Origin: a virus
Taxonomy: Duplodnaviria; Caudoviricetes
Virus record (IMG/VR): IMGVR_UViG_3300043803_000445
Coordinates: 498 to 64,497 of that record
DNA length: 64,000 bases
Direction: 5' to 3' (one strand)
Position numbers and translations under genes: made by a program. The notes beneath the pieces are model-generated. The model had not been told where the DNA came from. It ran no database searches and worked only from the letters and a program-made list of their open reading frames with translations. This document shows, piece after piece, positions 1-64,000 of the stretch (positions are counted from its first letter, which is position 1; each line of letters starts with the position of its first letter).

Positions 1-1090
1 TTTGGAAATATTCAATATCAGCAAGTTCTCCAAGATTTTGTCCACCAGGTAAGGTAGTAATTTCTGTTCCTCTACCACCTTCTCTTCTAGGCAACCAAAA
101 ATCCTCAAGCATTGCCATATATTTACGATCATCACGAATTTCACCAGTATTTGCATCGTAAACAAGTTTGTTTCTATAACGATTCATCACATCTCTAAGA
201 TATTGCTCTGCTTTAATCTTAGGTAGATTGCCGACATCAATGTAGAAAATTCTTCTTTCTGGAGCACGAGACAATCTATAAATTACAAGACTGTCTTCAA
301 TCATTCTTAACTGATTGAGTGCCTTAATTGCTTTATGAAGGAATGAAAGAACTGTTTGCTTATTTCTATCTACAAGACCAGAAGTAACATACACAATCGC
401 ATCTTTTGCAATTTTTACGTTATTTACATCCGATACTCGATATGTAGCATTTTGTGATGACCCAACATTTGGGTCATACATATAAAATTCTTCTACCTCT
501 TGATTACTAAAATCAACTTGATTTTTTCCATTTACAATATTTCTATATTGAGCACCAAAAGCATCTTTATTATCTTTTTTTAATTTTCTTACGTATTTAA
601 TTTTTAATGCATCAATATATCTTACTTCTTTAATTCCATCAGAAGGTTTGTTAAAATCAATTACTTTATGGTAATAAATTCTTCCATCAATATACCAATT
701 TCTAAAAATCTCATGGCACTTCTTATCGAAGTCCATAATTTCTTTAATATACTTAAATTCTTCTCGAATAATCTCTTTTAATTTATCAGAAGCAGGAAGA
801 TTCGAAAGATCTATTTCTACTGGAGAATCATTTAAGTCTGATACAATTGCCTCATTTACGACATCCTCAATAGCACTATCACATTCTGGATGCAAAGACA
901 TCTCACGATATCTTCGGATTAAATCTGCTTCACTCTTATAAACACCTTCAATATCTACATATTGACCGTAGAAACCACTCGAAATATAAAAGTCTGATTT
1001 GTCTTCATCATTACGAGGAATGGGAGAAACAATCTTACTGGACTGCTTCTCCCTATTATCTTCAAATTTAAAACCAAACAATTTTGCCAT
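1..1090 (-). CDS. gp20: Portal vertex protein gp20 (N-terminal part, runs off window)
   Basis: ATG at 1090 (MAKLFGFKFED...); translation contains YREMSLHPECDSAIEDVVNEAI, FRNWYIDGRIYYHK, RAPERRIFYIDVGNLPK and EDFWLPRREGGRGTEITTLPGGQNLGE, hallmark T4 gp20 motifs; follows gp19. Confidence 0.97.
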   Translation of the reverse strand, partial: MAKLFGFKFEDNREKQSSKIVSPIPRNDEDKSDFYISSGFYGQYVDIEGVYKSEADLIRRYREMSLHPECDSAIEDVVNEAIVSDLNDSPVEIDLSNLPASDKLKEIIREEFKYIKEIMDFDKKCHEIFRNWYIDGRIYYHKVIDFNKPSDGIKEVRYIDALKIKYVRKLKKDNKDAFGAQYRNIVNGKNQVDFSNQEVEEFYMYDPNVGSSQNATYRVSDVNNVKIAKDAIVYVTSGLVDRNKQTVLSFLHKAIKALNQLRMIEDSLVIYRLSRAPERRIFYIDVGNLPKIKAEQYLRDVMNRYRNKLVYDANTGEIRDDRKYMAMLEDFWLPRREGGRGTEITTLPGGQNLGELADIEYFQ

Positions 1091-1115
1091 AGTAACGTTG
1101 TTGTCCTTATTCTAC

Positions 1116-1123
1116 TATTTAGA
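1116..1123 (-). promoter_or_regulatory. T4-type late promoter (TCTAAATA) for gp20
   Basis: Plus-strand tatttaga about 25 nt upstream of the gp20 ATG; resembles the gp55 consensus TATAAATA. Confidence 0.7.
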
Positions 1124-1137
1124 TGCCCAATAATTCA

Positions 1138-1788
1138 TCAAAATTCTTCTTCATTACCAGAACCAAGAATAGATACATTGTTTGTATCAAGAGCATCCCA
1201 CCATTGAACTTGAAGGTCTACTGTGAATTCTTCAATAGTATCTGCTTGATCGTATGAAAGATCAATCGCACTAATGGAAGTTGGGAATGTTCCATAAAAT
1301 TCATATTGTTTGAGAACTTTTATCTGATTATTTGTTGTAAGATTACCATTAATTTCTGCTTTACCAAGTTGATAAACTTTCATATTTCTTTGATAGTTAG
1401 CAGGATCCAATTCACCAGAATTGTCTTCGTGCTTATTCATATAGTTCATCCACTTTTCAAAAGCATTTCTGATCTTGAAGTCGGTATCATTAATTACTGT
1501 AATTGTCCAAGGATCGAATGTTCTATCACCAGCAATCTTAAGATTTCTTCCTCTAAAAGGAATATCAATTACGTTAATTGTTGAAGCAGGTAATTGTGCT
1601 GATTTAATTAAAAATCTAGTTGTATCCTCAACATCATTTCCACCAAATCCCAAATTGAGATTATCAGGAAAAGTAATTTCACATTCAAAGAGGTTAGGTC
1701 TTGCTCCACCTCCAGAAATTCTATTCTTGAAGTCGTTTAGAGTTCTAGATCCAGGTGATACTGGACCACCAGTAAATTGATTTGCCAT
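1138..1788 (-). CDS. gp19: Tail tube protein gp19
   Basis: GGARPNLF, FRGRNLKIAGDRTFDPWTITVIND, LSYDQADTIEEFTV motifs; lies between gp18 and gp20. Confidence 0.96.
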   Translation of the reverse strand: MANQFTGGPVSPGSRTLNDFKNRISGGGARPNLFECEITFPDNLNLGFGGNDVEDTTRFLIKSAQLPASTINVIDIPFRGRNLKIAGDRTFDPWTITVINDTDFKIRNAFEKWMNYMNKHEDNSGELDPANYQRNMKVYQLGKAEINGNLTTNNQIKVLKQYEFYGTFPTSISAIDLSYDQADTIEEFTVDLQVQWWDALDTNNVSILGSGNEEEF

Positions 1789-1806
1789 TAGTTTTTACCT
1801 CTTTGA

Positions 1807-4215
1807 TTAAACAGTACCGATAATTTCTTCAAAACTAACTCCTGTGCGAGTAGCAACAAAAGTCAATCCAATAAAGTTGATTGATCTTGCGGGTTTGATG
1901 TAGATATCAGCTTTGAATTGATTTCCATCAATAACATCTGGAGTGTTGTTTGACTCATCGCAGACAACAACGAAATCAGTAATACCTCTTTTTGACTTCA
2001 CATCACGGAGATAAGGATCAACGATATTAATAAAGTTTGCTCTAGTGATTGTATCATTAAACTCAAAGAGTTGTGCTCTTGCTGCTCTTTCAATCGTTGC
2101 TTCGAGTGTCAAGAACAAACGACGAACGTTAATTCTATCAAATGCTGAAGTATAAGAAAGGGCAGTCTTATCACCAAAGAGAATAATTCCAGCACCAGGA
2201 GAGAAAATAATTGGGTTAATTCTCTTAGGATAAAGAAGGTCTCTTTGACCTTGTGAAGGATTGTAGGCAAGTTTAACTGCGTTATTGAGTGCTCCTCTGT
2301 TTGCACCAGCAGGTGAGAACCAAGGAAATTGATTGATTGATGTTCTAGCCATCAATCCAGCAACGTCAGCATTGCAGGCAATGTATCTAAACTGATTGTT
2401 AAATCTATCAAAAACGTACTTATAACCAGCATCAAATACTGCGTAAGAAGATGAAGTTAATGGGTCAAAGAAATTAACAATGTTATCGGTTTGAGTATCA
2501 GAGTTTGCTATATCAACAACACCTGCTTTATGAGGTGAAATAGTAGCAACACAGTCCTTGCGATTATCTGCAATTGAGATTAATTCATTTGCTTTTGCTT
2601 GTGATTCATAAATTGAAGCACCACCAGAAGGACCACCAATTATAAAGTTGATTTGATATTCTGCTGGATTTGTAAAGTTTCTATATCCACTAATTACATC
2701 TGCTAAAGAAACTGAATAACCACCAACAGTTCCAATTCCAGAATAATCTGTGCCACCAGTTAAATTGTAGGTAGTTGCACCAATTACATTAAATGTATTT
2801 CCTTGTGCGGTTAGACCCCAAGTAGTATTGGATGCTGATGAAACTCCCGATACTGTTGCAAATTTTGAAGGACCACCAACTGGAGCAAATCCAGGGAAAA
2901 TATATTGTGAATTTGCAGCAATAATATCTTTATAGTAATTTGGTTCTGATGGTGTAATCTTCGCATCGGATGCTTTAGAAAGATTTGTATATTTTTCTAC
3001 AATATTTCCAGCAGTACCAGTTACTACTCCAGTATCATCAACAACAACGACGTGAAGTTCATCATTTCTTCCACTTCTCTCGGAAGAATATTGAGAAGTT
3101 TTTGGTCTTGGTGCGATATTTTTCCAATAAACAGTAGCATTTGATAATCCTAATGTTTGCTCGTTATACCAATCAGAAACTGATGTGGGAGTAGTTTGTC
3201 CATTAGTATTATAAATTACAAATGTATATGATCCAGGATTGAGTATAGTTGTGCTCAATCCAATAGTATTATAAACATCTGTCGTGGTAATTCCAGTGAC
3301 TGGATTTATAGATGTGGTTCCAAATCCACTAATAGTTGTACCAGAACTCAAAGCAGAACCAGTTGTTGATTTAATTTTTTGTCCAGTAGAAAGACCAGAT
3401 ACACGACTATCACCAAGTGGAAGTGTTATTAATGCTCTGCTAGTACTGGTTATGCCACTAAAAGTAGGGATTACAGAATCTTCAAGTTCAACTGAACCAC
3501 TATTATTTGTAATGTAAATAGATGAACTACTGTTAAATGCATTTACACTTCCTTCAGAATAAGAAGTTTCAGCAAATACAGTTGAACCAGCACCAGAAGA
3601 TTTTGCGGTAATTTTTACATCAATAGAACCAGAATTGACTTTGGTAATAATGCCTTTGAGTAATCCTTGTTCTCTTGTTGTTGTTCCAATACCAGCAACT
3701 GTTTGATCAAATGAAGCAGTAACAGCATATCCAACCTGCACGTTAGTAGTACTAATAGCAAGTCTTTGGTCTGCTGCAGCATCAACCACACAAACCTTTA
3801 AGTTATTTGCCCAAGAACCTGGATTCTTGGAAGACCAATACCAACTAGTAGCAGTTGAATAATTATTATTATAATCTTCTGTTGATTTGATTTTTAATGT
3901 TACTGACGTTGCATTAACTCCAGCATTTGAGTTATTTAAACTGGTTCCATTACATCTTACAACTCTTAGAATACCACCGTAAGAAAGATATGAAGAAGCA
4001 CCTAACCAATATTCGTATTGCGAATCTGAAGAAATTGGTTTACCAAATACATTAAGTAAATCATTCTCAGTTTCAATTAAAATAGGAACATCAACTGGAC
4101 CCTTCTGAAAAGGTCCAGCAATAGCGCCAACTTGATTATTTGCTGCTGTGATACCACCAACAGTTAAGTCAACTTCTCTTATCTTGACTCCAGGTGATAC
4201 TAAATTTACCGCCAT
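1807..4215 (-). CDS. gp18: Contractile tail sheath protein gp18
   Basis: N-term SPGVKIREVDLT; C-term PWFSPAG, FGDKT, FDRINVRRLF, KPARSINFI. Confidence 0.97.
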   Translation of the reverse strand: MAVNLVSPGVKIREVDLTVGGITAANNQVGAIAGPFQKGPVDVPILIETENDLLNVFGKPISSDSQYEYWLGASSYLSYGGILRVVRCNGTSLNNSNAGVNATSVTLKIKSTEDYNNNYSTATSWYWSSKNPGSWANNLKVCVVDAAADQRLAISTTNVQVGYAVTASFDQTVAGIGTTTREQGLLKGIITKVNSGSIDVKITAKSSGAGSTVFAETSYSEGSVNAFNSSSSIYITNNSGSVELEDSVIPTFSGITSTSRALITLPLGDSRVSGLSTGQKIKSTTGSALSSGTTISGFGTTSINPVTGITTTDVYNTIGLSTTILNPGSYTFVIYNTNGQTTPTSVSDWYNEQTLGLSNATVYWKNIAPRPKTSQYSSERSGRNDELHVVVVDDTGVVTGTAGNIVEKYTNLSKASDAKITPSEPNYYKDIIAANSQYIFPGFAPVGGPSKFATVSGVSSASNTTWGLTAQGNTFNVIGATTYNLTGGTDYSGIGTVGGYSVSLADVISGYRNFTNPAEYQINFIIGGPSGGASIYESQAKANELISIADNRKDCVATISPHKAGVVDIANSDTQTDNIVNFFDPLTSSSYAVFDAGYKYVFDRFNNQFRYIACNADVAGLMARTSINQFPWFSPAGANRGALNNAVKLAYNPSQGQRDLLYPKRINPIIFSPGAGIILFGDKTALSYTSAFDRINVRRLFLTLEATIERAARAQLFEFNDTITRANFINIVDPYLRDVKSKRGITDFVVVCDESNNTPDVIDGNQFKADIYIKPARSINFIGLTFVATRTGVSFEEIIGTV

Positions 4216-4253
4216 CTTTTTCCCCTCTTGAAGAAGTTCATTTTGTCTAGAAG

Positions 4254-4261
4254 TATTTATA
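4254..4261 (-). promoter_or_regulatory. Late promoter TATAAATA for gp18
   Basis: Exact T4 late consensus upstream of gp18. Confidence 0.8.
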
Positions 4262-4279
4262 AATTGCTAACTTTATGTT

Positions 4280-5929
4280 TTACTGATATTGCCACATATA
4301 AGAAACATCACCATATTCATCTAAATGCCACCTATCTCCATCCTCATCAACGAAAGAAGTTTCTTCACTTAACCCATCCGATAAAAATCCAAATGGTGCC
4401 ATATCTTGTTCTATTTGATCTTTTTGATCTTCGTAAATTCTTTTGCGAACATCATTATCAGTCATCTCCTTGAAATAATCCTGAACGACCAACCAGGCAA
4501 AAATTACAAGACACATCGCAAGGTCATCATTGCATCCTTCTTCTGCTTCAAAGGATTGACTCTTTTGAATAAAAGTAGTTAATTCACTAATAATGTCATA
4601 ATCTTTGATGACTAGTTTGTCATCTTCTATAATTGTTTTTAAATTAGAGCATCCAACTTTTTTAACTGTTTTGGACATTTTAATTCCAAGTTGAGTTTTC
4701 TTTCCAGAAAATCCCTGTCCGACCATTTGACCTGCTCTTCCTCTCATCGAACACATCAAAATGTTATCGTATTCTAAATCAAAATGAAGTATACTTGATA
4801 CTTGCTCTCCAATATCATTCACTTCAGCAAGAACAAATGCTTTATTATATGCTTTTGCAACTTCGTGAATAATATTTGGGAAAAGCATAGGCTTGATTTC
4901 GTTGTTTCGATATTTTGCGACTACCTTATATGGGAATTGACTAATATCAAACACAATAAATGCCGAGTAGTCATTACTCATTCCACGAGATACGTCAACA
5001 GTCATTAAATATGTGTGCTTTTCTATTGGATCTTCATAAACATCCATTCCTTTGCTTCTAGTGAGTGGATCATCATAAACCATCATTCTAAGTTTTGATG
5101 GAGTAATCAGAGTATCAACAGACCCCAAGAATTCACACTCAAACTCTTGTGTAAACTGTCTTTCGGATGTATTTGCAATTGTTTGTCGTTTCCACTCTGC
5201 ATCTCTGCCAGGAACTGCAGACCAATGAACTTCCAATGGAACATAACCATTCTTTCCTCTTTCGGCATCATGCCAAAGTTTATAAAACATATTCATCCCA
5301 TTGGGAGTTGAGATGATAATAACCTTTGTGCTTTGTCCTGAAGAAATAGTGGGATACACAGAAGAGAAAAACTGTTCTGCAATATGATTTGGAATGAACG
5401 CAAATTCGTCCAAGAAAATAATATTAAAAGAGTTTCCTCGAACAGCAGATGATGATGTAGATGCCGCTACGATTTTAGACCCATTTTCAAGTTCTAATGA
5501 ACCTTTGTTCCAAGAACCAACACCTTGCTGTAACCATTTTGGTAAATTTTCATAAGACAATTGCAATCTACCTAAAAGTTCTCTTGCTGTTTCTGCTTTG
5601 TTTGCTAGAATTGCGATTCTTATATTATCATTAAACAGAGCATAATGAAGAAGATATGATACAACAGTAGTTGATTTTCCTGTCTGTCTGGGAAGTTTTG
5701 CAATATTAAATCTATTTTCGTGAAAGTTTGTAATCAATTCTTCTTGGAAATCATACATATCAAACGGAACTAATCCGTGATCCAAAGAAACAATTTTTAC
5801 ATAATTTTTTGCAAAATGAATTGGGTCACTTTTGCATTTTAAGTATTCTTGGATTTGGTCTGTAGTAAATTCAATTTGAACGTTTTCCGCTTTTAAGTTC
5901 GGATTACCCTTATAATGTTTATCGATCAT
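4280..5929 (-). CDS. gp17: Terminase large subunit gp17
   Basis: Walker A PRQTGKST, Walker B IIFLDEFAF, STPNG coupling motif, RNase H-like DVSRG...DYSA and NDDL. Confidence 0.98.
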   Translation of the reverse strand: MIDKHYKGNPNLKAENVQIEFTTDQIQEYLKCKSDPIHFAKNYVKIVSLDHGLVPFDMYDFQEELITNFHENRFNIAKLPRQTGKSTTVVSYLLHYALFNDNIRIAILANKAETARELLGRLQLSYENLPKWLQQGVGSWNKGSLELENGSKIVAASTSSSAVRGNSFNIIFLDEFAFIPNHIAEQFFSSVYPTISSGQSTKVIIISTPNGMNMFYKLWHDAERGKNGYVPLEVHWSAVPGRDAEWKRQTIANTSERQFTQEFECEFLGSVDTLITPSKLRMMVYDDPLTRSKGMDVYEDPIEKHTYLMTVDVSRGMSNDYSAFIVFDISQFPYKVVAKYRNNEIKPMLFPNIIHEVAKAYNKAFVLAEVNDIGEQVSSILHFDLEYDNILMCSMRGRAGQMVGQGFSGKKTQLGIKMSKTVKKVGCSNLKTIIEDDKLVIKDYDIISELTTFIQKSQSFEAEEGCNDDLAMCLVIFAWLVVQDYFKEMTDNDVRKRIYEDQKDQIEQDMAPFGFLSDGLSEETSFVDEDGDRWHLDEYGDVSYMWQYQ

Positions 5930-6102
5930 AAATTAATAGCCATATTTGCAACTGTTTCTTGTTGTTTAAAATAAAGTTTTACATAGCATTTTGCTATATT
6001 TTTTAGAAGTTCTATATTATCACAAGTATCAAGTTCCCTAGAAATTCTTTCGTATTCAAAAATCTTAGAAAGATTTTCCAGTTCAATATCGTCTGGATTC
6101 AT
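5926..6102 (-). CDS. Small helical protein, NblA (phycobilisome degradation)-like
   Basis: 58 aa MNPDDIELENLSKIFEYERISRELD...CYVKLYFKQQE; two-helix pattern resembling NblA; stop overlaps the gp17 ATG (ATGA). Confidence 0.5.
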   Translation of the reverse strand: MNPDDIELENLSKIFEYERISRELDTCDNIELLKNIAKCYVKLYFKQQETVANMAINL

Positions 6103-7174
6103 TTTCATCTCCTGTAAACAATAATGGTTTTGTTGGGTCTTTTGTCGATGGATTAAACGATAATACAATCGCACCAGGATATATCTTTCTTACTTCATAA
6201 GTGACCTGATCTTTTGGTGGTCTAGCAAATTGTGGGAAAAACATTTGAACTGAAAGATATTTACCTCTCCAATTTAACAGAATACTATAAGTAGATCCAC
6301 GAGACTGTATCCTTGTATATCCTTCATCTACATTATCTTTTTTTGTTTTATTTCCCCAATTTGCTGCACCAACTTTACGGCATTTGACTAATGCTCCAGA
6401 TGCATAAGCACTAGGCCAAATTTTATATCTAGATTTTACTTTTTCTTTGCAAGCATCTTCATTTACAAATTCTTCAGTCTTAACATTTTTTGCTTGTCCT
6501 GATCTATTTGGATTTGGATCTTCTTTTCTTTTTCTTCTTGCTGCTGCATCTTCTTCCTCATCTGACATATTTGCAGCCATTTTTGATGAACCGCATTTTG
6601 GTTTTGTGGTTTGTCCTGGTTGTTTCGCACAAGGAGCACCTGCAAACTTACCTCCTATTTGACGCCATCCTGGTACTTTTTTTCCTGTTTTTGGATTTGT
6701 TCCACTTGATTTTGTAAACCAATCATGAAGAGATGAATCACCAGATTTTGTTTCTTCACTAACACCTTTCATTTTTTTTGGTTTAATTAAATCAACAATT
6801 TCCAAAAATGTATTTCCATTTGCGTCTTCAATCGTAACTGTTTCCTTTACGTCTTTGAACTTCTTATGTTCTTTTTTTGCACTTGCTTCCATTTTTTTGA
6901 GACGAGTATAATAATCTGGAATTTCTTCAAGATGCTGAAGTGCAATATCAGTTGCTAGTGTTTTGTTTTTTGTATGTTCGTGTTCGATGGGCACACCCAT
7001 CTTAAGTTGATTTTCAATAAAAGATACATCTAAACGATGCTTTGCCGCAATTGCTTCAACTGTTTTATGTGATTTTACTTTAGGGCACTTTGCAGTTCCG
7101 TGAGTGGGGCATTCCATTCCCTTTGGACTTCCATTGCAACTTGCTTCTAAAATAAATTCCTGAAAAGTTTTCAT
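6083..7174 (-). CDS. Internal head / virion protein with capsid-targeting-like N-terminus
   Basis: N-term MKTFQEFILE resembles the T4 IPII/IPIII targeting sequence MKTYQEFIAE; modular basic segments (EHEHT...DYYTRL; WPSAYASGALVKCRK); late promoter at 7190-7197. Confidence 0.65.
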   Translation of the reverse strand: MKTFQEFILEASCNGSPKGMECPTHGTAKCPKVKSHKTVEAIAAKHRLDVSFIENQLKMGVPIEHEHTKNKTLATDIALQHLEEIPDYYTRLKKMEASAKKEHKKFKDVKETVTIEDANGNTFLEIVDLIKPKKMKGVSEETKSGDSSLHDWFTKSSGTNPKTGKKVPGWRQIGGKFAGAPCAKQPGQTTKPKCGSSKMAANMSDEEEDAAARRKRKEDPNPNRSGQAKNVKTEEFVNEDACKEKVKSRYKIWPSAYASGALVKCRKVGAANWGNKTKKDNVDEGYTRIQSRGSTYSILLNWRGKYLSVQMFFPQFARPPKDQVTYEVRKIYPGAIVLSFNPSTKDPTKPLLFTGDENESRRY

Positions 7175-7188
7175 TAGAAATTTTTTAA

Positions 7189-7611
7189 CTATTTAGAATC
7201 CATTAAACCTTGCTTCAATAATTTTTGAAGATCTGCGGTTGAACCAATAAAGACAGAGTTATTAACAGTGGAAGGACCTTTTATATCTTCTTCTTTAAGT
7301 TTCTTCATTTTGTGTTGCAAATCAATCAATTTATCTGTCACATCACCAACACTTTTAATTAATTGTCCTGCAACTTCATATGCTCTTGGACTATCACTTT
7401 GCTGTGCTAAATCCATAATATTATCAATTGCTTCTTGTCCTTTTTCAATTAATGAATATAGATTTCCTCTTGTATATTCGTAATCTTTATCACTCTCCTC
7501 ACCAAAAGTTGGTCTTGCTATTGCTTCTTTTGATTTTTTTACAATTTCTTTTGATACAGAAGTTGCTTCTATTTCTAATGCTTCGTCTATATTTTCAAAT
7601 TTGCTTTTCAT
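7189..7611 (-). CDS. gp16: Terminase small subunit gp16
   Basis: DYEYTRGNLYSLIEKGQEA, SPRAYEVAGQLIK, VFIGSTADLQK. Confidence 0.94.
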   Translation of the reverse strand: MKSKFENIDEALEIEATSVSKEIVKKSKEAIARPTFGEESDKDYEYTRGNLYSLIEKGQEAIDNIMDLAQQSDSPRAYEVAGQLIKSVGDVTDKLIDLQHKMKKLKEEDIKGPSTVNNSVFIGSTADLQKLLKQGLMDSK

Positions 7612-8666
7612 AATGATACGTCAATTCCCTTTGTTGTACTATAAATCTTACCATCACCAAAATCAAAACGAGATTCACTAAATCCAAAATCATCATCCAT
7701 TTCAACTAATTCATTATCTTCAACTGTAATCGCATCAATTGAATCCCCTTCATTGTGAGATTCAATTGATGTACCATCTTGCCCTCTTAATACAGTAAGA
7801 ATATTTTCAGAAATATTTTTAATATACATTTCTTCATTACCAATCATAATATAGGAACCCTCAACTAATGAGACAGCACTGGAAACATTAAATACAGTTA
7901 CTTTATCATCAATGTTTTGGGAAAGTGTTGTTGTATTGTCATTATTATAATCCTTAATTGCTCTTGGAGTAGCAGTATATCTTAATTGTCTTGATGCATT
8001 CTTAGTATCTGTATTTGTATAATAATCAACTTGAACTTTTTTGATTAATCCATCTGTACTATCAGCAATTGGACCAAATAGATATGTTTTTGCCGTAAAG
8101 TTCAATGTGTATACTAAAGCTCTCCTTTCTGTATAATTCCCTTCATAATTATCTTCCATATTAATTCCTTCAAGAGTTATTGGAATATCTTTTTTCTCAC
8201 CTATTGATGAAATCAAATTAATTGTTAATGTGAAATTTGGTTGAAATGCTGGAAGAATTTGTTCTACAATTTGTAGCATATCATCATTCAACTTAGTCAT
8301 GATACTAAGTTGGAATCCAATATTATATGGAACAGGCATAAAAACTTTAACTTGTTCTGTTCTATCAGTAGTTTTTATTGCCTTAAATGTTTGCAAGGCA
8401 GAAATTTTTCTGCTACTATCATATTTTAAACTCGTCATCTCAAAAGACATTCGAGGAAGAGTCATTGCAACTCTTTTCCTTAAATCTGGTTTTTGTTCTA
8501 CTCTTGCTAAAAACTTTTGAATTGGTCCATAAGCAATAGGAACTTTCATAAAACTATAATCAGTACCATCCTTTTCTTCGTGTTTGATATACACTTCATT
8601 AAAAAGTGTACCAAAAGCAATAATGGTTTTCCTGATTATTTCATTGTAACTATAAGTTCCTAACAT
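7608..8666 (-). CDS. gp15: Tail sheath stabilizer/terminator gp15
   Basis: FGTLFN, VPIAYGP, LPRMSFE, QIVEQILPAFQP; carries an extra C-terminal domain. Confidence 0.93.
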   Translation of the reverse strand: MLGTYSYNEIIRKTIIAFGTLFNEVYIKHEEKDGTDYSFMKVPIAYGPIQKFLARVEQKPDLRKRVAMTLPRMSFEMTSLKYDSSRKISALQTFKAIKTTDRTEQVKVFMPVPYNIGFQLSIMTKLNDDMLQIVEQILPAFQPNFTLTINLISSIGEKKDIPITLEGINMEDNYEGNYTERRALVYTLNFTAKTYLFGPIADSTDGLIKKVQVDYYTNTDTKNASRQLRYTATPRAIKDYNNDNTTTLSQNIDDKVTVFNVSSAVSLVEGSYIMIGNEEMYIKNISENILTVLRGQDGTSIESHNEGDSIDAITVEDNELVEMDDDFGFSESRFDFGDGKIYSTTKGIDVSL

Positions 8667-8688
8667 AACAATAGAGTTTATTAATTAT

Positions 8689-10068
8689 TTAGTAATCACC
8701 GAAAGGATTCTTTTGCGAAAAGTCAAGAATATCATCTGCTTCATCTTCAATTTCAATATTTTCTGCATAGGGGTCATACTCATCAAATGTATTAATTGAA
8801 TACACTTTATGTGTTGCTGCTGCACCAACTATCAATTCGCCATTAGCAAAGTTTCCACCAACTATTGAAACTTTAAGCACCCTTGTATCTGCATCCCAAT
8901 CTTTCACATATCCAGTGGTTCCAGTAGAAACTCCTCTAATCATTTCATTAAACTCAAAGTTACCAGTAGAAATTCCAATTGGACTTGCAAGTGTAATTGT
9001 TGGAGTAACAGTATAACCAGCACCAGCATTCGTATAACGAATTGCTGTTACGATTCCAGTGACTGTTAAGACTGCTTCTGCTGTTGCGTTTACTCCACCA
9101 GGAGGAGCAGTGGATATAGAAACAACAGGAGCAGAGGAATACTGACTTCCACCAGAAGTAATAGTTACAATTCCCAAAGTTCTAGAAGCAAGAACAGCAG
9201 TAGCAATTGCACCAGAACCAGATTGTCCCACAATTGTAACTGATGGTATTTGTGTATAACCAGCACCAGGATTAACTATAAGAATTCTATCAATCGAATC
9301 TCCTGTTCTTCCTGTTTTGCTAGTCATAATGGCAACAGCAGTTGCATCAATTCCATCTTCTGGTGCTTTCGAGATTTGAATTATTGGAGTAGATAAATAA
9401 CCAGTTCCATCATTAATTAAATCAATATATTGAACTGATCTATTCAATGTAGAAGCAATCGAAACAGTCGCAGTTGCTCTGGATGCAGTATCCCCAACCA
9501 TCGTGATAGTTTGAATATAACCAAAATCTTGAATCGATTTATCAACTTCATCTATGCTTGTATCGATAAGTTCATCTTCATATCTAAAGATTTCACATCT
9601 TAATTCATAAACATAAAGATTGTTTAGTTGATAAAATGGAACTTTTCCTTCCACATACTTGATCTCAAAAAGACCATTATCGATTGGAAGATAAATTAAA
9701 TCTCCTTCTTGTGGTCTTGTTGCAACTTTAATATCTGGGTCATCTAATAAAAATGGAGATATAAAATCTTCATACCTTTCTTTTGAAATAATAAGAGTTA
9801 ATTCATCACTAGTTTTTACACCAAATTTTGATAAAATATCTCCTTGTCCTCCAAATCCATTAAAATTTGAAATATATGCTTCAATTCTAAAACTATCATC
9901 AAATTTTGATACTAAAACTTCTTTGATAATCGTTTTTTCATTAATCAACTGTCTGGGCATATATACAACATCTTGCCCATACATTTTCAATTGTTCATTG
10001 ATTAAATCTTGAACAAGTCTTTGTTCACTTGAGGCACCTTGTAAAAAATAGGGATTTAGTGGAGACAT
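8689..10068 (-). CDS. gp14: Neck protein gp14
   Basis: NPYFLQG, RPQEGDLIY, PFYQL...YELRCE, DFSQKNPFG; internal beta-repeat insertion. Confidence 0.93.
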   Translation of the reverse strand: MSPLNPYFLQGASSEQRLVQDLINEQLKMYGQDVVYMPRQLINEKTIIKEVLVSKFDDSFRIEAYISNFNGFGGQGDILSKFGVKTSDELTLIISKERYEDFISPFLLDDPDIKVATRPQEGDLIYLPIDNGLFEIKYVEGKVPFYQLNNLYVYELRCEIFRYEDELIDTSIDEVDKSIQDFGYIQTITMVGDTASRATATVSIASTLNRSVQYIDLINDGTGYLSTPIIQISKAPEDGIDATAVAIMTSKTGRTGDSIDRILIVNPGAGYTQIPSVTIVGQSGSGAIATAVLASRTLGIVTITSGGSQYSSAPVVSISTAPPGGVNATAEAVLTVTGIVTAIRYTNAGAGYTVTPTITLASPIGISTGNFEFNEMIRGVSTGTTGYVKDWDADTRVLKVSIVGGNFANGELIVGAAATHKVYSINTFDEYDPYAENIEIEDEADDILDFSQKNPFGDY

Positions 10069-10883
10069 TATCCTATCATATCCATTGGAGGTAATTCGTA
10101 ATCTGTCTTGAGTTCTCTTTCAAGTTCTTCAATTTCTCTAATCGCATCGTTTAATATTCTTTCACCGTTCATCGTAATTCCACCAGGAAGTTGAACTCCA
10201 TTAAATTTGATTAAATTTTGTCCCCATTGTCTTTTAATGATTGCTGTTAAATATCTTTTCAGCCACCAATCGTTATATATTGCTGAAAAGTCCGATGGGT
10301 CTACAATTCGAATACAATCAACAATAATATAACTATTTTCATTTACCATTGCCCAATCAATATCCAAATATAATCTATGTTGTTTTTTATTAAATCTCAA
10401 TTGAACATCTGGAGTTATAATTCTACTAATATCTTCTAAATGTGTCTTTACCATTGCATAATTTAATAAATCAAGAGCACCATAGTAATATAAGTCATTT
10501 AAAAATATTTGATACTTAATATTAAACAAACCAGATGATATAGTATTTGCATCTGATTTGAATACGTTATTTACTCCAATAATTGTATCTGGAAGTTGAA
10601 TAAAATTATTTGTTTCTTCATATACAACTGTTGTAATTCCAACTGGAGAATTTGCAGTTGAACTTGTGATACCTGTTCTTACTGTAGTTTTCTCATCTGG
10701 AAGAAGTTTGTGCTTTAAATATACTCTTGCCGCACCATCATAATGCCTTTCGTTAAAATATTGAATAGCATCATCCACCAAATCATCAATTTGGTCATCA
10801 TCGACATTGATTTCCAAAACAGGATATCCAAGTTTTCTTAAACAGTAATCAATTAATCCCTGACGAGTTGATGGTTGAGCCAT
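10068..10883 (-). CDS. gp13: Neck protein gp13
   Basis: YCLRKLGYPVLEINVDDDQ, KRQWGQNLIKF.GVQLPGG. Confidence 0.95.
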   Translation of the reverse strand: MAQPSTRQGLIDYCLRKLGYPVLEINVDDDQIDDLVDDAIQYFNERHYDGAARVYLKHKLLPDEKTTVRTGITSSTANSPVGITTVVYEETNNFIQLPDTIIGVNNVFKSDANTISSGLFNIKYQIFLNDLYYYGALDLLNYAMVKTHLEDISRIITPDVQLRFNKKQHRLYLDIDWAMVNENSYIIVDCIRIVDPSDFSAIYNDWWLKRYLTAIIKRQWGQNLIKFNGVQLPGGITMNGERILNDAIREIEELERELKTDYELPPMDMIG

Positions 10884-10910
10884 TATTTAATTGAAAACTC
10901 TAATTATTTA

Positions 10911-11138
10911 TCAATATGTACCGCCATCAATAAATGGATATGGGTTCCATTGTTCTGTTGATGAATTATAGACAAGTACAGAGTTATTTGGTATTTCCGA
11001 AGAATCGTTAACATCATCCAAATCGGAAAGTTTCATTTTTAAATTTGCAACAGCAGAAACTACTCTGTTTGCGTTATCCGCACCAAGTCTTACTTTTATT
11101 AAATTGTCTGAATTGGTTCTTACTCTAATGTCTGACAT
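10911..11138 (-). CDS. Small virion-associated protein
   Basis: LSDLDDV...VLVYN...W and C-terminal IDGGTY motifs typical of fibre-associated proteins. Confidence 0.6.
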   Translation of the reverse strand: MSDIRVRTNSDNLIKVRLGADNANRVVSAVANLKMKLSDLDDVNDSSEIPNNSVLVYNSSTEQWNPYPFIDGGTY

Positions 11139-11144
11139 AGTTTT

Positions 11145-11483
11145 TTATGCAGTGGTAATTCCAGCAGTAACTAATGCACTTCCTTCAACAACTCTTGTTT
11201 TTGCTGTTCCACTATCTAATAATACATCATAACAATATCTTCCTGGTTTTAAAGATGATGTAATAGTTGAACCTAAAGAAATTTTAACTCTCCCATCAGT
11301 TCTATTGGGGAAAGAAACTATAAAAGTAGCAGAAGTTTTTAATGATGCTGGTGATTTCTTCAATTTTGCATATCCAGTATATCCAGTCAAATTCAGTGGA
11401 GTATTTGCTGTTGATTCAAGAAAAAATGTTTGCTGAAAATCAGCACCTCCTGGAATTGTTATATTAGCTACATATATTGCCAT
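11145..11483 (-). CDS. Small virion structural protein (BppU-like fold candidate)
   Basis: GADFQQTF, LNLTGY, LKPGRYCYDVLL, RVVEG pattern common in cyanomyoviruses. Confidence 0.65.
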   Translation of the reverse strand: MAIYVANITIPGGADFQQTFFLESTANTPLNLTGYTGYAKLKKSPASLKTSATFIVSFPNRTDGRVKISLGSTITSSLKPGRYCYDVLLDSGTAKTRVVEGSALVTAGITTA

Positions 11484-11516
11484 TATGATAACTAGATAAA
11501 ATCTTTCCTAATATAT

Positions 11517-11717
11517 TTAGGATTTGTTTTCTAATAGTTTTGTTAGTAATAATTTTATCTCCGTCAATTCAGTCTTTAAATTTTCAATTTCAGTTTTTTC
11601 ATCCAACGATGAATTTTTAACTTTCAAGTATTCTTGATATTCGTAATCATTGCAATTTATGATTGCATTTGATTTTTCATCACGATATAATCCTTTATGT
11701 CCTTCTACTGGTATCAT
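11517..11717 (-). CDS. Conserved small protein with C-terminal coiled coil
   Basis: MIPVEGHKGLYRD...AIIN; coupled to the upstream giant gene. Confidence 0.7.
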   Translation of the reverse strand: MIPVEGHKGLYRDEKSNAIINCNDYEYQEYLKVKNSSLDEKTEIENLKTELTEIKLLLTKLLENKS

Positions 11718-14700
11718 ACTGTTGCAATTGCTCTCAAATCTCTAATTAAAGGAACATATGATTGATTTGTTCCTGTCATAATAATTTTGATTTGGAATCC
11801 ATTAAACGGAGAAAGATTTTTTCCAGTAAATTCATAATTACCAAAATCATTTAATGTATTTGATGCTTGAACGAATCTATCAGATCTTCCATTATTTTTT
11901 GAAGAATTGATTACATTTCCATTCTCGTCAAGATTATCATATCCTGGAAAAAACTCATATAATTGTTGTGAATCTGGTGTATCATTTCTAAGCAATCTAT
12001 ACATAACTCTAATATCATTTGTTGAATGTCTATAAGCATCAAAGAGAACTTTTAAACTATCTGCGGATTTTTGTAATTTTACAAGTTTTGAAACATAAAT
12101 TGCGGAATTTGGATCACCACTCAGTTGATTGACTCTTGGTTCTAAAGTAAAATCAGAAACAGGGTTGTTGATTCTATTCATTGTTGTGATTATATTTACT
12201 CTATGCAAATCAATCATTGGAGATACTTTTCTATCACCTGTTGATAATGTGAGTTCCATAGTAAATGATCTATTTCCTGGTAAATCAGTTAAATTTGAAA
12301 GTTCATTCACTTTGGAATAAATTGCAGAAGTTTCACTTAGTTGATTGGTGGAAGTTAAAGATATATCTTCAAATCCTCTATCTGCAAATGAAATTTCAGT
12401 TCCATTTACACTTGTTCCAGTTATTGTTCTAATTTTTGCCCCAACTGATGTTGTTTCTGGTAATAATGTTTGTATATTTGGTCTAATACTATTAAATGTA
12501 ATATTTTGTGTTGCCTTTGGTCCATTGAACGAACCAAGAGTTGGAGTTGATAAATATGTTCCACCAGATTTTGATTGATTGAAGAATAGTTCTGGATAAC
12601 CATTAGTATTTCCAGTGCTTCTATCAGTTCCTGATCTTGTTTGATCTATTTTTATATGATAAGAATCAAGTTCAATTGGATATGTTACCAAATCAACATC
12701 TGTGAATTTGTGTGTTTTATTGATTCTTCTAAGTGAAATACCGTTAAATTCATATTTAAATACAGGTGCATTTGCTACATGTCCTAACGGAATCGTACCA
12801 TCAACCCCTCTTCCACCACTAATGCCAGTTAAAGTATTTCCATTAGTTCCTGTATATCTAATAATTTCACTATCAATAATAACATATCCTGGATTATTTG
12901 GACCAACACTGACATTTTCAAATGTTGCTAAAGTGCCAATTGAATTTAATGTAATGTCACTAGTGGAATTAAAAGAATAATCAGCAGACAATCTAACTGG
13001 GGCAATATCAGATTCAATTCCACTTAAATTAACTTGATTGATTGGTGAATACATTCCATGATTTTGATGATTGACTTTAAGATGCAATCCATCAGTAACA
13101 CTATTGGTACTAGTTACTGTTGCTCCAGATATAGCAGATCCATTATTTGTAATTGTTTTTGTTCCTGTTGTGTCTACTTTTCCCTGTATATTTTCAACAA
13201 CAATAGAGTTAACTGCTGAAATGATCCCAACATTATTTGGAATAGTTAAAATAAGATTTTTTCCAAGATTGTCTGTATTTGTGGAACTTACAGTCAATGT
13301 ATCACCAGCAGCATATCCAGAACCACCATCAGTAATAGTTGCAGCAACTGCTACACCAGAAGAAACTGAAAGATTTACCTTTGCATTTCTGCCAAATCCT
13401 GTTAATGACACTAAACTTATATTGGAATATACTTTTGCTCCACTTGTAAATCCAGAACCAACATTTGACAAGGTTAATGTTGATCCAATTCCAACTGCAC
13501 CAACAAGAGAATTAAGATTTGAAGTAAAATTAGTATTAGTTGATTGGCTAATTGTATTTCCAACGACCAATGAGTTTTGTTCTGATGTAGATAAACTCTT
13601 TCCTAAACCAATTAATGCTGAATTTGAATAGGCATTTAGTGAATTTTTTCTCAATGCTACAATTTGATTATTACCAATAGATAAATCTGGATTATAAAAT
13701 CTAAATGATGCTGGTGAAGTCACAAAATCTGCTCTATATAAGGTAAACTTCAAATCTTCTAAATCTGATGGAGTCCAAGTTGCTCCGTTTTGTGATTTGA
13801 ATAATGCTCCAAGAGTTGGTTGTTGAGAAACAACTCTTCTTGGATTTGCTTTATCTGCTTCTCCCATTCTCGAAATCCATACATTATATGCATTAGAAGA
13901 AGAAACTAATACAATTGAATATCCAGAACCATTTTTTTCCAAATAAACTGGAGATGGGAAAGTAAATGTAGTTGCGATAGTGCCATCTTCAGAAGTTCTA
14001 ATGTCTTTTGAATCTAGTGTAACTTCTCCAAATGGTAAAATTGTTTGAGTTGGGAGGCCAGTTTGCATCGTTCTAATTTGGAGTGTTACTGGAACTCCTC
14101 TTGTATCTTTTGTTCTAAAGAAAATATCACATTTTGTAATATAAACCCCATTATTATCCGCAACTTCAAATGATTGGGCTAATGGATCTACCCATCTGGT
14201 GGATGTCGATGTTGTTGTTGTTGACGTATTTGATGCAACTAACCTAGTGTCAATATCGGTAAGTGTTCGTGCATCTGTTTGTGGAATTCTTTCAACATTT
14301 GCATTTCTAATTCTAAGTGTAGAATTTTCAACATTATCCAAAGATCCAGCAGAAGTAAAATTAGTTTCTGCTGTAGTTTCATCTGAAGTAATTACTAAAG
14401 AATTTGTTGAACTTGATGTCAAGACAAAAGTTTTTGTTCCAGTTCTAAAAGATGGAGTTGATGGAATTGTTGGATCTGGAACAAACAATGAACCAATAAA
14501 AACTCCAGTTTCATCCGCAACCAATCTCACCTCCGAAACAATTGCAATTGCTCCACTGGTTTGTCCTACCAATCTCATATTTTTTGCGATACTTCCATAA
14601 AAACCAGACGATGCCTGCATTTCCAAACTTGCAGTATCAACATTTAATAATGTAGTTGTCGATGAATATGAACTAGATAAAGAATTTTCTGGTAAATATG

Positions 14701-17700
14701 GATTTGTTAAAAATGTTTCTGTTGGTGAATTATATGGACCATATTTATGATTTTGTGTCGAAAGTCTAAATCTAATAGATTTTGAACCTAGAGATCCAAC
14801 TACTGTTTCACCAGCAGTAAAAGTTCCATTGGACATTGAAACTTCAATTAATTTTGGTATGACATATGATGTCATATCAACATTATCAAAAAATGCATAA
14901 ACTCTTGATGATGGTTTTAATCTTTTAGCAATAATTTCAATATTTCTAGATCTCATTGTTGTTATGATTTCTCTAGAAATTACTTTATCTCCAAGATTTG
15001 TGGAATCAAATCTTTCAGTAACACCAAATTGAATTCCTTGTCTGGATTGATTTGTTGTTGTAGTTACTGTTTGATTGCTAAATTCTATAAAATCTGTTAC
15101 AGTGGTAAAAGTATCAGTCACTATTCTTCTACCGCCACCTGGATCATTGTGATTAGATAACCAAGTGTTACTTCCAGTTTGTATTCTATTCAAAGATGGT
15201 CCATTAGAAGTATTAGTTCCAGTCCAAGTAGTTTCCCATGCACCCCAATCTATAGGAGAAAGTCCAGTATTACTATCTACACCAAGTTGCTGTACTGTTG
15301 TTCTATAGTCACCTTCAATATCATAAGTTCTTTCTGTTTTTCTAGTATCAATCCAAGTATCACTTGATGGATTTAATTGAATTGATCCAATCCAGTTAAT
15401 CACATTAAAAGGATTTACATTTTCACTATCTGTAGCAAATTCATTTTTTACATATTCAACTTCTGAATAATTTAAACAAACAACGTCTCCAACTCTTTTT
15501 ATGTTTGGAGAACCCAAATCACTAACAAAACGTAAATCGGCATTTGGATTTGATGTCTGCCCAATTCCAATAACTGCCTCAGAACCCAAAAGTAAATCTA
15601 TAGAAGTTGTATAATGGGTTGGTCTTAATAATCCACTAGCAGTATCAATACTTGCTTTATAATTTAGATTTGTTATTTCACCACCGTTATAAGATTTAAA
15701 ATTATCAACAAAGAATCCACATTTAAATCTATCCAATCTCGTTGTAGAATCTCTTATAGTTAAATTTTGAGTATCTGTTTCCAGTAAAGATAGTGACGTA
15801 TAATATTCAACATTTGAAAGTCTATCTTCCAATCTAGAGATATCTTTCATTGTATATCGTTTGTGCTGTACTAAAGTTGTTGATGCATCTTCTGAATTAT
15901 TTAAATACGCAGGTAAACGAATTGATGCAATTTCCAAACAAGAATCTAAATTATTTGGAATTCTTGGTTGAAGTGATGGAACACCTTTATTTACGATAAA
16001 TGACCCTTCTTTTGTTAAAAACAATCTATCAATTCTTGGTAAGTAATAATCATAAGATAAATTTATTGCTTTATTTTGTGCGAAAATATTTCTAGATGAA
16101 TTTTCCCCACTAAACAATCTCGATTCATACTCAAATGGAGATTTTGTACCAGAATATGGAGCAACTCTTGGTCTTAAATCAATAACATCACTTAGAGATA
16201 TTCCGTCAACTGATGATATGTCATCTCCATATCTGTCTTTATCATAAGAATTTACTCCGACAAAATCACCACTATCCGATGAATCTATTGTATAATTATT
16301 GTAGATAATTGTAATTTTTTTCGTTGGAGCTGAAACTTGTGGTTTTCTAATAAGTCTTGAAAAATCAAGATATTCCGATCTTTGCCCTTCATCTAAAATA
16401 AAGTTATTTCTAATATTTTTATCACCGACTTCAACTGAATCTACAATTCCTGAAATCTGAGATTCCTCAAAAGTAACAGTTTCACCGACAGAAAAAATAT
16501 TCTCATTCAAATAAACAATTTTTATTTCATTTGTTCCATTATTTGATGCTAAAATTGCAACTGCTCCAGTATCTTTTCCAACTATTCTTTCACCTTTAAT
16601 TGAATTTAAAATATTTGAATTCAATCCAATCAATGTAATGGAAGGCAATGTTGGAGCCGATGAAGATGATGATTCAAAAATTCCAATAACTGATTCTACG
16701 TCTGGAACATTTAATGAAATCTCTTCATCTTCAACTCTCAAACCATAAACAGTGCTAGTTGTCAGACCATTTATAGAGGTAGAAATTCCAGAAGAAGTTT
16801 TGTCGATGGTTAAACTAGAGCATCTATTATATACTTTTTTGCGAGTTTTTGTATTTATTTTTTTAAGAGTTGCAGTCAATATAGCTTCACCTGAATTCAC
16901 AGTAATATTTTGAATAGATATAGTTCTTCCATTCGGAACTAGTTTTTGATTGTCTAGTATTGCTACAGTTCCATCAGCAAAAGTTAAATTATAATCTTCT
17001 TCATCAAATGGTTCAAATGTTAATGAGGTGTCTGTTTCCAATGTCGAACTCCAAGCACCATCACTAAATTCACCAGCAGTAATACTATAAGATTTTTTGA
17101 ATGTAATATCAGAACCAGTTAAATCTAAATTTGAAACTTTTGAGTTATTTAAACGTGCGTATAAAAAGGCATTTCGTGTATTTAAAACGTCCAAAGATAC
17201 TATTTTGAAATCATTCACAGTAATCGTTGAACCTGGAAGAGCACCAGAACAAACACCAGAAACAGAAGTAGTTGCTACAACAGTTAAAGATCTTGAAGAT
17301 CCACTAACAACAGAAACTTTATTGTAAGTAGGTATACTTTCTCCTTGTTTTGTATATGAAACAATATCACCTACATTAATTCCAACATAAAAGTTCTGAT
17401 TTGAAGTTGTTACTGTTCCACCAGATGTAATGGTAAATTGAGTTCCTGGTTCTGCAACAGATAATGTTTTTGATAAAATTGGATCAGCAGTAAACCCAGG
17501 AGAATATAACTGATGAACATCAGACAAAGAATAATCTTTTACTGATGTGATTGATCGAGAAACATCCAAACCATTAATTTTAATCTGTTCGTTTGCTATA
17601 AATGAACCAGAAACTTGGTATAATGTTAAAGAAGTGGATGATGATACATTACTAACCAAATAACCTTTAGCTCCACTATTTTTTCCTTGAATATATGCTG

Positions 17701-19138
17701 GAGCAGTTTGCGTTAACGCAGTATTGATTGTTAATGATGTATAAGTTTGAATGTCATAAAGAGAACTTTCGAACTGAGTTGATGCATTTGAATATGCTGT
17801 ATTTTTTAATTTTAAATCATATAATCTAGCAACTCCAATTTTTGTTCCAGAAGAAGAACCTGGAGTTGCTGTTCTGGTATCATAAAGACTTACTTGCGTT
17901 GTTAATCCAACTGCAATAGAACCAAAGACATTATTTAATAATATTTGTCTTCCAACATTAAATGGAATTGATGCATTTTCTGCTCTTTCTGTTGTTCTTG
18001 GTTTTTCTATATCTATAATAGTATTACTAATTGTTTCAATTTCATATCCACGAACATATGCTTTTCCTGGACTTATTGAAATGCAAACAAGATCTTTTGA
18101 TGGAGTATTTCCTTGCTTAGTTTTTTGACTTGAATAATAAACCCCATTATTTCCAATTCTATCATTTAATGATTCTTTTATTTGAATATCAAAAGGTCTT
18201 ACATAATAATCGCCAGATTCATCATAAGTTCTTCTTGCTAATTCGTCTCTAATTAAATTATAGTCAGTCTTATTTACAAATTTAGTCAATCCACCATTCT
18301 CAACTCGCATCAATTCTACAAAATCTTGATCGTTAAAATCATCAATTTCTTTTTTAATCAAAGTTGTAGATATTTTAAATCTGTCTGCACCAGGTGCAGC
18401 ATAATTTGAAAATCCTTGAGCATTATCAAATAAATCATTATAGTTGTTTGATGCTACTGCAATTTCTTCATCGATCAAAAGACCAACACGATATGTTGGA
18501 GTGTTTGTATATTGGTCTAAAATTACTACTTGCCTTGGAACAGTAATAAAGAATCCACGAATAAAATATACACCTTTTTCAATTTTTGCAGCAGATCCTG
18601 TACCAACAGAACTAGAAATAATGGAAGTTGCAAAGGATGTATTTGCTCTAATTGAAGAAATGGTATAATCAACATCTTCTAATGAAATAAGATTTTCACC
18701 ATCAACAAAAGTTTTATTTGTAAAATTTGTATCACCAGAACTCTTATATTTTACATATAATGTATAATTATTTTTTTCTGATTCTATATTTGTAATATAA
18801 TTTTCTACTACCGCAGTAACACCACTTGTTTCCCCTTTTATGCTTTTGCCTACAAATTTATCAATATATGCTGATACTGGAACCCCCGAATGGGTGTCAT
18901 CAATCTGAACACAATTATATTCCGAGTCATATCCAATTTGACCTGGAATGACCATAGAACCTTCTTTAAAGAAATGGTTTCCAAACTTTTCAACTTGATT
19001 TTGTAAAATCGATTGAAGAGTCGTTAATTCTCTTGCTTGAATTGGAGTACCAGGTTTAAATAAAACTTTTTGATAACCTTTTGTCTCGTCAAAGTCATCA
19101 AAGTATGGAGATACGTTTAAATTTGTATTTTGAGGCAT
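11714..19138 (-). CDS. Large virion structural protein (VrlC-like / DUF4815-type)
   Basis: 2474 aa; N-term NLNVSPYFDDF...QARELTTLQSILQNQ, APGADR, LARRTYDESGDY, DPLAQSF; adjacent to gp8. Confidence 0.85.
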   Translation of the reverse strand: MPQNTNLNVSPYFDDFDETKGYQKVLFKPGTPIQARELTTLQSILQNQVEKFGNHFFKEGSMVIPGQIGYDSEYNCVQIDDTHSGVPVSAYIDKFVGKSIKGETSGVTAVVENYITNIESEKNNYTLYVKYKSSGDTNFTNKTFVDGENLISLEDVDYTISSIRANTSFATSIISSSVGTGSAAKIEKGVYFIRGFFITVPRQVVILDQYTNTPTYRVGLLIDEEIAVASNNYNDLFDNAQGFSNYAAPGADRFKISTTLIKKEIDDFNDQDFVELMRVENGGLTKFVNKTDYNLIRDELARRTYDESGDYYVRPFDIQIKESLNDRIGNNGVYYSSQKTKQGNTPSKDLVCISISPGKAYVRGYEIETISNTIIDIEKPRTTERAENASIPFNVGRQILLNNVFGSIAVGLTTQVSLYDTRTATPGSSSGTKIGVARLYDLKLKNTAYSNASTQFESSLYDIQTYTSLTINTALTQTAPAYIQGKNSGAKGYLVSNVSSSTSLTLYQVSGSFIANEQIKINGLDVSRSITSVKDYSLSDVHQLYSPGFTADPILSKTLSVAEPGTQFTITSGGTVTTSNQNFYVGINVGDIVSYTKQGESIPTYNKVSVVSGSSRSLTVVATTSVSGVCSGALPGSTITVNDFKIVSLDVLNTRNAFLYARLNNSKVSNLDLTGSDITFKKSYSITAGEFSDGAWSSTLETDTSLTFEPFDEEDYNLTFADGTVAILDNQKLVPNGRTISIQNITVNSGEAILTATLKKINTKTRKKVYNRCSSLTIDKTSSGISTSINGLTTSTVYGLRVEDEEISLNVPDVESVIGIFESSSSSAPTLPSITLIGLNSNILNSIKGERIVGKDTGAVAILASNNGTNEIKIVYLNENIFSVGETVTFEESQISGIVDSVEVGDKNIRNNFILDEGQRSEYLDFSRLIRKPQVSAPTKKITIIYNNYTIDSSDSGDFVGVNSYDKDRYGDDISSVDGISLSDVIDLRPRVAPYSGTKSPFEYESRLFSGENSSRNIFAQNKAINLSYDYYLPRIDRLFLTKEGSFIVNKGVPSLQPRIPNNLDSCLEIASIRLPAYLNNSEDASTTLVQHKRYTMKDISRLEDRLSNVEYYTSLSLLETDTQNLTIRDSTTRLDRFKCGFFVDNFKSYNGGEITNLNYKASIDTASGLLRPTHYTTSIDLLLGSEAVIGIGQTSNPNADLRFVSDLGSPNIKRVGDVVCLNYSEVEYVKNEFATDSENVNPFNVINWIGSIQLNPSSDTWIDTRKTERTYDIEGDYRTTVQQLGVDSNTGLSPIDWGAWETTWTGTNTSNGPSLNRIQTGSNTWLSNHNDPGGGRRIVTDTFTTVTDFIEFSNQTVTTTTNQSRQGIQFGVTERFDSTNLGDKVISREIITTMRSRNIEIIAKRLKPSSRVYAFFDNVDMTSYVIPKLIEVSMSNGTFTAGETVVGSLGSKSIRFRLSTQNHKYGPYNSPTETFLTNPYLPENSLSSSYSSTTTLLNVDTASLEMQASSGFYGSIAKNMRLVGQTSGAIAIVSEVRLVADETGVFIGSLFVPDPTIPSTPSFRTGTKTFVLTSSSTNSLVITSDETTAETNFTSAGSLDNVENSTLRIRNANVERIPQTDARTLTDIDTRLVASNTSTTTTSTSTRWVDPLAQSFEVADNNGVYITKCDIFFRTKDTRGVPVTLQIRTMQTGLPTQTILPFGEVTLDSKDIRTSEDGTIATTFTFPSPVYLEKNGSGYSIVLVSSSNAYNVWISRMGEADKANPRRVVSQQPTLGALFKSQNGATWTPSDLEDLKFTLYRADFVTSPASFRFYNPDLSIGNNQIVALRKNSLNAYSNSALIGLGKSLSTSEQNSLVVGNTISQSTNTNFTSNLNSLVGAVGIGSTLTLSNVGSGFTSGAKVYSNISLVSLTGFGRNAKVNLSVSSGVAVAATITDGGSGYAAGDTLTVSSTNTDNLGKNLILTIPNNVGIISAVNSIVVENIQGKVDTTGTKTITNNGSAISGATVTSTNSVTDGLHLKVNHQNHGMYSPINQVNLSGIESDIAPVRLSADYSFNSTSDITLNSIGTLATFENVSVGPNNPGYVIIDSEIIRYTGTNGNTLTGISGGRGVDGTIPLGHVANAPVFKYEFNGISLRRINKTHKFTDVDLVTYPIELDSYHIKIDQTRSGTDRSTGNTNGYPELFFNQSKSGGTYLSTPTLGSFNGPKATQNITFNSIRPNIQTLLPETTSVGAKIRTITGTSVNGTEISFADRGFEDISLTSTNQLSETSAIYSKVNELSNLTDLPGNRSFTMELTLSTGDRKVSPMIDLHRVNIITTMNRINNPVSDFTLEPRVNQLSGDPNSAIYVSKLVKLQKSADSLKVLFDAYRHSTNDIRVMYRLLRNDTPDSQQLYEFFPGYDNLDENGNVINSSKNNGRSDRFVQASNTLNDFGNYEFTGKNLSPFNGFQIKIIMTGTNQSYVPLIRDLRAIATV

Positions 19139-19144
19139 TTTTCT

Positions 19145-20716
19145 TTAGAACTCCAAAACGATTTTGATATCTTCTTTTTGACTTGCTGATCTTGGTATCG
19201 GTGGTCTGTTATCAATATAAATGATTTCACCAGACTTTTTATTATATTCTGCAGATGCAATACCAGCAACAAAGTTGCTTCCCAGTTGATATGTCCTATT
19301 ATTTATTACGGTACTAATACCAGGATTGGTAGATGTTCCAAAAGAAGTATCAATACTCAATGATGTTCCAGAAGCGGCACCATTTATTACTAAAGATGAA
19401 CCAGTAGAACTAAAATCATTAATTTTATATCCAACACCAACTGTTGCCAATCCAACTGGTTGATAATACTTTAGGACTCCTGTTACATTGTCCCACGAAG
19501 CAACAAATCCAATCGCAACAGTTCCAGCACTGATCGTTTGAGTAATTGTTGAATCTACTGCATAAGTTGTTAATGTAGTAGCAGCACCAATTAATTTTAA
19601 TGCCTTTAATCCACTTACTTCTGCAATATCTAATGGTTCAGTGGTACTAGTCACTTTTGTTGGGTTTTTAATAATTCCAATTCTAGCAAAATCATTTCCT
19701 ATAATAGTATCAGGATTTGTTTCATCTGTATTATATCGAGAATAAACTAAAACTCTATATGCTCCAAGTTCTCTATAAATGTCATACCCATGTCCTCCCT
19801 TTGGTGGAATAATCACATCAAAACTGGCAATAGTTCCACCATTTGCCAATTCATCTGGAATTCCTGGTGCTCCTGGTTCAAATTGAATAATTCCTTTAGT
19901 GTAACCAGTTCCACCATCAGTCACATAAGCTTCTGAAACTTTTCCAAAAGAATCAATTATAACCGTTGCCTTTCCTCCAGATCCATCACCAAGGATTGGA
20001 ATATTCGTAAATGTCTTTGAAATCGGAGAATATCCAGAACCTCTATTTGTTATAGTTATGATTTGAATTTTTCCATCAATTGCATTATTTTTTGTTGAAA
20101 TACTTTCACCAACTGTTCCCCAATCTTCTGGAACTGGAATGAATTCAATAGAATCAAATTTTACAATTTCTGATGGTTTGATAGTATAAAGATATTTCCA
20201 AATATAACCATCACCACTTGTTCCAGCAGGTCTTGGTTCCAAATCTACAAATTCTGGTTTATCCACAGAGGGTCTTCCTCTTGAATTTTCTGGATTTGCA
20301 CCATTTTGCAAACAAATATAAACTCTTAAATCATCATTAATTACATAATAATTTGCATCATATAAAGAGGAAGAATTTGTAACTGGTGATAAGTTATAAA
20401 TTGTATAATCGTGTCTATACATTTCATAAGTATATCCACTTTGCCAAGTATTTTTTCTAACCATTCTTCTCACATCACTTTGAGTGACTTTTTTCATAGA
20501 AATGATGGTTTCTTTTATTTCATTTTCTTCTTTAAATCCATCCAATGGAGGCAATCCATTACCCCAGGATGCAGAACCATTTGCCTGAGAATTTAACGCA
20601 TTTGGTTGCCCGATAAAAGTATAATAAGTATTTGCTGTATTCCCAACACCAATAAGACTTTTTATGAAAGTCTCAGCATTCATTATCCTAAATTGATCTG
20701 ATATAATTGCAGACAT
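19145..20716 (-). CDS. gp8: Baseplate wedge subunit gp8
   Basis: MSAIISDQFRI, VYICLQNG, DGYIWKYLYTI, SGEIIYIDNR, QKEDIKIVLEF. Confidence 0.92.
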   Translation of the reverse strand: MSAIISDQFRIMNAETFIKSLIGVGNTANTYYTFIGQPNALNSQANGSASWGNGLPPLDGFKEENEIKETIISMKKVTQSDVRRMVRKNTWQSGYTYEMYRHDYTIYNLSPVTNSSSLYDANYYVINDDLRVYICLQNGANPENSRGRPSVDKPEFVDLEPRPAGTSGDGYIWKYLYTIKPSEIVKFDSIEFIPVPEDWGTVGESISTKNNAIDGKIQIITITNRGSGYSPISKTFTNIPILGDGSGGKATVIIDSFGKVSEAYVTDGGTGYTKGIIQFEPGAPGIPDELANGGTIASFDVIIPPKGGHGYDIYRELGAYRVLVYSRYNTDETNPDTIIGNDFARIGIIKNPTKVTSTTEPLDIAEVSGLKALKLIGAATTLTTYAVDSTITQTISAGTVAIGFVASWDNVTGVLKYYQPVGLATVGVGYKINDFSSTGSSLVINGAASGTSLSIDTSFGTSTNPGISTVINNRTYQLGSNFVAGIASAEYNKKSGEIIYIDNRPPIPRSASQKEDIKIVLEF

Positions 20717-20746
20717 TTTAATCGTATACTTTTTTTCTATTTATTA

Positions 20747-23700
20747 CTAAATTAAACCACGAGTTCTATAAACTTCTGCTGCTGTAGATAATCCAGTTAA
20801 TCCATTGTTAGTATTTACAATAAAATCTTTTGGATTTTCTCTTGCTCTATTTTGATAGTCATATATTTTACTCCAAGTGTATCTTCCATAGAATCCAGTT
20901 GTATTAATTCCAAGATTTATTGATTTATTTACACCATCTGGAACAGGAACAAAATCACATCTTACAGTCACTATACCAGACGATGAATTCGAAACAACGT
21001 TTTCTACTCTATAAAGACCATCAATAAATGAACTTGCTGTTCCAACTCTAATTCCAGTAGTAGTTGTTATTCCTGTCAAAGCATATCCAGAAGTTACGTT
21101 GCTATCATAAATCACAAAATAATCACCTTGTTCCAACTGACTATATGTTACACCAAATGAATTAAGTGCAGAATAACCAATGCCAAGAGTGGTATTATCA
21201 TAAGTTTCCGACTTTAATTTAAATTCTAAAGAAGATAATCCAATTCCTATGGTGTTAATACCAATTATTGTTCCAAAATCACCTTTTGCTTTTATTGAGT
21301 ATACTTTTTCTCTATTTGGTTTTTCACTTTCAAAAATAACAGGAGGAATATTTGTTTGTATATAACCAAATCCACCATTTGTAACTGTTACTGATGTTAC
21401 AATACCATTAGTAGTTGAGGAAGTTGCTGTTGCCCCATTGTAAACTGGCTCTGAATACATAATTGTTGCAGCAGAACCAACTACAACATATCTTCCTTCA
21501 TAACTTAATGATGGAACAAAAATTAAATCTTTAATTGCATTTGATTGATTCGTTGTTCTTTTTTCCCAATTTGATAAATCTAATGAATAATATAAATCTC
21601 CACCATCATCTAATGCAGCATAAACACCATCATAATAGTTTATATTTGTAAAATTATTTGTAATATTTGTATTCTGTAACCCCCAAGTTGTTCCATTTTC
21701 AGATGTTATAATTGTTGCGTTATTTCCAACCGCAACAAATTTTGTACCATCCCATATAACTTTATTTAAATTTTGTGTAGTTGGTTTTGATGAATCACCA
21801 ACAATGGACCAAATTTCCGTATCAGATGAATAATAGATTGTTCCACTGTCACCAACTGTAACAAAAATACTATCATTATTTGTTATTGAATTTAGATTTA
21901 TTGTGTTTGTTTTATTTTTTTCAAAAAATTCTGTGGTTCCAATTCCAACAGCTGTAAAAATTGGAATCGATGTTCCTGTGCCAACTGCACCAACAGCAAC
22001 AAAAGTATTTTTAGTTGATGAATAAACAATATCTTTAAATTCACCTGTATATGTGCTGGGAATATTAGTAGCAACATTACTTATAAAGTTAATAGTTTGA
22101 TTAATTAATTTGCACTCCGTCCAAGAAGATGTCAATGTTGTTACAATACCAGTTGCTGTTACAATTTTTCCAGTTTGACCTACAGCAACATAACTATTTG
22201 TTCCTGCAAATGCAACAGAATTAAATGATATTGTATTTCCATATCCAATACTACTATTCGACCAAGAAATTCCATCTACACTTTTAACCAAAAGACTACT
22301 TGATCCAACACCAACAAAAATATTTCCATAAGTTATTGACTTTATTTCATAATTCGTAGTTATACCAGAAGTTCCTTTCCAATTATAAATTGGATCTTTT
22401 TTTGTCACAAATGAAGAAGAAATTGCAATTGTTGGATTTGCTACCTTATATCCAGAACCAGAATTTGTAATTGTAATACTTGAAACAGTTGACGCAGCAG
22501 AAACATTTGCAATCCCAGATGCAGAATCAACTATATTATTATCAAGAACAATAATATCTCTTAATTCCTCAATCAATCCTCTTCCAATATCTTCTACAAA
22601 TAATGGAAAAGCATTATTTACATATATCGTTGTATCATTTTTTGATACTGATTTGATTATTCTTGTTGTTGGTACATTTCTTGATTTTAAATCTGGTCTT
22701 CCTTTTGTATATAAAACTCCATTTATAATTTTATCTCTTGTTTGTTTAGTCCAACTAATAGGTCTTGCTTTATTTGGATCAGTATTGATACCAAGACTAT
22801 CGTAAGGAAATGTATCAAATGCATCTTCAGAAACAATTTTTTTAACAACACGTTCAAATTGTTCTCTATCATATAAATCTAATATATTTTCTCCAATTTG
22901 AATTGAATCACCCTCTTTAATTGTTCTTGGTGGATCTATTTGCTCTACATCTAAATCTGACCCTCTATAATATAAAATTAAACATTTTGAATTTGCTTTT
23001 GGTGCTTCACTAAAAATTATTTGCGATCCAATTATATTATAGGATTCTCCTGGTTTTTGCAAAACATCATTTATAAAGATAAAAAAGTTATTATTTTTAT
23101 TTAAATCCGAACCTGGAATTGTTCTTACTGAAAATGTATCTGTTACACCAAGAGTTGTAACAGTCAATAAGAATTTACGTTTTTTTCCAGTAAAAAATGG
23201 GGCAAGACTGTTGATTCTAACAAATTGTCCTGGATAAAAACCACCAAATTTATCTGTAAATGTTTCCAGTACTGTCATTCTAAATTCACTAAATCCCACC
23301 CCGACTAATGGATTTGTAGTAATACCAACAACTTTTAATATTTCTCCAACTTTATAACCATATCCAGGATCATCTAGATTAAATCCAGTAATACTAGAAC
23401 CATTACTTACAATCACAGAAACCTTTGCTCCTTCACCAACACCACTAGAACCACCAGTGTAAGCAACACCAAGATTGCTATAATTTGGAGGAATTGGTAT
23501 GTTAATTGTTGGTTTTGCTGCAGTTGTATATCCAGTTCCTGCATTTATTATAGTCAGTGAAGTTACTGTTCCCCCAGAACCGATTGAAGCAGTAATTGTA
23601 GCTCCACTACCAATTGTAGAAGCAACACTAATTATTGGAGCAGTTCTATAACCACTTCCAGCACCAGTTAAGTGAATATTTGATATTGTACCAGCAGCAG

Positions 23701-25774
23701 AAACAGAAACCGTTGCGGAGGCACCTACGAGTGGTTGATACCCATATCCAGTCGTAATCGCAACTCTAACAATTTTTCCAGCATTTGGAACACCACTCAC
23801 AAATTTAATAGTATTATTTCCTTCAGTATCAATAATAAAATCACTATCTGATATTTGAGAAACATTATTTAATAGAATAACTGGATTGTTGTTTATGCTT
23901 GAAGAGCTATTAGTGTCAGAATATAATCCAGATATATTTTCACCATTTGATTTTAACAAAAAATTTAATCTTGTAATATTGAATGTTGTTGTGGCAATTC
24001 CAGTATTTACATTATGATTTGGAGCAATAGTAATTGACCCAACACCTATAGATTGAACGACTGTATTTCTTACAATATACTCATTTTCTGTATATTCTAA
24101 ATTTAAAACATCTCCCAAACTTAAAGATGATGTGTTAATTCCACTGATTATATTTTTATTTGAAGAATTTAGAGTTCCTGTTCTAATTCCTACTGTTTCT
24201 GCCTTTCCAGTAAAATCTTTAGAAATGTCATCAATAATTAAATTTTTATCTGACGTGTTTCCTGGATCAAATCTTCTTGAAAAAATTCTTCCTTGAAAAT
24301 ATGAACTTGTTGATATTCCTTCTGGTCCTATTTGACCATATGGTGGATCAGTAAAATAAATTGTATCCTTAACAATATTAAAATCACCTCTCATTACAGT
24401 AACTGCTGATCCAACAGAATGTGATGCAGCAACTGTTCCATAATATGCTCTATCTACAATAACACTATTTGTGGAACCAATTCCAATAGATCTTATTTTC
24501 ATTAATTCGGAATTAACCATCAAAACATCTAAAGATGTCAATGAAGAAATTCCAGAGTTTAAATAAATTGTATTTCCAATTCCAATCGGAGTGTTTAAAG
24601 ATAACGTAATTCCTCTTCTGTATAATGGTGATTGAATAATATTATCAATTGTAATTATAGCACTCGAATTTGGTTCAGGATAAGTAAATGAATTAGAACC
24701 AATACCATAACTTACAAAATTCAAATAAGAAGAAGTTGATAGTCCAGATACTTTAAAATTATTATCATCTATTTTATCAACATACAAAATATTTGGGAGA
24801 ATGTCAGTTCCAAGAACTGTTGGGGAAACAAATAAATTGTCTTCTGGAGTAGAACCACCAATATATGTTCCAGCAATACTTATAATATCAGTAGGAGTTG
24901 AAGACGTGAATGATGTACCAACACCAACAACTCCTATTGAATAATTTCTTCCACCACTCGCAACTTCAACTGAACTAATTTTTCCTGCGGAATCTCTTGA
25001 TATATTAAATGTTGCACCAGAACCAACACCAACTATTGTAGTGCCAGCGATACCAGTATATGATGAATTTGCTGCTGATACTATTGCTGTACTAGAAACT
25101 TTAGATACATTAAATGATAACGTATTGGTTGGATTTGTTCCACCAAGATAAGTTCCAGCAATTGAAACTGTATTTCCTATTCCATATCCTCTTCCACCAT
25201 CTTTTAAAATAATTGATGTTGAAATTGGGTTACCAGTTGCTGAACCATCATAAGTAATCCAAACTTCAAATTTTGCACCAGTTCCAATGCCAGAAACTGT
25301 ATCTGCAGGAATTGGATTTCCAAATCCATAAATGCGACTTGATGCATATGGGATTAAAGTTGAAATTCCAGTGATTGTTGTGCTAATTGCTACATTATAA
25401 CCATTTTCAAATATTGCACTTCCAATACCACCACTAACATCCATTATAATTCCGCCATTATATTCCTTAGTCACAAATTGCGGTTCAACTAAAGATGATG
25501 TTTCAATGCCAATTTTTGTTTGCGATTCAGTTGTTATTGGATAATAACCAGATCCAGCATTAATTATTTTTACACTTTGAATGGAACCACCAGATATTAC
25601 AGGATAAAAAACTCCTTCTACTACTGGTGTTTGTGTATCTTGTATGGTGATTTTTGGTGGGTCAGTTGAAGCATATCCAGAACCACCATTAACCACAACA
25701 ATATTTGAGACAGAATAAAACTCTGTTTCAAATTCTGGTTGAAGAATTGCACCTGACCCTGGAACTGTTCGCAT
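20747..25774 (-). CDS. Baseplate wedge gp7-like protein, C-terminal part
   Basis: 1675 aa with GSGY beta repeats, IDNIIQSP, FTDPPYG, WTKQTRD and a beta-propeller-like FVAVG repeat region; directly upstream of gp8; own late promoter 25804-25810. Confidence 0.7.
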   Translation of the reverse strand: MRTVPGSGAILQPEFETEFYSVSNIVVVNGGSGYASTDPPKITIQDTQTPVVEGVFYPVISGGSIQSVKIINAGSGYYPITTESQTKIGIETSSLVEPQFVTKEYNGGIIMDVSGGIGSAIFENGYNVAISTTITGISTLIPYASSRIYGFGNPIPADTVSGIGTGAKFEVWITYDGSATGNPISTSIILKDGGRGYGIGNTVSIAGTYLGGTNPTNTLSFNVSKVSSTAIVSAANSSYTGIAGTTIVGVGSGATFNISRDSAGKISSVEVASGGRNYSIGVVGVGTSFTSSTPTDIISIAGTYIGGSTPEDNLFVSPTVLGTDILPNILYVDKIDDNNFKVSGLSTSSYLNFVSYGIGSNSFTYPEPNSSAIITIDNIIQSPLYRRGITLSLNTPIGIGNTIYLNSGISSLTSLDVLMVNSELMKIRSIGIGSTNSVIVDRAYYGTVAASHSVGSAVTVMRGDFNIVKDTIYFTDPPYGQIGPEGISTSSYFQGRIFSRRFDPGNTSDKNLIIDDISKDFTGKAETVGIRTGTLNSSNKNIISGINTSSLSLGDVLNLEYTENEYIVRNTVVQSIGVGSITIAPNHNVNTGIATTTFNITRLNFLLKSNGENISGLYSDTNSSSSINNNPVILLNNVSQISDSDFIIDTEGNNTIKFVSGVPNAGKIVRVAITTGYGYQPLVGASATVSVSAAGTISNIHLTGAGSGYRTAPIISVASTIGSGATITASIGSGGTVTSLTIINAGTGYTTAAKPTINIPIPPNYSNLGVAYTGGSSGVGEGAKVSVIVSNGSSITGFNLDDPGYGYKVGEILKVVGITTNPLVGVGFSEFRMTVLETFTDKFGGFYPGQFVRINSLAPFFTGKKRKFLLTVTTLGVTDTFSVRTIPGSDLNKNNNFFIFINDVLQKPGESYNIIGSQIIFSEAPKANSKCLILYYRGSDLDVEQIDPPRTIKEGDSIQIGENILDLYDREQFERVVKKIVSEDAFDTFPYDSLGINTDPNKARPISWTKQTRDKIINGVLYTKGRPDLKSRNVPTTRIIKSVSKNDTTIYVNNAFPLFVEDIGRGLIEELRDIIVLDNNIVDSASGIANVSAASTVSSITITNSGSGYKVANPTIAISSSFVTKKDPIYNWKGTSGITTNYEIKSITYGNIFVGVGSSSLLVKSVDGISWSNSSIGYGNTISFNSVAFAGTNSYVAVGQTGKIVTATGIVTTLTSSWTECKLINQTINFISNVATNIPSTYTGEFKDIVYSSTKNTFVAVGAVGTGTSIPIFTAVGIGTTEFFEKNKTNTINLNSITNNDSIFVTVGDSGTIYYSSDTEIWSIVGDSSKPTTQNLNKVIWDGTKFVAVGNNATIITSENGTTWGLQNTNITNNFTNINYYDGVYAALDDGGDLYYSLDLSNWEKRTTNQSNAIKDLIFVPSLSYEGRYVVVGSAATIMYSEPVYNGATATSSTTNGIVTSVTVTNGGFGYIQTNIPPVIFESEKPNREKVYSIKAKGDFGTIIGINTIGIGLSSLEFKLKSETYDNTTLGIGYSALNSFGVTYSQLEQGDYFVIYDSNVTSGYALTGITTTTGIRVGTASSFIDGLYRVENVVSNSSSGIVTVRCDFVPVPDGVNKSINLGINTTGFYGRYTWSKIYDYQNRARENPKDFIVNTNNGLTGLSTAAEVYRTRGLI

Positions 25775-25833
25775 TATTACGAAAAACTACTCTTTTCTTT
25801 TTATATTTATTGGGTATTAAAAAATAGAAAATA

Positions 25834-26190
25834 TTATGGAACTAAAACTGTACTTAAAGTGCCAGCATCACTTACTATCAATCTATATTTGGTTCCATTT
25901 GCTGAAGTCAAAATAATACCTTGAGATGTATTAATGCCAACTCTTATATCTCCACCAACAACTTGAAGTTTTGATGATGGATTTGTGGTTCCTATTCCAA
26001 CACTATCGGAAACATAAGCACCACCAGTAACTTGAAGTGGTTGTGATGGGGTTCCTGTCACGGATGTCGAACCAATCAAACAATTTCCATAAAGGTGATT
26101 AATCATCACTTTGCCATCAGTAGAAACACCAACTAAAGGTATTCCATCATTATCATTAACGTTAAAAAATGTTCCTGTGTTGTTTGCCAT
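25834..26190 (-). CDS. Short tail-fibre-tip-like protein
   Basis: LQVTGGAY, VGIGTTNP, GIILTSANGTKYRLIVSDAGTLS motifs of fibre C-termini. Confidence 0.6.
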   Translation of the reverse strand: MANNTGTFFNVNDNDGIPLVGVSTDGKVMINHLYGNCLIGSTSVTGTPSQPLQVTGGAYVSDSVGIGTTNPSSKLQVVGGDIRVGINTSQGIILTSANGTKYRLIVSDAGTLSTVLVP

Positions 26191-26205
26191 TTTTCTTTAA
26201 TACCT

Positions 26206-28464
26206 TTATTGATTTATATTGTTTCCAACTTGGTTCGTTGGGAATAATCTTGAAAACTTAGAACTTGGAGACCATATAATTCTCACAATTCCTTGTGCTC
26301 CATTGCCACCACTAGAAACCGAACCAACAGCACCATCAGCACCACCTCCACCACCTCCATACAATCCACCAGCAGCACCATTATTTGTATTTCCAGTTGA
26401 TCCGTTTGATCCACCAGAACCAGCATTTCCTGCACCATTTGATAATGAACCAGAAGATCCTTGACCTAATACTCCAACTCCACCACCACCAGATCCAGAT
26501 GCAGTAGGGGCACCACCACCACCTGCTCCACCACCAGATCCAGCAACTCCACCATTAGTTATTGAACCATTTCCACCAGATCCACCATTGCCACTATATC
26601 CAGCAGAACCTCCACCTCCAGCACCAGTTGTTAATGTTGCAGTACCACCATTACCACCAGATGATCCACCAATATTTCCAGCAATAATACTTCCAGTGCC
26701 ACCAGCTCCAACTGTTCCTGTATAATCTGCAGCACCACCTGTTCCTCCAAATGCGGTAGCAACTCCTACTATTTCACTATTACCACCATTTCCACCAGCA
26801 CCAGTTCCTCCATTTCCACCAGCACCAACAATAATAGTCAGAGTTTGTCCTGGAGTTACGGGAAAATCATTAACATATCTTAATCCTCCTCCACCACCAC
26901 CTTGACCTCCAGATCCACCACCACCAGCAGATCCACCACCACCTGCTCCACCACCACCAATTAATACAGCAGAAATCTTTGTTACACCAGAAGGAACAGT
27001 AAAAGTATTACTCCCAACAGTTGTAAATGTGCTGGATAAACCAGTCATATTTAATATTTCTGTTCCAATCACCGTTGAACCATTTACAGATAATGAAGAT
27101 GTTGGAGTTGTGATTCCAATTCCTAAATTATTTTGTATATAAGCACTACTTTGAACTTGAAACTGTTGATTTGCGGTTCCTGTTGGAAATAAAGCACCAG
27201 CACCATCACCAATTATAAATTCACCAATAGTAGTAATTCCAACATATACTCTACCACCAGCACCTGCTGTTGAATTATCTTCTTTGAAAATTCTAAACAA
27301 ATTGGTAGTAACACCAACAGAATAATTATCAATATTCCAACGAATAGGAGTTCCAGTTTTTCCTCTTAAAATAAACTGCCCACCTTCACCAACAGTATCA
27401 TATAATGATTCTACAGCACCATATACTGATAATTTTTCTGATGGATTTGTGGTTCCTATACCAATAGAACCATTAAAATAAGCACCACTTTCTACTTGAA
27501 GTGCTTGATTTGCTGTTCCCGTTGTTGTTGCTCTTCCTACTAATACTGGTCCATTTGTGAATGTAGAAAGTCCAGTAACTTGAAGTTGAGATGCTGTTGC
27601 TATTCCAAGAGTTGTGATGCCAGATACTGTTAGGTTAGTAACAGAAGCAATACCACCAATTACATTTGTTGCTGTCGTTGCAACAGATATAGATCCAGAT
27701 ACATTTCCATAAATTGTTCCAGTCGAACGAATATCACCAGAAACATCAAGAGTATACAATGGAATTGTTGATCCAATTCCAACATTCATTCCAGGATTGA
27801 TCACAAAAGTACCGATTCCAGTGGTTGCTGCAGAACCTACGTTAATTCTAGTAATTCCACTACTACCAGTACCAATGTTTATTGTCTTTGTGGTTTGAGA
27901 TAACCCAATACCAGTTGCAATATTAACTGTTTGGGAATTGGTAGATATACCAAGAGTTACTGAACCAGTTTGATTAGTTCCACCAGCAGTCCAAGTTCCT
28001 GTTGTTTGGGTACTTCCCAAATCAATATTTTGAGTAGTTTGAGATAATGTAAATGCAGCACTGCCAAATGTTTTAGCACCAGTAAAAGTTTGAGTAACAC
28101 CTAAAGTTGCAAATGTGTCTGACTCAGTGATTAATGGTAATGTGATGGTTCTATTTGCAGTAATTGCAGATGCCGTAATAGAATACTCAAAAGTATTTGC
28201 TGGATTTCTAATCTTAAGATTACTTGAGAATACTGTGGAAACACCAGAAGCACTAAAAGTAGTAACAGAAGCAATTCCACCAATTACATTAGTTGCAATT
28301 CCAGCAGTACTTGCATATCCAATACTATTTGTTATATTTGTTCCATCTCCAATGGCACTATAAATTTCATTAAAGTTACTATTAATTTTTACAGCACCTT
28401 GGGATAGAGTGTCTCCCGTAGTATCATTTGGTGAGGTTCCAGTAAATATTCCTAGTTTCGACAT
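26206..28464 (-). CDS. Tail fibre / receptor-binding protein with glycine-rich C-terminal domain
   Basis: N-term baseplate anchor (GTSPNDTTGDTL...KINSNFNEIY), GIGTTNP repeats, Gly-rich C-terminus; late promoter 28489-28496. Confidence 0.8.
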   Translation of the reverse strand: MSKLGIFTGTSPNDTTGDTLSQGAVKINSNFNEIYSAIGDGTNITNSIGYASTAGIATNVIGGIASVTTFSASGVSTVFSSNLKIRNPANTFEYSITASAITANRTITLPLITESDTFATLGVTQTFTGAKTFGSAAFTLSQTTQNIDLGSTQTTGTWTAGGTNQTGSVTLGISTNSQTVNIATGIGLSQTTKTINIGTGSSGITRINVGSAATTGIGTFVINPGMNVGIGSTIPLYTLDVSGDIRSTGTIYGNVSGSISVATTATNVIGGIASVTNLTVSGITTLGIATASQLQVTGLSTFTNGPVLVGRATTTGTANQALQVESGAYFNGSIGIGTTNPSEKLSVYGAVESLYDTVGEGGQFILRGKTGTPIRWNIDNYSVGVTTNLFRIFKEDNSTAGAGGRVYVGITTIGEFIIGDGAGALFPTGTANQQFQVQSSAYIQNNLGIGITTPTSSLSVNGSTVIGTEILNMTGLSSTFTTVGSNTFTVPSGVTKISAVLIGGGGAGGGGSAGGGGSGGQGGGGGGLRYVNDFPVTPGQTLTIIVGAGGNGGTGAGGNGGNSEIVGVATAFGGTGGAADYTGTVGAGGTGSIIAGNIGGSSGGNGGTATLTTGAGGGGSAGYSGNGGSGGNGSITNGGVAGSGGGAGGGGAPTASGSGGGGVGVLGQGSSGSLSNGAGNAGSGGSNGSTGNTNNGAAGGLYGGGGGGADGAVGSVSSGGNGAQGIVRIIWSPSSKFSRLFPTNQVGNNINQ

Positions 28465-28498
28465 TATTTAATAGACTGCCTTTTTGTTTATTTATGTT

Positions 28499-31400
28499 TT
28501 AATTTGAGTCGAATGTAAATGTAGTCATATCAAATGAAGCCCAGATAGTATCATCAAATTTTTTGTTTATACCATAAGCAAATGTATTTTCCACAGATGT
28601 ATTTGCTATTCCAGCTGGGTTAAACTCCGAAATTGTTCCAGAATATAATATTTTTTGACCTGTTTGGAAATTATGATTTGGAAGATTAATTATATCATTG
28701 TCAATATTAACAACACTATTGGAAGAACTATTAAATTCACGATAAAATAAAGGTGTTCCTTTACTAGTCAAACTAAAAGATTTAATTCCAACAACAGAAT
28801 TTCCAGGAAGTCTTCTTCTAATTTTTACATTAGAAGTTTGGGTTCCGTGATTTAATTTATGTGGAAGATTCAATCTTACACTTCCAACACCAATTTCAGT
28901 AATAACAGTATTATCTGGAATAAGTAAAGTGGAAAATCCAACATAATCACCAACATTTAAATTATCAGTAGTAAGATTTATATAATATGGATAAAAACTA
29001 TCAAACAATGCAGATGTTGATGCAATTGAAATGTATTCATTCGAACCATTAAATTTATCACTTATATCATCTATCAACAAAACTTTATTTGTTTTACTTG
29101 AAATATAAGGTTTAAGTGCTCGTCCAAAAATAGGTCCAATTACACCAACACCAGCAACGTTTGCTTCTGCTGCTCCAATATTTACCCTTTCGATAGACCC
29201 ATCTTCAAATAAACTTTCTTCATCTTCTGTGATTAATGAGAAATTATTTCGGTTATAAAATGATGACAAATTATCAATATTTACAACTAAATCTAATGTG
29301 GAATTTGCAATTCCAACTTTCAAATTTTTTGTAGAAGTAGATGAAATAAAACTAATTACATCCAAATCAGAAAATTCTTTAAATCCTGCTGGATGAATAG
29401 TAGAACGAACTGGTTCTTTCCATACATCATAAGCAATTTCACCCTTAATTGAATATGAGAATTTCTGATAATAAGAATTATCAGAAATTCTTTGTTGGTA
29501 ATTATTTAAAAATCCAATCTCATTACCAACATCATTAACTTTATCTCTTGACACTCCAAGTGATGAGTTCAAGTTAAATTTGTTGGTAAATTCAACTGTT
29601 CCATTTAAAAGTGATTTTTCACCCTTTAATTTATTTCCAACTTCCAATTCACCTTTTGCATCAATTAATCGTAATTGATTAATATCATTATCCCATCCGT
29701 TTTCCATAACAGTTGCTGAAAATACTGAATTTCCAACATTGTCAAATCCAGTAACTTTTTCTCCAGAAATGTAACTTAAATCATCAATGAGAACCATCTC
29801 AAATTCAGGCATATCTTTTTTATTGATGACAACTCCATATCCATAAGTATTAATATAATTACCCTCAAGATTATCTTGATTGAGATTTAAATTATCCTTT
29901 ACCCCAGTCATACTAAAAGTTACAGTAAAGTTTTCTGAACTTATTCCAGTTACAGTAAAAAACTTATACCCATAATCTTTTGAGTTAAAATTATCTTTTG
30001 TCCTATCTTGCTGCCTACATTTTTCTATAAAAATTTCATCTCCAACAGCGAATGGGAATATAGTTTCAGTTTTTCCATATCCTGTTGTGATTAATGGATA
30101 TAATTGAGTATCATTTAATAATTCTAAAGTAACTGTAGAACCATCATTTGTTGCTACAATATCATCAATCTCATATCCATTAGAATTGTTTATAGGTACA
30201 ATTCTCAATGGTGTTGTCAAATCATTAGTATTTTCAATAACTCTTACACCAACAATACTTCCACTTTGTAATTCTGCAGATAACTTTATCTTATCATTAC
30301 CAATAACTTTTAGTGATGGTGCAGTATTATATCCCCTTCCTCCTGTTGTTATGCCAATATAATCAATTCTTAAAATATCTTTAATTTGAACGATTGCTGG
30401 AGCACTTAAAAATGGTGTTAATGTGATATCAGTTGGGTAATTAAAACCGTCTTTAACTCTTTCCAAATAATCAACTTTTCCTATTGTAGAAGATGATGAT
30501 TTTAGAATTGCATTTTTGCCAGAAATAGTTTCGATTGAAGATATTTTTGGTAATTTTGTATATCTTTTTCCTCCAAAATTAACTTTTATTTTTGATATTG
30601 AACCAGTTGTATTCGTGGAATTTGTATCATAAAAAATAGTAGATACTCCACTCGAAGTTGTATATAATGTATTCTCTGGTTTTGTATTTAAATTAAACTT
30701 AAATGCGGTACTTCCAATTCCTATGATTGAATATTCATTATTAAATATGCTGGAAACAATTTTAATCCTATTATTCCCAACAACTTCTTTATCAGAAGAA
30801 ATCTGGAATAATTCAGAAAAAGAACTTTCTGATGGTATTAAATTGTAATATATTTCATTTGGAACATCAGTCGTTTGAGTATTTAATTTTCTATTACCAT
30901 TGTCAATATATTTAAAACTTTCAATTTCTTTAACAAAATTTGGATCTTTATACAATCTCAAATCCATCCCAGAAGCATCACTCAGATCAAAAGTTAATGA
31001 ATCACCTTTAGTTAAACTAATTGGTGGGTTTATAAGTGCTATACTGTGAATAGATGCACCAACACTTGTAAAACTAATGCAAGTTCCAACAGTTGCATCA
31101 TACAGATAATTTGACAATTTTATTTTATCTGGGTCTTGCTTTAGGATATAATAAGTTTTATTATCATCCAATCCACCAATAACAGTATTACCATTAGTAT
31201 AATAAACAACTTTATCACCAGTTTTTAATTTATTGTCAATTATAGTAATTTCATTTGTTTGTGTATTTACACCAACCGAAGAAGCATTAAAGTTAATTTT
31301 GTCTGTTGTAATTTTTCTAAGTTTAGGATCATATCTTAATTTTATTGTATTGGAAAAACTTGGATATACATTAAATTTTATTTTATCGTCTGTTTCTAAT

Positions 31401-34400
31401 CCGTGAGTTTGTGCTGTTGAAACAGTTACAGAGTAATTTTCAAAAGTTCCAGTAATTTTTGAATATTGTGTTGTTAATGAATGTGCTAATCCAATATTTG
31501 TTATTGGTGAAAAGAAATACAATGAATTATTTGTTGTTCCAATCCCTATAGTTGTTGTAAATCCTAAAGTAGATAAACCAATATAATCATTTCCTAAATT
31601 AACTGCATATACTGTTTGATTTTGATTTATTCTAAATGTAGAACCTGCACCAGTATTTGATACTACGATTCCATTTCCACCCAATCCAACATTATAAGTT
31701 AAAGATTGTCCCGTATAATATTTGTGATTTGGTATATAAATCGAACGAGATGGAACGAATTTATCATATACTGATCTATTGAAGGTAATTAAAGAAGTAG
31801 AAATTCCTCCACCAAGAGTATGATTTGGTGATATTTGAATACTTCCAATTCCAACACTTACAATAGTTGTTCCAGCAGAAACATTAGTTCCAGAAACATA
31901 ATCACCAATTTGTAATGCAGTAGTATTAATTCCAATATAACTTGTTATTCCAGCATTAAATGTTCCAAAATCAGTTTTAATGCCAACAAGTTTATAATAA
32001 TTTGTTCCATTAGTACCTATTCCTATCGTATTGGTGGGATTAAAATAAGTAGTTTTATTTTCGATAATAGTATCATCATACTGTGGGGCATTAAATGTAA
32101 ATGTATTAGGAAGCAATACCACAGAAACAATACCTACAGTATGAATTCCAGCATAATTTTCATATCGATTTACAAATAATTTTGACTCAGAAGATGATAT
32201 ATCAATGACCCTTAAAGTTTCTGTACCAATTTTAATTAAGTTATCAACTTCAAACCCAGAAATATCATTTACAGTAATATAAGTTGTTACACCAGTTGTT
32301 GATTGATTTGGGATATCATTCAATAAAGAAACAGATTTTTGATTTACTGATATTTTATTAAATCCTTGAATATAATTATATGGACTAGAAGAAATTGAAG
32401 TAACTAAAATTTCATCATTTGTAATTAAATTGTGTGGTATCCCTGTAATTCCTTTGATTTTTGTTCCTTTTGTAATAAAAGTCACCCCAGAAAAAGTAGA
32501 AACCCCAATTTGAATATTGGAAACTTCTTTTCCTGTAACTCTTGATACTGCAGCAGATGCCCCAGTTCCCCCAGAAGCAAAATCGTCAAAAACAAGATTA
32601 TCTCCCGTTTTATAATCTTGTCCTGGATCATAAATTGATATGGAATTTATACCAGAAGATTGTATTTGCTTTACTATAAATTCTTGTTTATATTTTGATT
32701 CAATTTTATTGATTAAATCGTAAGATGCATAGGAAGAATTTAAATAATATGGACCAGTATTTCTTACTATATTTAAATCATTAAAATCCAATTCTTGATT
32801 GAATGAGGATTCAAAATTTTCTTGTGTTGGAATATCTTTAAATTCTGAACCGATTACGTATGGATATTGTGGATTATTTTCATCATCAAGACTAAGAAAA
32901 TATCCATAATTAATATTTGGCAAATCACCATTATCTATAAACATCCCATTATATTTGTCCAAATCACCACTAGATTTTGCTTTATCATAATAAAAATCTT
33001 GAACAAAGAACCCAGAATTAAAATCTGGCCTTAAATTTAAATTAATTAAATTTGATATTTCAGACTCAGTAAGTTTATTATAACTTGATTTTAATTTTTT
33101 AATTTGCCCATTTATTTTACCATAAGGACCAAAAATAGGATTTCCATCATATGCCCATCCTAAAATTTGATATGGATTTATTGATCCTTTTGGTGGATTT
33201 TCTGTGCCATTTATGTTAATAAAATTATTTAAATTTTTTCTTAATTTTTTAGATGGATAATAATTTACAAATTGTAATCCAAAATCATCATTATCACTTG
33301 GTACAACAACACCTTCATCTTCAGAATTTATAATTGACTTATTTTTTTCAATTTGATTTATTTCCCATTCAAAAACATTACCTATAAATCTAGCACCAGA
33401 ACCTCTTTTTTTTATGGTTAATGATGTATTTGTTTTGTCATAATTTAATCCAGAATTAATAACTAAAACTTGAGTTATTTTTCCATTTACTACAGTTGGG
33501 TGCAATTCAGCATATTTGCCACTTTCACTAGTAACAACTATATCAATATCATTTGCATATCCATTTCCAGCATTTAATATTTGGACATCAACAATTAAAC
33601 CATTAGAAATAATAGGTTTCAATAACGCTTCAGATGTATAGTTACTTACAGTAACCAGTGGTTTTCTGTGAAAATTAATAATATCTGGTGTTCCATAATT
33701 TTCCCCATAATTTTCTATAAAAATATTATCAAAAGAACCAAGAACAATTGGGTTTAAAGATGGTTCTATGATTGTGGTAGTAATTCCACTAGTTGTTTCA
33801 ACATTAATTTGAATTGGTGGATATGAAAATTTATGAGTTCCTACTCCAACAGAACTAAAATTTACATATTTTTTATTAATATAATTTTCTCTAGAAATAT
33901 TTGTGGAAATTCCAGCAATTGATAGTTTAAATTTATTTTCATCAATTACAGTTACATGATAGTTAATTTGAGTGGATAAACCAGATATTGTAGTACCTGA
34001 TGATGTGTATAATACTAAATCTTCATTTTTAAAATTGTGATTTTTTGCAAAAATATAATTATCAAAAGTATTAATACCAACAGTAGTATTATCTGCAGAT
34101 AATATTGATGGAACTGCTATAAATCTATTTGAATATCCAGATCCACCATTCTTCACATATATTTTTGTTATTGTATTTTTTGATTTTAATGTTTTTAAAC
34201 TATGAACTCCAGAGTAACCAATTCCACTAATAGAAATTGTATTTATTCCAGATATAGAATCATTTTTTGAATTATATAATTTAATTTGTGTTGTGCTAGT
34301 TACTCCAACAAAATATGAAGCACTGTCAATAAGAGGAGATATGGAAGTATTTGAATTATTATTATAAAAAACTTCTTCAAAATTATCAAAATTATGATTT

Positions 34401-36853
34401 TGTGAAAAATTAATACTATTGTTGTATATACTGGTTGCTTTAAAGTTTGAAGTAATTTTAGTTTTTACTAAATTTGATTCCAATACTGCCCCAGAACCGT
34501 TACCACCAGTTAAAGTGATTTTTGGTTTTGATTGATAACCAACTCCTGGTGATAGTAATTTTACTTCTTTCAGACTTCCTGTTATACATCCATTTGCAAT
34601 TGCACCAAATCCAGAATTATCTTTAATACTTATTCCAGAAAAATTAATTACATCATATCCTTCCCCTTTACCATCAATGAATACAGAATCTAATTTTCCA
34701 TAGTAAATATTATCTTGAAAAATAGTTGTCGAAAATAATTCAACTCCGTCTGCCAAAATACCTATTTTTTTATTAATTGTTTTTCTTTTTTCAGGGTCAT
34801 CAAAAAATTGATTTTTCTTAGTTAAATTAAACTTTTTAAATAATTTTTGATGTTCTAATGTTTTATTTTGATAATTTAATTTTACAAAAGAATCTGCAAT
34901 TCCTACATTCGAAAATTCAATATAATTTTTGGTGTATAAATCAGTATTACTATAAGAAAGTTTAATATTATTCTCATCGTATTTCGTTAAAAAATAGATA
35001 GAAGTTTTAATTCCAGAATTAGAAGATGGGATATAATAAATTTTTTCTCCAGTATAAAAATTATGATTGGGACAATTTAATACACTTGTAATCCCTACAC
35101 TATCAATCCAATTTGGATTTGTAGTTTTAGTGACTTTTGTTTTTCTATCTGTTGCATAAATTGTATCATGTGGTAAACCAGAAGAAGTAACATAAAAATT
35201 ATCAAAATTATAATCAATATAAGTATTCTGTACCCCTGTTGGTAAAATCGAAATTGTTGAAAAATAATTTAAAGCACTACTTGCCTTTTTAATTATTTTT
35301 TTAATTTCAGTTTTTGATGCTATATTTAAATTTGTTTCATTAATATCAATATAATATCCATTATCATTAACCCCATAATCCTTTACACTTGCCGATAAAA
35401 TATTATCATTTTTGTCATCTGGGTTTAATAAGTTAAATCTATCTCCAGTAATAAAAGTCAATTTATCATACAAATATATTCTATTTCCGACAATAAATTT
35501 TATTTTGTGAGTTGTTGGTATATTATAATTCCAAAAATTAAATTCTTTTCTATCATTCAAATCAATTCCGAATGAAGAAAGTTGTATTTTATCCCCAACT
35601 CTTAAACTAGATGTTTGTGAATAATCAATGGTATCAATAATATTGATTAATCTAAATTCAACTTTAGTTCCATCATCTAGATATGAATATAAAAAGTTTT
35701 CCTCTACCAGTTCTTCATTAAAGTTTAAATCTGCAACAATTCCAGAAACTCCAAGAAATTCAGTTAAAGTCTTATCTGTATAAGTTAAAGTTATTGGATT
35801 TGTTAAATTTGATGTCTTTATAAACAAAGAACCACTTTTATTAAATCCAACTGTAGAATCTACTATAATAAACGAAGATTCTTTAACAACAGATTCTGAA
35901 ATATTTGTTTTTTTGGTTGGTTCAAAATTAAATACAAATGAAGTGGAATCCAAAGAAATTTCATATAAATCTCGGTCATCCACTGGTCTATACTCTACAT
36001 TATAAACAGCAGCACTAGCAGTTTTGCCATTACTTAAAGTTTCAAATATAGTTTTTCCTTTTAATTGTTTTCTTAAAACAGAATCATTAATTCTGAATGT
36101 TTCATCTCTAACTATCTGCTCGACCAAAATATTCTTAGTAACCAAATAATTATTATCAGAAGGTCTCAACAAATAATCTTGTGGTTTGATAACTTGAATG
36201 TCTTTACCAAAAAGAACATTAAATAAAATTTTATAAGAAGTATCAGTCCCCTTTGAAATATAAAAATCCTTTGCTCTAGATAAAATATTTTTTAAATTCA
36301 ATCCTGTTATAAACTGTCTATCCTCAAATCCAGGTAAAAATTGAGTTTTAAATTTTTTAAATATTTCATTAAAGAATAATAAATTTAAATTTGTTACTAT
36401 TCCCTCAGCACTATGTGATGTAGAATTGGTGGATGAAAATACAAAAGAATTATTATTTGAATGTTTGTCTATCCCACTAAATCCACGAATACATCCAGTA
36501 AAACTATTTGTAGTAATACCAGTATATGTAATAATTTCATCATCAATTTTCAATAAACCATATTTTTGTGGAAATCCAATTGTATGATTGACTATAATTA
36601 CATCATCAAAAGATGTCACATCTTCTACTAAGGTACAAGGAATTACCTGTGTATAAAATGTTTCATTGTTAAAATTATCAATGCTCTTATATTGTTGTAA
36701 ATTAACTGCTAAATCTACAACACCAGTTTGATGTTCTTGTGAAATATAATACTGCTCTAAAAATTCTTTAAACAGTGGTGAATCATCATTCAAAAATTCT
36801 GGAATTTGTGATTCAACAATAGATTGAATTTTTACTCTTTTGATTTCAGACAT
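28499..36853 (-). CDS. gp7: Baseplate wedge initiator gp7-like protein, N-terminal part
   Basis: 2784 aa; ESQIPEF, DFYISKGT, GWAYDGNPIFGPYG, DNSYYQKFSYSIK, HPAGFK; follows gp6. Confidence 0.8.
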   Translation of the reverse strand: MSEIKRVKIQSIVESQIPEFLNDDSPLFKEFLEQYYISQEHQTGVVDLAVNLQQYKSIDNFNNETFYTQVIPCTLVEDVTSFDDVIIVNHTIGFPQKYGLLKIDDEIITYTGITTNSFTGCIRGFSGIDKHSNNNSFVFSSTNSTSHSAEGIVTNLNLLFFNEIFKKFKTQFLPGFEDRQFITGLNLKNILSRAKDFYISKGTDTSYKILFNVLFGKDIQVIKPQDYLLRPSDNNYLVTKNILVEQIVRDETFRINDSVLRKQLKGKTIFETLSNGKTASAAVYNVEYRPVDDRDLYEISLDSTSFVFNFEPTKKTNISESVVKESSFIIVDSTVGFNKSGSLFIKTSNLTNPITLTYTDKTLTEFLGVSGIVADLNFNEELVEENFLYSYLDDGTKVEFRLINIIDTIDYSQTSSLRVGDKIQLSSFGIDLNDRKEFNFWNYNIPTTHKIKFIVGNRIYLYDKLTFITGDRFNLLNPDDKNDNILSASVKDYGVNDNGYYIDINETNLNIASKTEIKKIIKKASSALNYFSTISILPTGVQNTYIDYNFDNFYVTSSGLPHDTIYATDRKTKVTKTTNPNWIDSVGITSVLNCPNHNFYTGEKIYYIPSSNSGIKTSIYFLTKYDENNIKLSYSNTDLYTKNYIEFSNVGIADSFVKLNYQNKTLEHQKLFKKFNLTKKNQFFDDPEKRKTINKKIGILADGVELFSTTIFQDNIYYGKLDSVFIDGKGEGYDVINFSGISIKDNSGFGAIANGCITGSLKEVKLLSPGVGYQSKPKITLTGGNGSGAVLESNLVKTKITSNFKATSIYNNSINFSQNHNFDNFEEVFYNNNSNTSISPLIDSASYFVGVTSTTQIKLYNSKNDSISGINTISISGIGYSGVHSLKTLKSKNTITKIYVKNGGSGYSNRFIAVPSILSADNTTVGINTFDNYIFAKNHNFKNEDLVLYTSSGTTISGLSTQINYHVTVIDENKFKLSIAGISTNISRENYINKKYVNFSSVGVGTHKFSYPPIQINVETTSGITTTIIEPSLNPIVLGSFDNIFIENYGENYGTPDIINFHRKPLVTVSNYTSEALLKPIISNGLIVDVQILNAGNGYANDIDIVVTSESGKYAELHPTVVNGKITQVLVINSGLNYDKTNTSLTIKKRGSGARFIGNVFEWEINQIEKNKSIINSEDEGVVVPSDNDDFGLQFVNYYPSKKLRKNLNNFININGTENPPKGSINPYQILGWAYDGNPIFGPYGKINGQIKKLKSSYNKLTESEISNLINLNLRPDFNSGFFVQDFYYDKAKSSGDLDKYNGMFIDNGDLPNINYGYFLSLDDENNPQYPYVIGSEFKDIPTQENFESSFNQELDFNDLNIVRNTGPYYLNSSYASYDLINKIESKYKQEFIVKQIQSSGINSISIYDPGQDYKTGDNLVFDDFASGGTGASAAVSRVTGKEVSNIQIGVSTFSGVTFITKGTKIKGITGIPHNLITNDEILVTSISSSPYNYIQGFNKISVNQKSVSLLNDIPNQSTTGVTTYITVNDISGFEVDNLIKIGTETLRVIDISSSESKLFVNRYENYAGIHTVGIVSVVLLPNTFTFNAPQYDDTIIENKTTYFNPTNTIGIGTNGTNYYKLVGIKTDFGTFNAGITSYIGINTTALQIGDYVSGTNVSAGTTIVSVGIGSIQISPNHTLGGGISTSLITFNRSVYDKFVPSRSIYIPNHKYYTGQSLTYNVGLGGNGIVVSNTGAGSTFRINQNQTVYAVNLGNDYIGLSTLGFTTTIGIGTTNNSLYFFSPITNIGLAHSLTTQYSKITGTFENYSVTVSTAQTHGLETDDKIKFNVYPSFSNTIKLRYDPKLRKITTDKINFNASSVGVNTQTNEITIIDNKLKTGDKVVYYTNGNTVIGGLDDNKTYYILKQDPDKIKLSNYLYDATVGTCISFTSVGASIHSIALINPPISLTKGDSLTFDLSDASGMDLRLYKDPNFVKEIESFKYIDNGNRKLNTQTTDVPNEIYYNLIPSESSFSELFQISSDKEVVGNNRIKIVSSIFNNEYSIIGIGSTAFKFNLNTKPENTLYTTSSGVSTIFYDTNSTNTTGSISKIKVNFGGKRYTKLPKISSIETISGKNAILKSSSSTIGKVDYLERVKDGFNYPTDITLTPFLSAPAIVQIKDILRIDYIGITTGGRGYNTAPSLKVIGNDKIKLSAELQSGSIVGVRVIENTNDLTTPLRIVPINNSNGYEIDDIVATNDGSTVTLELLNDTQLYPLITTGYGKTETIFPFAVGDEIFIEKCRQQDRTKDNFNSKDYGYKFFTVTGISSENFTVTFSMTGVKDNLNLNQDNLEGNYINTYGYGVVINKKDMPEFEMVLIDDLSYISGEKVTGFDNVGNSVFSATVMENGWDNDINQLRLIDAKGELEVGNKLKGEKSLLNGTVEFTNKFNLNSSLGVSRDKVNDVGNEIGFLNNYQQRISDNSYYQKFSYSIKGEIAYDVWKEPVRSTIHPAGFKEFSDLDVISFISSTSTKNLKVGIANSTLDLVVNIDNLSSFYNRNNFSLITEDEESLFEDGSIERVNIGAAEANVAGVGVIGPIFGRALKPYISSKTNKVLLIDDISDKFNGSNEYISIASTSALFDSFYPYYINLTTDNLNVGDYVGFSTLLIPDNTVITEIGVGSVRLNLPHKLNHGTQTSNVKIRRRLPGNSVVGIKSFSLTSKGTPLFYREFNSSSNSVVNIDNDIINLPNHNFQTGQKILYSGTISEFNPAGIANTSVENTFAYGINKKFDDTIWASFDMTTFTFDSN

Positions 36854-36854
36854 C

Positions 36855-38735
36855 TTATCTTGTATAATTTCCGTTTACGTAACTTGATGTGACCGCATAT
36901 TGTGTTGCTGAAGTATTTTCACCAGACGTAATCACATCTTCCAGCACACTTACATTAAGTTTAGTTATATCTAGTTCCAAGTATATATCCTTCAACGCAA
37001 GGACATCATTTGACTCTGGTATTGCTTCAATTTCAATACCAGCAATACTTGTGGATGATGTGAATGTGATTGTAGTTAATCTAATTTCACCTTTCATATA
37101 ATCCACAGTTCCAGCATTATTGTTTACAATTACAGGGATATCATCAACCAGTTTAAAGAAAAATATAGTTCCAGTTTGATCAGTTTTTGGAATATCACTC
37201 ATATACAAAGTTCCACTTACATCTTGCACTGTAAATCCAGTTGATTTTATATTATAACCTCTGCCATCAGAATTTAATTTTTTGATATGAAATTGATTTC
37301 CAAAACAAATTTCATATGTTGCTAATTTATTAAACTCAGGTTGCAAATCCCTTCTGATTTTGATTTTAGTAATATTAGAAGTAATAGATGTACTTGTATT
37401 ATCAATCAAAGAAGAAACTTTACTATATTTAAATCTACCACCAAAACTATTCAACTCAGTTGATTTACTATAGGATTCTAAAGTATTTACAACTCTCAGT
37501 TGTAAATTATTTGGATCTATTGTAGTACTTTTATCATAATAAACTGTTGTGTCTAATTCAACATACATATATTTCAAATCAATAATTTCTGGTTTAATTC
37601 CAGCAATTGAATATTGTCTTAAATCTTTTTTAATACTATCTTTTGTAATTTGTGAAAGATATTTACCATTTCTTGGTTTAATTGAAATAAAAACTTTACC
37701 GTACTCTGGTGGATCTAATTCATCCCCACCATATGCCGTTACAGTATCTACATTTGGAAATATATATGGAATTAGACCTTTATAGTCATTTGCCGTTACT
37801 GCACGGTATTGTGATGCATATACTCTAGGACCAAGATACTTAATGGAATCAATGGTTTCAATATCATCACCATTTTCTGACGGTTGTGTAGTAGTTAATA
37901 GAGAAATATTGTTTGTAATTGAAGTGCTATTATTATCAGTTAAAATTCCAGAAAAAGTAAAGTTTGCTGCACCATTCGCATCTTTTCCATTGGTAATGAT
38001 ATAACTGATGAAAATAGTACTTCCACTAATTGGTTTTTTCCCTATAATATCATCACCAAATAAAATCTCATATTTTTCATCATCTATTTCTTGTGTTAAA
38101 AAAAGTTTTGAATCTTTATTTACTTGGAAAATATTCGAATATGATACATATTTTTCAGTAATCACACCAGTAACTTTTACACGAATTGTAGATGAATCCA
38201 CACCAGTGTTTGGAATTGTAAATCTTTGATTTACTTGTGATGCATCTACTGTATATGTTTTTGTTAAATATGAACCTTCATAGATATCAATTCCAGTAAA
38301 ATTCGCATATCCATTATTATCAACTACTACTGTGATATCCTCTGGAATTGAAAAGATATAATTACCATTTTCGACAGCACCTAAAGCAACGATTCCTGCC
38401 TTTAGAGTAACTGTTTTTGAATTTAACCCTGTTGTATTAACTGTAAAACTAACTTTTGCTTTTGATGCTCTTTTGGATCTGGGAACATATCCAATATTAC
38501 GTGCAAGAGAGACTACATTTTCTCGAAGAGTTGCACTATCAATAAAGGATTCGTTCACTGCCATATTTGTATTGAAGGCAGTGATATAAGAGTTATATGC
38601 TAGTATATCAATTAAACTTGAAAAATTAGAACCTTCAAAATCAAAATCCGTGAAATTACTATTCGATCTCAGATAGTCCTTTATCTGAGTACGTAAATCA
38701 TTAAAATCTAGATTTGTAAAATTATTGAAGGACAT
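36855..38735 (-). CDS. gp6: Baseplate wedge subunit gp6
   Basis: FTDFDFEGSN, SATLRENVVSLARNIGYVP, QYRAVTANDY, PPEYGKVFISIKP. Confidence 0.95.
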   Translation of the reverse strand: MSFNNFTNLDFNDLRTQIKDYLRSNSNFTDFDFEGSNFSSLIDILAYNSYITAFNTNMAVNESFIDSATLRENVVSLARNIGYVPRSKRASKAKVSFTVNTTGLNSKTVTLKAGIVALGAVENGNYIFSIPEDITVVVDNNGYANFTGIDIYEGSYLTKTYTVDASQVNQRFTIPNTGVDSSTIRVKVTGVITEKYVSYSNIFQVNKDSKLFLTQEIDDEKYEILFGDDIIGKKPISGSTIFISYIITNGKDANGAANFTFSGILTDNNSTSITNNISLLTTTQPSENGDDIETIDSIKYLGPRVYASQYRAVTANDYKGLIPYIFPNVDTVTAYGGDELDPPEYGKVFISIKPRNGKYLSQITKDSIKKDLRQYSIAGIKPEIIDLKYMYVELDTTVYYDKSTTIDPNNLQLRVVNTLESYSKSTELNSFGGRFKYSKVSSLIDNTSTSITSNITKIKIRRDLQPEFNKLATYEICFGNQFHIKKLNSDGRGYNIKSTGFTVQDVSGTLYMSDIPKTDQTGTIFFFKLVDDIPVIVNNNAGTVDYMKGEIRLTTITFTSSTSIAGIEIEAIPESNDVLALKDIYLELDITKLNVSVLEDVITSGENTSATQYAVTSSYVNGNYTR

Positions 38736-39133
38736 TATATTCTAGTTGGTTGTAAAAGAAACTCTATATTTTGAGGAGGAAATGGAATTCCAACAATATC
38801 ATAAGAAATTTTTACATTTAATTCATTTGAATCTTCTATAGATTCAACAATTACATCTCTTACTACAATTCTTGGTTCAAAGTTACTTAATACTGTTTTA
38901 ATTTCTTCATCAAGTATTGTCGAAACTTCTGGTCCATTTAGTTCAAATAAAGAATTATCAACAGAGGTTCCCAATAAATTATTGAAGAACCTCTCACCAA
39001 TACGAGTTCTGACTAAGTTAATAACCGATTTTTTAATTGCATCCTCATTTTTTAAGATAAGAATATCATTCGTCACTGGATGTCTAGAAAAAGACAAACT
39101 AATGTCCTTAAAACTTCTAGAAATACTAAGCAT
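38735..39133 (-). CDS. gp25: Baseplate wedge subunit gp25
   Basis: FKDISLSF..HP, NEDAIKKSV.NL, GERFF, FEPRI. Confidence 0.93.
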   Translation of the reverse strand: MLSISRSFKDISLSFSRHPVTNDILILKNEDAIKKSVINLVRTRIGERFFNNLLGTSVDNSLFELNGPEVSTILDEEIKTVLSNFEPRIVVRDVIVESIEDSNELNVKISYDIVGIPFPPQNIEFLLQPTRI

Positions 39134-39171
39134 TTAAACAATGAGTATATTTAATATATCTATAATACTTT

Positions 39172-39411
39172 TTAAATCATTTTTCCGTATGTTGGTTCAG
39201 TTCCATAATCCCAATCATCATAATCTTCATCATTTCTAATTCTTTCGTGCAATTCAGTTTGTTTTTTTAGATTATGCTTTGGAGCATTATCGTGCATAAT
39301 CTCTTGAATTACTCTCTTTGGTTTTTCTGTATCAATATCAGTGATGAGTCTTGTAGTCCCCCACATTTCTCTCATATAATTTTTGTCTCGATCGACTTGG
39401 TAAAATGACAT
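39172..39411 (-). CDS. Hypothetical protein
   Basis: 79-aa ORF in operon orientation. Confidence 0.6.
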   Translation of the reverse strand: MSFYQVDRDKNYMREMWGTTRLITDIDTEKPKRVIQEIMHDNAPKHNLKKQTELHERIRNDEDYDDWDYGTEPTYGKMI

Positions 39412-39446
39412 TTTAGATCCTCTGTTTTTAAATTTAAAAACAGAAC

Positions 39447-39473
39447 TTTTAAGGAGGTTTCTATCTCCTTAAA
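39447..39473 (-). terminator. Probable intrinsic terminator after speD
   Basis: Inverted repeat TAAGGAG...CTCCTTA immediately downstream of the speD stop. Confidence 0.45.
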
Positions 39474-39477
39474 CTAT

Positions 39478-39819
39478 TTAACGATCTAACTGACGAAGTT
39501 TATAATTTTTGGAATTAAAATACTTCAACAATTCTAGTGCAACTAATTTTGGATTTCCTTCACCACAAGTATAAACATCTATTGCAATACAACCTTCCTC
39601 AGGCCAAGTATGACAAGAAACATGACTTTCTGAGAGTGCAATCACAATTGTAAGACCTTGAGGATGAAAACAGTGCTGAAAAATATTCAAAATTGTCATT
39701 CCAGCACGTTGAATGCCACGTTCCATCACCTTCTGAAGAGCAATACCATCATTCAGAAGATTGTGTTCTACATCATAAACCTCCAAAAGAAGGTGATTGC
39801 CCATCGAAAACTGTTTCAA
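39478..39819 (-). CDS. speD: S-adenosylmethionine decarboxylase proenzyme (pyruvoyl-dependent)
   Basis: GNHLLLE, F.PQG.T, self-cleavage motif LSESHVSCHTWPE, DVYTCG. Confidence 0.9.
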   Translation of the reverse strand: MKQFSMGNHLLLEVYDVEHNLLNDGIALQKVMERGIQRAGMTILNIFQHCFHPQGLTIVIALSESHVSCHTWPEEGCIAIDVYTCGEGNPKLVALELLKYFNSKNYKLRQLDR

Positions 39820-39849
39820 TTCAATATCTTTGGTAAAAATTTATTTATT

Positions 39850-40479
39850 TTAATTTAAATTTTTAATTTCGTACATATAATGATCGGATGTTTCGATTTT
39901 TCTTTTATTTTCAACCGAATACACAGTTAAGTCAATTTCATATCCTGGATTTTTGTCGATTCTATTAAATGTCCAGGCATTATCATACCAAATAATACGA
40001 TTATTTGGATATGCATAGTAATTTCCAGTTTCTACCTTGAATAAATGAGCACATTTATGTTCAGGAGTCTCTGAAAAATTAAGATCAGTGACTCCTTTAT
40101 TTTCCCATGACCAATCAAGAGTAAACATATAACTTCCAATCACCCTTTTTCCATCAGGACGAATTAATTCTGCTTGTAATCCAGCGAGACGAGCACGTTT
40201 TTGAACATCAACATACGGAGAAAAGCAGTCCCAGTACATAATATCCTCTAGAGGTTCTATTTCTGCATCTGATTTCCAACAAAAGGCGTGAAGAGGTCTA
40301 CGAGTCCAATTCACGCCATTTTCAAGGAATGCTTCAAATAAAGGGACTCTTTTTTCAATACTGGCAACACAATGTACATCACATTTAGTTACTTCACCGT
40401 GACCCTTTTTGTGATTAAAAAGAAATTCATTACGAATATAACAGGACCAATCTGGAAGACTGTGATTTAGATAAGCCAT
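39850..40479 (-). CDS. Conserved hypothetical protein
   Basis: 209 aa; MAYLNHSLP...WDCFS...FTLDW...EHKCAH...AYPNNRI. Confidence 0.7.
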   Translation of the reverse strand: MAYLNHSLPDWSCYIRNEFLFNHKKGHGEVTKCDVHCVASIEKRVPLFEAFLENGVNWTRRPLHAFCWKSDAEIEPLEDIMYWDCFSPYVDVQKRARLAGLQAELIRPDGKRVIGSYMFTLDWSWENKGVTDLNFSETPEHKCAHLFKVETGNYYAYPNNRIIWYDNAWTFNRIDKNPGYEIDLTVYSVENKRKIETSDHYMYEIKNLN

Positions 40480-40482
40480 TAT

Positions 40483-40620
40483 TTACCGTCCTTGACCTCG
40501 ATACTTTTTACGTGCTACATTGCGACTCGTAGCAGCATATTTAGTATTTCTACTAGCACCTTGTCGAGTATTTTTTGGAACACTCGCAATCTGCATATCC
40601 TTTCGACTCTTTTGCGCCAT
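40483..40620 (-). CDS. Small highly basic protein (45 aa)
   Basis: Not in ORF track; MAQKSRKDMQIASVPKNTRQGASRNTKYAATSRNVARKKYRGQGR; GGAG RBS upstream. Confidence 0.7.
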   Translation of the reverse strand: MAQKSRKDMQIASVPKNTRQGASRNTKYAATSRNVARKKYRGQGR

Positions 40621-40769
40621 TTTTAATTCTCCAACTAACGGTTTTATAAGGGGGTTTTTATAAAGTCTCTCAAGCCAATAAAAATGCCTCTATAAGACAA
40701 TAAAAACCTCATAGAGACATTCTATCATAACGTTTTAAAGAAGGTCAAGAAAGACCTTCCAGACACTTA

Positions 40770-41519
40770 TCAGATGATTCGTGTCTTTTCGTGTCCAACA
40801 CGAATCAAAGGATCACACCAAATCTCATATCCTTGTTCTTTTGCATCCAGACAGAATGAAACATCCTCTCCACACATATCTTGAACCTCTCCAGATTCAA
40901 AAACTTGCATCTTCGGTGCAAACCAAGGATACTCAAGACTTTCAAATACTCCTTTCTTAATCAATACCCATCCAAATCCAGTATAATCAACTGTAAATGG
41001 TTTACGACGTTTCTGAATCGTATCTAGTGTCTCGTGATTCATTACACCACCAGACTTTCGGAAATCATCTTCTTCCAACCAATGTGCAACAGACGTGGTG
41101 TGACCATCCTCAGTGCAATACCATCCAGCAGCAATATCCTTATCCATTGCAACAAGACGATAGAACTTCTCAGTGTCGAAGACAATATCACTGTCAATCC
41201 AGAGTTGATAATCATACTGCAATTTACCATCCCAAGGAATCTGCTTGGGTCCTCTGAGTACATTCGCACCAAGTACCTTGCATCGTGCAAAGTTTACCAT
41301 TGAAGAATAATCTTGACTAATCTGAATACTTGCACCACTCTGTACTAAATCAAAACAAAGTTGTACGAAGTTCTTCAAATAAATGTAAGATACTCCTCGT
41401 CCAGGAAGACAAAAAACAATTGACTTCCCACGAATCATTTCTTTTGCTGCTTCTAAATTAAACTCTCCTTCCACAGGTCCTGTGGGAAGTTTTGCTTTTA
41501 CTGTAAATCCTTTAGCCAT
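40770..41519 (-). CDS. GT-A fold glycosyltransferase-like protein
   Basis: LWIDSDI DxD motif, TGFGWVLIK, GEDVSFC, VGHEK. Confidence 0.75.
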   Translation of the reverse strand: MAKGFTVKAKLPTGPVEGEFNLEAAKEMIRGKSIVFCLPGRGVSYIYLKNFVQLCFDLVQSGASIQISQDYSSMVNFARCKVLGANVLRGPKQIPWDGKLQYDYQLWIDSDIVFDTEKFYRLVAMDKDIAAGWYCTEDGHTTSVAHWLEEDDFRKSGGVMNHETLDTIQKRRKPFTVDYTGFGWVLIKKGVFESLEYPWFAPKMQVFESGEVQDMCGEDVSFCLDAKEQGYEIWCDPLIRVGHEKTRII

Positions 41520-41562
41520 AAAATAATTTTTTCTCGATACTACATGATTTTACCACAGCAAC

Positions 41563-41733
41563 TCATTCATTGCAATGGTCTTCGTTTTTATTTAGATGTA
41601 CTTCAATATCCTTATCATTCCCCCCAGAAGTCCATACAAGTCCTCTGATCATTTTCAGATTTTCCTGTAAATCACTCTGTGGCACCTGACTTAATATTTC
41701 ATTGCCCTTAACTGAAATATTATACGTATTCAT
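41563..41733 (-). CDS. Hypothetical protein (56 aa)
   Basis: Not in ORF track; MNTYNISVKGNEIL...; GAGGA RBS, overlaps the upstream ORF end. Confidence 0.5.
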   Translation of the reverse strand: MNTYNISVKGNEILSQVPQSDLQENLKMIRGLVWTSGGNDKDIEVHLNKNEDHCNE

Positions 41734-41905
41734 CCTCTTCTATCTTTCGGAGTAAATCTTCAATCTCTTCTCTTAAACTATCATTGATCACCAATATTTT
41801 ATCAGTATCTAAACGATGCTGTATCGTATCAATCAATAAGTCTTTCTCATAATCATCAAAATCTAATTTCATTGTACTTTCAGGGCATTTTTTATTATAT
41901 ATCAT
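41720..41905 (-). CDS. Hypothetical acidic protein
   Basis: ORF track; probable start at MKLDFDDY. Confidence 0.5.
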   Translation of the reverse strand: MIYNKKCPESTMKLDFDDYEKDLLIDTIQHRLDTDKILVINDSLREEIEDLLRKIEEDEYV

Positions 41906-41907
41906 TC

Positions 41908-42648
41908 TTAATATTCAACAACAAGTCCCCAAATCTTTATATTATTACTTCTTGCATTAGAAAGATTCCTAGCAAGATCATTTATTGTTTGATTTTTATT
42001 TTTTGTTTTACTATAAACTAAGTTATAATTTTCATTTACCCATTCTCTCAAATTTTTTCCCTTCCATATTTTTCCAGTTAATGTATCCGTAATTGTATAT
42101 GTCTTGCAATTTGGTTCAGATGCATTCTCAAATCTACTAATCCATCTCAAATTTGTATAATGATTGTTAAGTTTATTTCTATCAATATGATCTATCTCAT
42201 TATATTCACAAGGATTGTCTACAAATGCTTTGGCAACTAATTGATGTATTGACCTTATAATTTGTTGATAGTTTCCATCACTATCCCAAATTGAAATATT
42301 CACGCATTGATATTGATGCTCTGGATATCTTGGGTTGCCCCTAAAAGAAGGTTTTAAATATATTAATCCATTTTCATCAATCTCTCCGTATTTTCCAGTT
42401 CTATCATATTTTCCAGGTCTGCGATATGCTCTTCCATCCTCAGTAATATAATATCCAGGATATTCAGTTTCTTTCATCCCTTTTGGTATTTTTACCTGGG
42501 GATAATTATAAACTACTTTTTGTTTTGGAACTGCAATTGGCATATTCCATTGCTCTCTGGGTTTTTTCATATAAACCCACTTCCCATCCTTTTTTATATA
42601 CTTAAAACCTTTCGCATTTGTCCTAATTGTTCCTTCTGAGTAATTCAT
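41908..42648 (-). CDS. HNH homing-endonuclease-like protein (NUMOD4/HNH type)
   Basis: YPGYYITEDGR, HQLVAKAF, IDHIDRNKLNNHYTNLRW...EN; start reassigned to MNYSEG because the upstream extension runs through non-coding repeats. Confidence 0.8.
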   Translation of the reverse strand: MNYSEGTIRTNAKGFKYIKKDGKWVYMKKPREQWNMPIAVPKQKVVYNYPQVKIPKGMKETEYPGYYITEDGRAYRRPGKYDRTGKYGEIDENGLIYLKPSFRGNPRYPEHQYQCVNISIWDSDGNYQQIIRSIHQLVAKAFVDNPCEYNEIDHIDRNKLNNHYTNLRWISRFENASEPNCKTYTITDTLTGKIWKGKNLREWVNENYNLVYSKTKNKNQTINDLARNLSNARSNNIKIWGLVVEY

Positions 42649-42829
42649 AATTTTATGTGGACCTTTTTGGAGAAATTTTTTTGCTGGAAATTTTTTTATA
42701 TTTAAGTGTATTTGACTGCCAAAAGCAAGACTGTGTAGACTACAGGGACCCATTAAAATTATATACGGGGGCAACGGTTTATAATAAGAATAACAAACAA
42801 CATAAAATAACTGTCTATTATAATAAACG

Positions 42830-43260
42830 AACAATAACGAATACTTTATATTCATTACTGTGTTATTAGAATAACAAACTATATGGGGGGTGTTGCTATA
42901 ACGAACGGGCACGATATAAGTCATTATACAACACTGTCAGATTCAAATACGAAACTGTATGGGGGGTGGTATAAATGACGAAGTGCTTCTAAAGTATAAG
43001 ATATGGAGACTACAAGTTTGTACACAGTTCTGTGTACAACGAATAGTATAGCACAGGACTGAAAGAATTACAAACTATATGGGGGGTGTCATATAACACT
43101 ACTGTTGTATTGTTATACTATAAGACGAGCATATACTTATACTGTGAGTACAACGAAGTGCTATAACGAACTGTTATGTATAACGAACTCATAGGACGAA
43201 GGAGTTTATAACACGAATAGTTTTCCACAGGGTATAACGAACTCTGTGGAATATAACGAA
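42830..43260. repeat. Dispersed iteron-like repeats (T)ATAACGAA and TATGGGGGGTG
   Basis: ATAACGAA near 42834, 42898, 43163, 43180, 43234, 43253 plus variants; ATGGGGGGTG three times (about 42883, 42959, 43079); palindrome TTGTACACAG-tt-CTGTGTACAA at 43018-43039. Confidence 0.75.
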
Positions 43261-43430
43261 TAGTTTTCCACAAGTTTTCCACAGGTTTTGAATAGTTTTC
43301 CACAGGGCAATTCTTATAAACCCTTGCAAACACTACAAATCATTATAAACCTGTGGAAAACTATTCTGTGAAAATCATTACTTTCCCCTATAGGAAATGA
43401 ATGAAACCTGTGGAAAACTATTTTTCCACA
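43221..43430. promoter_or_regulatory. Cluster of cyanobacterial-type DnaA boxes (TTTTCCACA); putative origin or DnaA sink
   Basis: Perfect boxes at 43221, 43264, 43275, 43296, 43422 (+) and 43352, 43409 (-); near-matches at 43245 and 43367. Confidence 0.7.
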
Positions 43431-43504
43431 GGCACGAGACTTATAAGAATTGTCGAGATTCTGTCAATATGTGTTGTGCCAGTCCTAGGAGTGTCTGTGT
43501 GCCC

Positions 43505-43533
43505 TTGACTTTTTTTGCGGTTTATGGTATAAT
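43505..43533 (+). promoter_or_regulatory. Consensus sigma70 promoter on the plus strand
   Basis: TTGACT-17nt-TATAAT with extended TG; palindromic operator upstream at 43475-43496. Confidence 0.75.
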
Positions 43534-43749
43534 GCGGGCTTAGACAACAAGAACTAGAGGGGTTTAGAGAAGCATAAGAACAAGAACTAGAGGCATTTAC
43601 ATCACATAATATAACACTATCATTATAACACAACAAAACACTCAACTATGTTTTTTAATACATTTAATTTAATTATCAATTAAAACATTCTTACATATCA
43701 AATGATAATTATCTCTTATGCTTGAGTGTTAATCTCTTCCATCTGATCT

Positions 43750-43971
43750 TCATTGATTCAATGTAATCAGTTGTGATTGAATATCTTCAATCTCATTCAC
43801 ATCATCATACTCTGCTAAATCTACTGGATGAAACTCATTCAAATTGATTGTATTATCAGTATAGATCGGAGCATAGAATAGTTCATACTCTTCACCTAAC
43901 TTATAAACACAACCGTGATCTTCTTTGTGTAGGATAATCATTTCAGTTTTGTTGGCAGAGTTTAATAGCAT
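43750..43971 (-). CDS. Hypothetical early protein
   Basis: ORF track; acidic, ELFYAPI motif. Confidence 0.55.
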   Translation of the reverse strand: MLLNSANKTEMIILHKEDHGCVYKLGEEYELFYAPIYTDNTINLNEFHPVDLAEYDDVNEIEDIQSQLITLNQ

Positions 43972-44113
43972 CAGTAATCGAAGTAGTCAAATACTTACAA
44001 TCACCATTGGTGTTACATACGGCATAAACTTTTTGTTGAGTGTTAATGTCGTAAGTGAAACGGATAGTCATTAGATCAGTTAATGAATTGATAAAAATCA
44101 GGCACCGAGAGAA

Positions 44114-44287
44114 TTAAACTCGTGACAGTGCGTCAGTTTTTTGCTTCGGATTCTGTGTTTGTTTAATCCAGGTGGAAGTTCTGCGAGAATAAACTTGTGA
44201 AGGAAGTTTAGATTTGCCCTGAACTTCATTGATGAGTTCAATGAAGTGAATAAAGAATTGCCTCTCCATTCGTTGCTCGGTGGTCAT
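44114..44287 (-). CDS. Hypothetical early protein
   Basis: Start reassigned to MTTEQR, downstream of the promoter at 44310-44338. Confidence 0.5.
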   Translation of the reverse strand: MTTEQRMERQFFIHFIELINEVQGKSKLPSQVYSRRTSTWIKQTQNPKQKTDALSRV

Positions 44288-44309
44288 TGCTTGACTCTGA
44301 ACTTCGTTC

Positions 44310-44338
44310 ATCATAGCACGGATCTGGGGGTTTGTCAA
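44310..44338 (-). promoter_or_regulatory. sigma70-type early promoter
   Basis: TTGACA-17nt-TATGAT on the minus strand. Confidence 0.7.
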
Positions 44339-44388
44339 GGGGTCTACGGTTCTTCTACCTATCAGCATCCCTGATGGGTATGCTGGAC

Positions 44389-44616
44389 TCAGATGAGTTC
44401 GAGATTATCTACAATCTCAACCCAATAACATTTTTTATTTTCTTCATCTTGTGTAGATTTTACAAGATTCTTTTTGACAAGAGAACTCAATACACCAGCA
44501 CAAACTCTTGGATTATTAAATGGATCAAGTTCATGTAACCATCCACATTTGGGTTGGTCCATTCCTTGTGAAATGGAATTGTAAAGAAGTTGTTCTTTGT
44601 CAGTGAGTTTCATCAT
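44389..44616 (-). CDS. Small winged-helix-like protein
   Basis: LTDKEQLLY...GVLSSLVKKNLV pattern. Confidence 0.45.
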   Translation of the reverse strand: MMKLTDKEQLLYNSISQGMDQPKCGWLHELDPFNNPRVCAGVLSSLVKKNLVKSTQDEENKKCYWVEIVDNLELI

Positions 44617-44625
44617 TAAATCAAA

Positions 44626-44880
44626 TCAGAGTTGAGACAGTACCCACATCATCGCAGATACTTCCTGTTTAGTATTCCAAGGACAAACGTCTTCAGTCAT
44701 ATTTCCATTCGGTCGGAAGATTGCAACTTCATAAGTGTTCTCATTGATATTACCATACAATCCACAATTCGGTGGACCAGCAACTACACTAATCTCCCAA
44801 CCATTCTCAAACTTATACCTTGCACCAATCGCACCAGGAATACCATTCAGATGCGGTTGAAATTGAAGAAGATCAAACAT
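44626..44880 (-). CDS. Hypothetical early protein
   Basis: FENGWEISV...YEVAI motif; AAGGAA RBS and TATAAT upstream. Confidence 0.65.
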   Translation of the reverse strand: MFDLLQFQPHLNGIPGAIGARYKFENGWEISVVAGPPNCGLYGNINENTYEVAIFRPNGNMTEDVCPWNTKQEVSAMMWVLSQL

Positions 44881-44911
44881 TTGGAGTTCCTTTATGTGTG
44901 AGAGTATTATA

Positions 44912-45196
44912 TCAAATAGAATGAGGAAAACTCACTTCAGTCCAAGGAAGAGTTTTCAGTTCTTCATCGGTAAATTGAATACCATCATCAAGTCGTGCTT
45001 CATTCTTATAGAGATAGAACTGCTTAAAATTAACAACAGTCCCTCTCAAATCCCCATCTTCATCTACTTGATAGACAAGCACATCACAAAACTTATTGCG
45101 GTCCCAGGTGAGAATAGTACATTTGCGAATAGGTGCTTTTTTTCCCTCAACATCACCATAAGATGGAATGGGATAATCAGTAAAGGCATCAAGCAT
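44912..45196 (-). CDS. Hypothetical early protein
   Basis: AFTDYP...WDRNKFC; first gene after the promoter cassette at 45220-45279. Confidence 0.6.
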   Translation of the reverse strand: MLDAFTDYPIPSYGDVEGKKAPIRKCTILTWDRNKFCDVLVYQVDEDGDLRGTVVNFKQFYLYKNEARLDDGIQFTDEELKTLPWTEVSFPHSI

Positions 45197-45219
45197 TTGG
45201 AGTTCCTTTGTGTCTCTGT

Positions 45220-45279
45220 ATTATAGGGCATCCAGTGCCCCATTGGGGAGTGTAGTGTGCCACTAAAACAAGTGGCACA
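45220..45279 (-). promoter_or_regulatory. Early promoter cassette: palindrome TGTGCCACT-N6-AGTGGCACA plus TGCCC-TATAAT
   Basis: Palindrome 45256-45279, -10 box 45220-45225; type example of about 15 copies in 43.4-63.9 kb. Confidence 0.8.
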
Positions 45280-45293
45280 TCCCAACCTTAGAC

Positions 45294-45623
45294 TCACACA
45301 GTTTGATGAGACAATGCATATTTCACAATCTCAGTGCGATTGTTCTTATACTCAAGAATCAAATCTACAACATTTCGCAAATCATCAGGTTCAACTTCTT
45401 CATCATTCTCAATTGCTGCAAGTTCATTGAAAATAGAGGCAACCTCAAAATCACTATTAAACAAAATATCTCGGTGATTATCAATTTCCAGATAATCATC
45501 CACTGCATCAGAACTCAAACGACAAGGAATATCAGGTGATAGCATACCCAACGTTGCAAGACGTTCAGCAGCACCAACTACCCACAGAACTTTGCACTCA
45601 TCAATTGAAAGATTGCGATTCAT
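45294..45623 (-). CDS. Hypothetical early protein
   Basis: 109-aa ORF. Confidence 0.6.
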   Translation of the reverse strand: MNRNLSIDECKVLWVVGAAERLATLGMLSPDIPCRLSSDAVDDYLEIDNHRDILFNSDFEVASIFNELAAIENDEEVEPDDLRNVVDLILEYKNNRTEIVKYALSHQTV

Positions 45624-45667
45624 TGTATTAGGAATAAAGAAGAAAAAAAGAGAAAGGGATGTTTAAC

Positions 45668-46342
45668 TCACACCCCACAGAGTTGTTTTGCCACAGAACC
45701 AGATGCTTGACGGTTCAAAGAAACACCAGCACCTACGTTTGCACCAGAATAAGCACCAGCACCACTAGCACCATTCATCTTCTTGGAACGTCCGAATCGC
45801 ATCGTGGAGAGTTTATTCTTCACTGCATCGGCATCATCGTGAACTCGATTCTCTGCGAGTTTCATTTCCTTCAGACGTTCCGCAACTTTATCTGCAAATG
45901 CCTTACGGAAATTAAGTTTGAAACTACGAGAGATCACAGTTCCTTTGATGTCGCACATAATCTTTTCTGCTTTATGTGCAACTTCTGCCTCTTTCTCCAT
46001 CACCTGAACAAGGTAATCATAATAGAGTCGCACTTGGATTTGTTGTGCTTCACTACCGATGATTTGCAGAGACTTGGAATCACCATTCTTCATATATGCT
46101 TTTGCATCATAGAAGTTAGCAATCGCATTAGCAAGAGTGGTCAGTGCAACATTGATTCTCTTGAAAGAAACAAACTCTTCATCAAGAACTTGAGTTTCAG
46201 TTGCTTCGATGATCGTAACACCATACTGCTTGCACAGTTTATCAATCATCTTAGCAGCAGCATCTGCCTCACCCTCAAAAGAAGTTCCATTCTGAAGTTT
46301 CAGGATGGATTGAATCTTTGCGATGACTTGCTGACGATCCAT
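45668..46342 (-). CDS. DUF2786-like protein
   Basis: N-term IAKIQSILKL...EADAAAKMIDKL..QYG; C-term FRKAFA..V.ERL and AY..GA.VG..VSL. Confidence 0.65.
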   Translation of the reverse strand: MDRQQVIAKIQSILKLQNGTSFEGEADAAAKMIDKLCKQYGVTIIEATETQVLDEEFVSFKRINVALTTLANAIANFYDAKAYMKNGDSKSLQIIGSEAQQIQVRLYYDYLVQVMEKEAEVAHKAEKIMCDIKGTVISRSFKLNFRKAFADKVAERLKEMKLAENRVHDDADAVKNKLSTMRFGRSKKMNGASGAGAYSGANVGAGVSLNRQASGSVAKQLCGV

Positions 46343-46367
46343 TAGGTTCCTTTGCTTGTGTCTCTGT

Positions 46368-46425
46368 ATTATAGGGCATCCAGTGCCCCAGTGGGGGACA
46401 TTAGGGACAGTTCAGAAACCGTCCC
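46368..46425 (-). promoter_or_regulatory. Early promoter cassette (GGGACAGT-N6-ACCGTCCC variant)
   Basis: Shares a 35-bp exact repeat with 45208-45242. Confidence 0.75.
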
Positions 46426-46439
46426 TCTCAACACTGGAC

Positions 46440-46628
46440 TCAGGCAGAGATAGCATAGAGTTTGTTGAACTCATAAGCACCATCTTCACTCTCAAGTGCC
46501 TGATAAACAATCACATTCTCACCAGACAATTCAACACTCCAATCAAGTGCATCTTCTCTTGCATTATCAAGATCATCATACCATTCGGCATCAATCAGAT
46601 CAAAAGAAACAGGGCAGGAAAGAAACAT
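46440..46628 (-). CDS. Hypothetical acidic protein
   Basis: A.EDALDWSVEL.G..V motif. Confidence 0.6.
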   Translation of the reverse strand: MFLSCPVSFDLIDAEWYDDLDNAREDALDWSVELSGENVIVYQALESEDGAYEFNKLYAISA

Positions 46629-46661
46629 TGGAATTAAAGAGTAAATGAACTAGAATTAAAC

Positions 46662-46814
46662 TCAGGCAGCAACTTGTTCGGTCACTTCCTCATTCTGAAC
46701 TTCGGTGTTGCTCTCATCAGGAACAATCACATTCAGAATATCCAGAATATCATTTCCAGTCTGACCCTTGCGGAGCATACCGAGCATCACATCACGAGAG
46801 AAATCAACAGTCAT
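46662..46814 (-). CDS. Hypothetical protein
   Basis: MTVDFSRDVMLGMLRKGQTGNDILDIL; start reassigned. Confidence 0.55.
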   Translation of the reverse strand: MTVDFSRDVMLGMLRKGQTGNDILDILNVIVPDESNTEVQNEEVTEQVAA

Positions 46815-46970
46815 TTTAAGAATAATAAAGTAAGTTGGACGTTTGTGAGAAGTGATGAGGTTTGATAACAGCATACTTGCCAAGATGTCAGTTGACGTTA
46901 TCGAGGTGGTCTTATTGCCTCCCTCACCACCCCTTTAATATAGCACTTTTTGGGGTCTGTGCTCTTTTAG

Positions 46971-46994
46971 TGTGCCACCAGAACAAGTGGCACA
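46971..46994 (-). promoter_or_regulatory. Early promoter palindrome
   Basis: TGTGCCACC-N6-AGTGGCACA. Confidence 0.75.
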
Positions 46995-47030
46995 TGGTAT
47001 CATTGGACTCATGTGGGACAGATGTAAGAA

Positions 47031-47243
47031 TCAGGCAGATTCGGAGATTTCAACATAATCAAGGGATTTTACACACCAACCAGTGTCATCAGAAATGACA
47101 TCAGCAAGTTCATCTTCATCATAAACTTCCCAAACATCATCAAGAACTGATTGAACAACTGCAACTTGTTCATCATAAGGAAGTTCTCCAGAAGAATCCT
47201 CAAAATCAAATTCAATATCAGTCAGTTTGAGTAGCATTGTCAT
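47031..47243 (-). CDS. Hypothetical acidic protein
   Basis: IEFDFED...ISDDTGWCV. Confidence 0.6.
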   Translation of the reverse strand: MTMLLKLTDIEFDFEDSSGELPYDEQVAVVQSVLDDVWEVYDEDELADVISDDTGWCVKSLDYVEISESA

Positions 47244-47488
47244 ACAGTAGCAAATGGATTGGCAAGTTGTGGAATCGTGTTGAAGTCTACAACCTCATAA
47301 GGAATTGTGTGATTGAGATATTCTTGAATCTCAAGGTGCATCTCAACCCGATTGAGAAACTTCTTAGATTGAGTCTTACCCATAAAGGTAAGAGTTTTCA
47401 AACACCACTCTTTTGATACATCACCAAAAGGTGTTTTGATGGGGTAGAAATCTACCACCATTGAACCGTCTTTAGATTGAAGTCTCAT
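47240..47488 (-). CDS. Hypothetical protein
   Basis: 82-aa ORF, ATGA-coupled. Confidence 0.6.
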   Translation of the reverse strand: MRLQSKDGSMVVDFYPIKTPFGDVSKEWCLKTLTFMGKTQSKKFLNRVEMHLEIQEYLNHTIPYEVVDFNTIPQLANPFATV

Positions 47489-47491
47489 AGT

Positions 47492-47890
47492 TCAGAATTG
47501 AGTGTCAAAAACAAAACCATCAACATAAACACAATCGAGATTGTCAAAGGTAGTTTCCCAGTCAATCTCAATAAAAGCAGGGAAATCAACAGAATAACAA
47601 TCAGTTACGAATTGTTCTGCATAATCTCCTTTAGATACATATCCACCACCACGGAAAGCATCTTCAAACTTCTCTACATTGTCAATGCCAAACTCTTCAA
47701 TGAAGATGTCTGCTGCCCTATATGATTGAGATTCACCAATCTCAACATATTTTACATAATACTGCACAAGGTTATCTTCACCATACTCAGCAATGAAATC
47801 ATAGATGTCATCTTGAGCATAATTTTCAGATACAAGTCCATTGATGAACTCTACAGTGGATTCTTTGAGTTGAACTTGTGTTTCGGTCAT
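47492..47890 (-). CDS. ArdA-like antirestriction (DNA mimic) protein
   Basis: Highly acidic; C-term DAFRG..Y.S..DYAEQF...FPAFIEIDWE...L...VDGFVF resembles the ArdA C-terminal domain. Confidence 0.55.
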   Translation of the reverse strand: MTETQVQLKESTVEFINGLVSENYAQDDIYDFIAEYGEDNLVQYYVKYVEIGESQSYRAADIFIEEFGIDNVEKFEDAFRGGGYVSKGDYAEQFVTDCYSVDFPAFIEIDWETTFDNLDCVYVDGFVFDTQF

Positions 47891-47951
47891 TGGTTTCTCA
47901 ACCTTCAATGCAATCATTGTAGCACCTCAGCAGGGGGTTTGGGGGATGTAG

Positions 47952-47975
47952 TGTGCCACTAGAAGAAGTGGCACA
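47952..47975 (-). promoter_or_regulatory. Early promoter palindrome
   Basis: TGTGCCACT-N6-AGTGGCACA. Confidence 0.8.
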
Positions 47976-47992
47976 TCTTAACATTGGACTCA

Positions 47993-48409
47993 TCAAAATT
48001 GTTCTTTGATTAGTTTAGAAAGTTCTTCAAAAGTAGAACCTGAATCGTTCAGATTGGCAATCTCATCGTGATAGAACCAATCATCTTCATCATCCTCAGG
48101 TGAGACATCAACTCGCACTTGAGGATTCTTGAATGTCATTCCTGCCCATTCTCTTACAGAGTCTGGCAGAAACTCACTCTCTCCATCAAAATACCAATAG
48201 TCCATTCTATCTGGAGATTCCTCATCAGAGTTTTCTGAATAACCCTTGAAGTCCCATTCTTTATTTTGTTCTTGTGCATACAAATCACAGAGAACACCAA
48301 GGCAACAATAACCTTCGGCACCTCGGAGTTTCTCACTACCTTGTTCGTATTTGCCAGAAAGCAGTGCGTCAATCCACTTTTCTTTGACTTGGGGATTCAT
48401 TTTATTCAT
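47993..48409 (-). CDS. Conserved phage hypothetical protein
   Basis: KWIDALLSGKYEQG...YCCLGVLCD...LND.G.TF.E. Confidence 0.65.
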   Translation of the reverse strand: MNKMNPQVKEKWIDALLSGKYEQGSEKLRGAEGYCCLGVLCDLYAQEQNKEWDFKGYSENSDEESPDRMDYWYFDGESEFLPDSVREWAGMTFKNPQVRVDVSPEDDEDDWFYHDEIANLNDSGSTFEELSKLIKEQF

Positions 48410-48584
48410 TAGAGTCTTCATTGAAGTCAAACCATTCATAAAGAGAGTTAGTTACACCATCTATGATATTATCTACAACAGCATCCTCGTGAGGATTCTC
48501 AACGTGTTTGTGGGCACGATTGTATCCATACCTCACACCTTCTTCAATTGCTAATTCTAATACTTTGCGAAAGTTAGGTTTCAT
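48402..48584 (-). CDS. Hypothetical protein
   Basis: AIEEGVRYGYNRAHKH. Confidence 0.6.
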   Translation of the reverse strand: MKPNFRKVLELAIEEGVRYGYNRAHKHVENPHEDAVVDNIIDGVTNSLYEWFDFNEDSNE

Positions 48585-48793
48585 TAGTTTACAGCAAGGA
48601 CAAGATTGGCAACTCTGTTTTCTGGTTGAAACTCTTGCAGTTTATCATAAATCCGTTGAAATTGATTCTGCATACTCAGATAATAACTAGCAAGATGTGC
48701 GTTATTTTGATTAAAGTAAGCATCATTCTCATAGTATTCAAGAGCACTGATAACATCAAGCAACTCACCAGAAGTGAAAGAAATAGAAGTCAT
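48584..48793 (-). CDS. Hypothetical protein
   Basis: Coupled small ORF. Confidence 0.55.
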   Translation of the reverse strand: MTSISFTSGELLDVISALEYYENDAYFNQNNAHLASYYLSMQNQFQRIYDKLQEFQPENRVANLVLAVN

Positions 48794-48990
48794 TTGATGT
48801 CAAAGATGTCGAACAGTTCTCGTTGAGTCTGAGTGAATAGTGTATCCTCTTGGGGATACTCATACAATTCCAACTGAAACTCTTTGTAATGATAAAGAAT
48901 GTCTCGCAGAGCAAGCAGTTGTTTCTCAGTCAAAACTTCTTCAATAGTCAAAACAGTGTCAATCATAGTTTCAGTAATCACTCCCATCAT
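48790..48990 (-). CDS. Hypothetical protein
   Basis: Coupled small ORF. Confidence 0.5.
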   Translation of the reverse strand: MMGVITETMIDTVLTIEEVLTEKQLLALRDILYHYKEFQLELYEYPQEDTLFTQTQRELFDIFDIK

Positions 48991-49192
48991 TTGTACATTG
49001 TTGAATCCAATAAGAATAGCACGGAAAGTTCAGTGGATGATCTTTCTGCCGTTGATACCAATTAAATGCAAGATTCAATCGGTTTTCAGGAACCTTCAAG
49101 TAAGGAATACTTGATTGAATCGGGACGTAAGTCATCGGACTTCCTCAACCATAATACTATAATACCACAACCACGGGTCTGTGCTCATTTAC

Positions 49193-49216
49193 TGTGCCAG
49201 TGCTACAAGTGGCACA
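49193..49216 (-). promoter_or_regulatory. Early promoter palindrome
   Basis: TGTGCCAGT-N6-AGTGGCACA. Confidence 0.75.
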
Positions 49217-49230
49217 TCGTATCATTGGAC

Positions 49231-49395
49231 TCACGTTAAATTGTGTATAAACTTTTTTAACAGGTGTTTGCCCTTATCTATATCAAAACGATTATCCATT
49301 GTAACCATCAGTTCCAAAATTAAATCTGCATAACATTTTGGAACTCGTATGTGTGTTGTTTCTCCTGACTGTGGAAATTTCTTTGTGAATGGCAT
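49231..49395 (-). CDS. Small ribbon-helix-helix-like protein (54 aa)
   Basis: Not in ORF track; MPFTKKFPQSGETTHIRVPKCYADLILEL..., beta-strand (THIRVP) followed by helices. Confidence 0.45.
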   Translation of the reverse strand: MPFTKKFPQSGETTHIRVPKCYADLILELMVTMDNRFDIDKGKHLLKKFIHNLT

Positions 49396-49422
49396 AATTC
49401 TATGTGGGACACATAATATAAT

Positions 49423-50661
49423 TTATACACCAAGAACTTCACCTTTCACAAAGATAGTATCCACAACATTTTGAAGTTGCTTTGCAATCTTATCACCATA
49501 GTTATTATTGACAGGAATCGTGATAGTTCCAAAGGGTTTCTTATAGAAAGCAAACTCTCCTGCTTTCATCTTACCATCTGCGATTGCTTGTCTGTCATCA
49601 CGGTGCATACGAATCACACGACCAACAGTCTGTGCCATTTCAATCAATGGAAGATTGCGAAGCATAATGCAATGAGTCAAACCTTGAACGTTAATGCCTT
49701 CACTCAAAATAGAGTAATGAAACACAATAAACTTCTTGTTTGGGTCTGCACCAAACTCACTCATCTTCTCAAAGAATACTTCACGAGACACTTTATGCTT
49801 GTCAATATAAGCACCGTGCTTGGAAGTGATGTGCATAATCGTATAACCCATATCATTGAGTTGTTGAAGCAAATCACTTTCAGTAAACATAGACCAAATG
49901 TCTTTGGTGCTTGGAGCAGCAACAAGAACTTTAGGAGCATCACAATCAGAAATCTCTGAGAGAATACCTACAACGTTTTCTGCATCTACAAATGCAGCAT
50001 TTTCTTTAGTGCGAATGGTTTGTGCTTCATAAGGCACAACTTTGGGAGGAATGATGCTACCAGCATCAATCAGTTCTTGTGCAGGAATACTGATGATGTT
50101 ATTTCCATAAACATCAGTATTATTCATAGACTCAGTGCTATTATTGAACTTGGGGGTTGCAGTGAAGAAATAAGCATTATCTGCAACTGATGAAGTATGT
50201 GCAATACCAACAAAGTTGGATGGTTTCACACAATGATGTGCTTCATCAAAATACACAACATCAATTTCAATATCTGATTCATTCACCCGACCAATCGAAT
50301 TATAAGTGGTGAAGATAAACTGATGCTTACCACTTCCGATTGCAGTGTCATTGTATTCTGCAATGTCTGCTGGACGTGTAGAGGATTGATGATGAGTTTC
50401 TCCACTATGAACGTGCATATAAGCAACATTCTGGTCTTTGAGATATGCTTCAAACTCAGAACAAAGTTGATTCGCAAGCAGAATACGAGGAGCAACAACA
50501 ACAAATGTCATTGGTTCCAATGCGTTAAGAATCCTCTGACGGGCATCTTCCATCATAACAACAGTTTTACCACCACCAGTAGGAAGATAGCAAGTGCCTT
50601 TGATAGAGTTCTGGACTGCCTTCAAAGCACGTTGTTGATAAGAAAGAAGAGTCAGCATCAA
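49423..50661 (-). CDS. Superfamily II DEAH-box helicase (type III restriction Res-like)
   Basis: Walker A PTGGGKT, DEAH, TAT, ILSEGINV, QTVGRVIR. Confidence 0.9.
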   Translation of the reverse strand: MMLTLLSYQQRALKAVQNSIKGTCYLPTGGGKTVVMMEDARQRILNALEPMTFVVVAPRILLANQLCSEFEAYLKDQNVAYMHVHSGETHHQSSTRPADIAEYNDTAIGSGKHQFIFTTYNSIGRVNESDIEIDVVYFDEAHHCVKPSNFVGIAHTSSVADNAYFFTATPKFNNSTESMNNTDVYGNNIISIPAQELIDAGSIIPPKVVPYEAQTIRTKENAAFVDAENVVGILSEISDCDAPKVLVAAPSTKDIWSMFTESDLLQQLNDMGYTIMHITSKHGAYIDKHKVSREVFFEKMSEFGADPNKKFIVFHYSILSEGINVQGLTHCIMLRNLPLIEMAQTVGRVIRMHRDDRQAIADGKMKAGEFAFYKKPFGTITIPVNNNYGDKIAKQLQNVVDTIFVKGEVLGV

Positions 50662-50725
50662 TAAGTCAAATAACGTTTGTATTCATACATTATAGCACCC
50701 CTCCCGTTGGTTCGGGAAGAGTGCT

Positions 50726-50747
50726 GGACAGTTGCAGAAGTGGCACA
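50726..50747 (-). promoter_or_regulatory. Early promoter palindrome upstream of the helicase
   Basis: GGACAGT-N6-AGTGGCACA with TGCTATAAT downstream. Confidence 0.75.
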
Positions 50748-50751
50748 GAGG

Positions 50752-50886
50752 TTACATAAACTCTGCCATATAATAGTCAACCGTTACTTCAAGTTCTGCT
50801 GCTTTACGTTCAATTTCTGTTGCATATTCATCTGCATACTTTATATCTTCGTGTTCGCAGAACAGGTCAAGAGTAGAATCGTGCAT
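50752..50886 (-). CDS. Small acidic protein (44 aa)
   Basis: Not in ORF track; ends KAAELEVTVDYYMAEFM. Confidence 0.55.
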   Translation of the reverse strand: MHDSTLDLFCEHEDIKYADEYATEIERKAAELEVTVDYYMAEFM

Positions 50887-50927
50887 TTGTTGTTGTTCAG
50901 TTAATAGATGAAGAATAAACTTAAACA

Positions 50928-51305
50928 TCAGAACTCAATTGGTTCAAGAGTAGGTTCAGGGAATCCAAACTCAGTAGGAGATACTTTTACAAACTCATCA
51001 GTACCTTCAACTTGCTTATAGCAATTCAAAGAACCCTCAATAACCTTATTAAGTTCAGGATTCACCTTATCAACCCCTACAGAGTCATTATACACAGTTT
51101 CTTGATTGTTGTCAACATCAAAGATGATAAGATTCTCAGCAGCACTCTTTGCTTCTTTGAGAGTCTTACAAACGTGCTGAGGAGTATCTACAACATCAAC
51201 AACCATCCACTTGGAAGCATTTACTCTACGAATGAATCCAACAGTGTTAGAATCCTTCTGGATCTCGTAAACACCAGCAGACAGACGGGGAAAGGTGAAA
51301 GTCAT
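50928..51305 (-). CDS. Hypothetical protein
   Basis: 125-aa ORF. Confidence 0.6.
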   Translation of the reverse strand: MTFTFPRLSAGVYEIQKDSNTVGFIRRVNASKWMVVDVVDTPQHVCKTLKEAKSAAENLIIFDVDNNQETVYNDSVGVDKVNPELNKVIEGSLNCYKQVEGTDEFVKVSPTEFGFPEPTLEPIEF

Positions 51306-51337
51306 AATGAAGTGTGATTGATTAACTTAAGTGTGAA

Positions 51338-51586
51338 TCAGTAGCAATACTCAGGAAGAATACAGAAATTACCACAATACTTACGAACCCAGTTCAAGGT
51401 GTCAGCATAGCAACGAGGTTCAGATACGATTGTGCTCACATTTTTACGAGGATTGTAAGCAACAGCAACATAACGATAACAATCAGGAGATTCTTCAATC
51501 TCTTGAATCCACATTTGATTGACATTACCTTCGTGCCAATCCCAACGGGAAGTGGTGTAGTTAAAGATAGTATCAAGGTCTGCCAA
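51338..51586 (-). CDS. Hypothetical protein
   Basis: TTG start with AAGGAG RBS after a promoter cassette. Confidence 0.6.
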   Translation of the reverse strand: MADLDTIFNYTTSRWDWHEGNVNQMWIQEIEESPDCYRYVAVAYNPRKNVSTIVSEPRCYADTLNWVRKYCGNFCILPEYCY

Positions 51587-51647
51587 GTGGTCTCCTTTGC
51601 TTGTGTCCCTGTATTATAGGGCATCAGAGGGGTCTGCGGGACTTTAC

Positions 51648-51671
51648 TGTGCCAGTGCTACAGGTGGCACA
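51648..51671 (-). promoter_or_regulatory. Early promoter palindrome
   Basis: TGTGCCAGT-N6-GGTGGCACA; nearly identical to 49188-49216. Confidence 0.75.
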
Positions 51672-51676
51672 CCTTA

Positions 51677-51868
51677 TCATTTTGTGGACTCTTTTGCAAG
51701 AATAATTTCATCATATTGACTTGGATAAACTAAAAGACAAACATTTTTTGATCTATGTTCCATTCTACGAACACAAATTGTGATGTATTTCTCACAGACA
51801 AAATCAACCCTTCCATACATTCCACGATAGTAAACTTCAATTCCTTCTGCAAATGTTATCCTTGGCAT
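51677..51868 (-). CDS. Small SH3-like beta protein, hypothetical
   Basis: V.Y.G..G.V.FVC..YITIC pattern. Confidence 0.5.
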   Translation of the reverse strand: MPRITFAEGIEVYYRGMYGRVDFVCEKYITICVRRMEHRSKNVCLLVYPSQYDEIILAKESTK

Positions 51869-51974
51869 TTTGTAGATAAAGGGCAATTCTCTTGCATTAG
51901 TTTATCAGCATTATGAGATACTGTAAATCCTAATGCAAGGGAAGTTAAAGCAAAACAACAGATGAGGAAACTAT

Positions 51975-52382
51975 TCATCGTGCGTAAAGATAACCACCCG
52001 CCCAGTCTGCACGTTGATACATCTCTTCACGAGACTTATCATCCATAAGGTTATATCGAACACCTTTTGCAGGAGATTTCCAACTGGCAGACTTATACAC
52101 ATCACCAGTATTCAAATCAACAAATGCGTGAGCACTTCTTTGACCACTGGGTTGAGTGATGTGAATAATACGAGCATACTTTCTACCTTTCTCGTAAGTA
52201 TACTCATCCACACCTTCACCCATTGCAAGTGCATCAATTTGTTTTTGATGCCATTCTTGAGTTTCTGGGTCGTCAAGATGCCTACGGTGAGAAGCAATAG
52301 AATACTCTTGATAATTAGTGCGAAGAACTCGGCAAAACTCCTCAATTCGGTCAATAACTTTTTCAGTCATCAGAGTAGTCAT
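51975..52382 (-). CDS. Conserved hypothetical protein
   Basis: GRKYARI...AHAFVD..TGDVYKSASWKSPAKGVRY. Confidence 0.7.
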   Translation of the reverse strand: MTTLMTEKVIDRIEEFCRVLRTNYQEYSIASHRRHLDDPETQEWHQKQIDALAMGEGVDEYTYEKGRKYARIIHITQPSGQRSAHAFVDLNTGDVYKSASWKSPAKGVRYNLMDDKSREEMYQRADWAGGYLYAR

Positions 52383-52504
52383 TTGAAGTTTAGTTTGTTT
52401 TTGAGATGTTGAAGTGCTTGCTTGCGGGATTTAAGTTTTCCCTTACAAGTTCCTTTAGTATTCTTTTGTTTTCCTGAGTTATGTTTCCAATTTGGGGTAG
52501 TCAT
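52379..52504 (-). CDS. Small basic protein (41 aa)
   Basis: Not in ORF track; MTTPNWKHNSGK...SRKQALQHLK; AAGGAG RBS. Confidence 0.6.
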   Translation of the reverse strand: MTTPNWKHNSGKQKNTKGTCKGKLKSRKQALQHLKNKLNFK

Positions 52505-52561
52505 CTCCTTTCCTTGGTATGAACCTATTGTAGGGCATCAGGGAGGTCTGTGGGACTTTAG

Positions 52562-52585
52562 TGTGCCACTAGAAAAAGTGGCACA
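52562..52585 (-). promoter_or_regulatory. Early promoter palindrome
   Basis: TGTGCCACT-N6-AGTGGCACA. Confidence 0.8.
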
Positions 52586-53062
52586 TCAATTATAACAATA
52601 CTCTTTCCACTCAGTAACATTTGATCTATCCAAAGAAAATAACATTTTATTAAATGGTTTCTTTGGTATAGTTTGAAGAATCATATTAGTATCTTCAAGC
52701 AGTTTATCACCTTTTCTTGTATTGCAGGGCATACAAGCAACTACAAGATTTTCCCAAGTATCTTCACCACCACGAGAACGTGGAATGATATGGTCGATAG
52801 TTAAATCTCTTGTTGAACCACAATACTGACACTTATGCCCATCACGTTTATAAATCATAGTTCGTGATGGTTTATTTTGTGAAATCTTAGCATAAGGTAT
52901 TTTAATGTAATTGATCAAACGAATAACTCTACCACTCAGTGCTTTTGCTTTATTTTTCATAAGCAATACAACTGCTCTACGCCAATTTGTAAATTGAAGT
53001 GGTTCAAAACTTGCGTTTAGAACAAGAATAGTTTGATTTGGTTCAATTTTTAAGTAATCCAT
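52586..53062 (-). CDS. HNH endonuclease (McrA-like, CxxC)
   Basis: LVLNASFEPL, RDGHKCQYCG, TIDHIIPRSRGG, WENLVVAC..CN..K. Confidence 0.9.
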   Translation of the reverse strand: MDYLKIEPNQTILVLNASFEPLQFTNWRRAVVLLMKNKAKALSGRVIRLINYIKIPYAKISQNKPSRTMIYKRDGHKCQYCGSTRDLTIDHIIPRSRGGEDTWENLVVACMPCNTRKGDKLLEDTNMILQTIPKKPFNKMLFSLDRSNVTEWKEYCYN

Positions 53063-53085
53063 CGACCTTTTGCGTTTTTACAGAA

Positions 53086-53108
53086 TAGGGAGATTTTACC
53101 TCCCCTAG
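53086..53108 (-). terminator. Hairpin / probable terminator
   Basis: GGGAG...CTCCC stem directly after the phosphoesterase stop. Confidence 0.45.
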
Positions 53109-53111
53109 TAT

Positions 53112-53885
53112 CTAGATGTCAAAGATTTTATCTGGAAAGAATCCAGTATTTTGACCTGGATAACCTCCAGGATTACAAATTACTCTACATCCTTCGATTA
53201 TATAATCGAAGTGATTGTGAGTATGTCCGTGTACCCAGTATTTAATTTGTGGATGATTGATAATCAAGTCATCAAGGTTACTTACATAAGCACCATTTGC
53301 TTCATTCTTAAATTGTGCAGCAACCGATTGATAACTCGGTGCGTGATGACTGATAACAAATACATTGTCATTCAGTGTTTGTAGTTGATTGAGAAGATAG
53401 TTCTTGCTTTCTTTATGAAATGCAAGAGTATCATCTGCTCTCATCTTACGAAACATACTACCAATACGAATGACTTTGTAATCATTCATATTGCACTCTG
53501 CTTCCATCATTTCCAGAGCATTTTCATTACGAAAATCAGTCCACAATGTGAAACCAATAAAGTTCCAATTGTTGATGGTTATTGTATCATTATCAAGAAG
53601 ATGAAAGTTATGAGGAAGATTCTCTTTTAGTTTCTTTTTGGTTCCTTCATAATTGTATCCATAATAGCAATGATTCCCAAGAACATATAATATATGTGAA
53701 AAATCTTTTGAACAGTTATCCACAAAACGAAGATAAATGTCTTTTAATTTTCCATTTGTTTTTAAATACTTTGCTGGAAATATATCTCCTGCCAGCACTA
53801 ATATATCAGCAGTTCCTAAGTTTGGAATTTCTTCAAAAGAGTTTAAAAATTCAAGGTGCAAATCTGATGCTACTTTAACTTTCAT
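53112..53885 (-). CDS. Calcineurin-like metallophosphoesterase
   Basis: SDLH, AGD, GNH, HHAP, GHTH motifs. Confidence 0.9.
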   Translation of the reverse strand: MKVKVASDLHLEFLNSFEEIPNLGTADILVLAGDIFPAKYLKTNGKLKDIYLRFVDNCSKDFSHILYVLGNHCYYGYNYEGTKKKLKENLPHNFHLLDNDTITINNWNFIGFTLWTDFRNENALEMMEAECNMNDYKVIRIGSMFRKMRADDTLAFHKESKNYLLNQLQTLNDNVFVISHHAPSYQSVAAQFKNEANGAYVSNLDDLIINHPQIKYWVHGHTHNHFDYIIEGCRVICNPGGYPGQNTGFFPDKIFDI

Positions 53886-54450
53886 TTTGAATTTTAGTAA
53901 TTTTTAAAATATCTTTGTGAGGTGATTTCTGGAGATTGCAAGCTAAATTAAATAAATTTTGTTTTTTGTATCCATTGTTTCTTCCCCACTCCGTCAAACA
54001 ATGAACAGTTTCTTTTTTTCCATTTAAAAATTCAACTTCATAATAATTTGACCTTGGATTGTTTTTTCCTAAGACATTGTGATGATTTTTGCTTATTTTT
54101 AATTTTGTTTCCTTTTTATGTCCTTTTCCAAACAAAGGGTGCAATTTTCCTTTCATAACTGGGAATTTTCCTCCACCTGGAGAACTATTCAGTCCTTTTT
54201 CTAAAGTATTAAATGTTTCAATATAAAAACATTCTTTTCCATTTAATTGATTAACCTCACACTGCTCAACAATCCCAATTATGAAATCATCCCATCCAGT
54301 TTTATTTGCTTGTATGTATAATTTTGCTCTGGAACTTTTTGCAGATGCGTATTTGTGATATCTTAGTCTATCTTGTATACTTCTTCTGGTTTGCCCAATA
54401 TATTTCTCTCCAGTGGAAATACAGTGGATACAATAAATAGTACCTTTCAT
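53875..54450 (-). CDS. GIY-YIG homing endonuclease with NUMOD3-like repeat
   Basis: GTIYCI...YIGQT...R...E...N; HPLFGKGHKKETKLKIS; true start MKGTIY at 54450. Confidence 0.88.
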   Translation of the reverse strand: MKGTIYCIHCISTGEKYIGQTRRSIQDRLRYHKYASAKSSRAKLYIQANKTGWDDFIIGIVEQCEVNQLNGKECFYIETFNTLEKGLNSSPGGGKFPVMKGKLHPLFGKGHKKETKLKISKNHHNVLGKNNPRSNYYEVEFLNGKKETVHCLTEWGRNNGYKKQNLFNLACNLQKSPHKDILKITKIQNES

Positions 54451-54554
54451 AACTGCTCTTTGTTGGGTGCAGTAGTATTTATAATAGAAGAGGAGCATCT
54501 CTGCCCCTCTCTTACCTGTGAAGATTGCACCCAACTCAGGCACTATTATTTAGA
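54451..54554 (-). ncRNA. Dual late promoter / antisense sRNA module, copy 1
   Basis: TCTAAATA 54547-54554; arm 54525-54535; hairpin with GAGA loop 54487-54511; TATAAATA 54476-54483; complementary leader 54462-54471. Confidence 0.6.
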
Positions 54555-54567
54555 TAATAAAATATAA

Positions 54568-54640
54568 CAGGCGTATTAGGATTCGAACCTAAGATGAGGA
54601 GGTAGAAGCTCCTAGTGATAATCCACTTCACCATACGCCC
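54568..54640 (-). tRNA. tRNA-Arg(UCU)
   Basis: GGGCGTA/TACGCCT acceptor stem, AGGAG-CTTCTAC-CTCCT anticodon arm, GGTTCGAATCC T arm; CCA not encoded. Confidence 0.92.
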
Positions 54641-54643
54641 AAG

Positions 54644-54720
54644 AGACCCTCTGGTTTGTGCATTGTAAAGAGGCATAGAGGGTGTGGGACTTACTCAAAG
54701 TTTGGACCTTTGATGCCCCT
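54644..54720 (-). ncRNA. Structured RNA (two hairpins) immediately 5' of the tRNA
   Basis: UCAAAG-GUCCAAA-CUUUGA inside a GGGC/GUCC stem, then an ACCCUCU...AGAGGGU stem. Confidence 0.45.
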
Positions 54721-54724
54721 AAAC

Positions 54725-54976
54725 TCAACCGTTAAGAACTTGAGGATTAGTATCCTCTGCGTCAAGTTTATTTAGAACATACTGGATAGGTTTCAGTTCT
54801 TCCTTGAGACCATTTTCAAGTTCTTGGAACGTTTCAACCAGTGCTTCAAAGAGTTCAGAACCAGTCAGGTCTTCGTAATCATAATCATTAAAGATGTTTT
54901 CACGGAAATACTCAGTGAGTGCATCTTTCAGAGATTCAACCATTTGTTGCGAAGCAGACTTAGAACGACGTGCCAT
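54725..54976 (-). CDS. Hypothetical acidic protein
   Basis: 83-aa ORF. Confidence 0.6.
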   Translation of the reverse strand: MARRSKSASQQMVESLKDALTEYFRENIFNDYDYEDLTGSELFEALVETFQELENGLKEELKPIQYVLNKLDAEDTNPQVLNG

Positions 54977-55058
54977 AATAAAGAATAAAGAACAGTGAGT
55001 GGGTAACTTTATCGGTCAGATATTTCCAACCCATTGGCAAACCCATTCCATTTGAGAA

Positions 55059-55202
55059 TCAAACACCCAAAGGATATTCAATTTCAATTTCATCTTCATC
55101 AGGAAGACCAAGTTGAAGACCTATGAAATCATCATAGTCAACACCGAGATACTTTTGAGCAAAGTCCTCATAATCATCGTGAAGAACACAAGTGTCAATC
55201 AT
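55059..55202 (-). CDS. Small acidic protein (47 aa)
   Basis: Not in ORF track; GGAGG RBS; downstream of the cassette at 55266-55289. Confidence 0.55.
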   Translation of the reverse strand: MIDTCVLHDDYEDFAQKYLGVDYDDFIGLQLGLPDEDEIEIEYPLGV

Positions 55203-55265
55203 CGTGAAACCTCCTTGACTTGATGAATACATCATAGCACGGTCAGTGCCATTTGGAAAGTGTTA

Positions 55266-55289
55266 TGTGCCACCAAAAAAAGTGTCACA
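55266..55289 (-). promoter_or_regulatory. Early promoter palindrome
   Basis: TGTGCCACC-N6-AGTGTCACA. Confidence 0.7.
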
Positions 55290-55518
55290 AGGTCTCAACA
55301 TCTCCAAGCAATTCTGGATTGTATTCTGTAATTTCTGTAAGAAGATCTTCGTCAGTGTAAGATTCTAGATTTTCTTTCAGAGTATCATAAACAAAACACT
55401 CCATTGTTTTCATATCCATTCCGTCCAGAATCTGTTGTGCGTAATTTTCAATCAGTTCTTCACGATTGGTATTTTTCATTGTTTCAAATTTGAGAATTTC
55501 AGAGTAAAGATCAACCAT
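55285..55518 (-). CDS. Hypothetical acidic protein
   Basis: ILDGMDMKT...EYNPELL. Confidence 0.6.
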   Translation of the reverse strand: MVDLYSEILKFETMKNTNREELIENYAQQILDGMDMKTMECFVYDTLKENLESYTDEDLLTEITEYNPELLGDVETL

Positions 55519-55739
55519 CAGACAGCATCAATTTCAGCAAGTTTCTTTTGCTTTCGCAAGTCAGTAATTCTCATTTGAAGATCAGCAATGTCTTCATATA
55601 GAACTTCTGCCTCATCAGAAAGATTTTCATATTGAAATGAAGACCTTGCTTTCTTCATTTGTTTGAGAAGTTTATCATATTTCTTCTTTGCTTCTTTGAG
55701 ATCTTTTTCGTAATCTTGAATAGACTTTGAGTAGTTCAT
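55518..55739 (-). CDS. Coiled-coil hypothetical protein
   Basis: Heptad-rich 73 aa. Confidence 0.6.
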   Translation of the reverse strand: MNYSKSIQDYEKDLKEAKKKYDKLLKQMKKARSSFQYENLSDEAEVLYEDIADLQMRITDLRKQKKLAEIDAV

Positions 55740-55861
55740 TTTTTGAGAGGACTAGACCAATAAGAACGGAAAACAGTGATAACAATAACAGCAGTGCTAA
55801 CAACACCAACCAAACCAAGGAAGGTAACGGCATCACCAGTAAAATTGAACGTGTCGGGCAT
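55736..55861 (-). CDS. Single-pass membrane peptide (41 aa)
   Basis: Not in ORF track; FLGLVGVVSTAVIVITVF hydrophobic stretch. Confidence 0.55.
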   Translation of the reverse strand: MPDTFNFTGDAVTFLGLVGVVSTAVIVITVFRSYWSSPLKK

Positions 55862-55952
55862 CATTTGAGTCGTTTACTTCGTAATCATAACACAAAAATT
55901 AGGAACTCGCAACTATCGGTGGACAGTTCAGCAAGTGTCCCAAAACTATTTA

Positions 55953-56141
55953 CTATGGAGAAGGATCATAATAAACAATTTCTTCCAGCATTGGAAGAAT
56001 CTCATACTCTATATCATCAAGATGCTGTTGCATAATTGTCATATCCATCATATGTAATTTATTTTCTCTTTCTACAAGTTCTTTAAGAATCTTGTATGCT
56101 TTTTCAACTTCACCGTATGCGTAAATTGTATGACTCACCAT
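55953..56141 (-). CDS. Hypothetical protein
   Basis: Small ORF ending LEEIVYYDPSP. Confidence 0.5.
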   Translation of the reverse strand: MVSHTIYAYGEVEKAYKILKELVERENKLHMMDMTIMQQHLDDIEYEILPMLEEIVYYDPSP

Positions 56142-56398
56142 TCACCTCGTTGAATCATAATCTTTTTAATTTCTGTGTAGATGAACTTCTTTAGATTCTC
56201 ATCATTTGTATTTTCAAAAGCAACATACAATCTCTTTAGATAGTCTTCTTGTTTTGTGATATTCACAACTTTAGCATTTGTGACACCAATATCACGCAAA
56301 GAAGAACCTGCTTTTGTTTTTGCCCTTCCAAAATTGCCAGTTACATTACCTTGAGTACGAAGTTTAGGTTTGATTTTAGAAAGATTGGAAGTCGTCAT
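56135..56398 (-). CDS. Hypothetical basic protein
   Basis: MTTSNLSKIKPKLRTQG...; AAGGAA RBS after the cassette at 56455-56476. Confidence 0.6.
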   Translation of the reverse strand: MTTSNLSKIKPKLRTQGNVTGNFGRAKTKAGSSLRDIGVTNAKVVNITKQEDYLKRLYVAFENTNDENLKKFIYTEIKKIMIQRGEW

Positions 56399-56466
56399 CG
56401 TTCCTTTGAGGATGTACTCATTATAGGGCATCCAGAGGAGTCTGGAGTGCCCTGTGTGCCAGTTGG

Positions 56467-56835
56467 TCAGGTGTCCTTGTCAATCATATCACCAACAAGG
56501 TCATTAAGTCTGTCAAACATATTGTTATCAAAAGGAACTGTTTTTACCTTACCAGTTTCCACATCATCTGCCATTTGCATCAAACTTTCTAGAAACTCCT
56601 TTGGGTAAATGTCATCTTCCAAACTATCCCAGAAATAAAGAGCACACTGCTCTAATGGGTCATCACTTACAAGAAGAGCATATTCTTGATAATTGTTTCC
56701 CATCAGGTCTCCCCAATTCTTAAAAGCATACCAACAATTATACCATCCTTGAATAATACAAGAATGCCAGATATACTCAACCCAAGAGAGTTTGGTTTGA
56801 TTCTTATTAGTTCCTAGAAGTGCTTTTGAAAACAT
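56467..56835 (-). CDS. Trp-rich hypothetical protein
   Basis: ORF track. Confidence 0.6.
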   Translation of the reverse strand: MFSKALLGTNKNQTKLSWVEYIWHSCIIQGWYNCWYAFKNWGDLMGNNYQEYALLVSDDPLEQCALYFWDSLEDDIYPKEFLESLMQMADDVETGKVKTVPFDNNMFDRLNDLVGDMIDKDT

Positions 56836-56858
56836 TTACTTTATTTGATATTGAAAAA

Positions 56859-57221
56859 TTAGTCATCCCAAGGTGCTTTACGTTGAAGTAATTTAGCAAT
56901 CTTTTCGTTGTATTGTGGTGGTTCATTCAGTCGTTCTACAAGAGCATCAAAATCTTTTGCTGGTAGGACAATCTTTTCTGGTTCCACTCCTTTACCCCAG
57001 AACTTCTCAAACTCCCACTTATACTCCATATCACACCAACCAGAGTTGATAGAATACCAAAACTCTTTCCAAACATAATAGTCATCAAAACGAAATCCTT
57101 CGTGGTTGATAAGACGATACCACCACCAGAAACTTGAGTATTTTATGTATCTGTTGCTGATTATAAGTTTGTTAATAAGTATCATCATAAAATTCGTAGA
57201 TAATCTCTGCGGTTTCATCAA
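56859..57221 (-). CDS. Trp-rich hypothetical protein with DUF1778-like C-terminus
   Basis: C-term IVLPAKDFDALVERLNEPPQYNEKIAKLLQRKAPWD resembles antitoxin-like DUF1778 tails. Confidence 0.5.
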   Translation of the reverse strand: MMKPQRLSTNFMMILINKLIISNRYIKYSSFWWWYRLINHEGFRFDDYYVWKEFWYSINSGWCDMEYKWEFEKFWGKGVEPEKIVLPAKDFDALVERLNEPPQYNEKIAKLLQRKAPWDD

Positions 57222-57510
57222 TCAGTTCTGATGTAATTATACCACAATCACATTCTTTTGGAATAAAGACATTATATTTCTCACCAAATGGCAACCAACC
57301 ACGATTAAACTTCTGTTCCAGATATGCTACGTGTTTCTCACCTTCTTCTGTGAATGGTTGTTGAAAAAGATAATGTAAAGCATCGTGCTCTGCATATGCC
57401 CTAAGTGCTCTTTCTGTTTTGTATGGAAACTTATTTTGATGAATAACTGTCACAACCCAACGACGATGAATTTTTTGTGGAATAGTATCCAAGAATTGTT
57501 GAATGTCCAT
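57172..57510 (-). CDS. Hypothetical protein
   Basis: EHDALHYL...F....E motif. Confidence 0.55.
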   Translation of the reverse strand: MDIQQFLDTIPQKIHRRWVVTVIHQNKFPYKTERALRAYAEHDALHYLFQQPFTEEGEKHVAYLEQKFNRGWLPFGEKYNVFIPKECDCGIITSELIDETAEIIYEFYDDTY

Positions 57511-57734
57511 TACCATCTTCCCAACCGCAGTTTGCGTTCAGGTGAAATATAGGGGTTATATGGGTCATCATAAGGATAAATGTATTCACAACACCAACCC
57601 CACGACAATGCCTCCCAGAAGTCATCAGGAAAGTGCTCAACAGTCTCATGACAATCCATAATGTATGGAATGTTGCGAAAACCTTCAATAAACCATTCCC
57701 ATTTAGTCATTTGCCAGTATTCTTTAGGGGTCAT
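57510..57734 (-). CDS. Trp-rich hypothetical protein
   Basis: MTPKEYWQMTKWEWF...DFWEALSWGW; start reassigned. Confidence 0.55.
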   Translation of the reverse strand: MTPKEYWQMTKWEWFIEGFRNIPYIMDCHETVEHFPDDFWEALSWGWCCEYIYPYDDPYNPYISPERKLRLGRW

Positions 57735-57738
57735 AATG

Positions 57739-57936
57739 TTATCCGCAGTTGGGCATCCAGATGGTAGAGAGTTTGTTTTTCTTTGCAGTGATATTGAAGT
57801 GGTCAATTTGACCATTCTTATGATAGATTCCGCACCAGAGGAATCCATCATCCATCATCTCAAAGTGTATCATATCAATGTCCCTGACGACAATCTCATC
57901 AGGATTCTTTTCATCTTTCATTTCTTCCATTTCCAT
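57739..57936 (-). CDS. Hypothetical protein
   Basis: NPDEIV...HFEMMD...W.GIY. Confidence 0.6.
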   Translation of the reverse strand: MEMEEMKDEKNPDEIVVRDIDMIHFEMMDDGFLWCGIYHKNGQIDHFNITAKKNKLSTIWMPNCG

Positions 57937-58074
57937 TCACTCTTGATACTCCACTCTGTTCTAATGTAAGAGTAGTTTAGATAATCCCAAAAAATACCTT
58001 GATAATCTTCAAAGTCCCATTCAGGGTCACGACCATCATAAGTCATCAGTTGTTTCCACAACTCAAAACATATT

Positions 58075-58386
58075 TTAAATGCTTTCATTGTTCTTTCTCA
58101 CTCGTTCAAGAAATGCAGTTGCTTGTTCATCCAATCGTGCAATCAAATCTTCAATATCACTAATTTCAATCTCATTATACTCACGATTGAGGTTCTCACA
58201 ACGAAGTGCGTCAATTGCGGACTGTAGGGTGATGATTTGCATATGTTCCATCGTTATAGGCATACCTTGAGGCATACCAGAGGTTTCAAGATTATAAAAG
58301 TCATTATATCGTTGAATAACACGATTACTTTTTTCCCTCCTCTCTGCCTCTTCAAAAAATTCGTCAGGATAAGGTTCGCAGTCCAT
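58075..58386 (-). CDS. Hypothetical protein
   Basis: 103-aa ORF behind a promoter cassette. Confidence 0.6.
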   Translation of the reverse strand: MDCEPYPDEFFEEAERREKSNRVIQRYNDFYNLETSGMPQGMPITMEHMQIITLQSAIDALRCENLNREYNEIEISDIEDLIARLDEQATAFLERVRKNNESI

Positions 58387-58467
58387 AATGGTTCTTTTGA
58401 TTTCCCTTATTATACAACAAAAAAGGTGCCCTGTAAAGGCACCTTGTTCCAGTTCGTCAAGTGTCTT

Positions 58468-59256
58468 TTATGATACTCTAACTCTTTGAGAAGTGTCTAT
58501 ACCCTTATGTTTTTGGTATCTTGAAAGTCCTCCTGGTGTAGAAATATGACCTGTTTCTAAACACATCCATCTTTGAGAACTTGTAGATTTTCCTCCAATT
58601 TTTCCAGATTTTTTACCAATTTCACTTCTCTGTTCTTTGGATAATCCACAAATACCAACACCCAATTCTTTTGTTTTATTTCCTCCAATTTTTCCTCCAA
58701 CTTTACCTGCTTTACTCCTTACTTTTTGCTGTTCTTCTTCCGTCATAGCAAAAAATCCCAACCCAAGTTCTTTATTTTTCAATCCACCTTTACTTCTTTG
58801 CTCATTTGTTAGAGTAAATAAACCAGTTTTAGTTTTTCTATGCTTTTCAATCATTTTTTTAGAATTTTCACTTAATTGTTCTTTTGTAAGTGAATGAAAT
58901 CCCAAACCAAATTCTTTTGCTTTTTCTCCACCAATTTTGCCGTTTAGAACTCTTTGTTCTGGTGGTGTAACATAATAAAACTTTGTAGAAGTTTGATAAG
59001 ACTTATTCGCAAAATGAGGATTTTCAACTACCTTATAATGTTCTTGTAAAATAATCTCATCAGCATATGCTTCTTCTCGTGTAGCATAAGTTTTTAAAAT
59101 TATTTTTTGTGTTGGTTTAAAACTTTTATCCTTAAAGGAACCAAAATACTTTACATCTTCTTCTGGAAGACATCTACAAGTTCTACTACCAAAATATCCT
59201 CTACCATATTCCTCATAAGAATAATAGACATAGTGATACTCTCTTGGAGTTTCCAT
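58468..59256 (-). CDS. Seg-like (GIY-YIG variant) homing endonuclease with GKxGG repeats
   Basis: HYVYYS...GYFGSR...YFGS...E...N catalytic-like domain; repeated G.F.LT.EQ/GK.GG units; C-term QRWMCLETG. Confidence 0.72.
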   Translation of the reverse strand: METPREYHYVYYSYEEYGRGYFGSRTCRCLPEEDVKYFGSFKDKSFKPTQKIILKTYATREEAYADEIILQEHYKVVENPHFANKSYQTSTKFYYVTPPEQRVLNGKIGGEKAKEFGLGFHSLTKEQLSENSKKMIEKHRKTKTGLFTLTNEQRSKGGLKNKELGLGFFAMTEEEQQKVRSKAGKVGGKIGGNKTKELGVGICGLSKEQRSEIGKKSGKIGGKSTSSQRWMCLETGHISTPGGLSRYQKHKGIDTSQRVRVS

Positions 59257-59361
59257 AGTTCTGCTTTATGTTGTGCCGCAATAGTATTTATACAAGAAAG
59301 GGTGCCCGAAGACACCCAATCTCTGCTATGGTTGCGACACACATAAGCATCTTTATTTATC
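59257..59361 (-). ncRNA. Dual late promoter / antisense sRNA module, copy 2
   Basis: ATAAATA 59354-59360; arm 59332-59349; C(UUCG)G terminator 59300-59317; TATAAATA 59285-59292; complementary leader 59262-59281. Confidence 0.62.
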
Positions 59362-59508
59362 AGTATCCTCTTTCTTTTGCTTTTCAATAAGTTCTTTCAG
59401 TTTCTCTCTACCATAATCCGTCAATTCCTTTTTAGCATTTCTCAAATTCTCAATTTCACTTTGAGAAAGAAAGAAAGCATCAGGAAGATGCCCGTATTCT
59501 TCACTCAT
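59353..59508 (-). CDS. Small protein (51 aa)
   Basis: Not in ORF track; MSEEYGHLPDAFFLSQSEIENLRNAKKEL... Confidence 0.5.
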   Translation of the reverse strand: MSEEYGHLPDAFFLSQSEIENLRNAKKELTDYGREKLKELIEKQKKEDTDK

Positions 59509-59705
59509 CTCAAATCTCTCTCTAAAATATCAATACAATCTGCCCATCCACTGAAATAGTCAAAATCGTATTTGTTGTTGTCTTCTTTATGATAGTTTTT
59601 CAACCATTCCTTCACAACATTCACAATCTCATTTGCGATTACATCACCAGATTGAACGGCATCGTGAGTATAATACCATTCCGTAAGTCGTTCGTGAAGT
59701 TTCAT
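59505..59705 (-). CDS. Hypothetical protein
   Basis: Resembles the C-terminal domain of the adjacent 244-aa protein. Confidence 0.55.
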   Translation of the reverse strand: MKLHERLTEWYYTHDAVQSGDVIANEIVNVVKEWLKNYHKEDNNKYDFDYFSGWADCIDILERDLR

Positions 59706-60436
59706 CGCAACATCTCCTTGATTTTACGCAAACAATCATTAAATCCATCCACAAGCAATTCAGTATCTACATTTTGACTTCCTGCTGCTGATTGTTCTTT
59801 CGGCAACCATCTCTCCACCAAATCTACAAACTCATCACAACAATTAAAAGAATATCCAAGTTCATCTCTTACCATATTGTAGAGTTTTTGAGATTTATGT
59901 TTCTCCACCAACCTATTCACAACCTCATCGGTAATGTATGAAGCAGGATTATCTTTCTTATCCCAATATGCTCTCACATTTTTATAAGGTTCTGTTGTCG
60001 TTACATCATCATACTTTCCCTTCTTCACATCGTTGAACCACACACCTTCAAGAAGACGACGAGTTTCACCATCCATAATAACAGCAAGCATCATACCATC
60101 AACAGTATGCTTTTTCTTAAACCAATTATGACTTTCATCATTAAATTGAAGACGAAGATATTCTTCATCATTATAAGAGACAATCTCAAACTTTCCACCA
60201 TAATCAAAAGTCATTTTGGGTTGAGATTTATGTGTTTCAATCTCTTTGAGGAGTTCAAGTTTCTTTTGAAGCACTTTGATTTCTGCTTCTGTTTTTTCAA
60301 TATCGGTGTTAAAAGTCATTTGTTTAAGATAAGGAGTAGCATCCATCACACCATCTTTGATTGCTTGTCTAAAAGCATTACGCAATCCTTCATCAACTTC
60401 TTCGTTTGTCTGTGGTTTTGGTTGAAATTCAGTCAT
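59702..60436 (-). CDS. Modular hypothetical protein
   Basis: 244 aa; coiled coil plus C-term WLPKEQSAAGSQN...GFNDCL. Confidence 0.65.
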   Translation of the reverse strand: MTEFQPKPQTNEEVDEGLRNAFRQAIKDGVMDATPYLKQMTFNTDIEKTEAEIKVLQKKLELLKEIETHKSQPKMTFDYGGKFEIVSYNDEEYLRLQFNDESHNWFKKKHTVDGMMLAVIMDGETRRLLEGVWFNDVKKGKYDDVTTTEPYKNVRAYWDKKDNPASYITDEVVNRLVEKHKSQKLYNMVRDELGYSFNCCDEFVDLVERWLPKEQSAAGSQNVDTELLVDGFNDCLRKIKEMLR

Positions 60437-60671
60437 TGTTCGTCAGTCCTACTTCAAGTCCTTCCATTCTTCCCATATTATAACCCATAACAAACGCAGA
60501 ATGCAACCACTTATACATCAAATCCTGACGGGTCTTCACATCACCAATTTCCGCATCACCATAGAACCACTCGGATCGTAAGGAAAAACCACCATCAAGG
60601 TCGTGAAACCACTCTACAAATTTGTCTTCAATTGTATCATCAAAGTCCCAATCGTTTGTAGGATGAGTCAT
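60429..60671 (-). CDS. Hypothetical protein
   Basis: FSLRSEWFYGD...WLHSAF; start MTHPTN. Confidence 0.6.
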   Translation of the reverse strand: MTHPTNDWDFDDTIEDKFVEWFHDLDGGFSLRSEWFYGDAEIGDVKTRQDLMYKWLHSAFVMGYNMGRMEGLEVGLTNND

Positions 60672-60856
60672 AAGTCCAAAGGTTGCTGTCGGTTGGCACT
60701 CCAAGGTTTGGTAAAAACTAACCATTTTTCAATATTAGGAGACATTTCAGCAGAGTAATGAATCCCATTTTCACTGATTGCGTCCAAAAAATGAACACCA
60801 GTCTTGGGGCAGATGACTCTGGATACTTGTGTGAATTTTACTCGTTCAGTCATCAT
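60668..60856 (-). CDS. Hypothetical protein
   Basis: RVICPKTGVHFLDAI. Confidence 0.55.
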   Translation of the reverse strand: MMTERVKFTQVSRVICPKTGVHFLDAISENGIHYSAEMSPNIEKWLVFTKPWSANRQQPLDL

Positions 60857-61061
60857 CAGAACTCCAAGTATTCATTTTGGTGCTTACATTACTACTTTCC
60901 CAACCTTCATCGTATCCTACTTTGAAACCTTCTGTGTAGATTAATGCAGAAAATTTCAAGAGTTGTTTTTTGGTTGATGTAATATTATCTGGAAATTCAT
61001 CAAACCCACAGGTTTTAGCAAGTTTTAGGATTTGTTCGTCAGTTGGTTCAGTCATAATCAA
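60846..61061 (-). CDS. Hypothetical protein
   Basis: PTDEQILKLA motif. Confidence 0.55.
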   Translation of the reverse strand: MIMTEPTDEQILKLAKTCGFDEFPDNITSTKKQLLKFSALIYTEGFKVGYDEGWESSNVSTKMNTWSSDDD

Positions 61062-61291
61062 TAATCAACTCCTTCTACTCTATTATCCCAATTTGGTCTC
61101 ATTACACCTTTTTTATCCCAATGTGCTCTCACATCTTTAAACCTAAACTTATAAAGTCGTTGAACAGCACCATTGCGATTTATGATTTCGTTTTCCAACT
61201 GACGAATGTAGATATAAACTGGGTCGGGCACTTCAAAGTTTTGAAGGTCTTTATAGGGCATATTGTAACACGAAATGTAGGATTTAGTCAT
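61058..61291 (-). CDS. Hypothetical protein
   Basis: VPDPVYIYIRQLE. Confidence 0.55.
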   Translation of the reverse strand: MTKSYISCYNMPYKDLQNFEVPDPVYIYIRQLENEIINRNGAVQRLYKFRFKDVRAHWDKKGVMRPNWDNRVEGVDY

Positions 61292-61292
61292 T

Positions 61293-61511
61293 TCACTTCA
61301 CCTCATTATAAAATACAGGAACTTCACCACAAATAGAATTTGCTGAATGACCTACGGTATAAGATTTCCTACATTCTATCACAATCTCATAAGATTTCAA
61401 GAACATCTCCCTGTCCTTTTGAGTATTGTAAGTGTTTAGTAGTTCCATAGAAAGGAAATAACCAGTGACGATGAGAAGTGGAATGATGAGAGTAAAGATA
61501 AAGAGTTTCAT
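61293..61511 (-). CDS. Membrane-anchored small protein
   Basis: N-terminal hydrophobic helix, two Cys. Confidence 0.55.
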   Translation of the reverse strand: MKLFIFTLIIPLLIVTGYFLSMELLNTYNTQKDREMFLKSYEIVIECRKSYTVGHSANSICGEVPVFYNEVK

Positions 61512-61804
61512 AGTTTTTCCAGTTCCTCACACAATTCTAACACATCAGCACACATAATCACACCAGGACTTTGTTGGAGTTGGTTGATTGTCTCACGAAG
61601 AACAGAAGCAATAATTTTTCTACTATCATTATCCAAATAAGTAGAAAAGTTCTCCACAGGGGTCATTAGTGCTTCTGAATATCCGTTGATGTAAGTATTC
61701 CAGATTTTTTGTGCTCTTTCAGTCATATTAGTAATTTTAGTTTTTTTGAGAGGACCATAAACTTGTTCCATTAGATTTTGAAAATCCTTTTCAATACCAA
61801 ACAT
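61508..61804 (-). CDS. MTERAQ-family small protein
   Basis: Paralog of the adjacent ORFs. Confidence 0.6.
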   Translation of the reverse strand: MFGIEKDFQNLMEQVYGPLKKTKITNMTERAQKIWNTYINGYSEALMTPVENFSTYLDNDSRKIIASVLRETINQLQQSPGVIMCADVLELCEELEKL

Positions 61805-62031
61805 TAGAGTGCCTCCAATTCATCAGCAAGGTCATAAAGCAAACGAGCATCAACTACCATATCTTCTACACTTTCATCTTTACAACACTGATAGTATTGA
61901 AACTCATTCACAATAGCACGAATAGCAGCAGCAACACCATCATTGTTAAGTTTTTGAACAATGAAATCTTGTCTTTTATCTACGAAAGTAAGGTAAAATG
62001 CTTCCATAATCCTTTGTGCTCGTTCAGTCAT
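61804..62031 (-). CDS. MTERAQ-family small protein
   Basis: Paralog; ends LADELEAL. Confidence 0.6.
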   Translation of the reverse strand: MTERAQRIMEAFYLTFVDKRQDFIVQKLNNDGVAAAIRAIVNEFQYYQCCKDESVEDMVVDARLLYDLADELEAL

Positions 62032-62234
62032 AGTGCCTCCACATCATCAGCAATCTCATTCAGTTCATCAGCAATATGAAGATGCCAAGGTTCATTTTCA
62101 AGAACTCCATCTCTATGAATGATAGAAGAAATCACACGAATAGAAGATGCTAATGCTTCTTTCATATCATCTGTTGCTGGTTGTGTAAGTTCTGCTTTGA
62201 ATGTTTCCCAGATTTGATATGCGGTGTTATTCAT
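62028..62234 (-). CDS. MTERAQ-family small protein
   Basis: Paralog; ends IADDVEAL. Confidence 0.6.
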   Translation of the reverse strand: MNNTAYQIWETFKAELTQPATDDMKEALASSIRVISSIIHRDGVLENEPWHLHIADELNEIADDVEAL

Positions 62235-62268
62235 AAGTCCTTTGTGTATGAGGTCATTATACGACAAA

Positions 62269-62313
62269 GGACACCTGTTTTCAAGTGTCCTTATGCCAGT
62301 TCGTCAAGTGTCC
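62269..62313 (-). promoter_or_regulatory. Tandem pair of early promoter palindromes
   Basis: GGACAC...AGTGTCC (62269-62290) and TGCCAGT-N6-AGTGTCC (62294-62313). Confidence 0.65.
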
Positions 62314-62997
62314 TTATGATATTCGTTTTCTTTTGGAAGTATCTATTCCTCTTGCTTTTTGATAACGAGTAAGTGGTCCAGAAGTAGATACATAACCAGT
62401 TTCAAGACACATCCATCTTTGTGAGTTGGTCTTTTCAACAACTTTTAACCTTTCTTCTAATGTTAATGAAAAGCACCCAGTTTTATTCTGAAAATGGTTT
62501 TTTCCAGATATACTTCCACCTATTTTACCATTTTCAGTCATTTGTTTTTTAGTTCTTCCGTGAACTCCAAGTTTTAATTGATATATTATTTTTCCTCCCT
62601 TTTTACCATCTTCACTCATTTTTTCTGGACTTCTACCACATACTCCTGTTTTATTTTGTTTGGATTTTAAACCAACCTTTTTACCAGTTTCTCTATTAAT
62701 GTTTAAAGAAACAATACCACCACAACTTTCATTCAAGCACCATTTGTCTATATTATAAAATGGTCTAATCAATCTTGTTTCAATTTCTTGTGCTTCAATC
62801 CACCCTTCATCTGTGTAAGGAAAAACTTGAAGTATTTGTTTCTTTGGAGTATAAAGTTCCCAGCACCACTTATGAGTTATAGGTGTTCCCCAATATTCTT
62901 GATTGAAGTATTTTTCTCTTTTTACTCCATAGTAATAATAAGGAACTTCTTCAAAAGTAATTTTGTATATGTAAATTCTTGGACTATGTTTAGTCAT
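62314..62997 (-). CDS. Seg-like GIY-YIG homing endonuclease with GKxGG repeats
   Basis: IYIYKITF....YYYGV...YWG...E...N; GKKGG repeats; C-term QRWMCLETG shared with 58468-59256. Confidence 0.75.
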   Translation of the reverse strand: MTKHSPRIYIYKITFEEVPYYYYGVKREKYFNQEYWGTPITHKWCWELYTPKKQILQVFPYTDEGWIEAQEIETRLIRPFYNIDKWCLNESCGGIVSLNINRETGKKVGLKSKQNKTGVCGRSPEKMSEDGKKGGKIIYQLKLGVHGRTKKQMTENGKIGGSISGKNHFQNKTGCFSLTLEERLKVVEKTNSQRWMCLETGYVSTSGPLTRYQKARGIDTSKRKRIS

Positions 62998-63104
62998 CGT
63001 TATTCTACAGAAACCGCATTACTATTTATAATAGAAAAGGTGCCCATAAGAGCACCTAATCTGTCCGTAGAGAATTGCGGTTCCTATAGACATTTTTATT
63101 TATA
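62998..63104 (-). ncRNA. Dual late promoter / antisense sRNA module, copy 3
   Basis: TATAAATA 63097-63104; arm 63076-63090; terminator 63038-63057; TATAAATA 63023-63030; complementary leader 63004-63018. Confidence 0.62.
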
Positions 63105-63324
63105 GCAGTTCAAGTTCATCAATAATACCATCAATCTCTTTGAGACATTCATCCCATCCAGCATTAAACATCACATTTAGTTCATCCTTAAAATCAACAG
63201 GATTTTGCCCTGATAGTTGCTTACGAAGATGTTGAAGAACCTCTTGAAGCATCCAAGCAGTATTGTGTGCTTCACTTTTACAAATAACTTTTAGGAGTTC
63301 TTCTGCTCTTTCTTGGTTAGTCAT
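63100..63324 (-). CDS. Hypothetical protein (distant MTERAQ family)
   Basis: MTNQERAEE...IIDELELL. Confidence 0.55.
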   Translation of the reverse strand: MTNQERAEELLKVICKSEAHNTAWMLQEVLQHLRKQLSGQNPVDFKDELNVMFNAGWDECLKEIDGIIDELELL

Positions 63325-63444
63325 AATACTGCTGCGATTACTGCTGGTAGAGTGTTTGTGGTTTTGTCTGTTGGTTCTTGTGATTTTTTCTCTTTGTATT
63401 CTTCAAGTGCTTTGAGAAAGATTTCCTCTTCTCTTTGAAGGTCG

Positions 63445-63591
63445 TCAGGCATTTTCTTTTACCTCTGGTTCTGGTGTTCCCCAACGATTTAGTGCCTCAC
63501 GGATAGTATTTCTAACTTCGGGATAAAGATTGTAATAACCTCCAATCTCATCCCAGAGTTCATCAAGTTGTTCGTCAGTTGGGTTAGACAT
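63445..63591 (-). CDS. Small protein (48 aa)
   Basis: Not in ORF track; MSNPTDEQLDELW...EALNRWG; GGAGG RBS. Confidence 0.5.
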   Translation of the reverse strand: MSNPTDEQLDELWDEIGGYYNLYPEVRNTIREALNRWGTPEPEVKENA

Positions 63592-63592
63592 T

Positions 63593-63805
63593 TCAGTTGT
63601 CCTCCGTCAAACGAATGTAAAGTTCAAGTTCTCCTCTCATATCATAAAAATACGATTTTCCCCTATCAAGAATAAAAGTATCATAATCTTCTTGTGTGGG
63701 TTCCTCTTCCATTTCCATATCCTTCCAAACTTCCAAGAAATCTTCAACGGACATATGATATTCCAGAGGAATGTATGCGACTTTGGGAATGATTGAGTTA
63801 GTCAT
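63593..63805 (-). CDS. Hypothetical acidic protein
   Basis: First gene after the cassette at 63828-63884. Confidence 0.6.
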   Translation of the reverse strand: MTNSIIPKVAYIPLEYHMSVEDFLEVWKDMEMEEEPTQEDYDTFILDRGKSYFYDMRGELELYIRLTEDN

Positions 63806-63827
63806 TTGGTTGGTTGCTTATGAGAGT

Positions 63828-63884
63828 ATTATAGGGCACTCACAGGGTCTGTGATGAGGTCTTATGCCAGTTTAGAAAGTGTCC
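63828..63884 (-). promoter_or_regulatory. Early promoter cassette
   Basis: TGCCAGT-N6-AGTGTCC (63865-63884) and TGCCC-TATAAT. Confidence 0.75.
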
Positions 63885-64000
63885 TGATAATACATCTCCT
63901 GTTCATAACGGACATAATCACTTTGAAGATAGTTAAAGAACTCTCCGTCTTCACTTCTCATAGTATAGCACCATTCTTCAAAGATTTGCCCAATCCACCA

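Follow-up and report, generated by a model that had tools for sequence, protein, structure and literature searches.

A T4-like cyanophage carries, in the only large non-coding region of the stretch analysed, seven perfect copies of TTTTCCACA, the DnaA-box motif of cyanobacterial replication origins, next to a conserved, outward-facing predicted promoter and an AT-rich block, which suggests that this phage lineage recruits or soaks up the host initiator protein DnaA. This view rests on comparative sequence evidence alone, and DnaA binding and function are inferred. The window, that is the whole stretch of 64,000 nucleotides that was analysed, represents almost the whole of a 64.5-kb IMG/VR viral contig estimated to be 33% complete. 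It belongs to a T4-like cyanomyovirus. Its gp6 baseplate wedge protein is 63% identical to that of Synechococcus phage S-SCSM2R and 59% identical to that of S-SSM7, while PHROG and Pfam searches returned gp6 and other cyanophage families. All long ORFs lie on the minus strand and the G+C content is about 32%.

The box array and its non-coding region

The observation from which this work started, a sequence-only reading that described seven perfect 9-mers in both orientations plus two near-matches within 210 bp of the largest non-coding gap, was confirmed. The motif TTTTCCACA occurs eight times in the window, with four direct copies on the plus strand at 43221, 43264, 43275 and 43296 (43221-43304; spacings of 43, 11 and 21 nt), two on the minus strand at 43352 and 43409, one on the plus strand at 43422, and an eighth copy at 28587. 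The copies at 43409 and 43422 form an inverted pair with a 4-nt spacer, and the second group of three boxes spans 43352-43430. Dinucleotide shuffles gave a mean of 2.16 copies and none of 100 shuffles reached eight, while a Poisson estimate for seven boxes in 210 nt is about 2e-19. Of the two near-matches, TATTCCACA at 43245-43253 on the minus strand differs by a single mismatch, whereas TGTGAAAA at 43367-43374 aligns to a perfect box in 4 of 4 relatives and is therefore a box decayed by a 1-nt deletion. Five of the seven boxes carry the extended 13-mer AGTTTTCCACAGG, which occurs nowhere else in the window.

The cluster is located between an HNH endonuclease gene and a small early-region ORF. 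The listed HNH ORF runs on the minus strand from 41908 to 42924, yet it matches PHROG HNH families and Pfam HNH_3 only from residue 109 onward and possesses an in-frame ATG at 42648, which is its probable start (41908-42648), and the sequence to the right of this ATG is conserved as non-coding DNA in relatives that lack the HNH gene. If this start is used, 42649-43749 constitutes a 1101-nt stretch free of minus-strand ORFs, the next largest such stretch being 195 nt. The HNH gene is an insertion that most relatives lack, a homologue being present in 0 of 7 cluster-bearing and 3 of 32 cluster-free relatives. The minus-strand gene at 40770-41519 (phrog_1574, glycosyltransferase-like) is conserved and served as synteny anchor, with the non-coding module lying upstream of it and of the gp25, gp6 and gp7 baseplate genes.

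This composite region holds four repeat families, one strong predicted promoter and two AT-rich stretches. A sigma-70-type promoter with an extended -10 (TTGACT, 17 nt, TGG-TATAAT) is found on the plus strand at 43505-43533, matching 11 of 12 consensus positions plus TG, facing against every gene in the window and with an expected start near 43540. A search for sequencing runs covering this stretch listed none recorded as RNA and one small-share run labelled as RNA with a query and as probably DNA, and promoter activity is inferred from the consensus. Behind the promoter, in the predicted transcribed leader, two 21-nt direct repeats (43546-43566 and 43579-43599; 90% identity) are followed by an AT-rich block at 43632-43711, which is 83.8% A+T, ranks in the top 0.25% of all 80-nt windows, contains a sequence-conserved core at 43651-43673 and, about 100 nt downstream of the promoter, is the candidate unwinding element. 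The second AT-rich stretch pointed out by the sequence-only reading, at 42780-42860, is also real and ranks in the top 1%. The left half of the region (42834-43260, plus strand) harbors six same-strand copies of ATAACGAA, out of seven in the whole window, and all three copies of TATGGGGGGTG, at 42882, 42958 and 43078, as well as a 44-nt repeat family, these repeats being conserved in two related contigs (L044 and L108; such L numbers denote individual viral or chromosomal loci that were compared). The predicted transcript from the promoter has no detectable structure (z = -0.31) and no conserved ORF was seen in the compared leaders, whereas the box cluster, as single-stranded DNA, would fold strongly because of its inverted repeats (z = -9.8). 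A search of 40000-47000 against Rfam returned no family at E<=1 apart from a chance-level miRNA hit. GC skew is monotonic, without a turning point, both in the window and in the whole genomes of Syn9 and S-SCSM2R, although with all genes on one strand this says little either way.

Similarity to chromosomal DnaA boxes and conservation among relatives

It has been reported that TTTTCCACA is the DnaA-box motif of cyanobacterial origins, with seven of eleven repeats in S. elongatus PCC 7942, and a paper on Cyanothece gives a range of 1 to 12 boxes per cyanobacterial oriC. The sequence-only reading had named in advance two conditions that would speak against host DnaA and that could be examined here, namely recognition by a phage protein through the extended 13-mer and a lack of conservation among related phages, and neither was borne out, the cluster being conserved in part of the lineage and the 13-mer context being the chromosomal one rather than a phage-specific signature. 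Among 108 clustered boxes from 28 cyanobacterial chromosomal loci, found with a three-box pattern, position -1 is G in 69, position -2 is A or G in 89, position +1 is G in 77 and position +2 is G in 46, which is the phage context (AG-box-GG), and the extended 13-mer therefore does not point to a different binding protein. Same-strand spacings between neighbouring boxes peak at 11-12 and 21-22 nt in 28 phage loci (37 of 53 spacings) and at 11-12 and 20-22 nt in 32 chromosomal loci (62 of 83), both sets having been collected with patterns that allow 1-30-nt gaps and do not impose these peaks. The 236-nt cluster finds matches in 95 of 401 sampled cyanobacterial genomes at E<=0.01, mostly through the tandem pair TTTTCCACA-AG-TTTTCCACA, which also occurs in a cluster lying between dnaA and dnaN. 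Three genomes of 2.5-2.6 Mb have 7-8 perfect boxes in origin-like clusters, and in the one that was read (L266) an AT-rich stretch, four TAG repeats and GGGGC, that is a DnaA-trio unit with a GC cluster, lie next to the boxes. On the other hand, a pattern scan of the 40 nt beside each of the seven phage boxes found no DnaA-trio, and inverted pairs with a 4-nt spacer (13 nt start to start) recur 15 times across the 28 phage loci as opposed to once in the 32 chromosomal loci.

A scan of viral contigs for two boxes within 30 nt returned at least 116 stretches, of which 23 have at least four boxes within 300 nt, and 15 of these 23 share three or more ORFs with the window. Many show the same four-box phasing of 22, 11 and 21 nt, including contigs whose anchor protein is only 78-80% identical. 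The whole spacer is homologous in L108, L044, L065 and L028, the box core being its best-conserved piece (90.6% over 138 nt against L108), whereas DNA similarity searches of the whole spacer against cultured phages gave no match at E<=1e-5 and only short, box-driven hits at E<=1. In an alignment of five related sequences, box columns are 85.9% identical compared to 70.8% for the spacers between them. The boxes at 43264, 43296 and 43352 are kept perfectly in 4 of 4 aligned relatives, those at 43275, 43409 and 43422 in 3 of 4, and that at 43221 in 1 of 4. The promoter is conserved and the core of the AT-rich block invariant in 4 of 4 aligned relatives, and the promoter is found near the box clusters in 13 further contigs.

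For an unbiased estimate, the 80 best relatives of the anchor gene were selected regardless of boxes. Of the 39 with at least 2500 nt upstream, 7 have three or more boxes per 300 nt and 32 have none, and clusters are concentrated among the closest relatives, occurring in 6 of 11 loci with an anchor identity of 86% or more and in 1 of 28 below that. No neighbouring gene co-occurs with the cluster in more than 3 of 7 cases, although this test is underpowered. When 27 one-mismatch variants of the box were scanned in the 80 relatives, only TTCTCCACA formed a cluster, and only in one locus (L289), where all five boxes carry this change in the usual architecture. No matching host origin was found, since 5 of 401 cyanobacterial genomes have a TTCTCCACA pair, which is about the level of a reversed-pattern control. 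Similarly, a search for phage clusters of the Prochlorococcus-like variant TTTTCTACA gave 117 viral hits, of which five share any window ORF and none of these lies in the syntenic module, their regular 27-45-nt spacing resembling other tandem repeats.

Aligning the contigs on the opposing promoter revealed a wider conserved unit consisting, in order, of the promoter, a similar leader start, 2 to 7 or more lineage-specific direct repeats sharing a short purine-rich core ending in ATTTA, and the AT-rich core. The boxes are a facultative addition to this module. They lie upstream of the promoter in the window, L108, L043, L060, L063, L127, L111, L279, L280 and L283, downstream of it in L021, L094, L128 and L091, and on both sides in L284, L290, L043, L060, L063 and L127, with positions ranging from about -330 to +200 relative to the promoter. 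The unit occurs without boxes in L294, L309, L282, L321 and L316, as well as in unannotated gaps of the cultured phages S-SCSM2R, where the AT-rich core is recognisable, and S-SSM7, both of which have the promoter. Other cultured cyanomyoviruses have small box groups in the same genome zone upstream of the baseplate genes, namely P-SSM7 (4 boxes within about 660 nt), S-CAM22 (4 within about 860 nt), Syn1 (3 in tandem), S-PM2 (3) and Syn9 (an inverted pair), while P-SSM2 and P-SSM4 have none clustered. Whole-genome counts of the box versus its reversed control are 12 versus 0 in S-CAM1, 7 versus 0 in S-CAM22, 6 versus 1 in P-SSM7, 7 versus 2 in Syn1 and 8 versus 1 in S-PM2, with lower counts of 4 versus 3 in Syn9, 4 versus 1 in P-SSM2, 1 versus 3 in P-SSM4, 1 versus 2 in S-SCSM2R (scattered) and 2 versus 3 in S-SSM7 (likewise scattered).

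Possible roles of the array

The interpretation offered by the sequence-only reading, an oriC mimic acting either as a host-DnaA-dependent phage origin or as a datA-like sink, is partly supported. The boxes have the characteristics expected of host-DnaA sites, and the chance that they bind host DnaA is put at roughly three in four, in view of the exact consensus, the chromosomal flanks and phasing, purifying selection, their occurrence in unrelated phage types and the absence of any DnaA domain IV (none at E<=1) in the third of the genome that is in hand. An oriC mimic in the strict sense is not supported, because no DnaA-trio lies beside any box, dnaA and dnaN are absent, and the boxes are an optional add-on to a module that exists without them. 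The nearest block of 80% A+T or more lies about 200 nt from the last box with the promoter in between, which may also speak against it. Nothing in the sequence separates origin from sink.

The favored, although still tentative, explanation (probability about 0.4) is that the boxes have been added to a module which serves as a transcription-activated phage origin of the T4 oriF/oriG-like kind, assisted by DnaA. In this view, host RNA polymerase would fire the opposing promoter early in infection, and the unstructured transcript would run through the direct repeats into the AT-rich block, where it would open the duplex or form an R-loop and give the phage helicase loader an entry point. DnaA would oligomerise on the helically phased boxes just upstream, thereby helping to open or stabilise the region or coupling firing to the DnaA state of the host, and as phage copies accumulate the same array would also soak up DnaA as a by-product rather than as its main role. 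The analysis itself establishes the motifs, their conservation and phasing, the promoter consensus and the AT-rich block, whereas DnaA binding, promoter activity, R-loop formation, autonomous replication and origin function are inferred from these. The context, comprising a promoter without an ORF, direct repeats, a conserved AT-rich block and one fixed syntenic site, is what would be expected of a replication origin. However, the presence of the module without any box in S-SCSM2R and S-SSM7 and the lack of a cluster in 32 of 39 relatives imply that, whatever the module does, it does not need DnaA, and the variable box position and the missing DnaA-trio also speak against this explanation. An even more far-reaching possibility, which is considered less likely than not though not excluded, is that this lineage has wired the host initiator DnaA into its own replication start, that the module is the long-sought primary origin of cyanomyoviruses and that boxes have been gained and lost repeatedly, so that related phages differ in whether the start of their replication listens to the host's DnaA state.

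The alternatives are each regarded as less likely. A sink that titrates DnaA as phage genomes multiply, which would shut down new rounds of host chromosome initiation and free nucleotides and replisome parts, with the location in the module being merely permissive, is consistent with seven presumably high-affinity boxes, as many as in the origin-like host clusters mentioned above, with their facultative presence and variable position, which fit a role without strict geometry, with the missing trio and with the smaller box groups in P-SSM7, S-CAM22, Syn1, S-PM2 and Syn9. Nevertheless, a pure sink does not need the strict 22-11-21 phasing conserved across distant contigs, the array is consistently tied to one promoter and AT-block module rather than placed in any spacer, and many cyanomyoviruses degrade host DNA anyway, which would make titration redundant. 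Somewhat less probable still is that bound DnaA tunes the opposing promoter, or blocks early read-through transcription from entering the late baseplate genes, so that the module would be a transcriptional insulator or an antisense-RNA unit. The location at the border between the small-ORF early region and the baseplate genes, the orientation of the promoter, the minus-strand terminator-like hairpins that precede the module in relatives, and the fact that DnaA acts as a transcription factor and can block transcribing polymerase at DnaA boxes in E. coli are in line with this view. Yet the range of box positions is hard to reconcile with one activation geometry, the conserved AT-rich core and the direct repeats have no obvious role in an insulator, and no terminator-like site was found in the window's own spacer.

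About equally improbable is that the repeats are iterons for a phage initiator or regulator which happens to recognise, or has evolved to copy, the DnaA-box sequence. The inverted pairs would also suit a dimeric phage protein, the concerted change in L289 looks like co-evolution with a binding protein, two thirds of the genome is unseen and the other repeat families of the spacer must have other ligands. Conversely, flanks and phasing equal those of chromosomal clusters, no DnaA-like domain was found in the contig, no DNA-binding family was recognised among the neighbours and no gene co-occurs with the cluster in the underpowered test, while the same boxes occur in unrelated high-GC siphovirus-like contigs beside terminase genes, which argues for a shared host factor. 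Hosts also show concerted box variants, as a 1.7-Mb genome has six TTTTCTACA boxes upstream of dnaN, and the L289 change could therefore track a host. Finally, it is very unlikely that the boxes are functionless repeat expansions or a captured scrap of host origin drifting in a tolerant spacer. Their patchy distribution, the decayed and mismatched boxes and the possible growth of tandem 11-nt units by slippage, as in L289, would agree with this, but orthologous boxes stay perfect while the spacers diverge, the four-box phasing recurs in distant contigs, and matches to the 401 host genomes cover only the boxes and short spacers (40-44 nt at 84-88% identity), with no sign of a recent transfer.

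Significance and comparison with known systems

T4-like phages are generally taught as independent of the host initiator, and cyanomyoviruses are not known to possess MotA and AsiA, while a review mentions only a predicted single theta origin for Syn9. The conserved, ORF-free module at a fixed genome position, which in part of the lineage carries as many perfect DnaA boxes as a host origin, provides a concrete candidate origin and a testable link between phage replication and the host cell-cycle machinery in the main primary producers of the ocean. If the array is a sink instead, it would represent a DNA-only host-takeover device, and in either case the module is unannotated in the cultured phages S-SCSM2R and S-SSM7, where it is amenable to testing at the bench. 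DnaA boxes in plasmid-prophage and lambdoid systems and the datA sink have been described before. Literature searches on DnaA boxes and replication origins in cyanophages, cyanomyoviruses and T4-like phages, on TGTGGAAAA in cyanobacteria and on the GC skew and origin of Syn9 found no report of DnaA-box arrays, or of this module, in T4-like cyanophages, although many subscription papers and all supplements were outside their scope, and they found no transcription-start-site study of Syn9, so that a mapped start site in this zone may exist in print.

Among known systems, oriC-like regions with DnaA boxes and an AT-rich region have been predicted by an origin-finding program in the large genome of phage G, which belongs to a different phage group with a different host, in a report whose passage on this gives no comparative evidence. 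The E. coli datA locus likewise contains a dense group of high-affinity boxes away from the chromosomal origin, which acts by titration or DnaA-ATP hydrolysis, and in the present case a group of presumably high-affinity boxes is carried on a multi-copy lytic phage genome and tied to a promoter and AT-block module. Iteron origins with DnaA boxes, such as P1 oriR, pSC101 and RK2, also combine DnaA boxes, direct repeats and an AT-rich stretch within about 0.5 kb. In this lytic T4-like phage, however, the direct repeats lie in a predicted transcribed leader, and no Rep-type initiator gene was recognised in the flanking ORFs of a contig covering 33% of the genome. The T4 oriF (uvsY) and oriG (gene 34) R-loop origins share with this module, as predicted from its sequence, a promoter that has an AT-rich unwinding stretch downstream and no ORF, and the phage belongs to a T4-like family whose members encode a gp59 helicase loader, as annotated in the Syn9, P-SSM2 and P-SSM4 records. 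Here, the promoter is of the host sigma-70 type rather than MotA-dependent, it is flanked by predicted host DnaA boxes and direct repeats, any R-loop is inferred, and no T4 origin is known to use DnaA. Compared to the cyanobacterial oriC, the phage array lacks a DnaA-trio or GC-cluster unwinding unit and any linkage to dnaA or dnaN, its AT-rich block lies about 200 nt away behind a promoter and its boxes are optional within the lineage, while the 9-mer and its flanking preference, the 11- and 21-nt phasing and the opposed sub-arrays are the same and the number of boxes is similar.

Other sequence features of the window

The spacer that carries the box cluster also holds two further repeat families, namely ATAACGAA, present as six same-strand copies at 42834-43260, and TATGGGGGGTG, present as three copies at 42882-43088, each of which ends a 44-nt repeat, and both families are conserved in the related viral contigs L044 and L108. 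It was also observed that an HNH endonuclease gene (41908-42648, minus strand) is inserted between the anchor gene and the spacer, and because this gene is absent from most relatives it is probably a mobile homing-type insertion. Elsewhere in the window, a tRNA-Arg gene (anticodon TCT) is present at 54567-54641 on the minus strand, while a PhotoRC-I RNA match at 40727-40761, also on the minus strand, was weak (18.3 bits, E = 0.37) and far below the gathering score.

Box arrays and the associated module in other phages

The module composed of the opposing promoter, leader and AT-block lies in unannotated gaps of two cultured phages, S-SCSM2R (about 7585-7698 of locus L009) and S-SSM7 (about 7100-7160 of locus L010), which makes it open to bench work. 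In the related viral contig L289 the usual box architecture is found about 1150-1500 nt upstream of its phrog_1574 homologue, although all five boxes, including the distant inverted copy, read TTCTCCACA instead of TTTTCCACA. No matching host origin was found for this variant, since 5 of 401 genomes have a pair, which is about the control level. L071 and L119 are high-GC siphovirus-like contigs carrying terminase, portal and capsid genes, and each has six perfect boxes in 300 nt next to the terminase end of the contig, while a separate 43-kb contig has boxes at both of its ends (loci L072 and L050; G+C 0.54-0.58 across these contigs). DnaA-box arrays are therefore not confined to T4-like cyanophages. 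The box cluster also gave short matches in several small microvirus genomes from animal guts (phage-collection hits H52, H53, H56 and H61), one of which has nine matching places.

Box clusters in cyanobacterial genomes

In a 1.7-Mb cyanobacterial genome (G126, locus L360), six copies of TTTTCTACA and no perfect TTTTCCACA are located upstream of dnaN, at 1231-1395 of that locus, representing a concerted box variant in a small, low-GC, Prochlorococcus-sized genome. In three cyanobacterial genomes of 2.5-2.6 Mb (loci L266, L267 and L268) clusters of 7-8 boxes lie well away from dnaN, and in L266 and L267, the two loci whose flanking genes were scanned, these genes are an ArsA-like ATPase and an O-antigen-ligase-like gene. 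The regions upstream of dnaN in two of these genomes (G401 and G279) hold 0 and 1 near-boxes. In L266, the one cluster of the three that was read, an AT-rich stretch and a TAGx4 DnaA-trio lie beside the boxes.

Follow-up and report, generated by a model that had tools for sequence, protein, structure and literature searches.

The window analysed here, a stretch of 64,000 nucleotides from a Caudoviricetes virus (IMG/VR record IMGVR_UViG_3300043803_000445), contains three nuclease-like genes on the minus strand that are each preceded by a leader of about 105 bases. In all three leaders the same elements follow one another in the same order: a late-promoter motif (P1) is followed by the 5' hairpin and a GC-rich terminator hairpin, and then come another late-promoter motif (P2), the 5'UTR and the ATG of the nuclease-like gene. 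This common layout had been put forward in the original prediction, and every element that it listed was found on the minus strand, although the 5'UTRs measure 20-23 nt instead of the roughly 25 nt given there. Gene 1 (53875-54450, 191 aa) carries GIY-YIG and NUMOD3 domains, gene 2 (58468-59256, 262 aa) matches the homing endonucleases of PHROG 314 and has no Pfam match, and gene 3 (62314-62997, 227 aa) has a weak match to PHROG 314; genes 2 and 3 have a common C-terminal DNA-binding tail. The earlier label "GIY-YIG/Seg" therefore fits gene 1, the only one to pass the Pfam GIY-YIG model, and not genes 2 and 3, whose only matches are to PHROG 314 "homing endonuclease"; moreover, leaders are found before nucleases of at least six N-terminal types, GIY-YIG-like and HNH alike. 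It was likewise an overstatement that each endonuclease gene carries such a unit, since the leader is found on three of the five nuclease genes in the window and on six of about 14 in the cultured phage S-SRM01. The HNH genes at 52586-53062 and 41908-42924 had no leader in domain and covariance-model searches of the window.

In copy 1 (54554-54448, minus strand, as are all coordinates of leader elements below) P1 reads TCTAAATA (54547-54554, predicted +1 at 54541), and the 5' hairpin (54514-54541, GCCUG/CAGGU) bears the 5' arm GUUGGGUGCA (54535-54526) on its loop side. The GC-rich terminator hairpin with its GAGA loop (54488-54511) is followed by CUAU and then by P2, TATAAATA (54476-54483, predicted +1 at 54470), after which a 5'UTR of 20 nt (54451-54471), containing the 3' arm UGCACCCAAC (54471-54462), leads to the ATG at 54450. 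In copy 2 (59361-59254) P1 is GATAAATA (59354-59361, predicted +1 at 59348) and overlaps the stop codon of the upstream ORF; the 5' arm UGCUUAUGUGUGUCGCAA (59349-59332) and the 5' hairpin GCU.UAUG/CAUAGC (59348-59325) together occupy 59325-59349, and the terminator hairpin GGGUGUC-UUCG-GGCACCC (59300-59317) is followed by UUUCUUG. P2 is again TATAAATA (59285-59292, predicted +1 at 59279), and the 5'UTR of 23 nt (59257-59281), with the 3' arm UUGCGGCACAACAUAAAGCA (59281-59262), ends at the ATG at 59256. Copy 3 (63104-62995) has TATAAATA both as P1 (63097-63104, overlapping the upstream-ORF stop codon, predicted +1 at 63091) and as P2 (63023-63030, predicted +1 at 63017); between them lie the 5' arm UCUAUAGGAACCGCA (63090-63076) with the 5' hairpin GUCU../..GGAC (63063-63091 in all) and the terminator hairpin AGGUGCUC-UUAU-GGGCACCU (63038-63057), followed by UUUCUAU. 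Its 5'UTR of 20 nt (62998-63018) contains the 3' arm UGCGGUUUCUGUAGA (63018-63004) and precedes the ATG at 62997. The 5' arm is thus complementary to its own UTR in all three leaders, and the substitutions, which had been read as G-U wobbles, are two G-U pairs in copy 3 and one, along with two bulges, in copy 2.

When folded as 121-nt segments the leaders reached -43.6, -39.8 and -40.2 kcal/mol (z-scores -5.1, -5.0 and -6.7), and none of 200 shuffles matched the native energy, so that their structure exceeds what is expected by chance. TATAAATA occurs five times in the window, which has 33% GC, always on the minus strand, and four of the five occurrences fall inside the three leaders. A covariance-model search of the window with filters off recovered the three leaders (E <= 4.5e-12) and no further match, the next one having an E-value of 1.5. 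In related IMG/VR loci the model matched 105 places in 97 sources. The view that this is not a named motif held up, as an Rfam 15 scan of positions 52000-64000 (E <= 1) gave only tRNA, the abiF motif and a weak sR2, none of them on a leader.

Across the family, P1, the 5' hairpin, the intrinsic terminator, P2 and a UTR of 19-25 nt are constant, and three helices covary, namely the 5' hairpin, the terminator and a long-range helix of 13-18 bp that joins the 5' arm to the UTR; covariation in homologs had been proposed as a check, and it is seen in each of the three. For the long helix and terminator combined, 24 of 25 pairs show changes on both sides and 95.2% of cells can pair (72.6% in shuffles), counts which come from alignments fitted to the tested structures and from leaders many of which are related, so that independent changes are far fewer than cells. 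The covariation score of these two helices was 0.631, a value that 0 of 500 shuffles reached, as compared with 0.200, and slid controls gave at most 0.107. With the same alignments, the terminator stem covaries in all seven pairs (99% of cells pair), and the 5' hairpin has both-side changes in all six (88.4% of cells); in 101 of 104 cases the cognate 5' hairpin was better than the median chimera. Within the 13 core pairs of the long helix, G-U pairs outnumber A-C by 76 to 3, so that, as had been suspected from the three copies, it is the coding-strand RNA that is under selection; in the terminator the figures are 135 and 2. The pairing is also gene-specific, as claimed: among 20 cross-pairing groups formed by 58 leaders, predicted duplex energies were -22.2 +/- 1.5 kcal/mol for cognate arms and -10.1 +/- 4.1 kcal/mol for non-cognate ones, and leaders within one genome show no cross-pairing, the energies ranging from -19.5 to -25.2 for cognate arms and from -2.8 to -16.5 for non-cognate ones.

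By motif, P1 and P2 match the T4-like late promoter (gp55 type), and the hairpin between them fits an intrinsic (rho-independent) terminator in having a GC-rich stem, a short loop and a U-rich tail; these assignments are based on sequence. A terminator scan flagged copies 2 and 3; in copy 1 the stem has 10 bp and the tail is weaker. ATAAATA occurs 15 times on the minus strand of the window versus three times on the plus strand, and six other ORFs, including the tail-sheath and head-tail-adaptor genes, have it 28-45 nt ahead of their start. That an upstream late promoter is present proved right for the motif, which is found in all copies and whose TAAATA core is retained in 103 of 104 distinct leaders, and not for the full TATAAATA, which copy 1 lacks. 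P1 takes the form NATAAATA in 80 of 103 leaders (ATAAATA) and NCTAAATA in the other 23 (CTAAATA), whereas P2 is the full TATAAATA in 99 of 103. Given this near-uniformity of P2, the C at -12 of P1 in 23 of 103 leaders may mean that P1 is weaker or inactive in some copies. T4 late promoters are described as an octamer at -13 to -6 whose first position is variable, and CTAAATA is used by the late promoters of phage Aeh1 (PMC1524935). The predicted +1 of P1 is the first base of the covarying 5' hairpin, the distance from TAAATA to the hairpin base being fixed at 5 nt, and is a purine in 97 of 103 leaders; the context from -5 to +2 is alike in P1 and P2. For all 103 leaders the short RNA predicted from P1 forms two hairpins and no more, and in 95 of them its first base is paired. 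At the gp32 site the mobile cassette has P1 as its 5' edge. Supply of the upstream stop codon does not account for the conservation of P1, since P1 provides it in only 53 of 101 cases and it lies elsewhere in the other 48.

The leader is best explained as a portable unit for the control of expression, which free-standing homing-endonuclease genes carry with them in a T4-like lineage of freshwater cyanophages. It probably holds the nuclease silent until late, and perhaps does part of this through a small antisense RNA. In the mechanism that we propose, the terminator would stop transcripts entering from upstream early or middle genes, limiting read-through; transcripts that do read through would carry both arms, so that nearly the whole UTR would be locked in the long helix and the nuclease left untranslated; and P2, lying between the arms, would give late transcripts whose 5' end is the initial base of the 3' arm, where the P2 +1 is predicted, and which would lack the 5' arm and be translatable. 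The last two of these steps follow the principle of T4 I-TevI and segB (precedent in PMC2988022), and we consider termination, locking in cis and late expression from P2 jointly to be quite probable. A translational block is plausible, not obvious, because the long helix ends about 5-9 nt before the AUG and the predicted unpaired probability of positions -14 to +3 rises only from 0.40 in long transcripts to 0.56 in P2 transcripts (P2 more open in 89 of 99). In a fourth step P1 would fire late as well. The product would be an RNA of about 50-65 nt with two hairpins, terminating at the internal terminator, and the complementarity of its loop and 5' stem would extend over the first ~15 nt of the mRNA made from P2. 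By pairing with the mRNA of its own nuclease gene in trans, this RNA would damp translation, to an extent that would rise with genome copy number, like the multicopy inhibition of IS10. As both promoters are of the late class, co-production of regulator and target would need this copy-number argument. The one RNA run available consisted of Logan contigs, which are silent on RNA ends and in which a low share of the query was present. The placement of the P1 core and the internal terminator support a separate antisense RNA of about 55 nt but do not prove it; for damping in trans the case for and against seems evenly balanced, and the four-step account as a whole falls slightly below that.

The same parts could instead act purely in cis, as an insulator and timing hairpin in which the terminator and long helix silence read-through and P2 provides late expression, as in T4 I-TevI and segB; P1 would then be inactive or its products without a role, and the 5' hairpin would aid folding or stabilise the 3' end of the upstream mRNA. 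We regard this as possible, if doubtful. Its principle is already established (PMC2988022), the unit always adjoins its target and shows no cross-targeting, P1 is less canonical than P2, and the cassettes abut upstream gene ends: in 81 of 101 cases the stop of the upstream gene falls inside the P1 motif or no more than 9 nt before it. It leaves unexplained why TAAATA is invariant and keeps a constant spacing to the base of the hairpin, why it is retained in the 48 cases where it supplies no stop codon, why P1 and P2 have an initiation context in common, and why a 5' hairpin in competition with the long helix should covary. Among the leaders examined the short-RNA unit was never found apart from its target, and in S-SRM01, with its six copies, the arms match no other nuclease UTR; these two results do not favour a role in trans, as a purely cis element would behave alike.

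A short RNA might also act positively, if its pairing at the 5' end of the P2 mRNA shielded an AU-rich leader from 5'-end-dependent decay by RNase E/J and thereby increased late expression of the nuclease. The duplex would indeed span the mRNA from +1 on while the 5-9 nt nearest the AUG remain open, and antisense protection from RNase E is described in cyanophage infection (PMC3113571), but homing endonucleases are usually held down, not boosted (PMC2988022), and the same pairing in cis would activate read-through transcripts and defeat the internal terminator, making this reading improbable. Finally, the element could work at the level of DNA, as a PeSL-like recombination core that shuffles nucleases or as an operator or cruciform inverted repeat, with RNA pairing incidental. 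One conserved core does stand before nuclease genes of six or more N-terminal types, leader classes and nuclease types occur in mixed combinations, and precedents exist in PeSLs (PMC2839356) and in autorepression by I-TevI at its own late promoter (PMC2988022). Nevertheless, the G-U to A-C ratio of the core helix would be unexpected for a DNA palindrome, recombination at the core would part the arms, yet matched arms are kept in all leaders compared, and one operator could not serve unrelated nuclease families; a DNA-level role is thus very improbable.

With regard to known systems, IS10 is a mobile element that restrains its own nuclease-like enzyme through RNA-OUT, a stem-loop RNA of about 70 nt that uses its loop to bind the very 5' end of the mRNA (RNA-IN), with inhibition growing with copy number. 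RNA-OUT is transcribed from the strand opposite and across its target, whereas the candidate regulator lies upstream on the same strand, as an inverted repeat. A cis-encoded antisense RNA of the RNA-OUT type was ruled out, both arms being on the coding strand (G-U 76 versus A-C 3). In type I toxin-antitoxin systems such as hok/Sok, a small RNA encoded adjacent to a potentially harmful gene is complementary to the leader of its mRNA; their hallmarks include an unstable antisense RNA facing a stable toxin mRNA, and post-segregational killing. Here there is no small toxic peptide, the products being modular nucleases, and the candidate regulator is on the same strand. The description "type I antitoxin-like" was overstated, as none of the defining features of that class was found.

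The leader resembles T4-type timing hairpins with an internal late promoter, known from I-TevI, I-TevII, I-TevIII, segB and Aeh1 mobE as well as T4 e and soc. In these as in the leaders, an upstream arm pairs with the mRNA leader of a homing endonuclease, and the two arms flank the late promoter TATAAATA, which leaves late transcripts free of the inhibitory arm (as described in PMC2988022). Copy 1 adjoins a tRNA gene, as the title of the SegB paper implies for T4 segB. Unlike the T4-type hairpins, the leader has an intrinsic terminator in the loop, a second, invariant late-promoter core at its 5' edge and a covarying 5' hairpin in competition with the long helix; that helix seems to take in the first ~15 nt of the 20-nt UTR rather than the SD and AUG, and many unrelated nuclease genes share a single leader family. 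What is new with respect to the T4 principle is the invariant upstream promoter core, with its predicted start site at the first base of the 5' hairpin, plus the internal terminator. In Aeromonas phage 25 a very stable hairpin similarly lies just upstream of the RBS of the seg-like gene seg43(25), excluding the RBS, but the passage on it in PMC2988022 describes no tandem promoters or internal terminator. CfrI of cyanophage S-PM2 is likewise a cyanophage non-coding RNA tied to a homing-endonuclease gene; it is, however, described as an opposite-strand antisense RNA of about 225 nt between psbA and F-CphI, unrelated in layout and position (PMC12197685). PeSL cassettes of T4-type phages resemble the leader in placing a small conserved terminator stem-loop and a promoter beside variable genes, and are tied to modular shuffling (PMC2839356; PMC4122927), but they have sigma-70-like early promoters and no arms complementary to the downstream UTR; identity with a PeSL was rejected, as the stem-loop here is joined to the late-type TATAAATA. 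The available text of PMC4122927 on PeSLs has no mention of "cyanophage" or "late promoter". Within the window, a separate PeSL-like unit lies downstream of nuclease gene 2.

The genes of the window all lie on the minus strand (GC 33%), many small ORFs coming after a block of T4-like structural genes (baseplate wedge, head closure, sheath stabiliser, large terminase, tail sheath). Three very large ORFs are found in that block (11714-19138, 20747-25774 and 28499-36853, minus strand; 2474, 1675 and 2784 aa). Among cultured phages, Synechococcus phage S-SRM01 (Kyanoviridae) is the closest relative, with patchy similarity. Nuclease gene 1 (54450-53875, minus strand) passes Pfam GIY-YIG and NUMOD3, while genes 2 and 3 have no Pfam hits, even at E 10, align with the part of the PHROG 314 "homing endonuclease" profile that gene 1 also matches, and have a C-terminal tail in common. 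Read on the coding strand, the leaders of these genes (minus strand, 54554-54448, 59361-59254 and 63104-62995 for copies 1, 2 and 3) share one order: an upstream late-promoter-like octamer, N(A/C)TAAATA (P1), is separated by five A/T-rich bases from a 5' arm; a GC-rich hairpin and its U-rich tail come next, followed by a second predicted late promoter, TATAAATA (P2), and, five bases further on, by the complementary 3' arm, which ends 8-11 bases before the ATG. The sequences, loops and G-U pairs given in the original prediction were all correct on re-reading of the three leaders, except that the first motif of copy 1, reported as TATAAATA, is actually TCTAAATA. Folding energies of the 121-nt segments are -43.6, -39.8 and -40.2 kcal/mol for copies 1, 2 and 3 (z-scores -5.1, -5.0 and -6.7), and 0 of 200 shuffles were as low.

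The motif TATAAATA occurs five times in the 64 kb and never on the plus strand; four occurrences are inside leaders and the fifth sits before the tail-sheath gene. The shorter ATAAATA has 15 minus-strand and three plus-strand occurrences. Six of the former precede a listed ORF start by 28-45 nt, these ORFs including the confirmed structural genes for tail sheath and head-tail adaptor and three others of 523, 752 and 1675 aa. Thus, both its strand bias and its position before ORFs that include structural genes indicate that the motif behaves as the late promoter of this phage. This usage is consistent with the T4 late-promoter consensus, which passages of PMC1524935 place at -13 to -6 with a poorly conserved first base, CTAAATA being used by phage Aeh1 according to the same passages.

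A covariance model of the long helix and terminator (R1), run with filters off, matched only the three leaders within the window, and gave 105 matches in 97 sources among related IMG/VR sequences. In the R1 alignment 95.2% of pairing cells pair, versus 72.6% in shuffles, changes on both sides are seen in 24 of 25 pairs, and the covariation score is 0.631 versus 0.200 (reached in 0 of 500 shuffles; slid controls at most 0.107), although these counts, like those for the second model below, overstate independent events, since each alignment was fitted to the structure it tests and contains related sequences. In many leaders the two outermost R1 pairs are C-A and hence not genuine pairs. The long helix has 13 core pairs, in which 1188 cells are Watson-Crick, 76 G-U, 3 A-C and 33 other, and in the terminator G-U outnumbers A-C by 135 to 2; this asymmetry shows that selection acts on the coding-strand RNA, in agreement with what had been proposed from the wobble pairs of copies 2 and 3. 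The leaders were re-aligned with covariance models because a MAFFT alignment (A1) mis-registers the variable arms, and RNAalifold on A1 returned 11 outer pairs only, with the terminator absent. Counting the U's that follow the final stem proved meaningless, since RNAfold pairs the U-tract with an upstream AGA.

When tested independently of any alignment, the 5' arm pairs with its own UTR at -22.2 +/- 1.5 kcal/mol, versus -10.1 +/- 4.1 kcal/mol with other UTRs. By this pairing 58 leaders fall into 20 cross-pairing groups, and leaders within one genome never cross-pair (three in the window, five in the IMG/VR locus L104, six in S-SRM01). The long helix competes with a 5' hairpin, formed when the initial 5-8 bases of the 5' arm pair with a stretch immediately preceding the terminator, so that the loop displays the remainder of the arm, e.g. 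GGUCGCAU. In a second leader alignment (A2) a 2-nt offset of one leader class makes the columns unfit for counts on this hairpin, and a model of 5' hairpin plus terminator (R2) was used instead; it has changes on both sides in 6 of 6 hairpin pairs, with 88.4% of cells pairing. Swapping 3' halves among leaders weakens the 5' hairpin from -6.3 to -3.7 kcal/mol, and in 101 of 104 leaders the cognate hairpin is more stable than the median chimera. In 103 of 103 leaders, the RNA that begins 6 nt past P1 and runs to P2 is predicted to form two hairpins exactly, and in 95 of them its 5'-terminal base is paired.

Searching IMG/VR with the three nuclease proteins returned 91 loci, of which nine were left out since the match begins far inside the protein. 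The remaining 82 represent 63 distinct upstream regions, one of them, with only 13 nt, not assessable. The two-motif layout is present in 57 of the 62 assessable regions, the covariance model later added L085, and the leader is absent from four (L067, L070, L081 and L084). A search by DNA pattern for the terminator-P2 core, which is independent of the proteins, found at least 121 matches in at least 119 stretches. Among the matches listed, TAAATA lies at most 75 nt upstream in 118 of 121, and of the three that do not have it one is cut by the locus end and one has too little upstream sequence in its locus. The ORFs downstream of the matches listed are of six N-terminal types: GIY-YIG "YTYAYLR" (31), HNH "MNYL" (26), gene-3-like (23), gene-2-like (21), HNH "MKHIHH" (4) and gene-1-like (1). 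No ORF of 40 codons follows in 15 of the matches listed, comprising seven locus-end cuts, five recognisable truncated nuclease starts and three with no recognisable start. Types were set by the N-terminal motif because BLAST linking placed nearly all the proteins in one cluster, probably since NUMOD3 repeats are common to most types. When one representative per type was scanned, NUMOD3 was above the Pfam cut-off in four and homing-endonuclease PHROGs were matched by five; the gene-3-like representative matched nothing in this domain and PHROG scan. The leader is thus not, as had been thought, a GIY-YIG feature, since it also precedes HNH genes; it is a module common to unrelated nuclease families.

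Leaders may also be crowded or orphaned. The very nuclease-dense L104 (14.4 kb) has six, at 4-106, 2219-2319, 6052-6160, 8581-8690, 10741-10848 and 12015-12119. In L129 (2527-2638, minus strand) and L145 the 3' arm is decayed and the nuclease ORF behind it is absent, so that by their sequence these leaders look like remnants after gene loss. In RNA run X1 (share of words 0.05) one Logan contig follows the window as far as 54493 before diverging, and one joins 62235 to 63168, skipping 932 bases with gene 3 and its leader, which may represent a nuclease-less allele of a related phage; these contigs are uninformative on RNA ends, strand and level.

P1 has the TAAATA core in 103 of 104 distinct leaders, the sole exception being cut by the locus end, and of the 103, 80 have A and 23 have C just before the core. 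A purine (G or A) occupies the predicted +1 of P1 in 97 of 103 leaders (103 of 103 for P2), and from -5 to +2 the context (A/T-rich, T, then G-C/T) is similar at P1 and P2; the UTR measures 19-25 nt, most commonly 20, in these 103. The gp32 site, where 39 of 80 returned loci were inspected, allows the edge of the cassette to be placed. In the 36 loci that do not carry the cassette the gene ends "...TGA" (a few TAA) and adjoins a convergent gene with no spacer, whereas the three that carry it (L221, L251 and L252, compared with L222-L260) read "...GAC TAA ATA...", the stop codon of gene 32 being the TAA within P1. The comparison indicates that the cassette begins at the TAAATA of P1. P1 supplies the stop codon of the upstream gene in 53 of 101 assessable leaders, but in 43 the stop is upstream of P1 and in five no upstream ORF of 40 codons ends within 90 nt; a need for a stop codon thus cannot account for the invariance. 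A real promoter at P1 fits the invariance, the position at the cassette edge, the P2-like initiation context and the covarying hairpin at the predicted +1.

Most transcripts entering the leader should stop at the intrinsic terminator in the loop, and in those passing it the UTR would be locked in a 13-18-bp helix. The long helix falls short of the AUG, and the predicted opening of -14..+3 differs only between 0.40 in long transcripts and 0.56 in P2 transcripts; given a 20-nt UTR, a block of initiation is plausible, though not obvious. Such cis functions, with P2 giving the late mRNA, are in our view likely. P1 would in addition give a two-hairpin RNA ended by the terminator, whose loop could base-pair with the extreme 5' end of the P2 mRNA, and the predicted duplex between the two (about -22 kcal/mol) is far stronger than the hairpin of the RNA itself (about -6 kcal/mol). 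We regard the existence of this trans-acting RNA as an evenly balanced question, and a positive role for it, shielding from RNase, as improbable. The most elaborate proposal, towards which we lean slightly less than against, is that each leader encodes a real late same-strand sRNA of about 55 nt just upstream of its target, whose loop seeds on the 5' end of its own nuclease mRNA, and that the lineage holds at least 20 mutually orthogonal sRNA/UTR pairs which travel on homing-endonuclease cassettes and limit nuclease output as the copy number of the phage genome increases. If true, this would be a self-contained copy-number-sensing leash, new for homing endonucleases. Should P1 make the predicted RNA, a selfish gene would be linked to an antisense regulator encoded on its own strand, and the leaders would constitute a ready-made orthogonal RNA/UTR set; we take pairing of IS10 RNA-OUT with the 5' end of RNA-IN to be the closest functional analogue.

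Expression of a homing endonuclease must suffice for spread, yet not harm the carrier phage. In T4 each homing-endonuclease gene seems to have its own solution to this problem; here one compact covarying leader is reused by GIY-YIG-like and HNH genes alike, and the control unit, with its own terminator and two predicted late promoters, appears to be part of the mobile cassette. A review of T4 mobile elements (PMC2988022) describes a late promoter between the arms for I-TevI, I-TevII, I-TevIII, segB and Aeh1 mobE, where transcripts of the early and middle periods fold into an inhibitory structure within which late transcription begins. Our leader is like the I-TevI/segB type in having P2 between the arms and unlike it in that an intrinsic terminator is added in the loop. 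No Rfam family matched any leader, in line with the original prediction, and the leader is undescribed in those portions of the open literature that were available (including PMC2988022, PMC4122927, PMC1524935, PMC8557907, PMC3037559, PMC12197685 and PMC2839356), subscription journals and supplements aside. We file it as a variant of the T4 hairpin/late-promoter kind, plus a candidate small RNA.

Leader-length blastn matches of three leader classes against 50,697 phage records were confined to S-SRM01, where six leaders each directly precede a nuclease-type gene (gp030, gp066, gp075, gp091, gp114 and gp297); being cultured, this carrier makes the P1-RNA question directly testable. That each endonuclease gene has such a unit proved too strong a claim: about eight other nuclease-like genes of S-SRM01 have no leader, nor do two HNH endonuclease genes of the window (52586-53062 and 41908-42924, minus strand; Pfam HNH and HNH_3). 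In seven of the eight in S-SRM01 the assumed start ATG is preceded, at a distance of 12-35 nt, by a late-type motif that includes TAAATA, and one has a sigma-70-like promoter instead. S-SRM01 has no stand-alone short-RNA units, and leader arms paired with the UTRs of its eight leaderless nuclease genes at nothing below -15.1 kcal/mol. The leader also corrects gene starts, since two S-SRM01 nuclease genes are annotated as beginning within it: in NC_070963.1 the starts of gp075 (51291-51992) and gp297 (192466-193167) lie 57 and 54 nt upstream of the leader ATG, and both calls look too long. In the same record gp114 (62515-63273) is named "translation initiation factor 2" and matches homing-endonuclease PHROG 314.

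Near the leaders of the window, an abiF RNA motif (54646-54682, minus strand; Rfam RF03085, 46.4 bits versus a gathering score of 37) is separated by 4 nt from a downstream tRNA-Arg(TCT) gene (54567-54641, minus strand), and leader 1 begins 13 nt past this tRNA; an abiF motif is also reported for cyanophage S-CREM1 in PMC12197685. Directly downstream of gene 2 (58445-58409, minus strand) a strong terminator hairpin is overlapped by a sigma-70-like promoter (11/12 matches), a predicted PeSL-like unit, and another sigma-70-like promoter (11/12) lies downstream of gene 3 (62284-62256, minus strand). Behind genes 2 and 3 these promoters may restart early transcription past the cassette.
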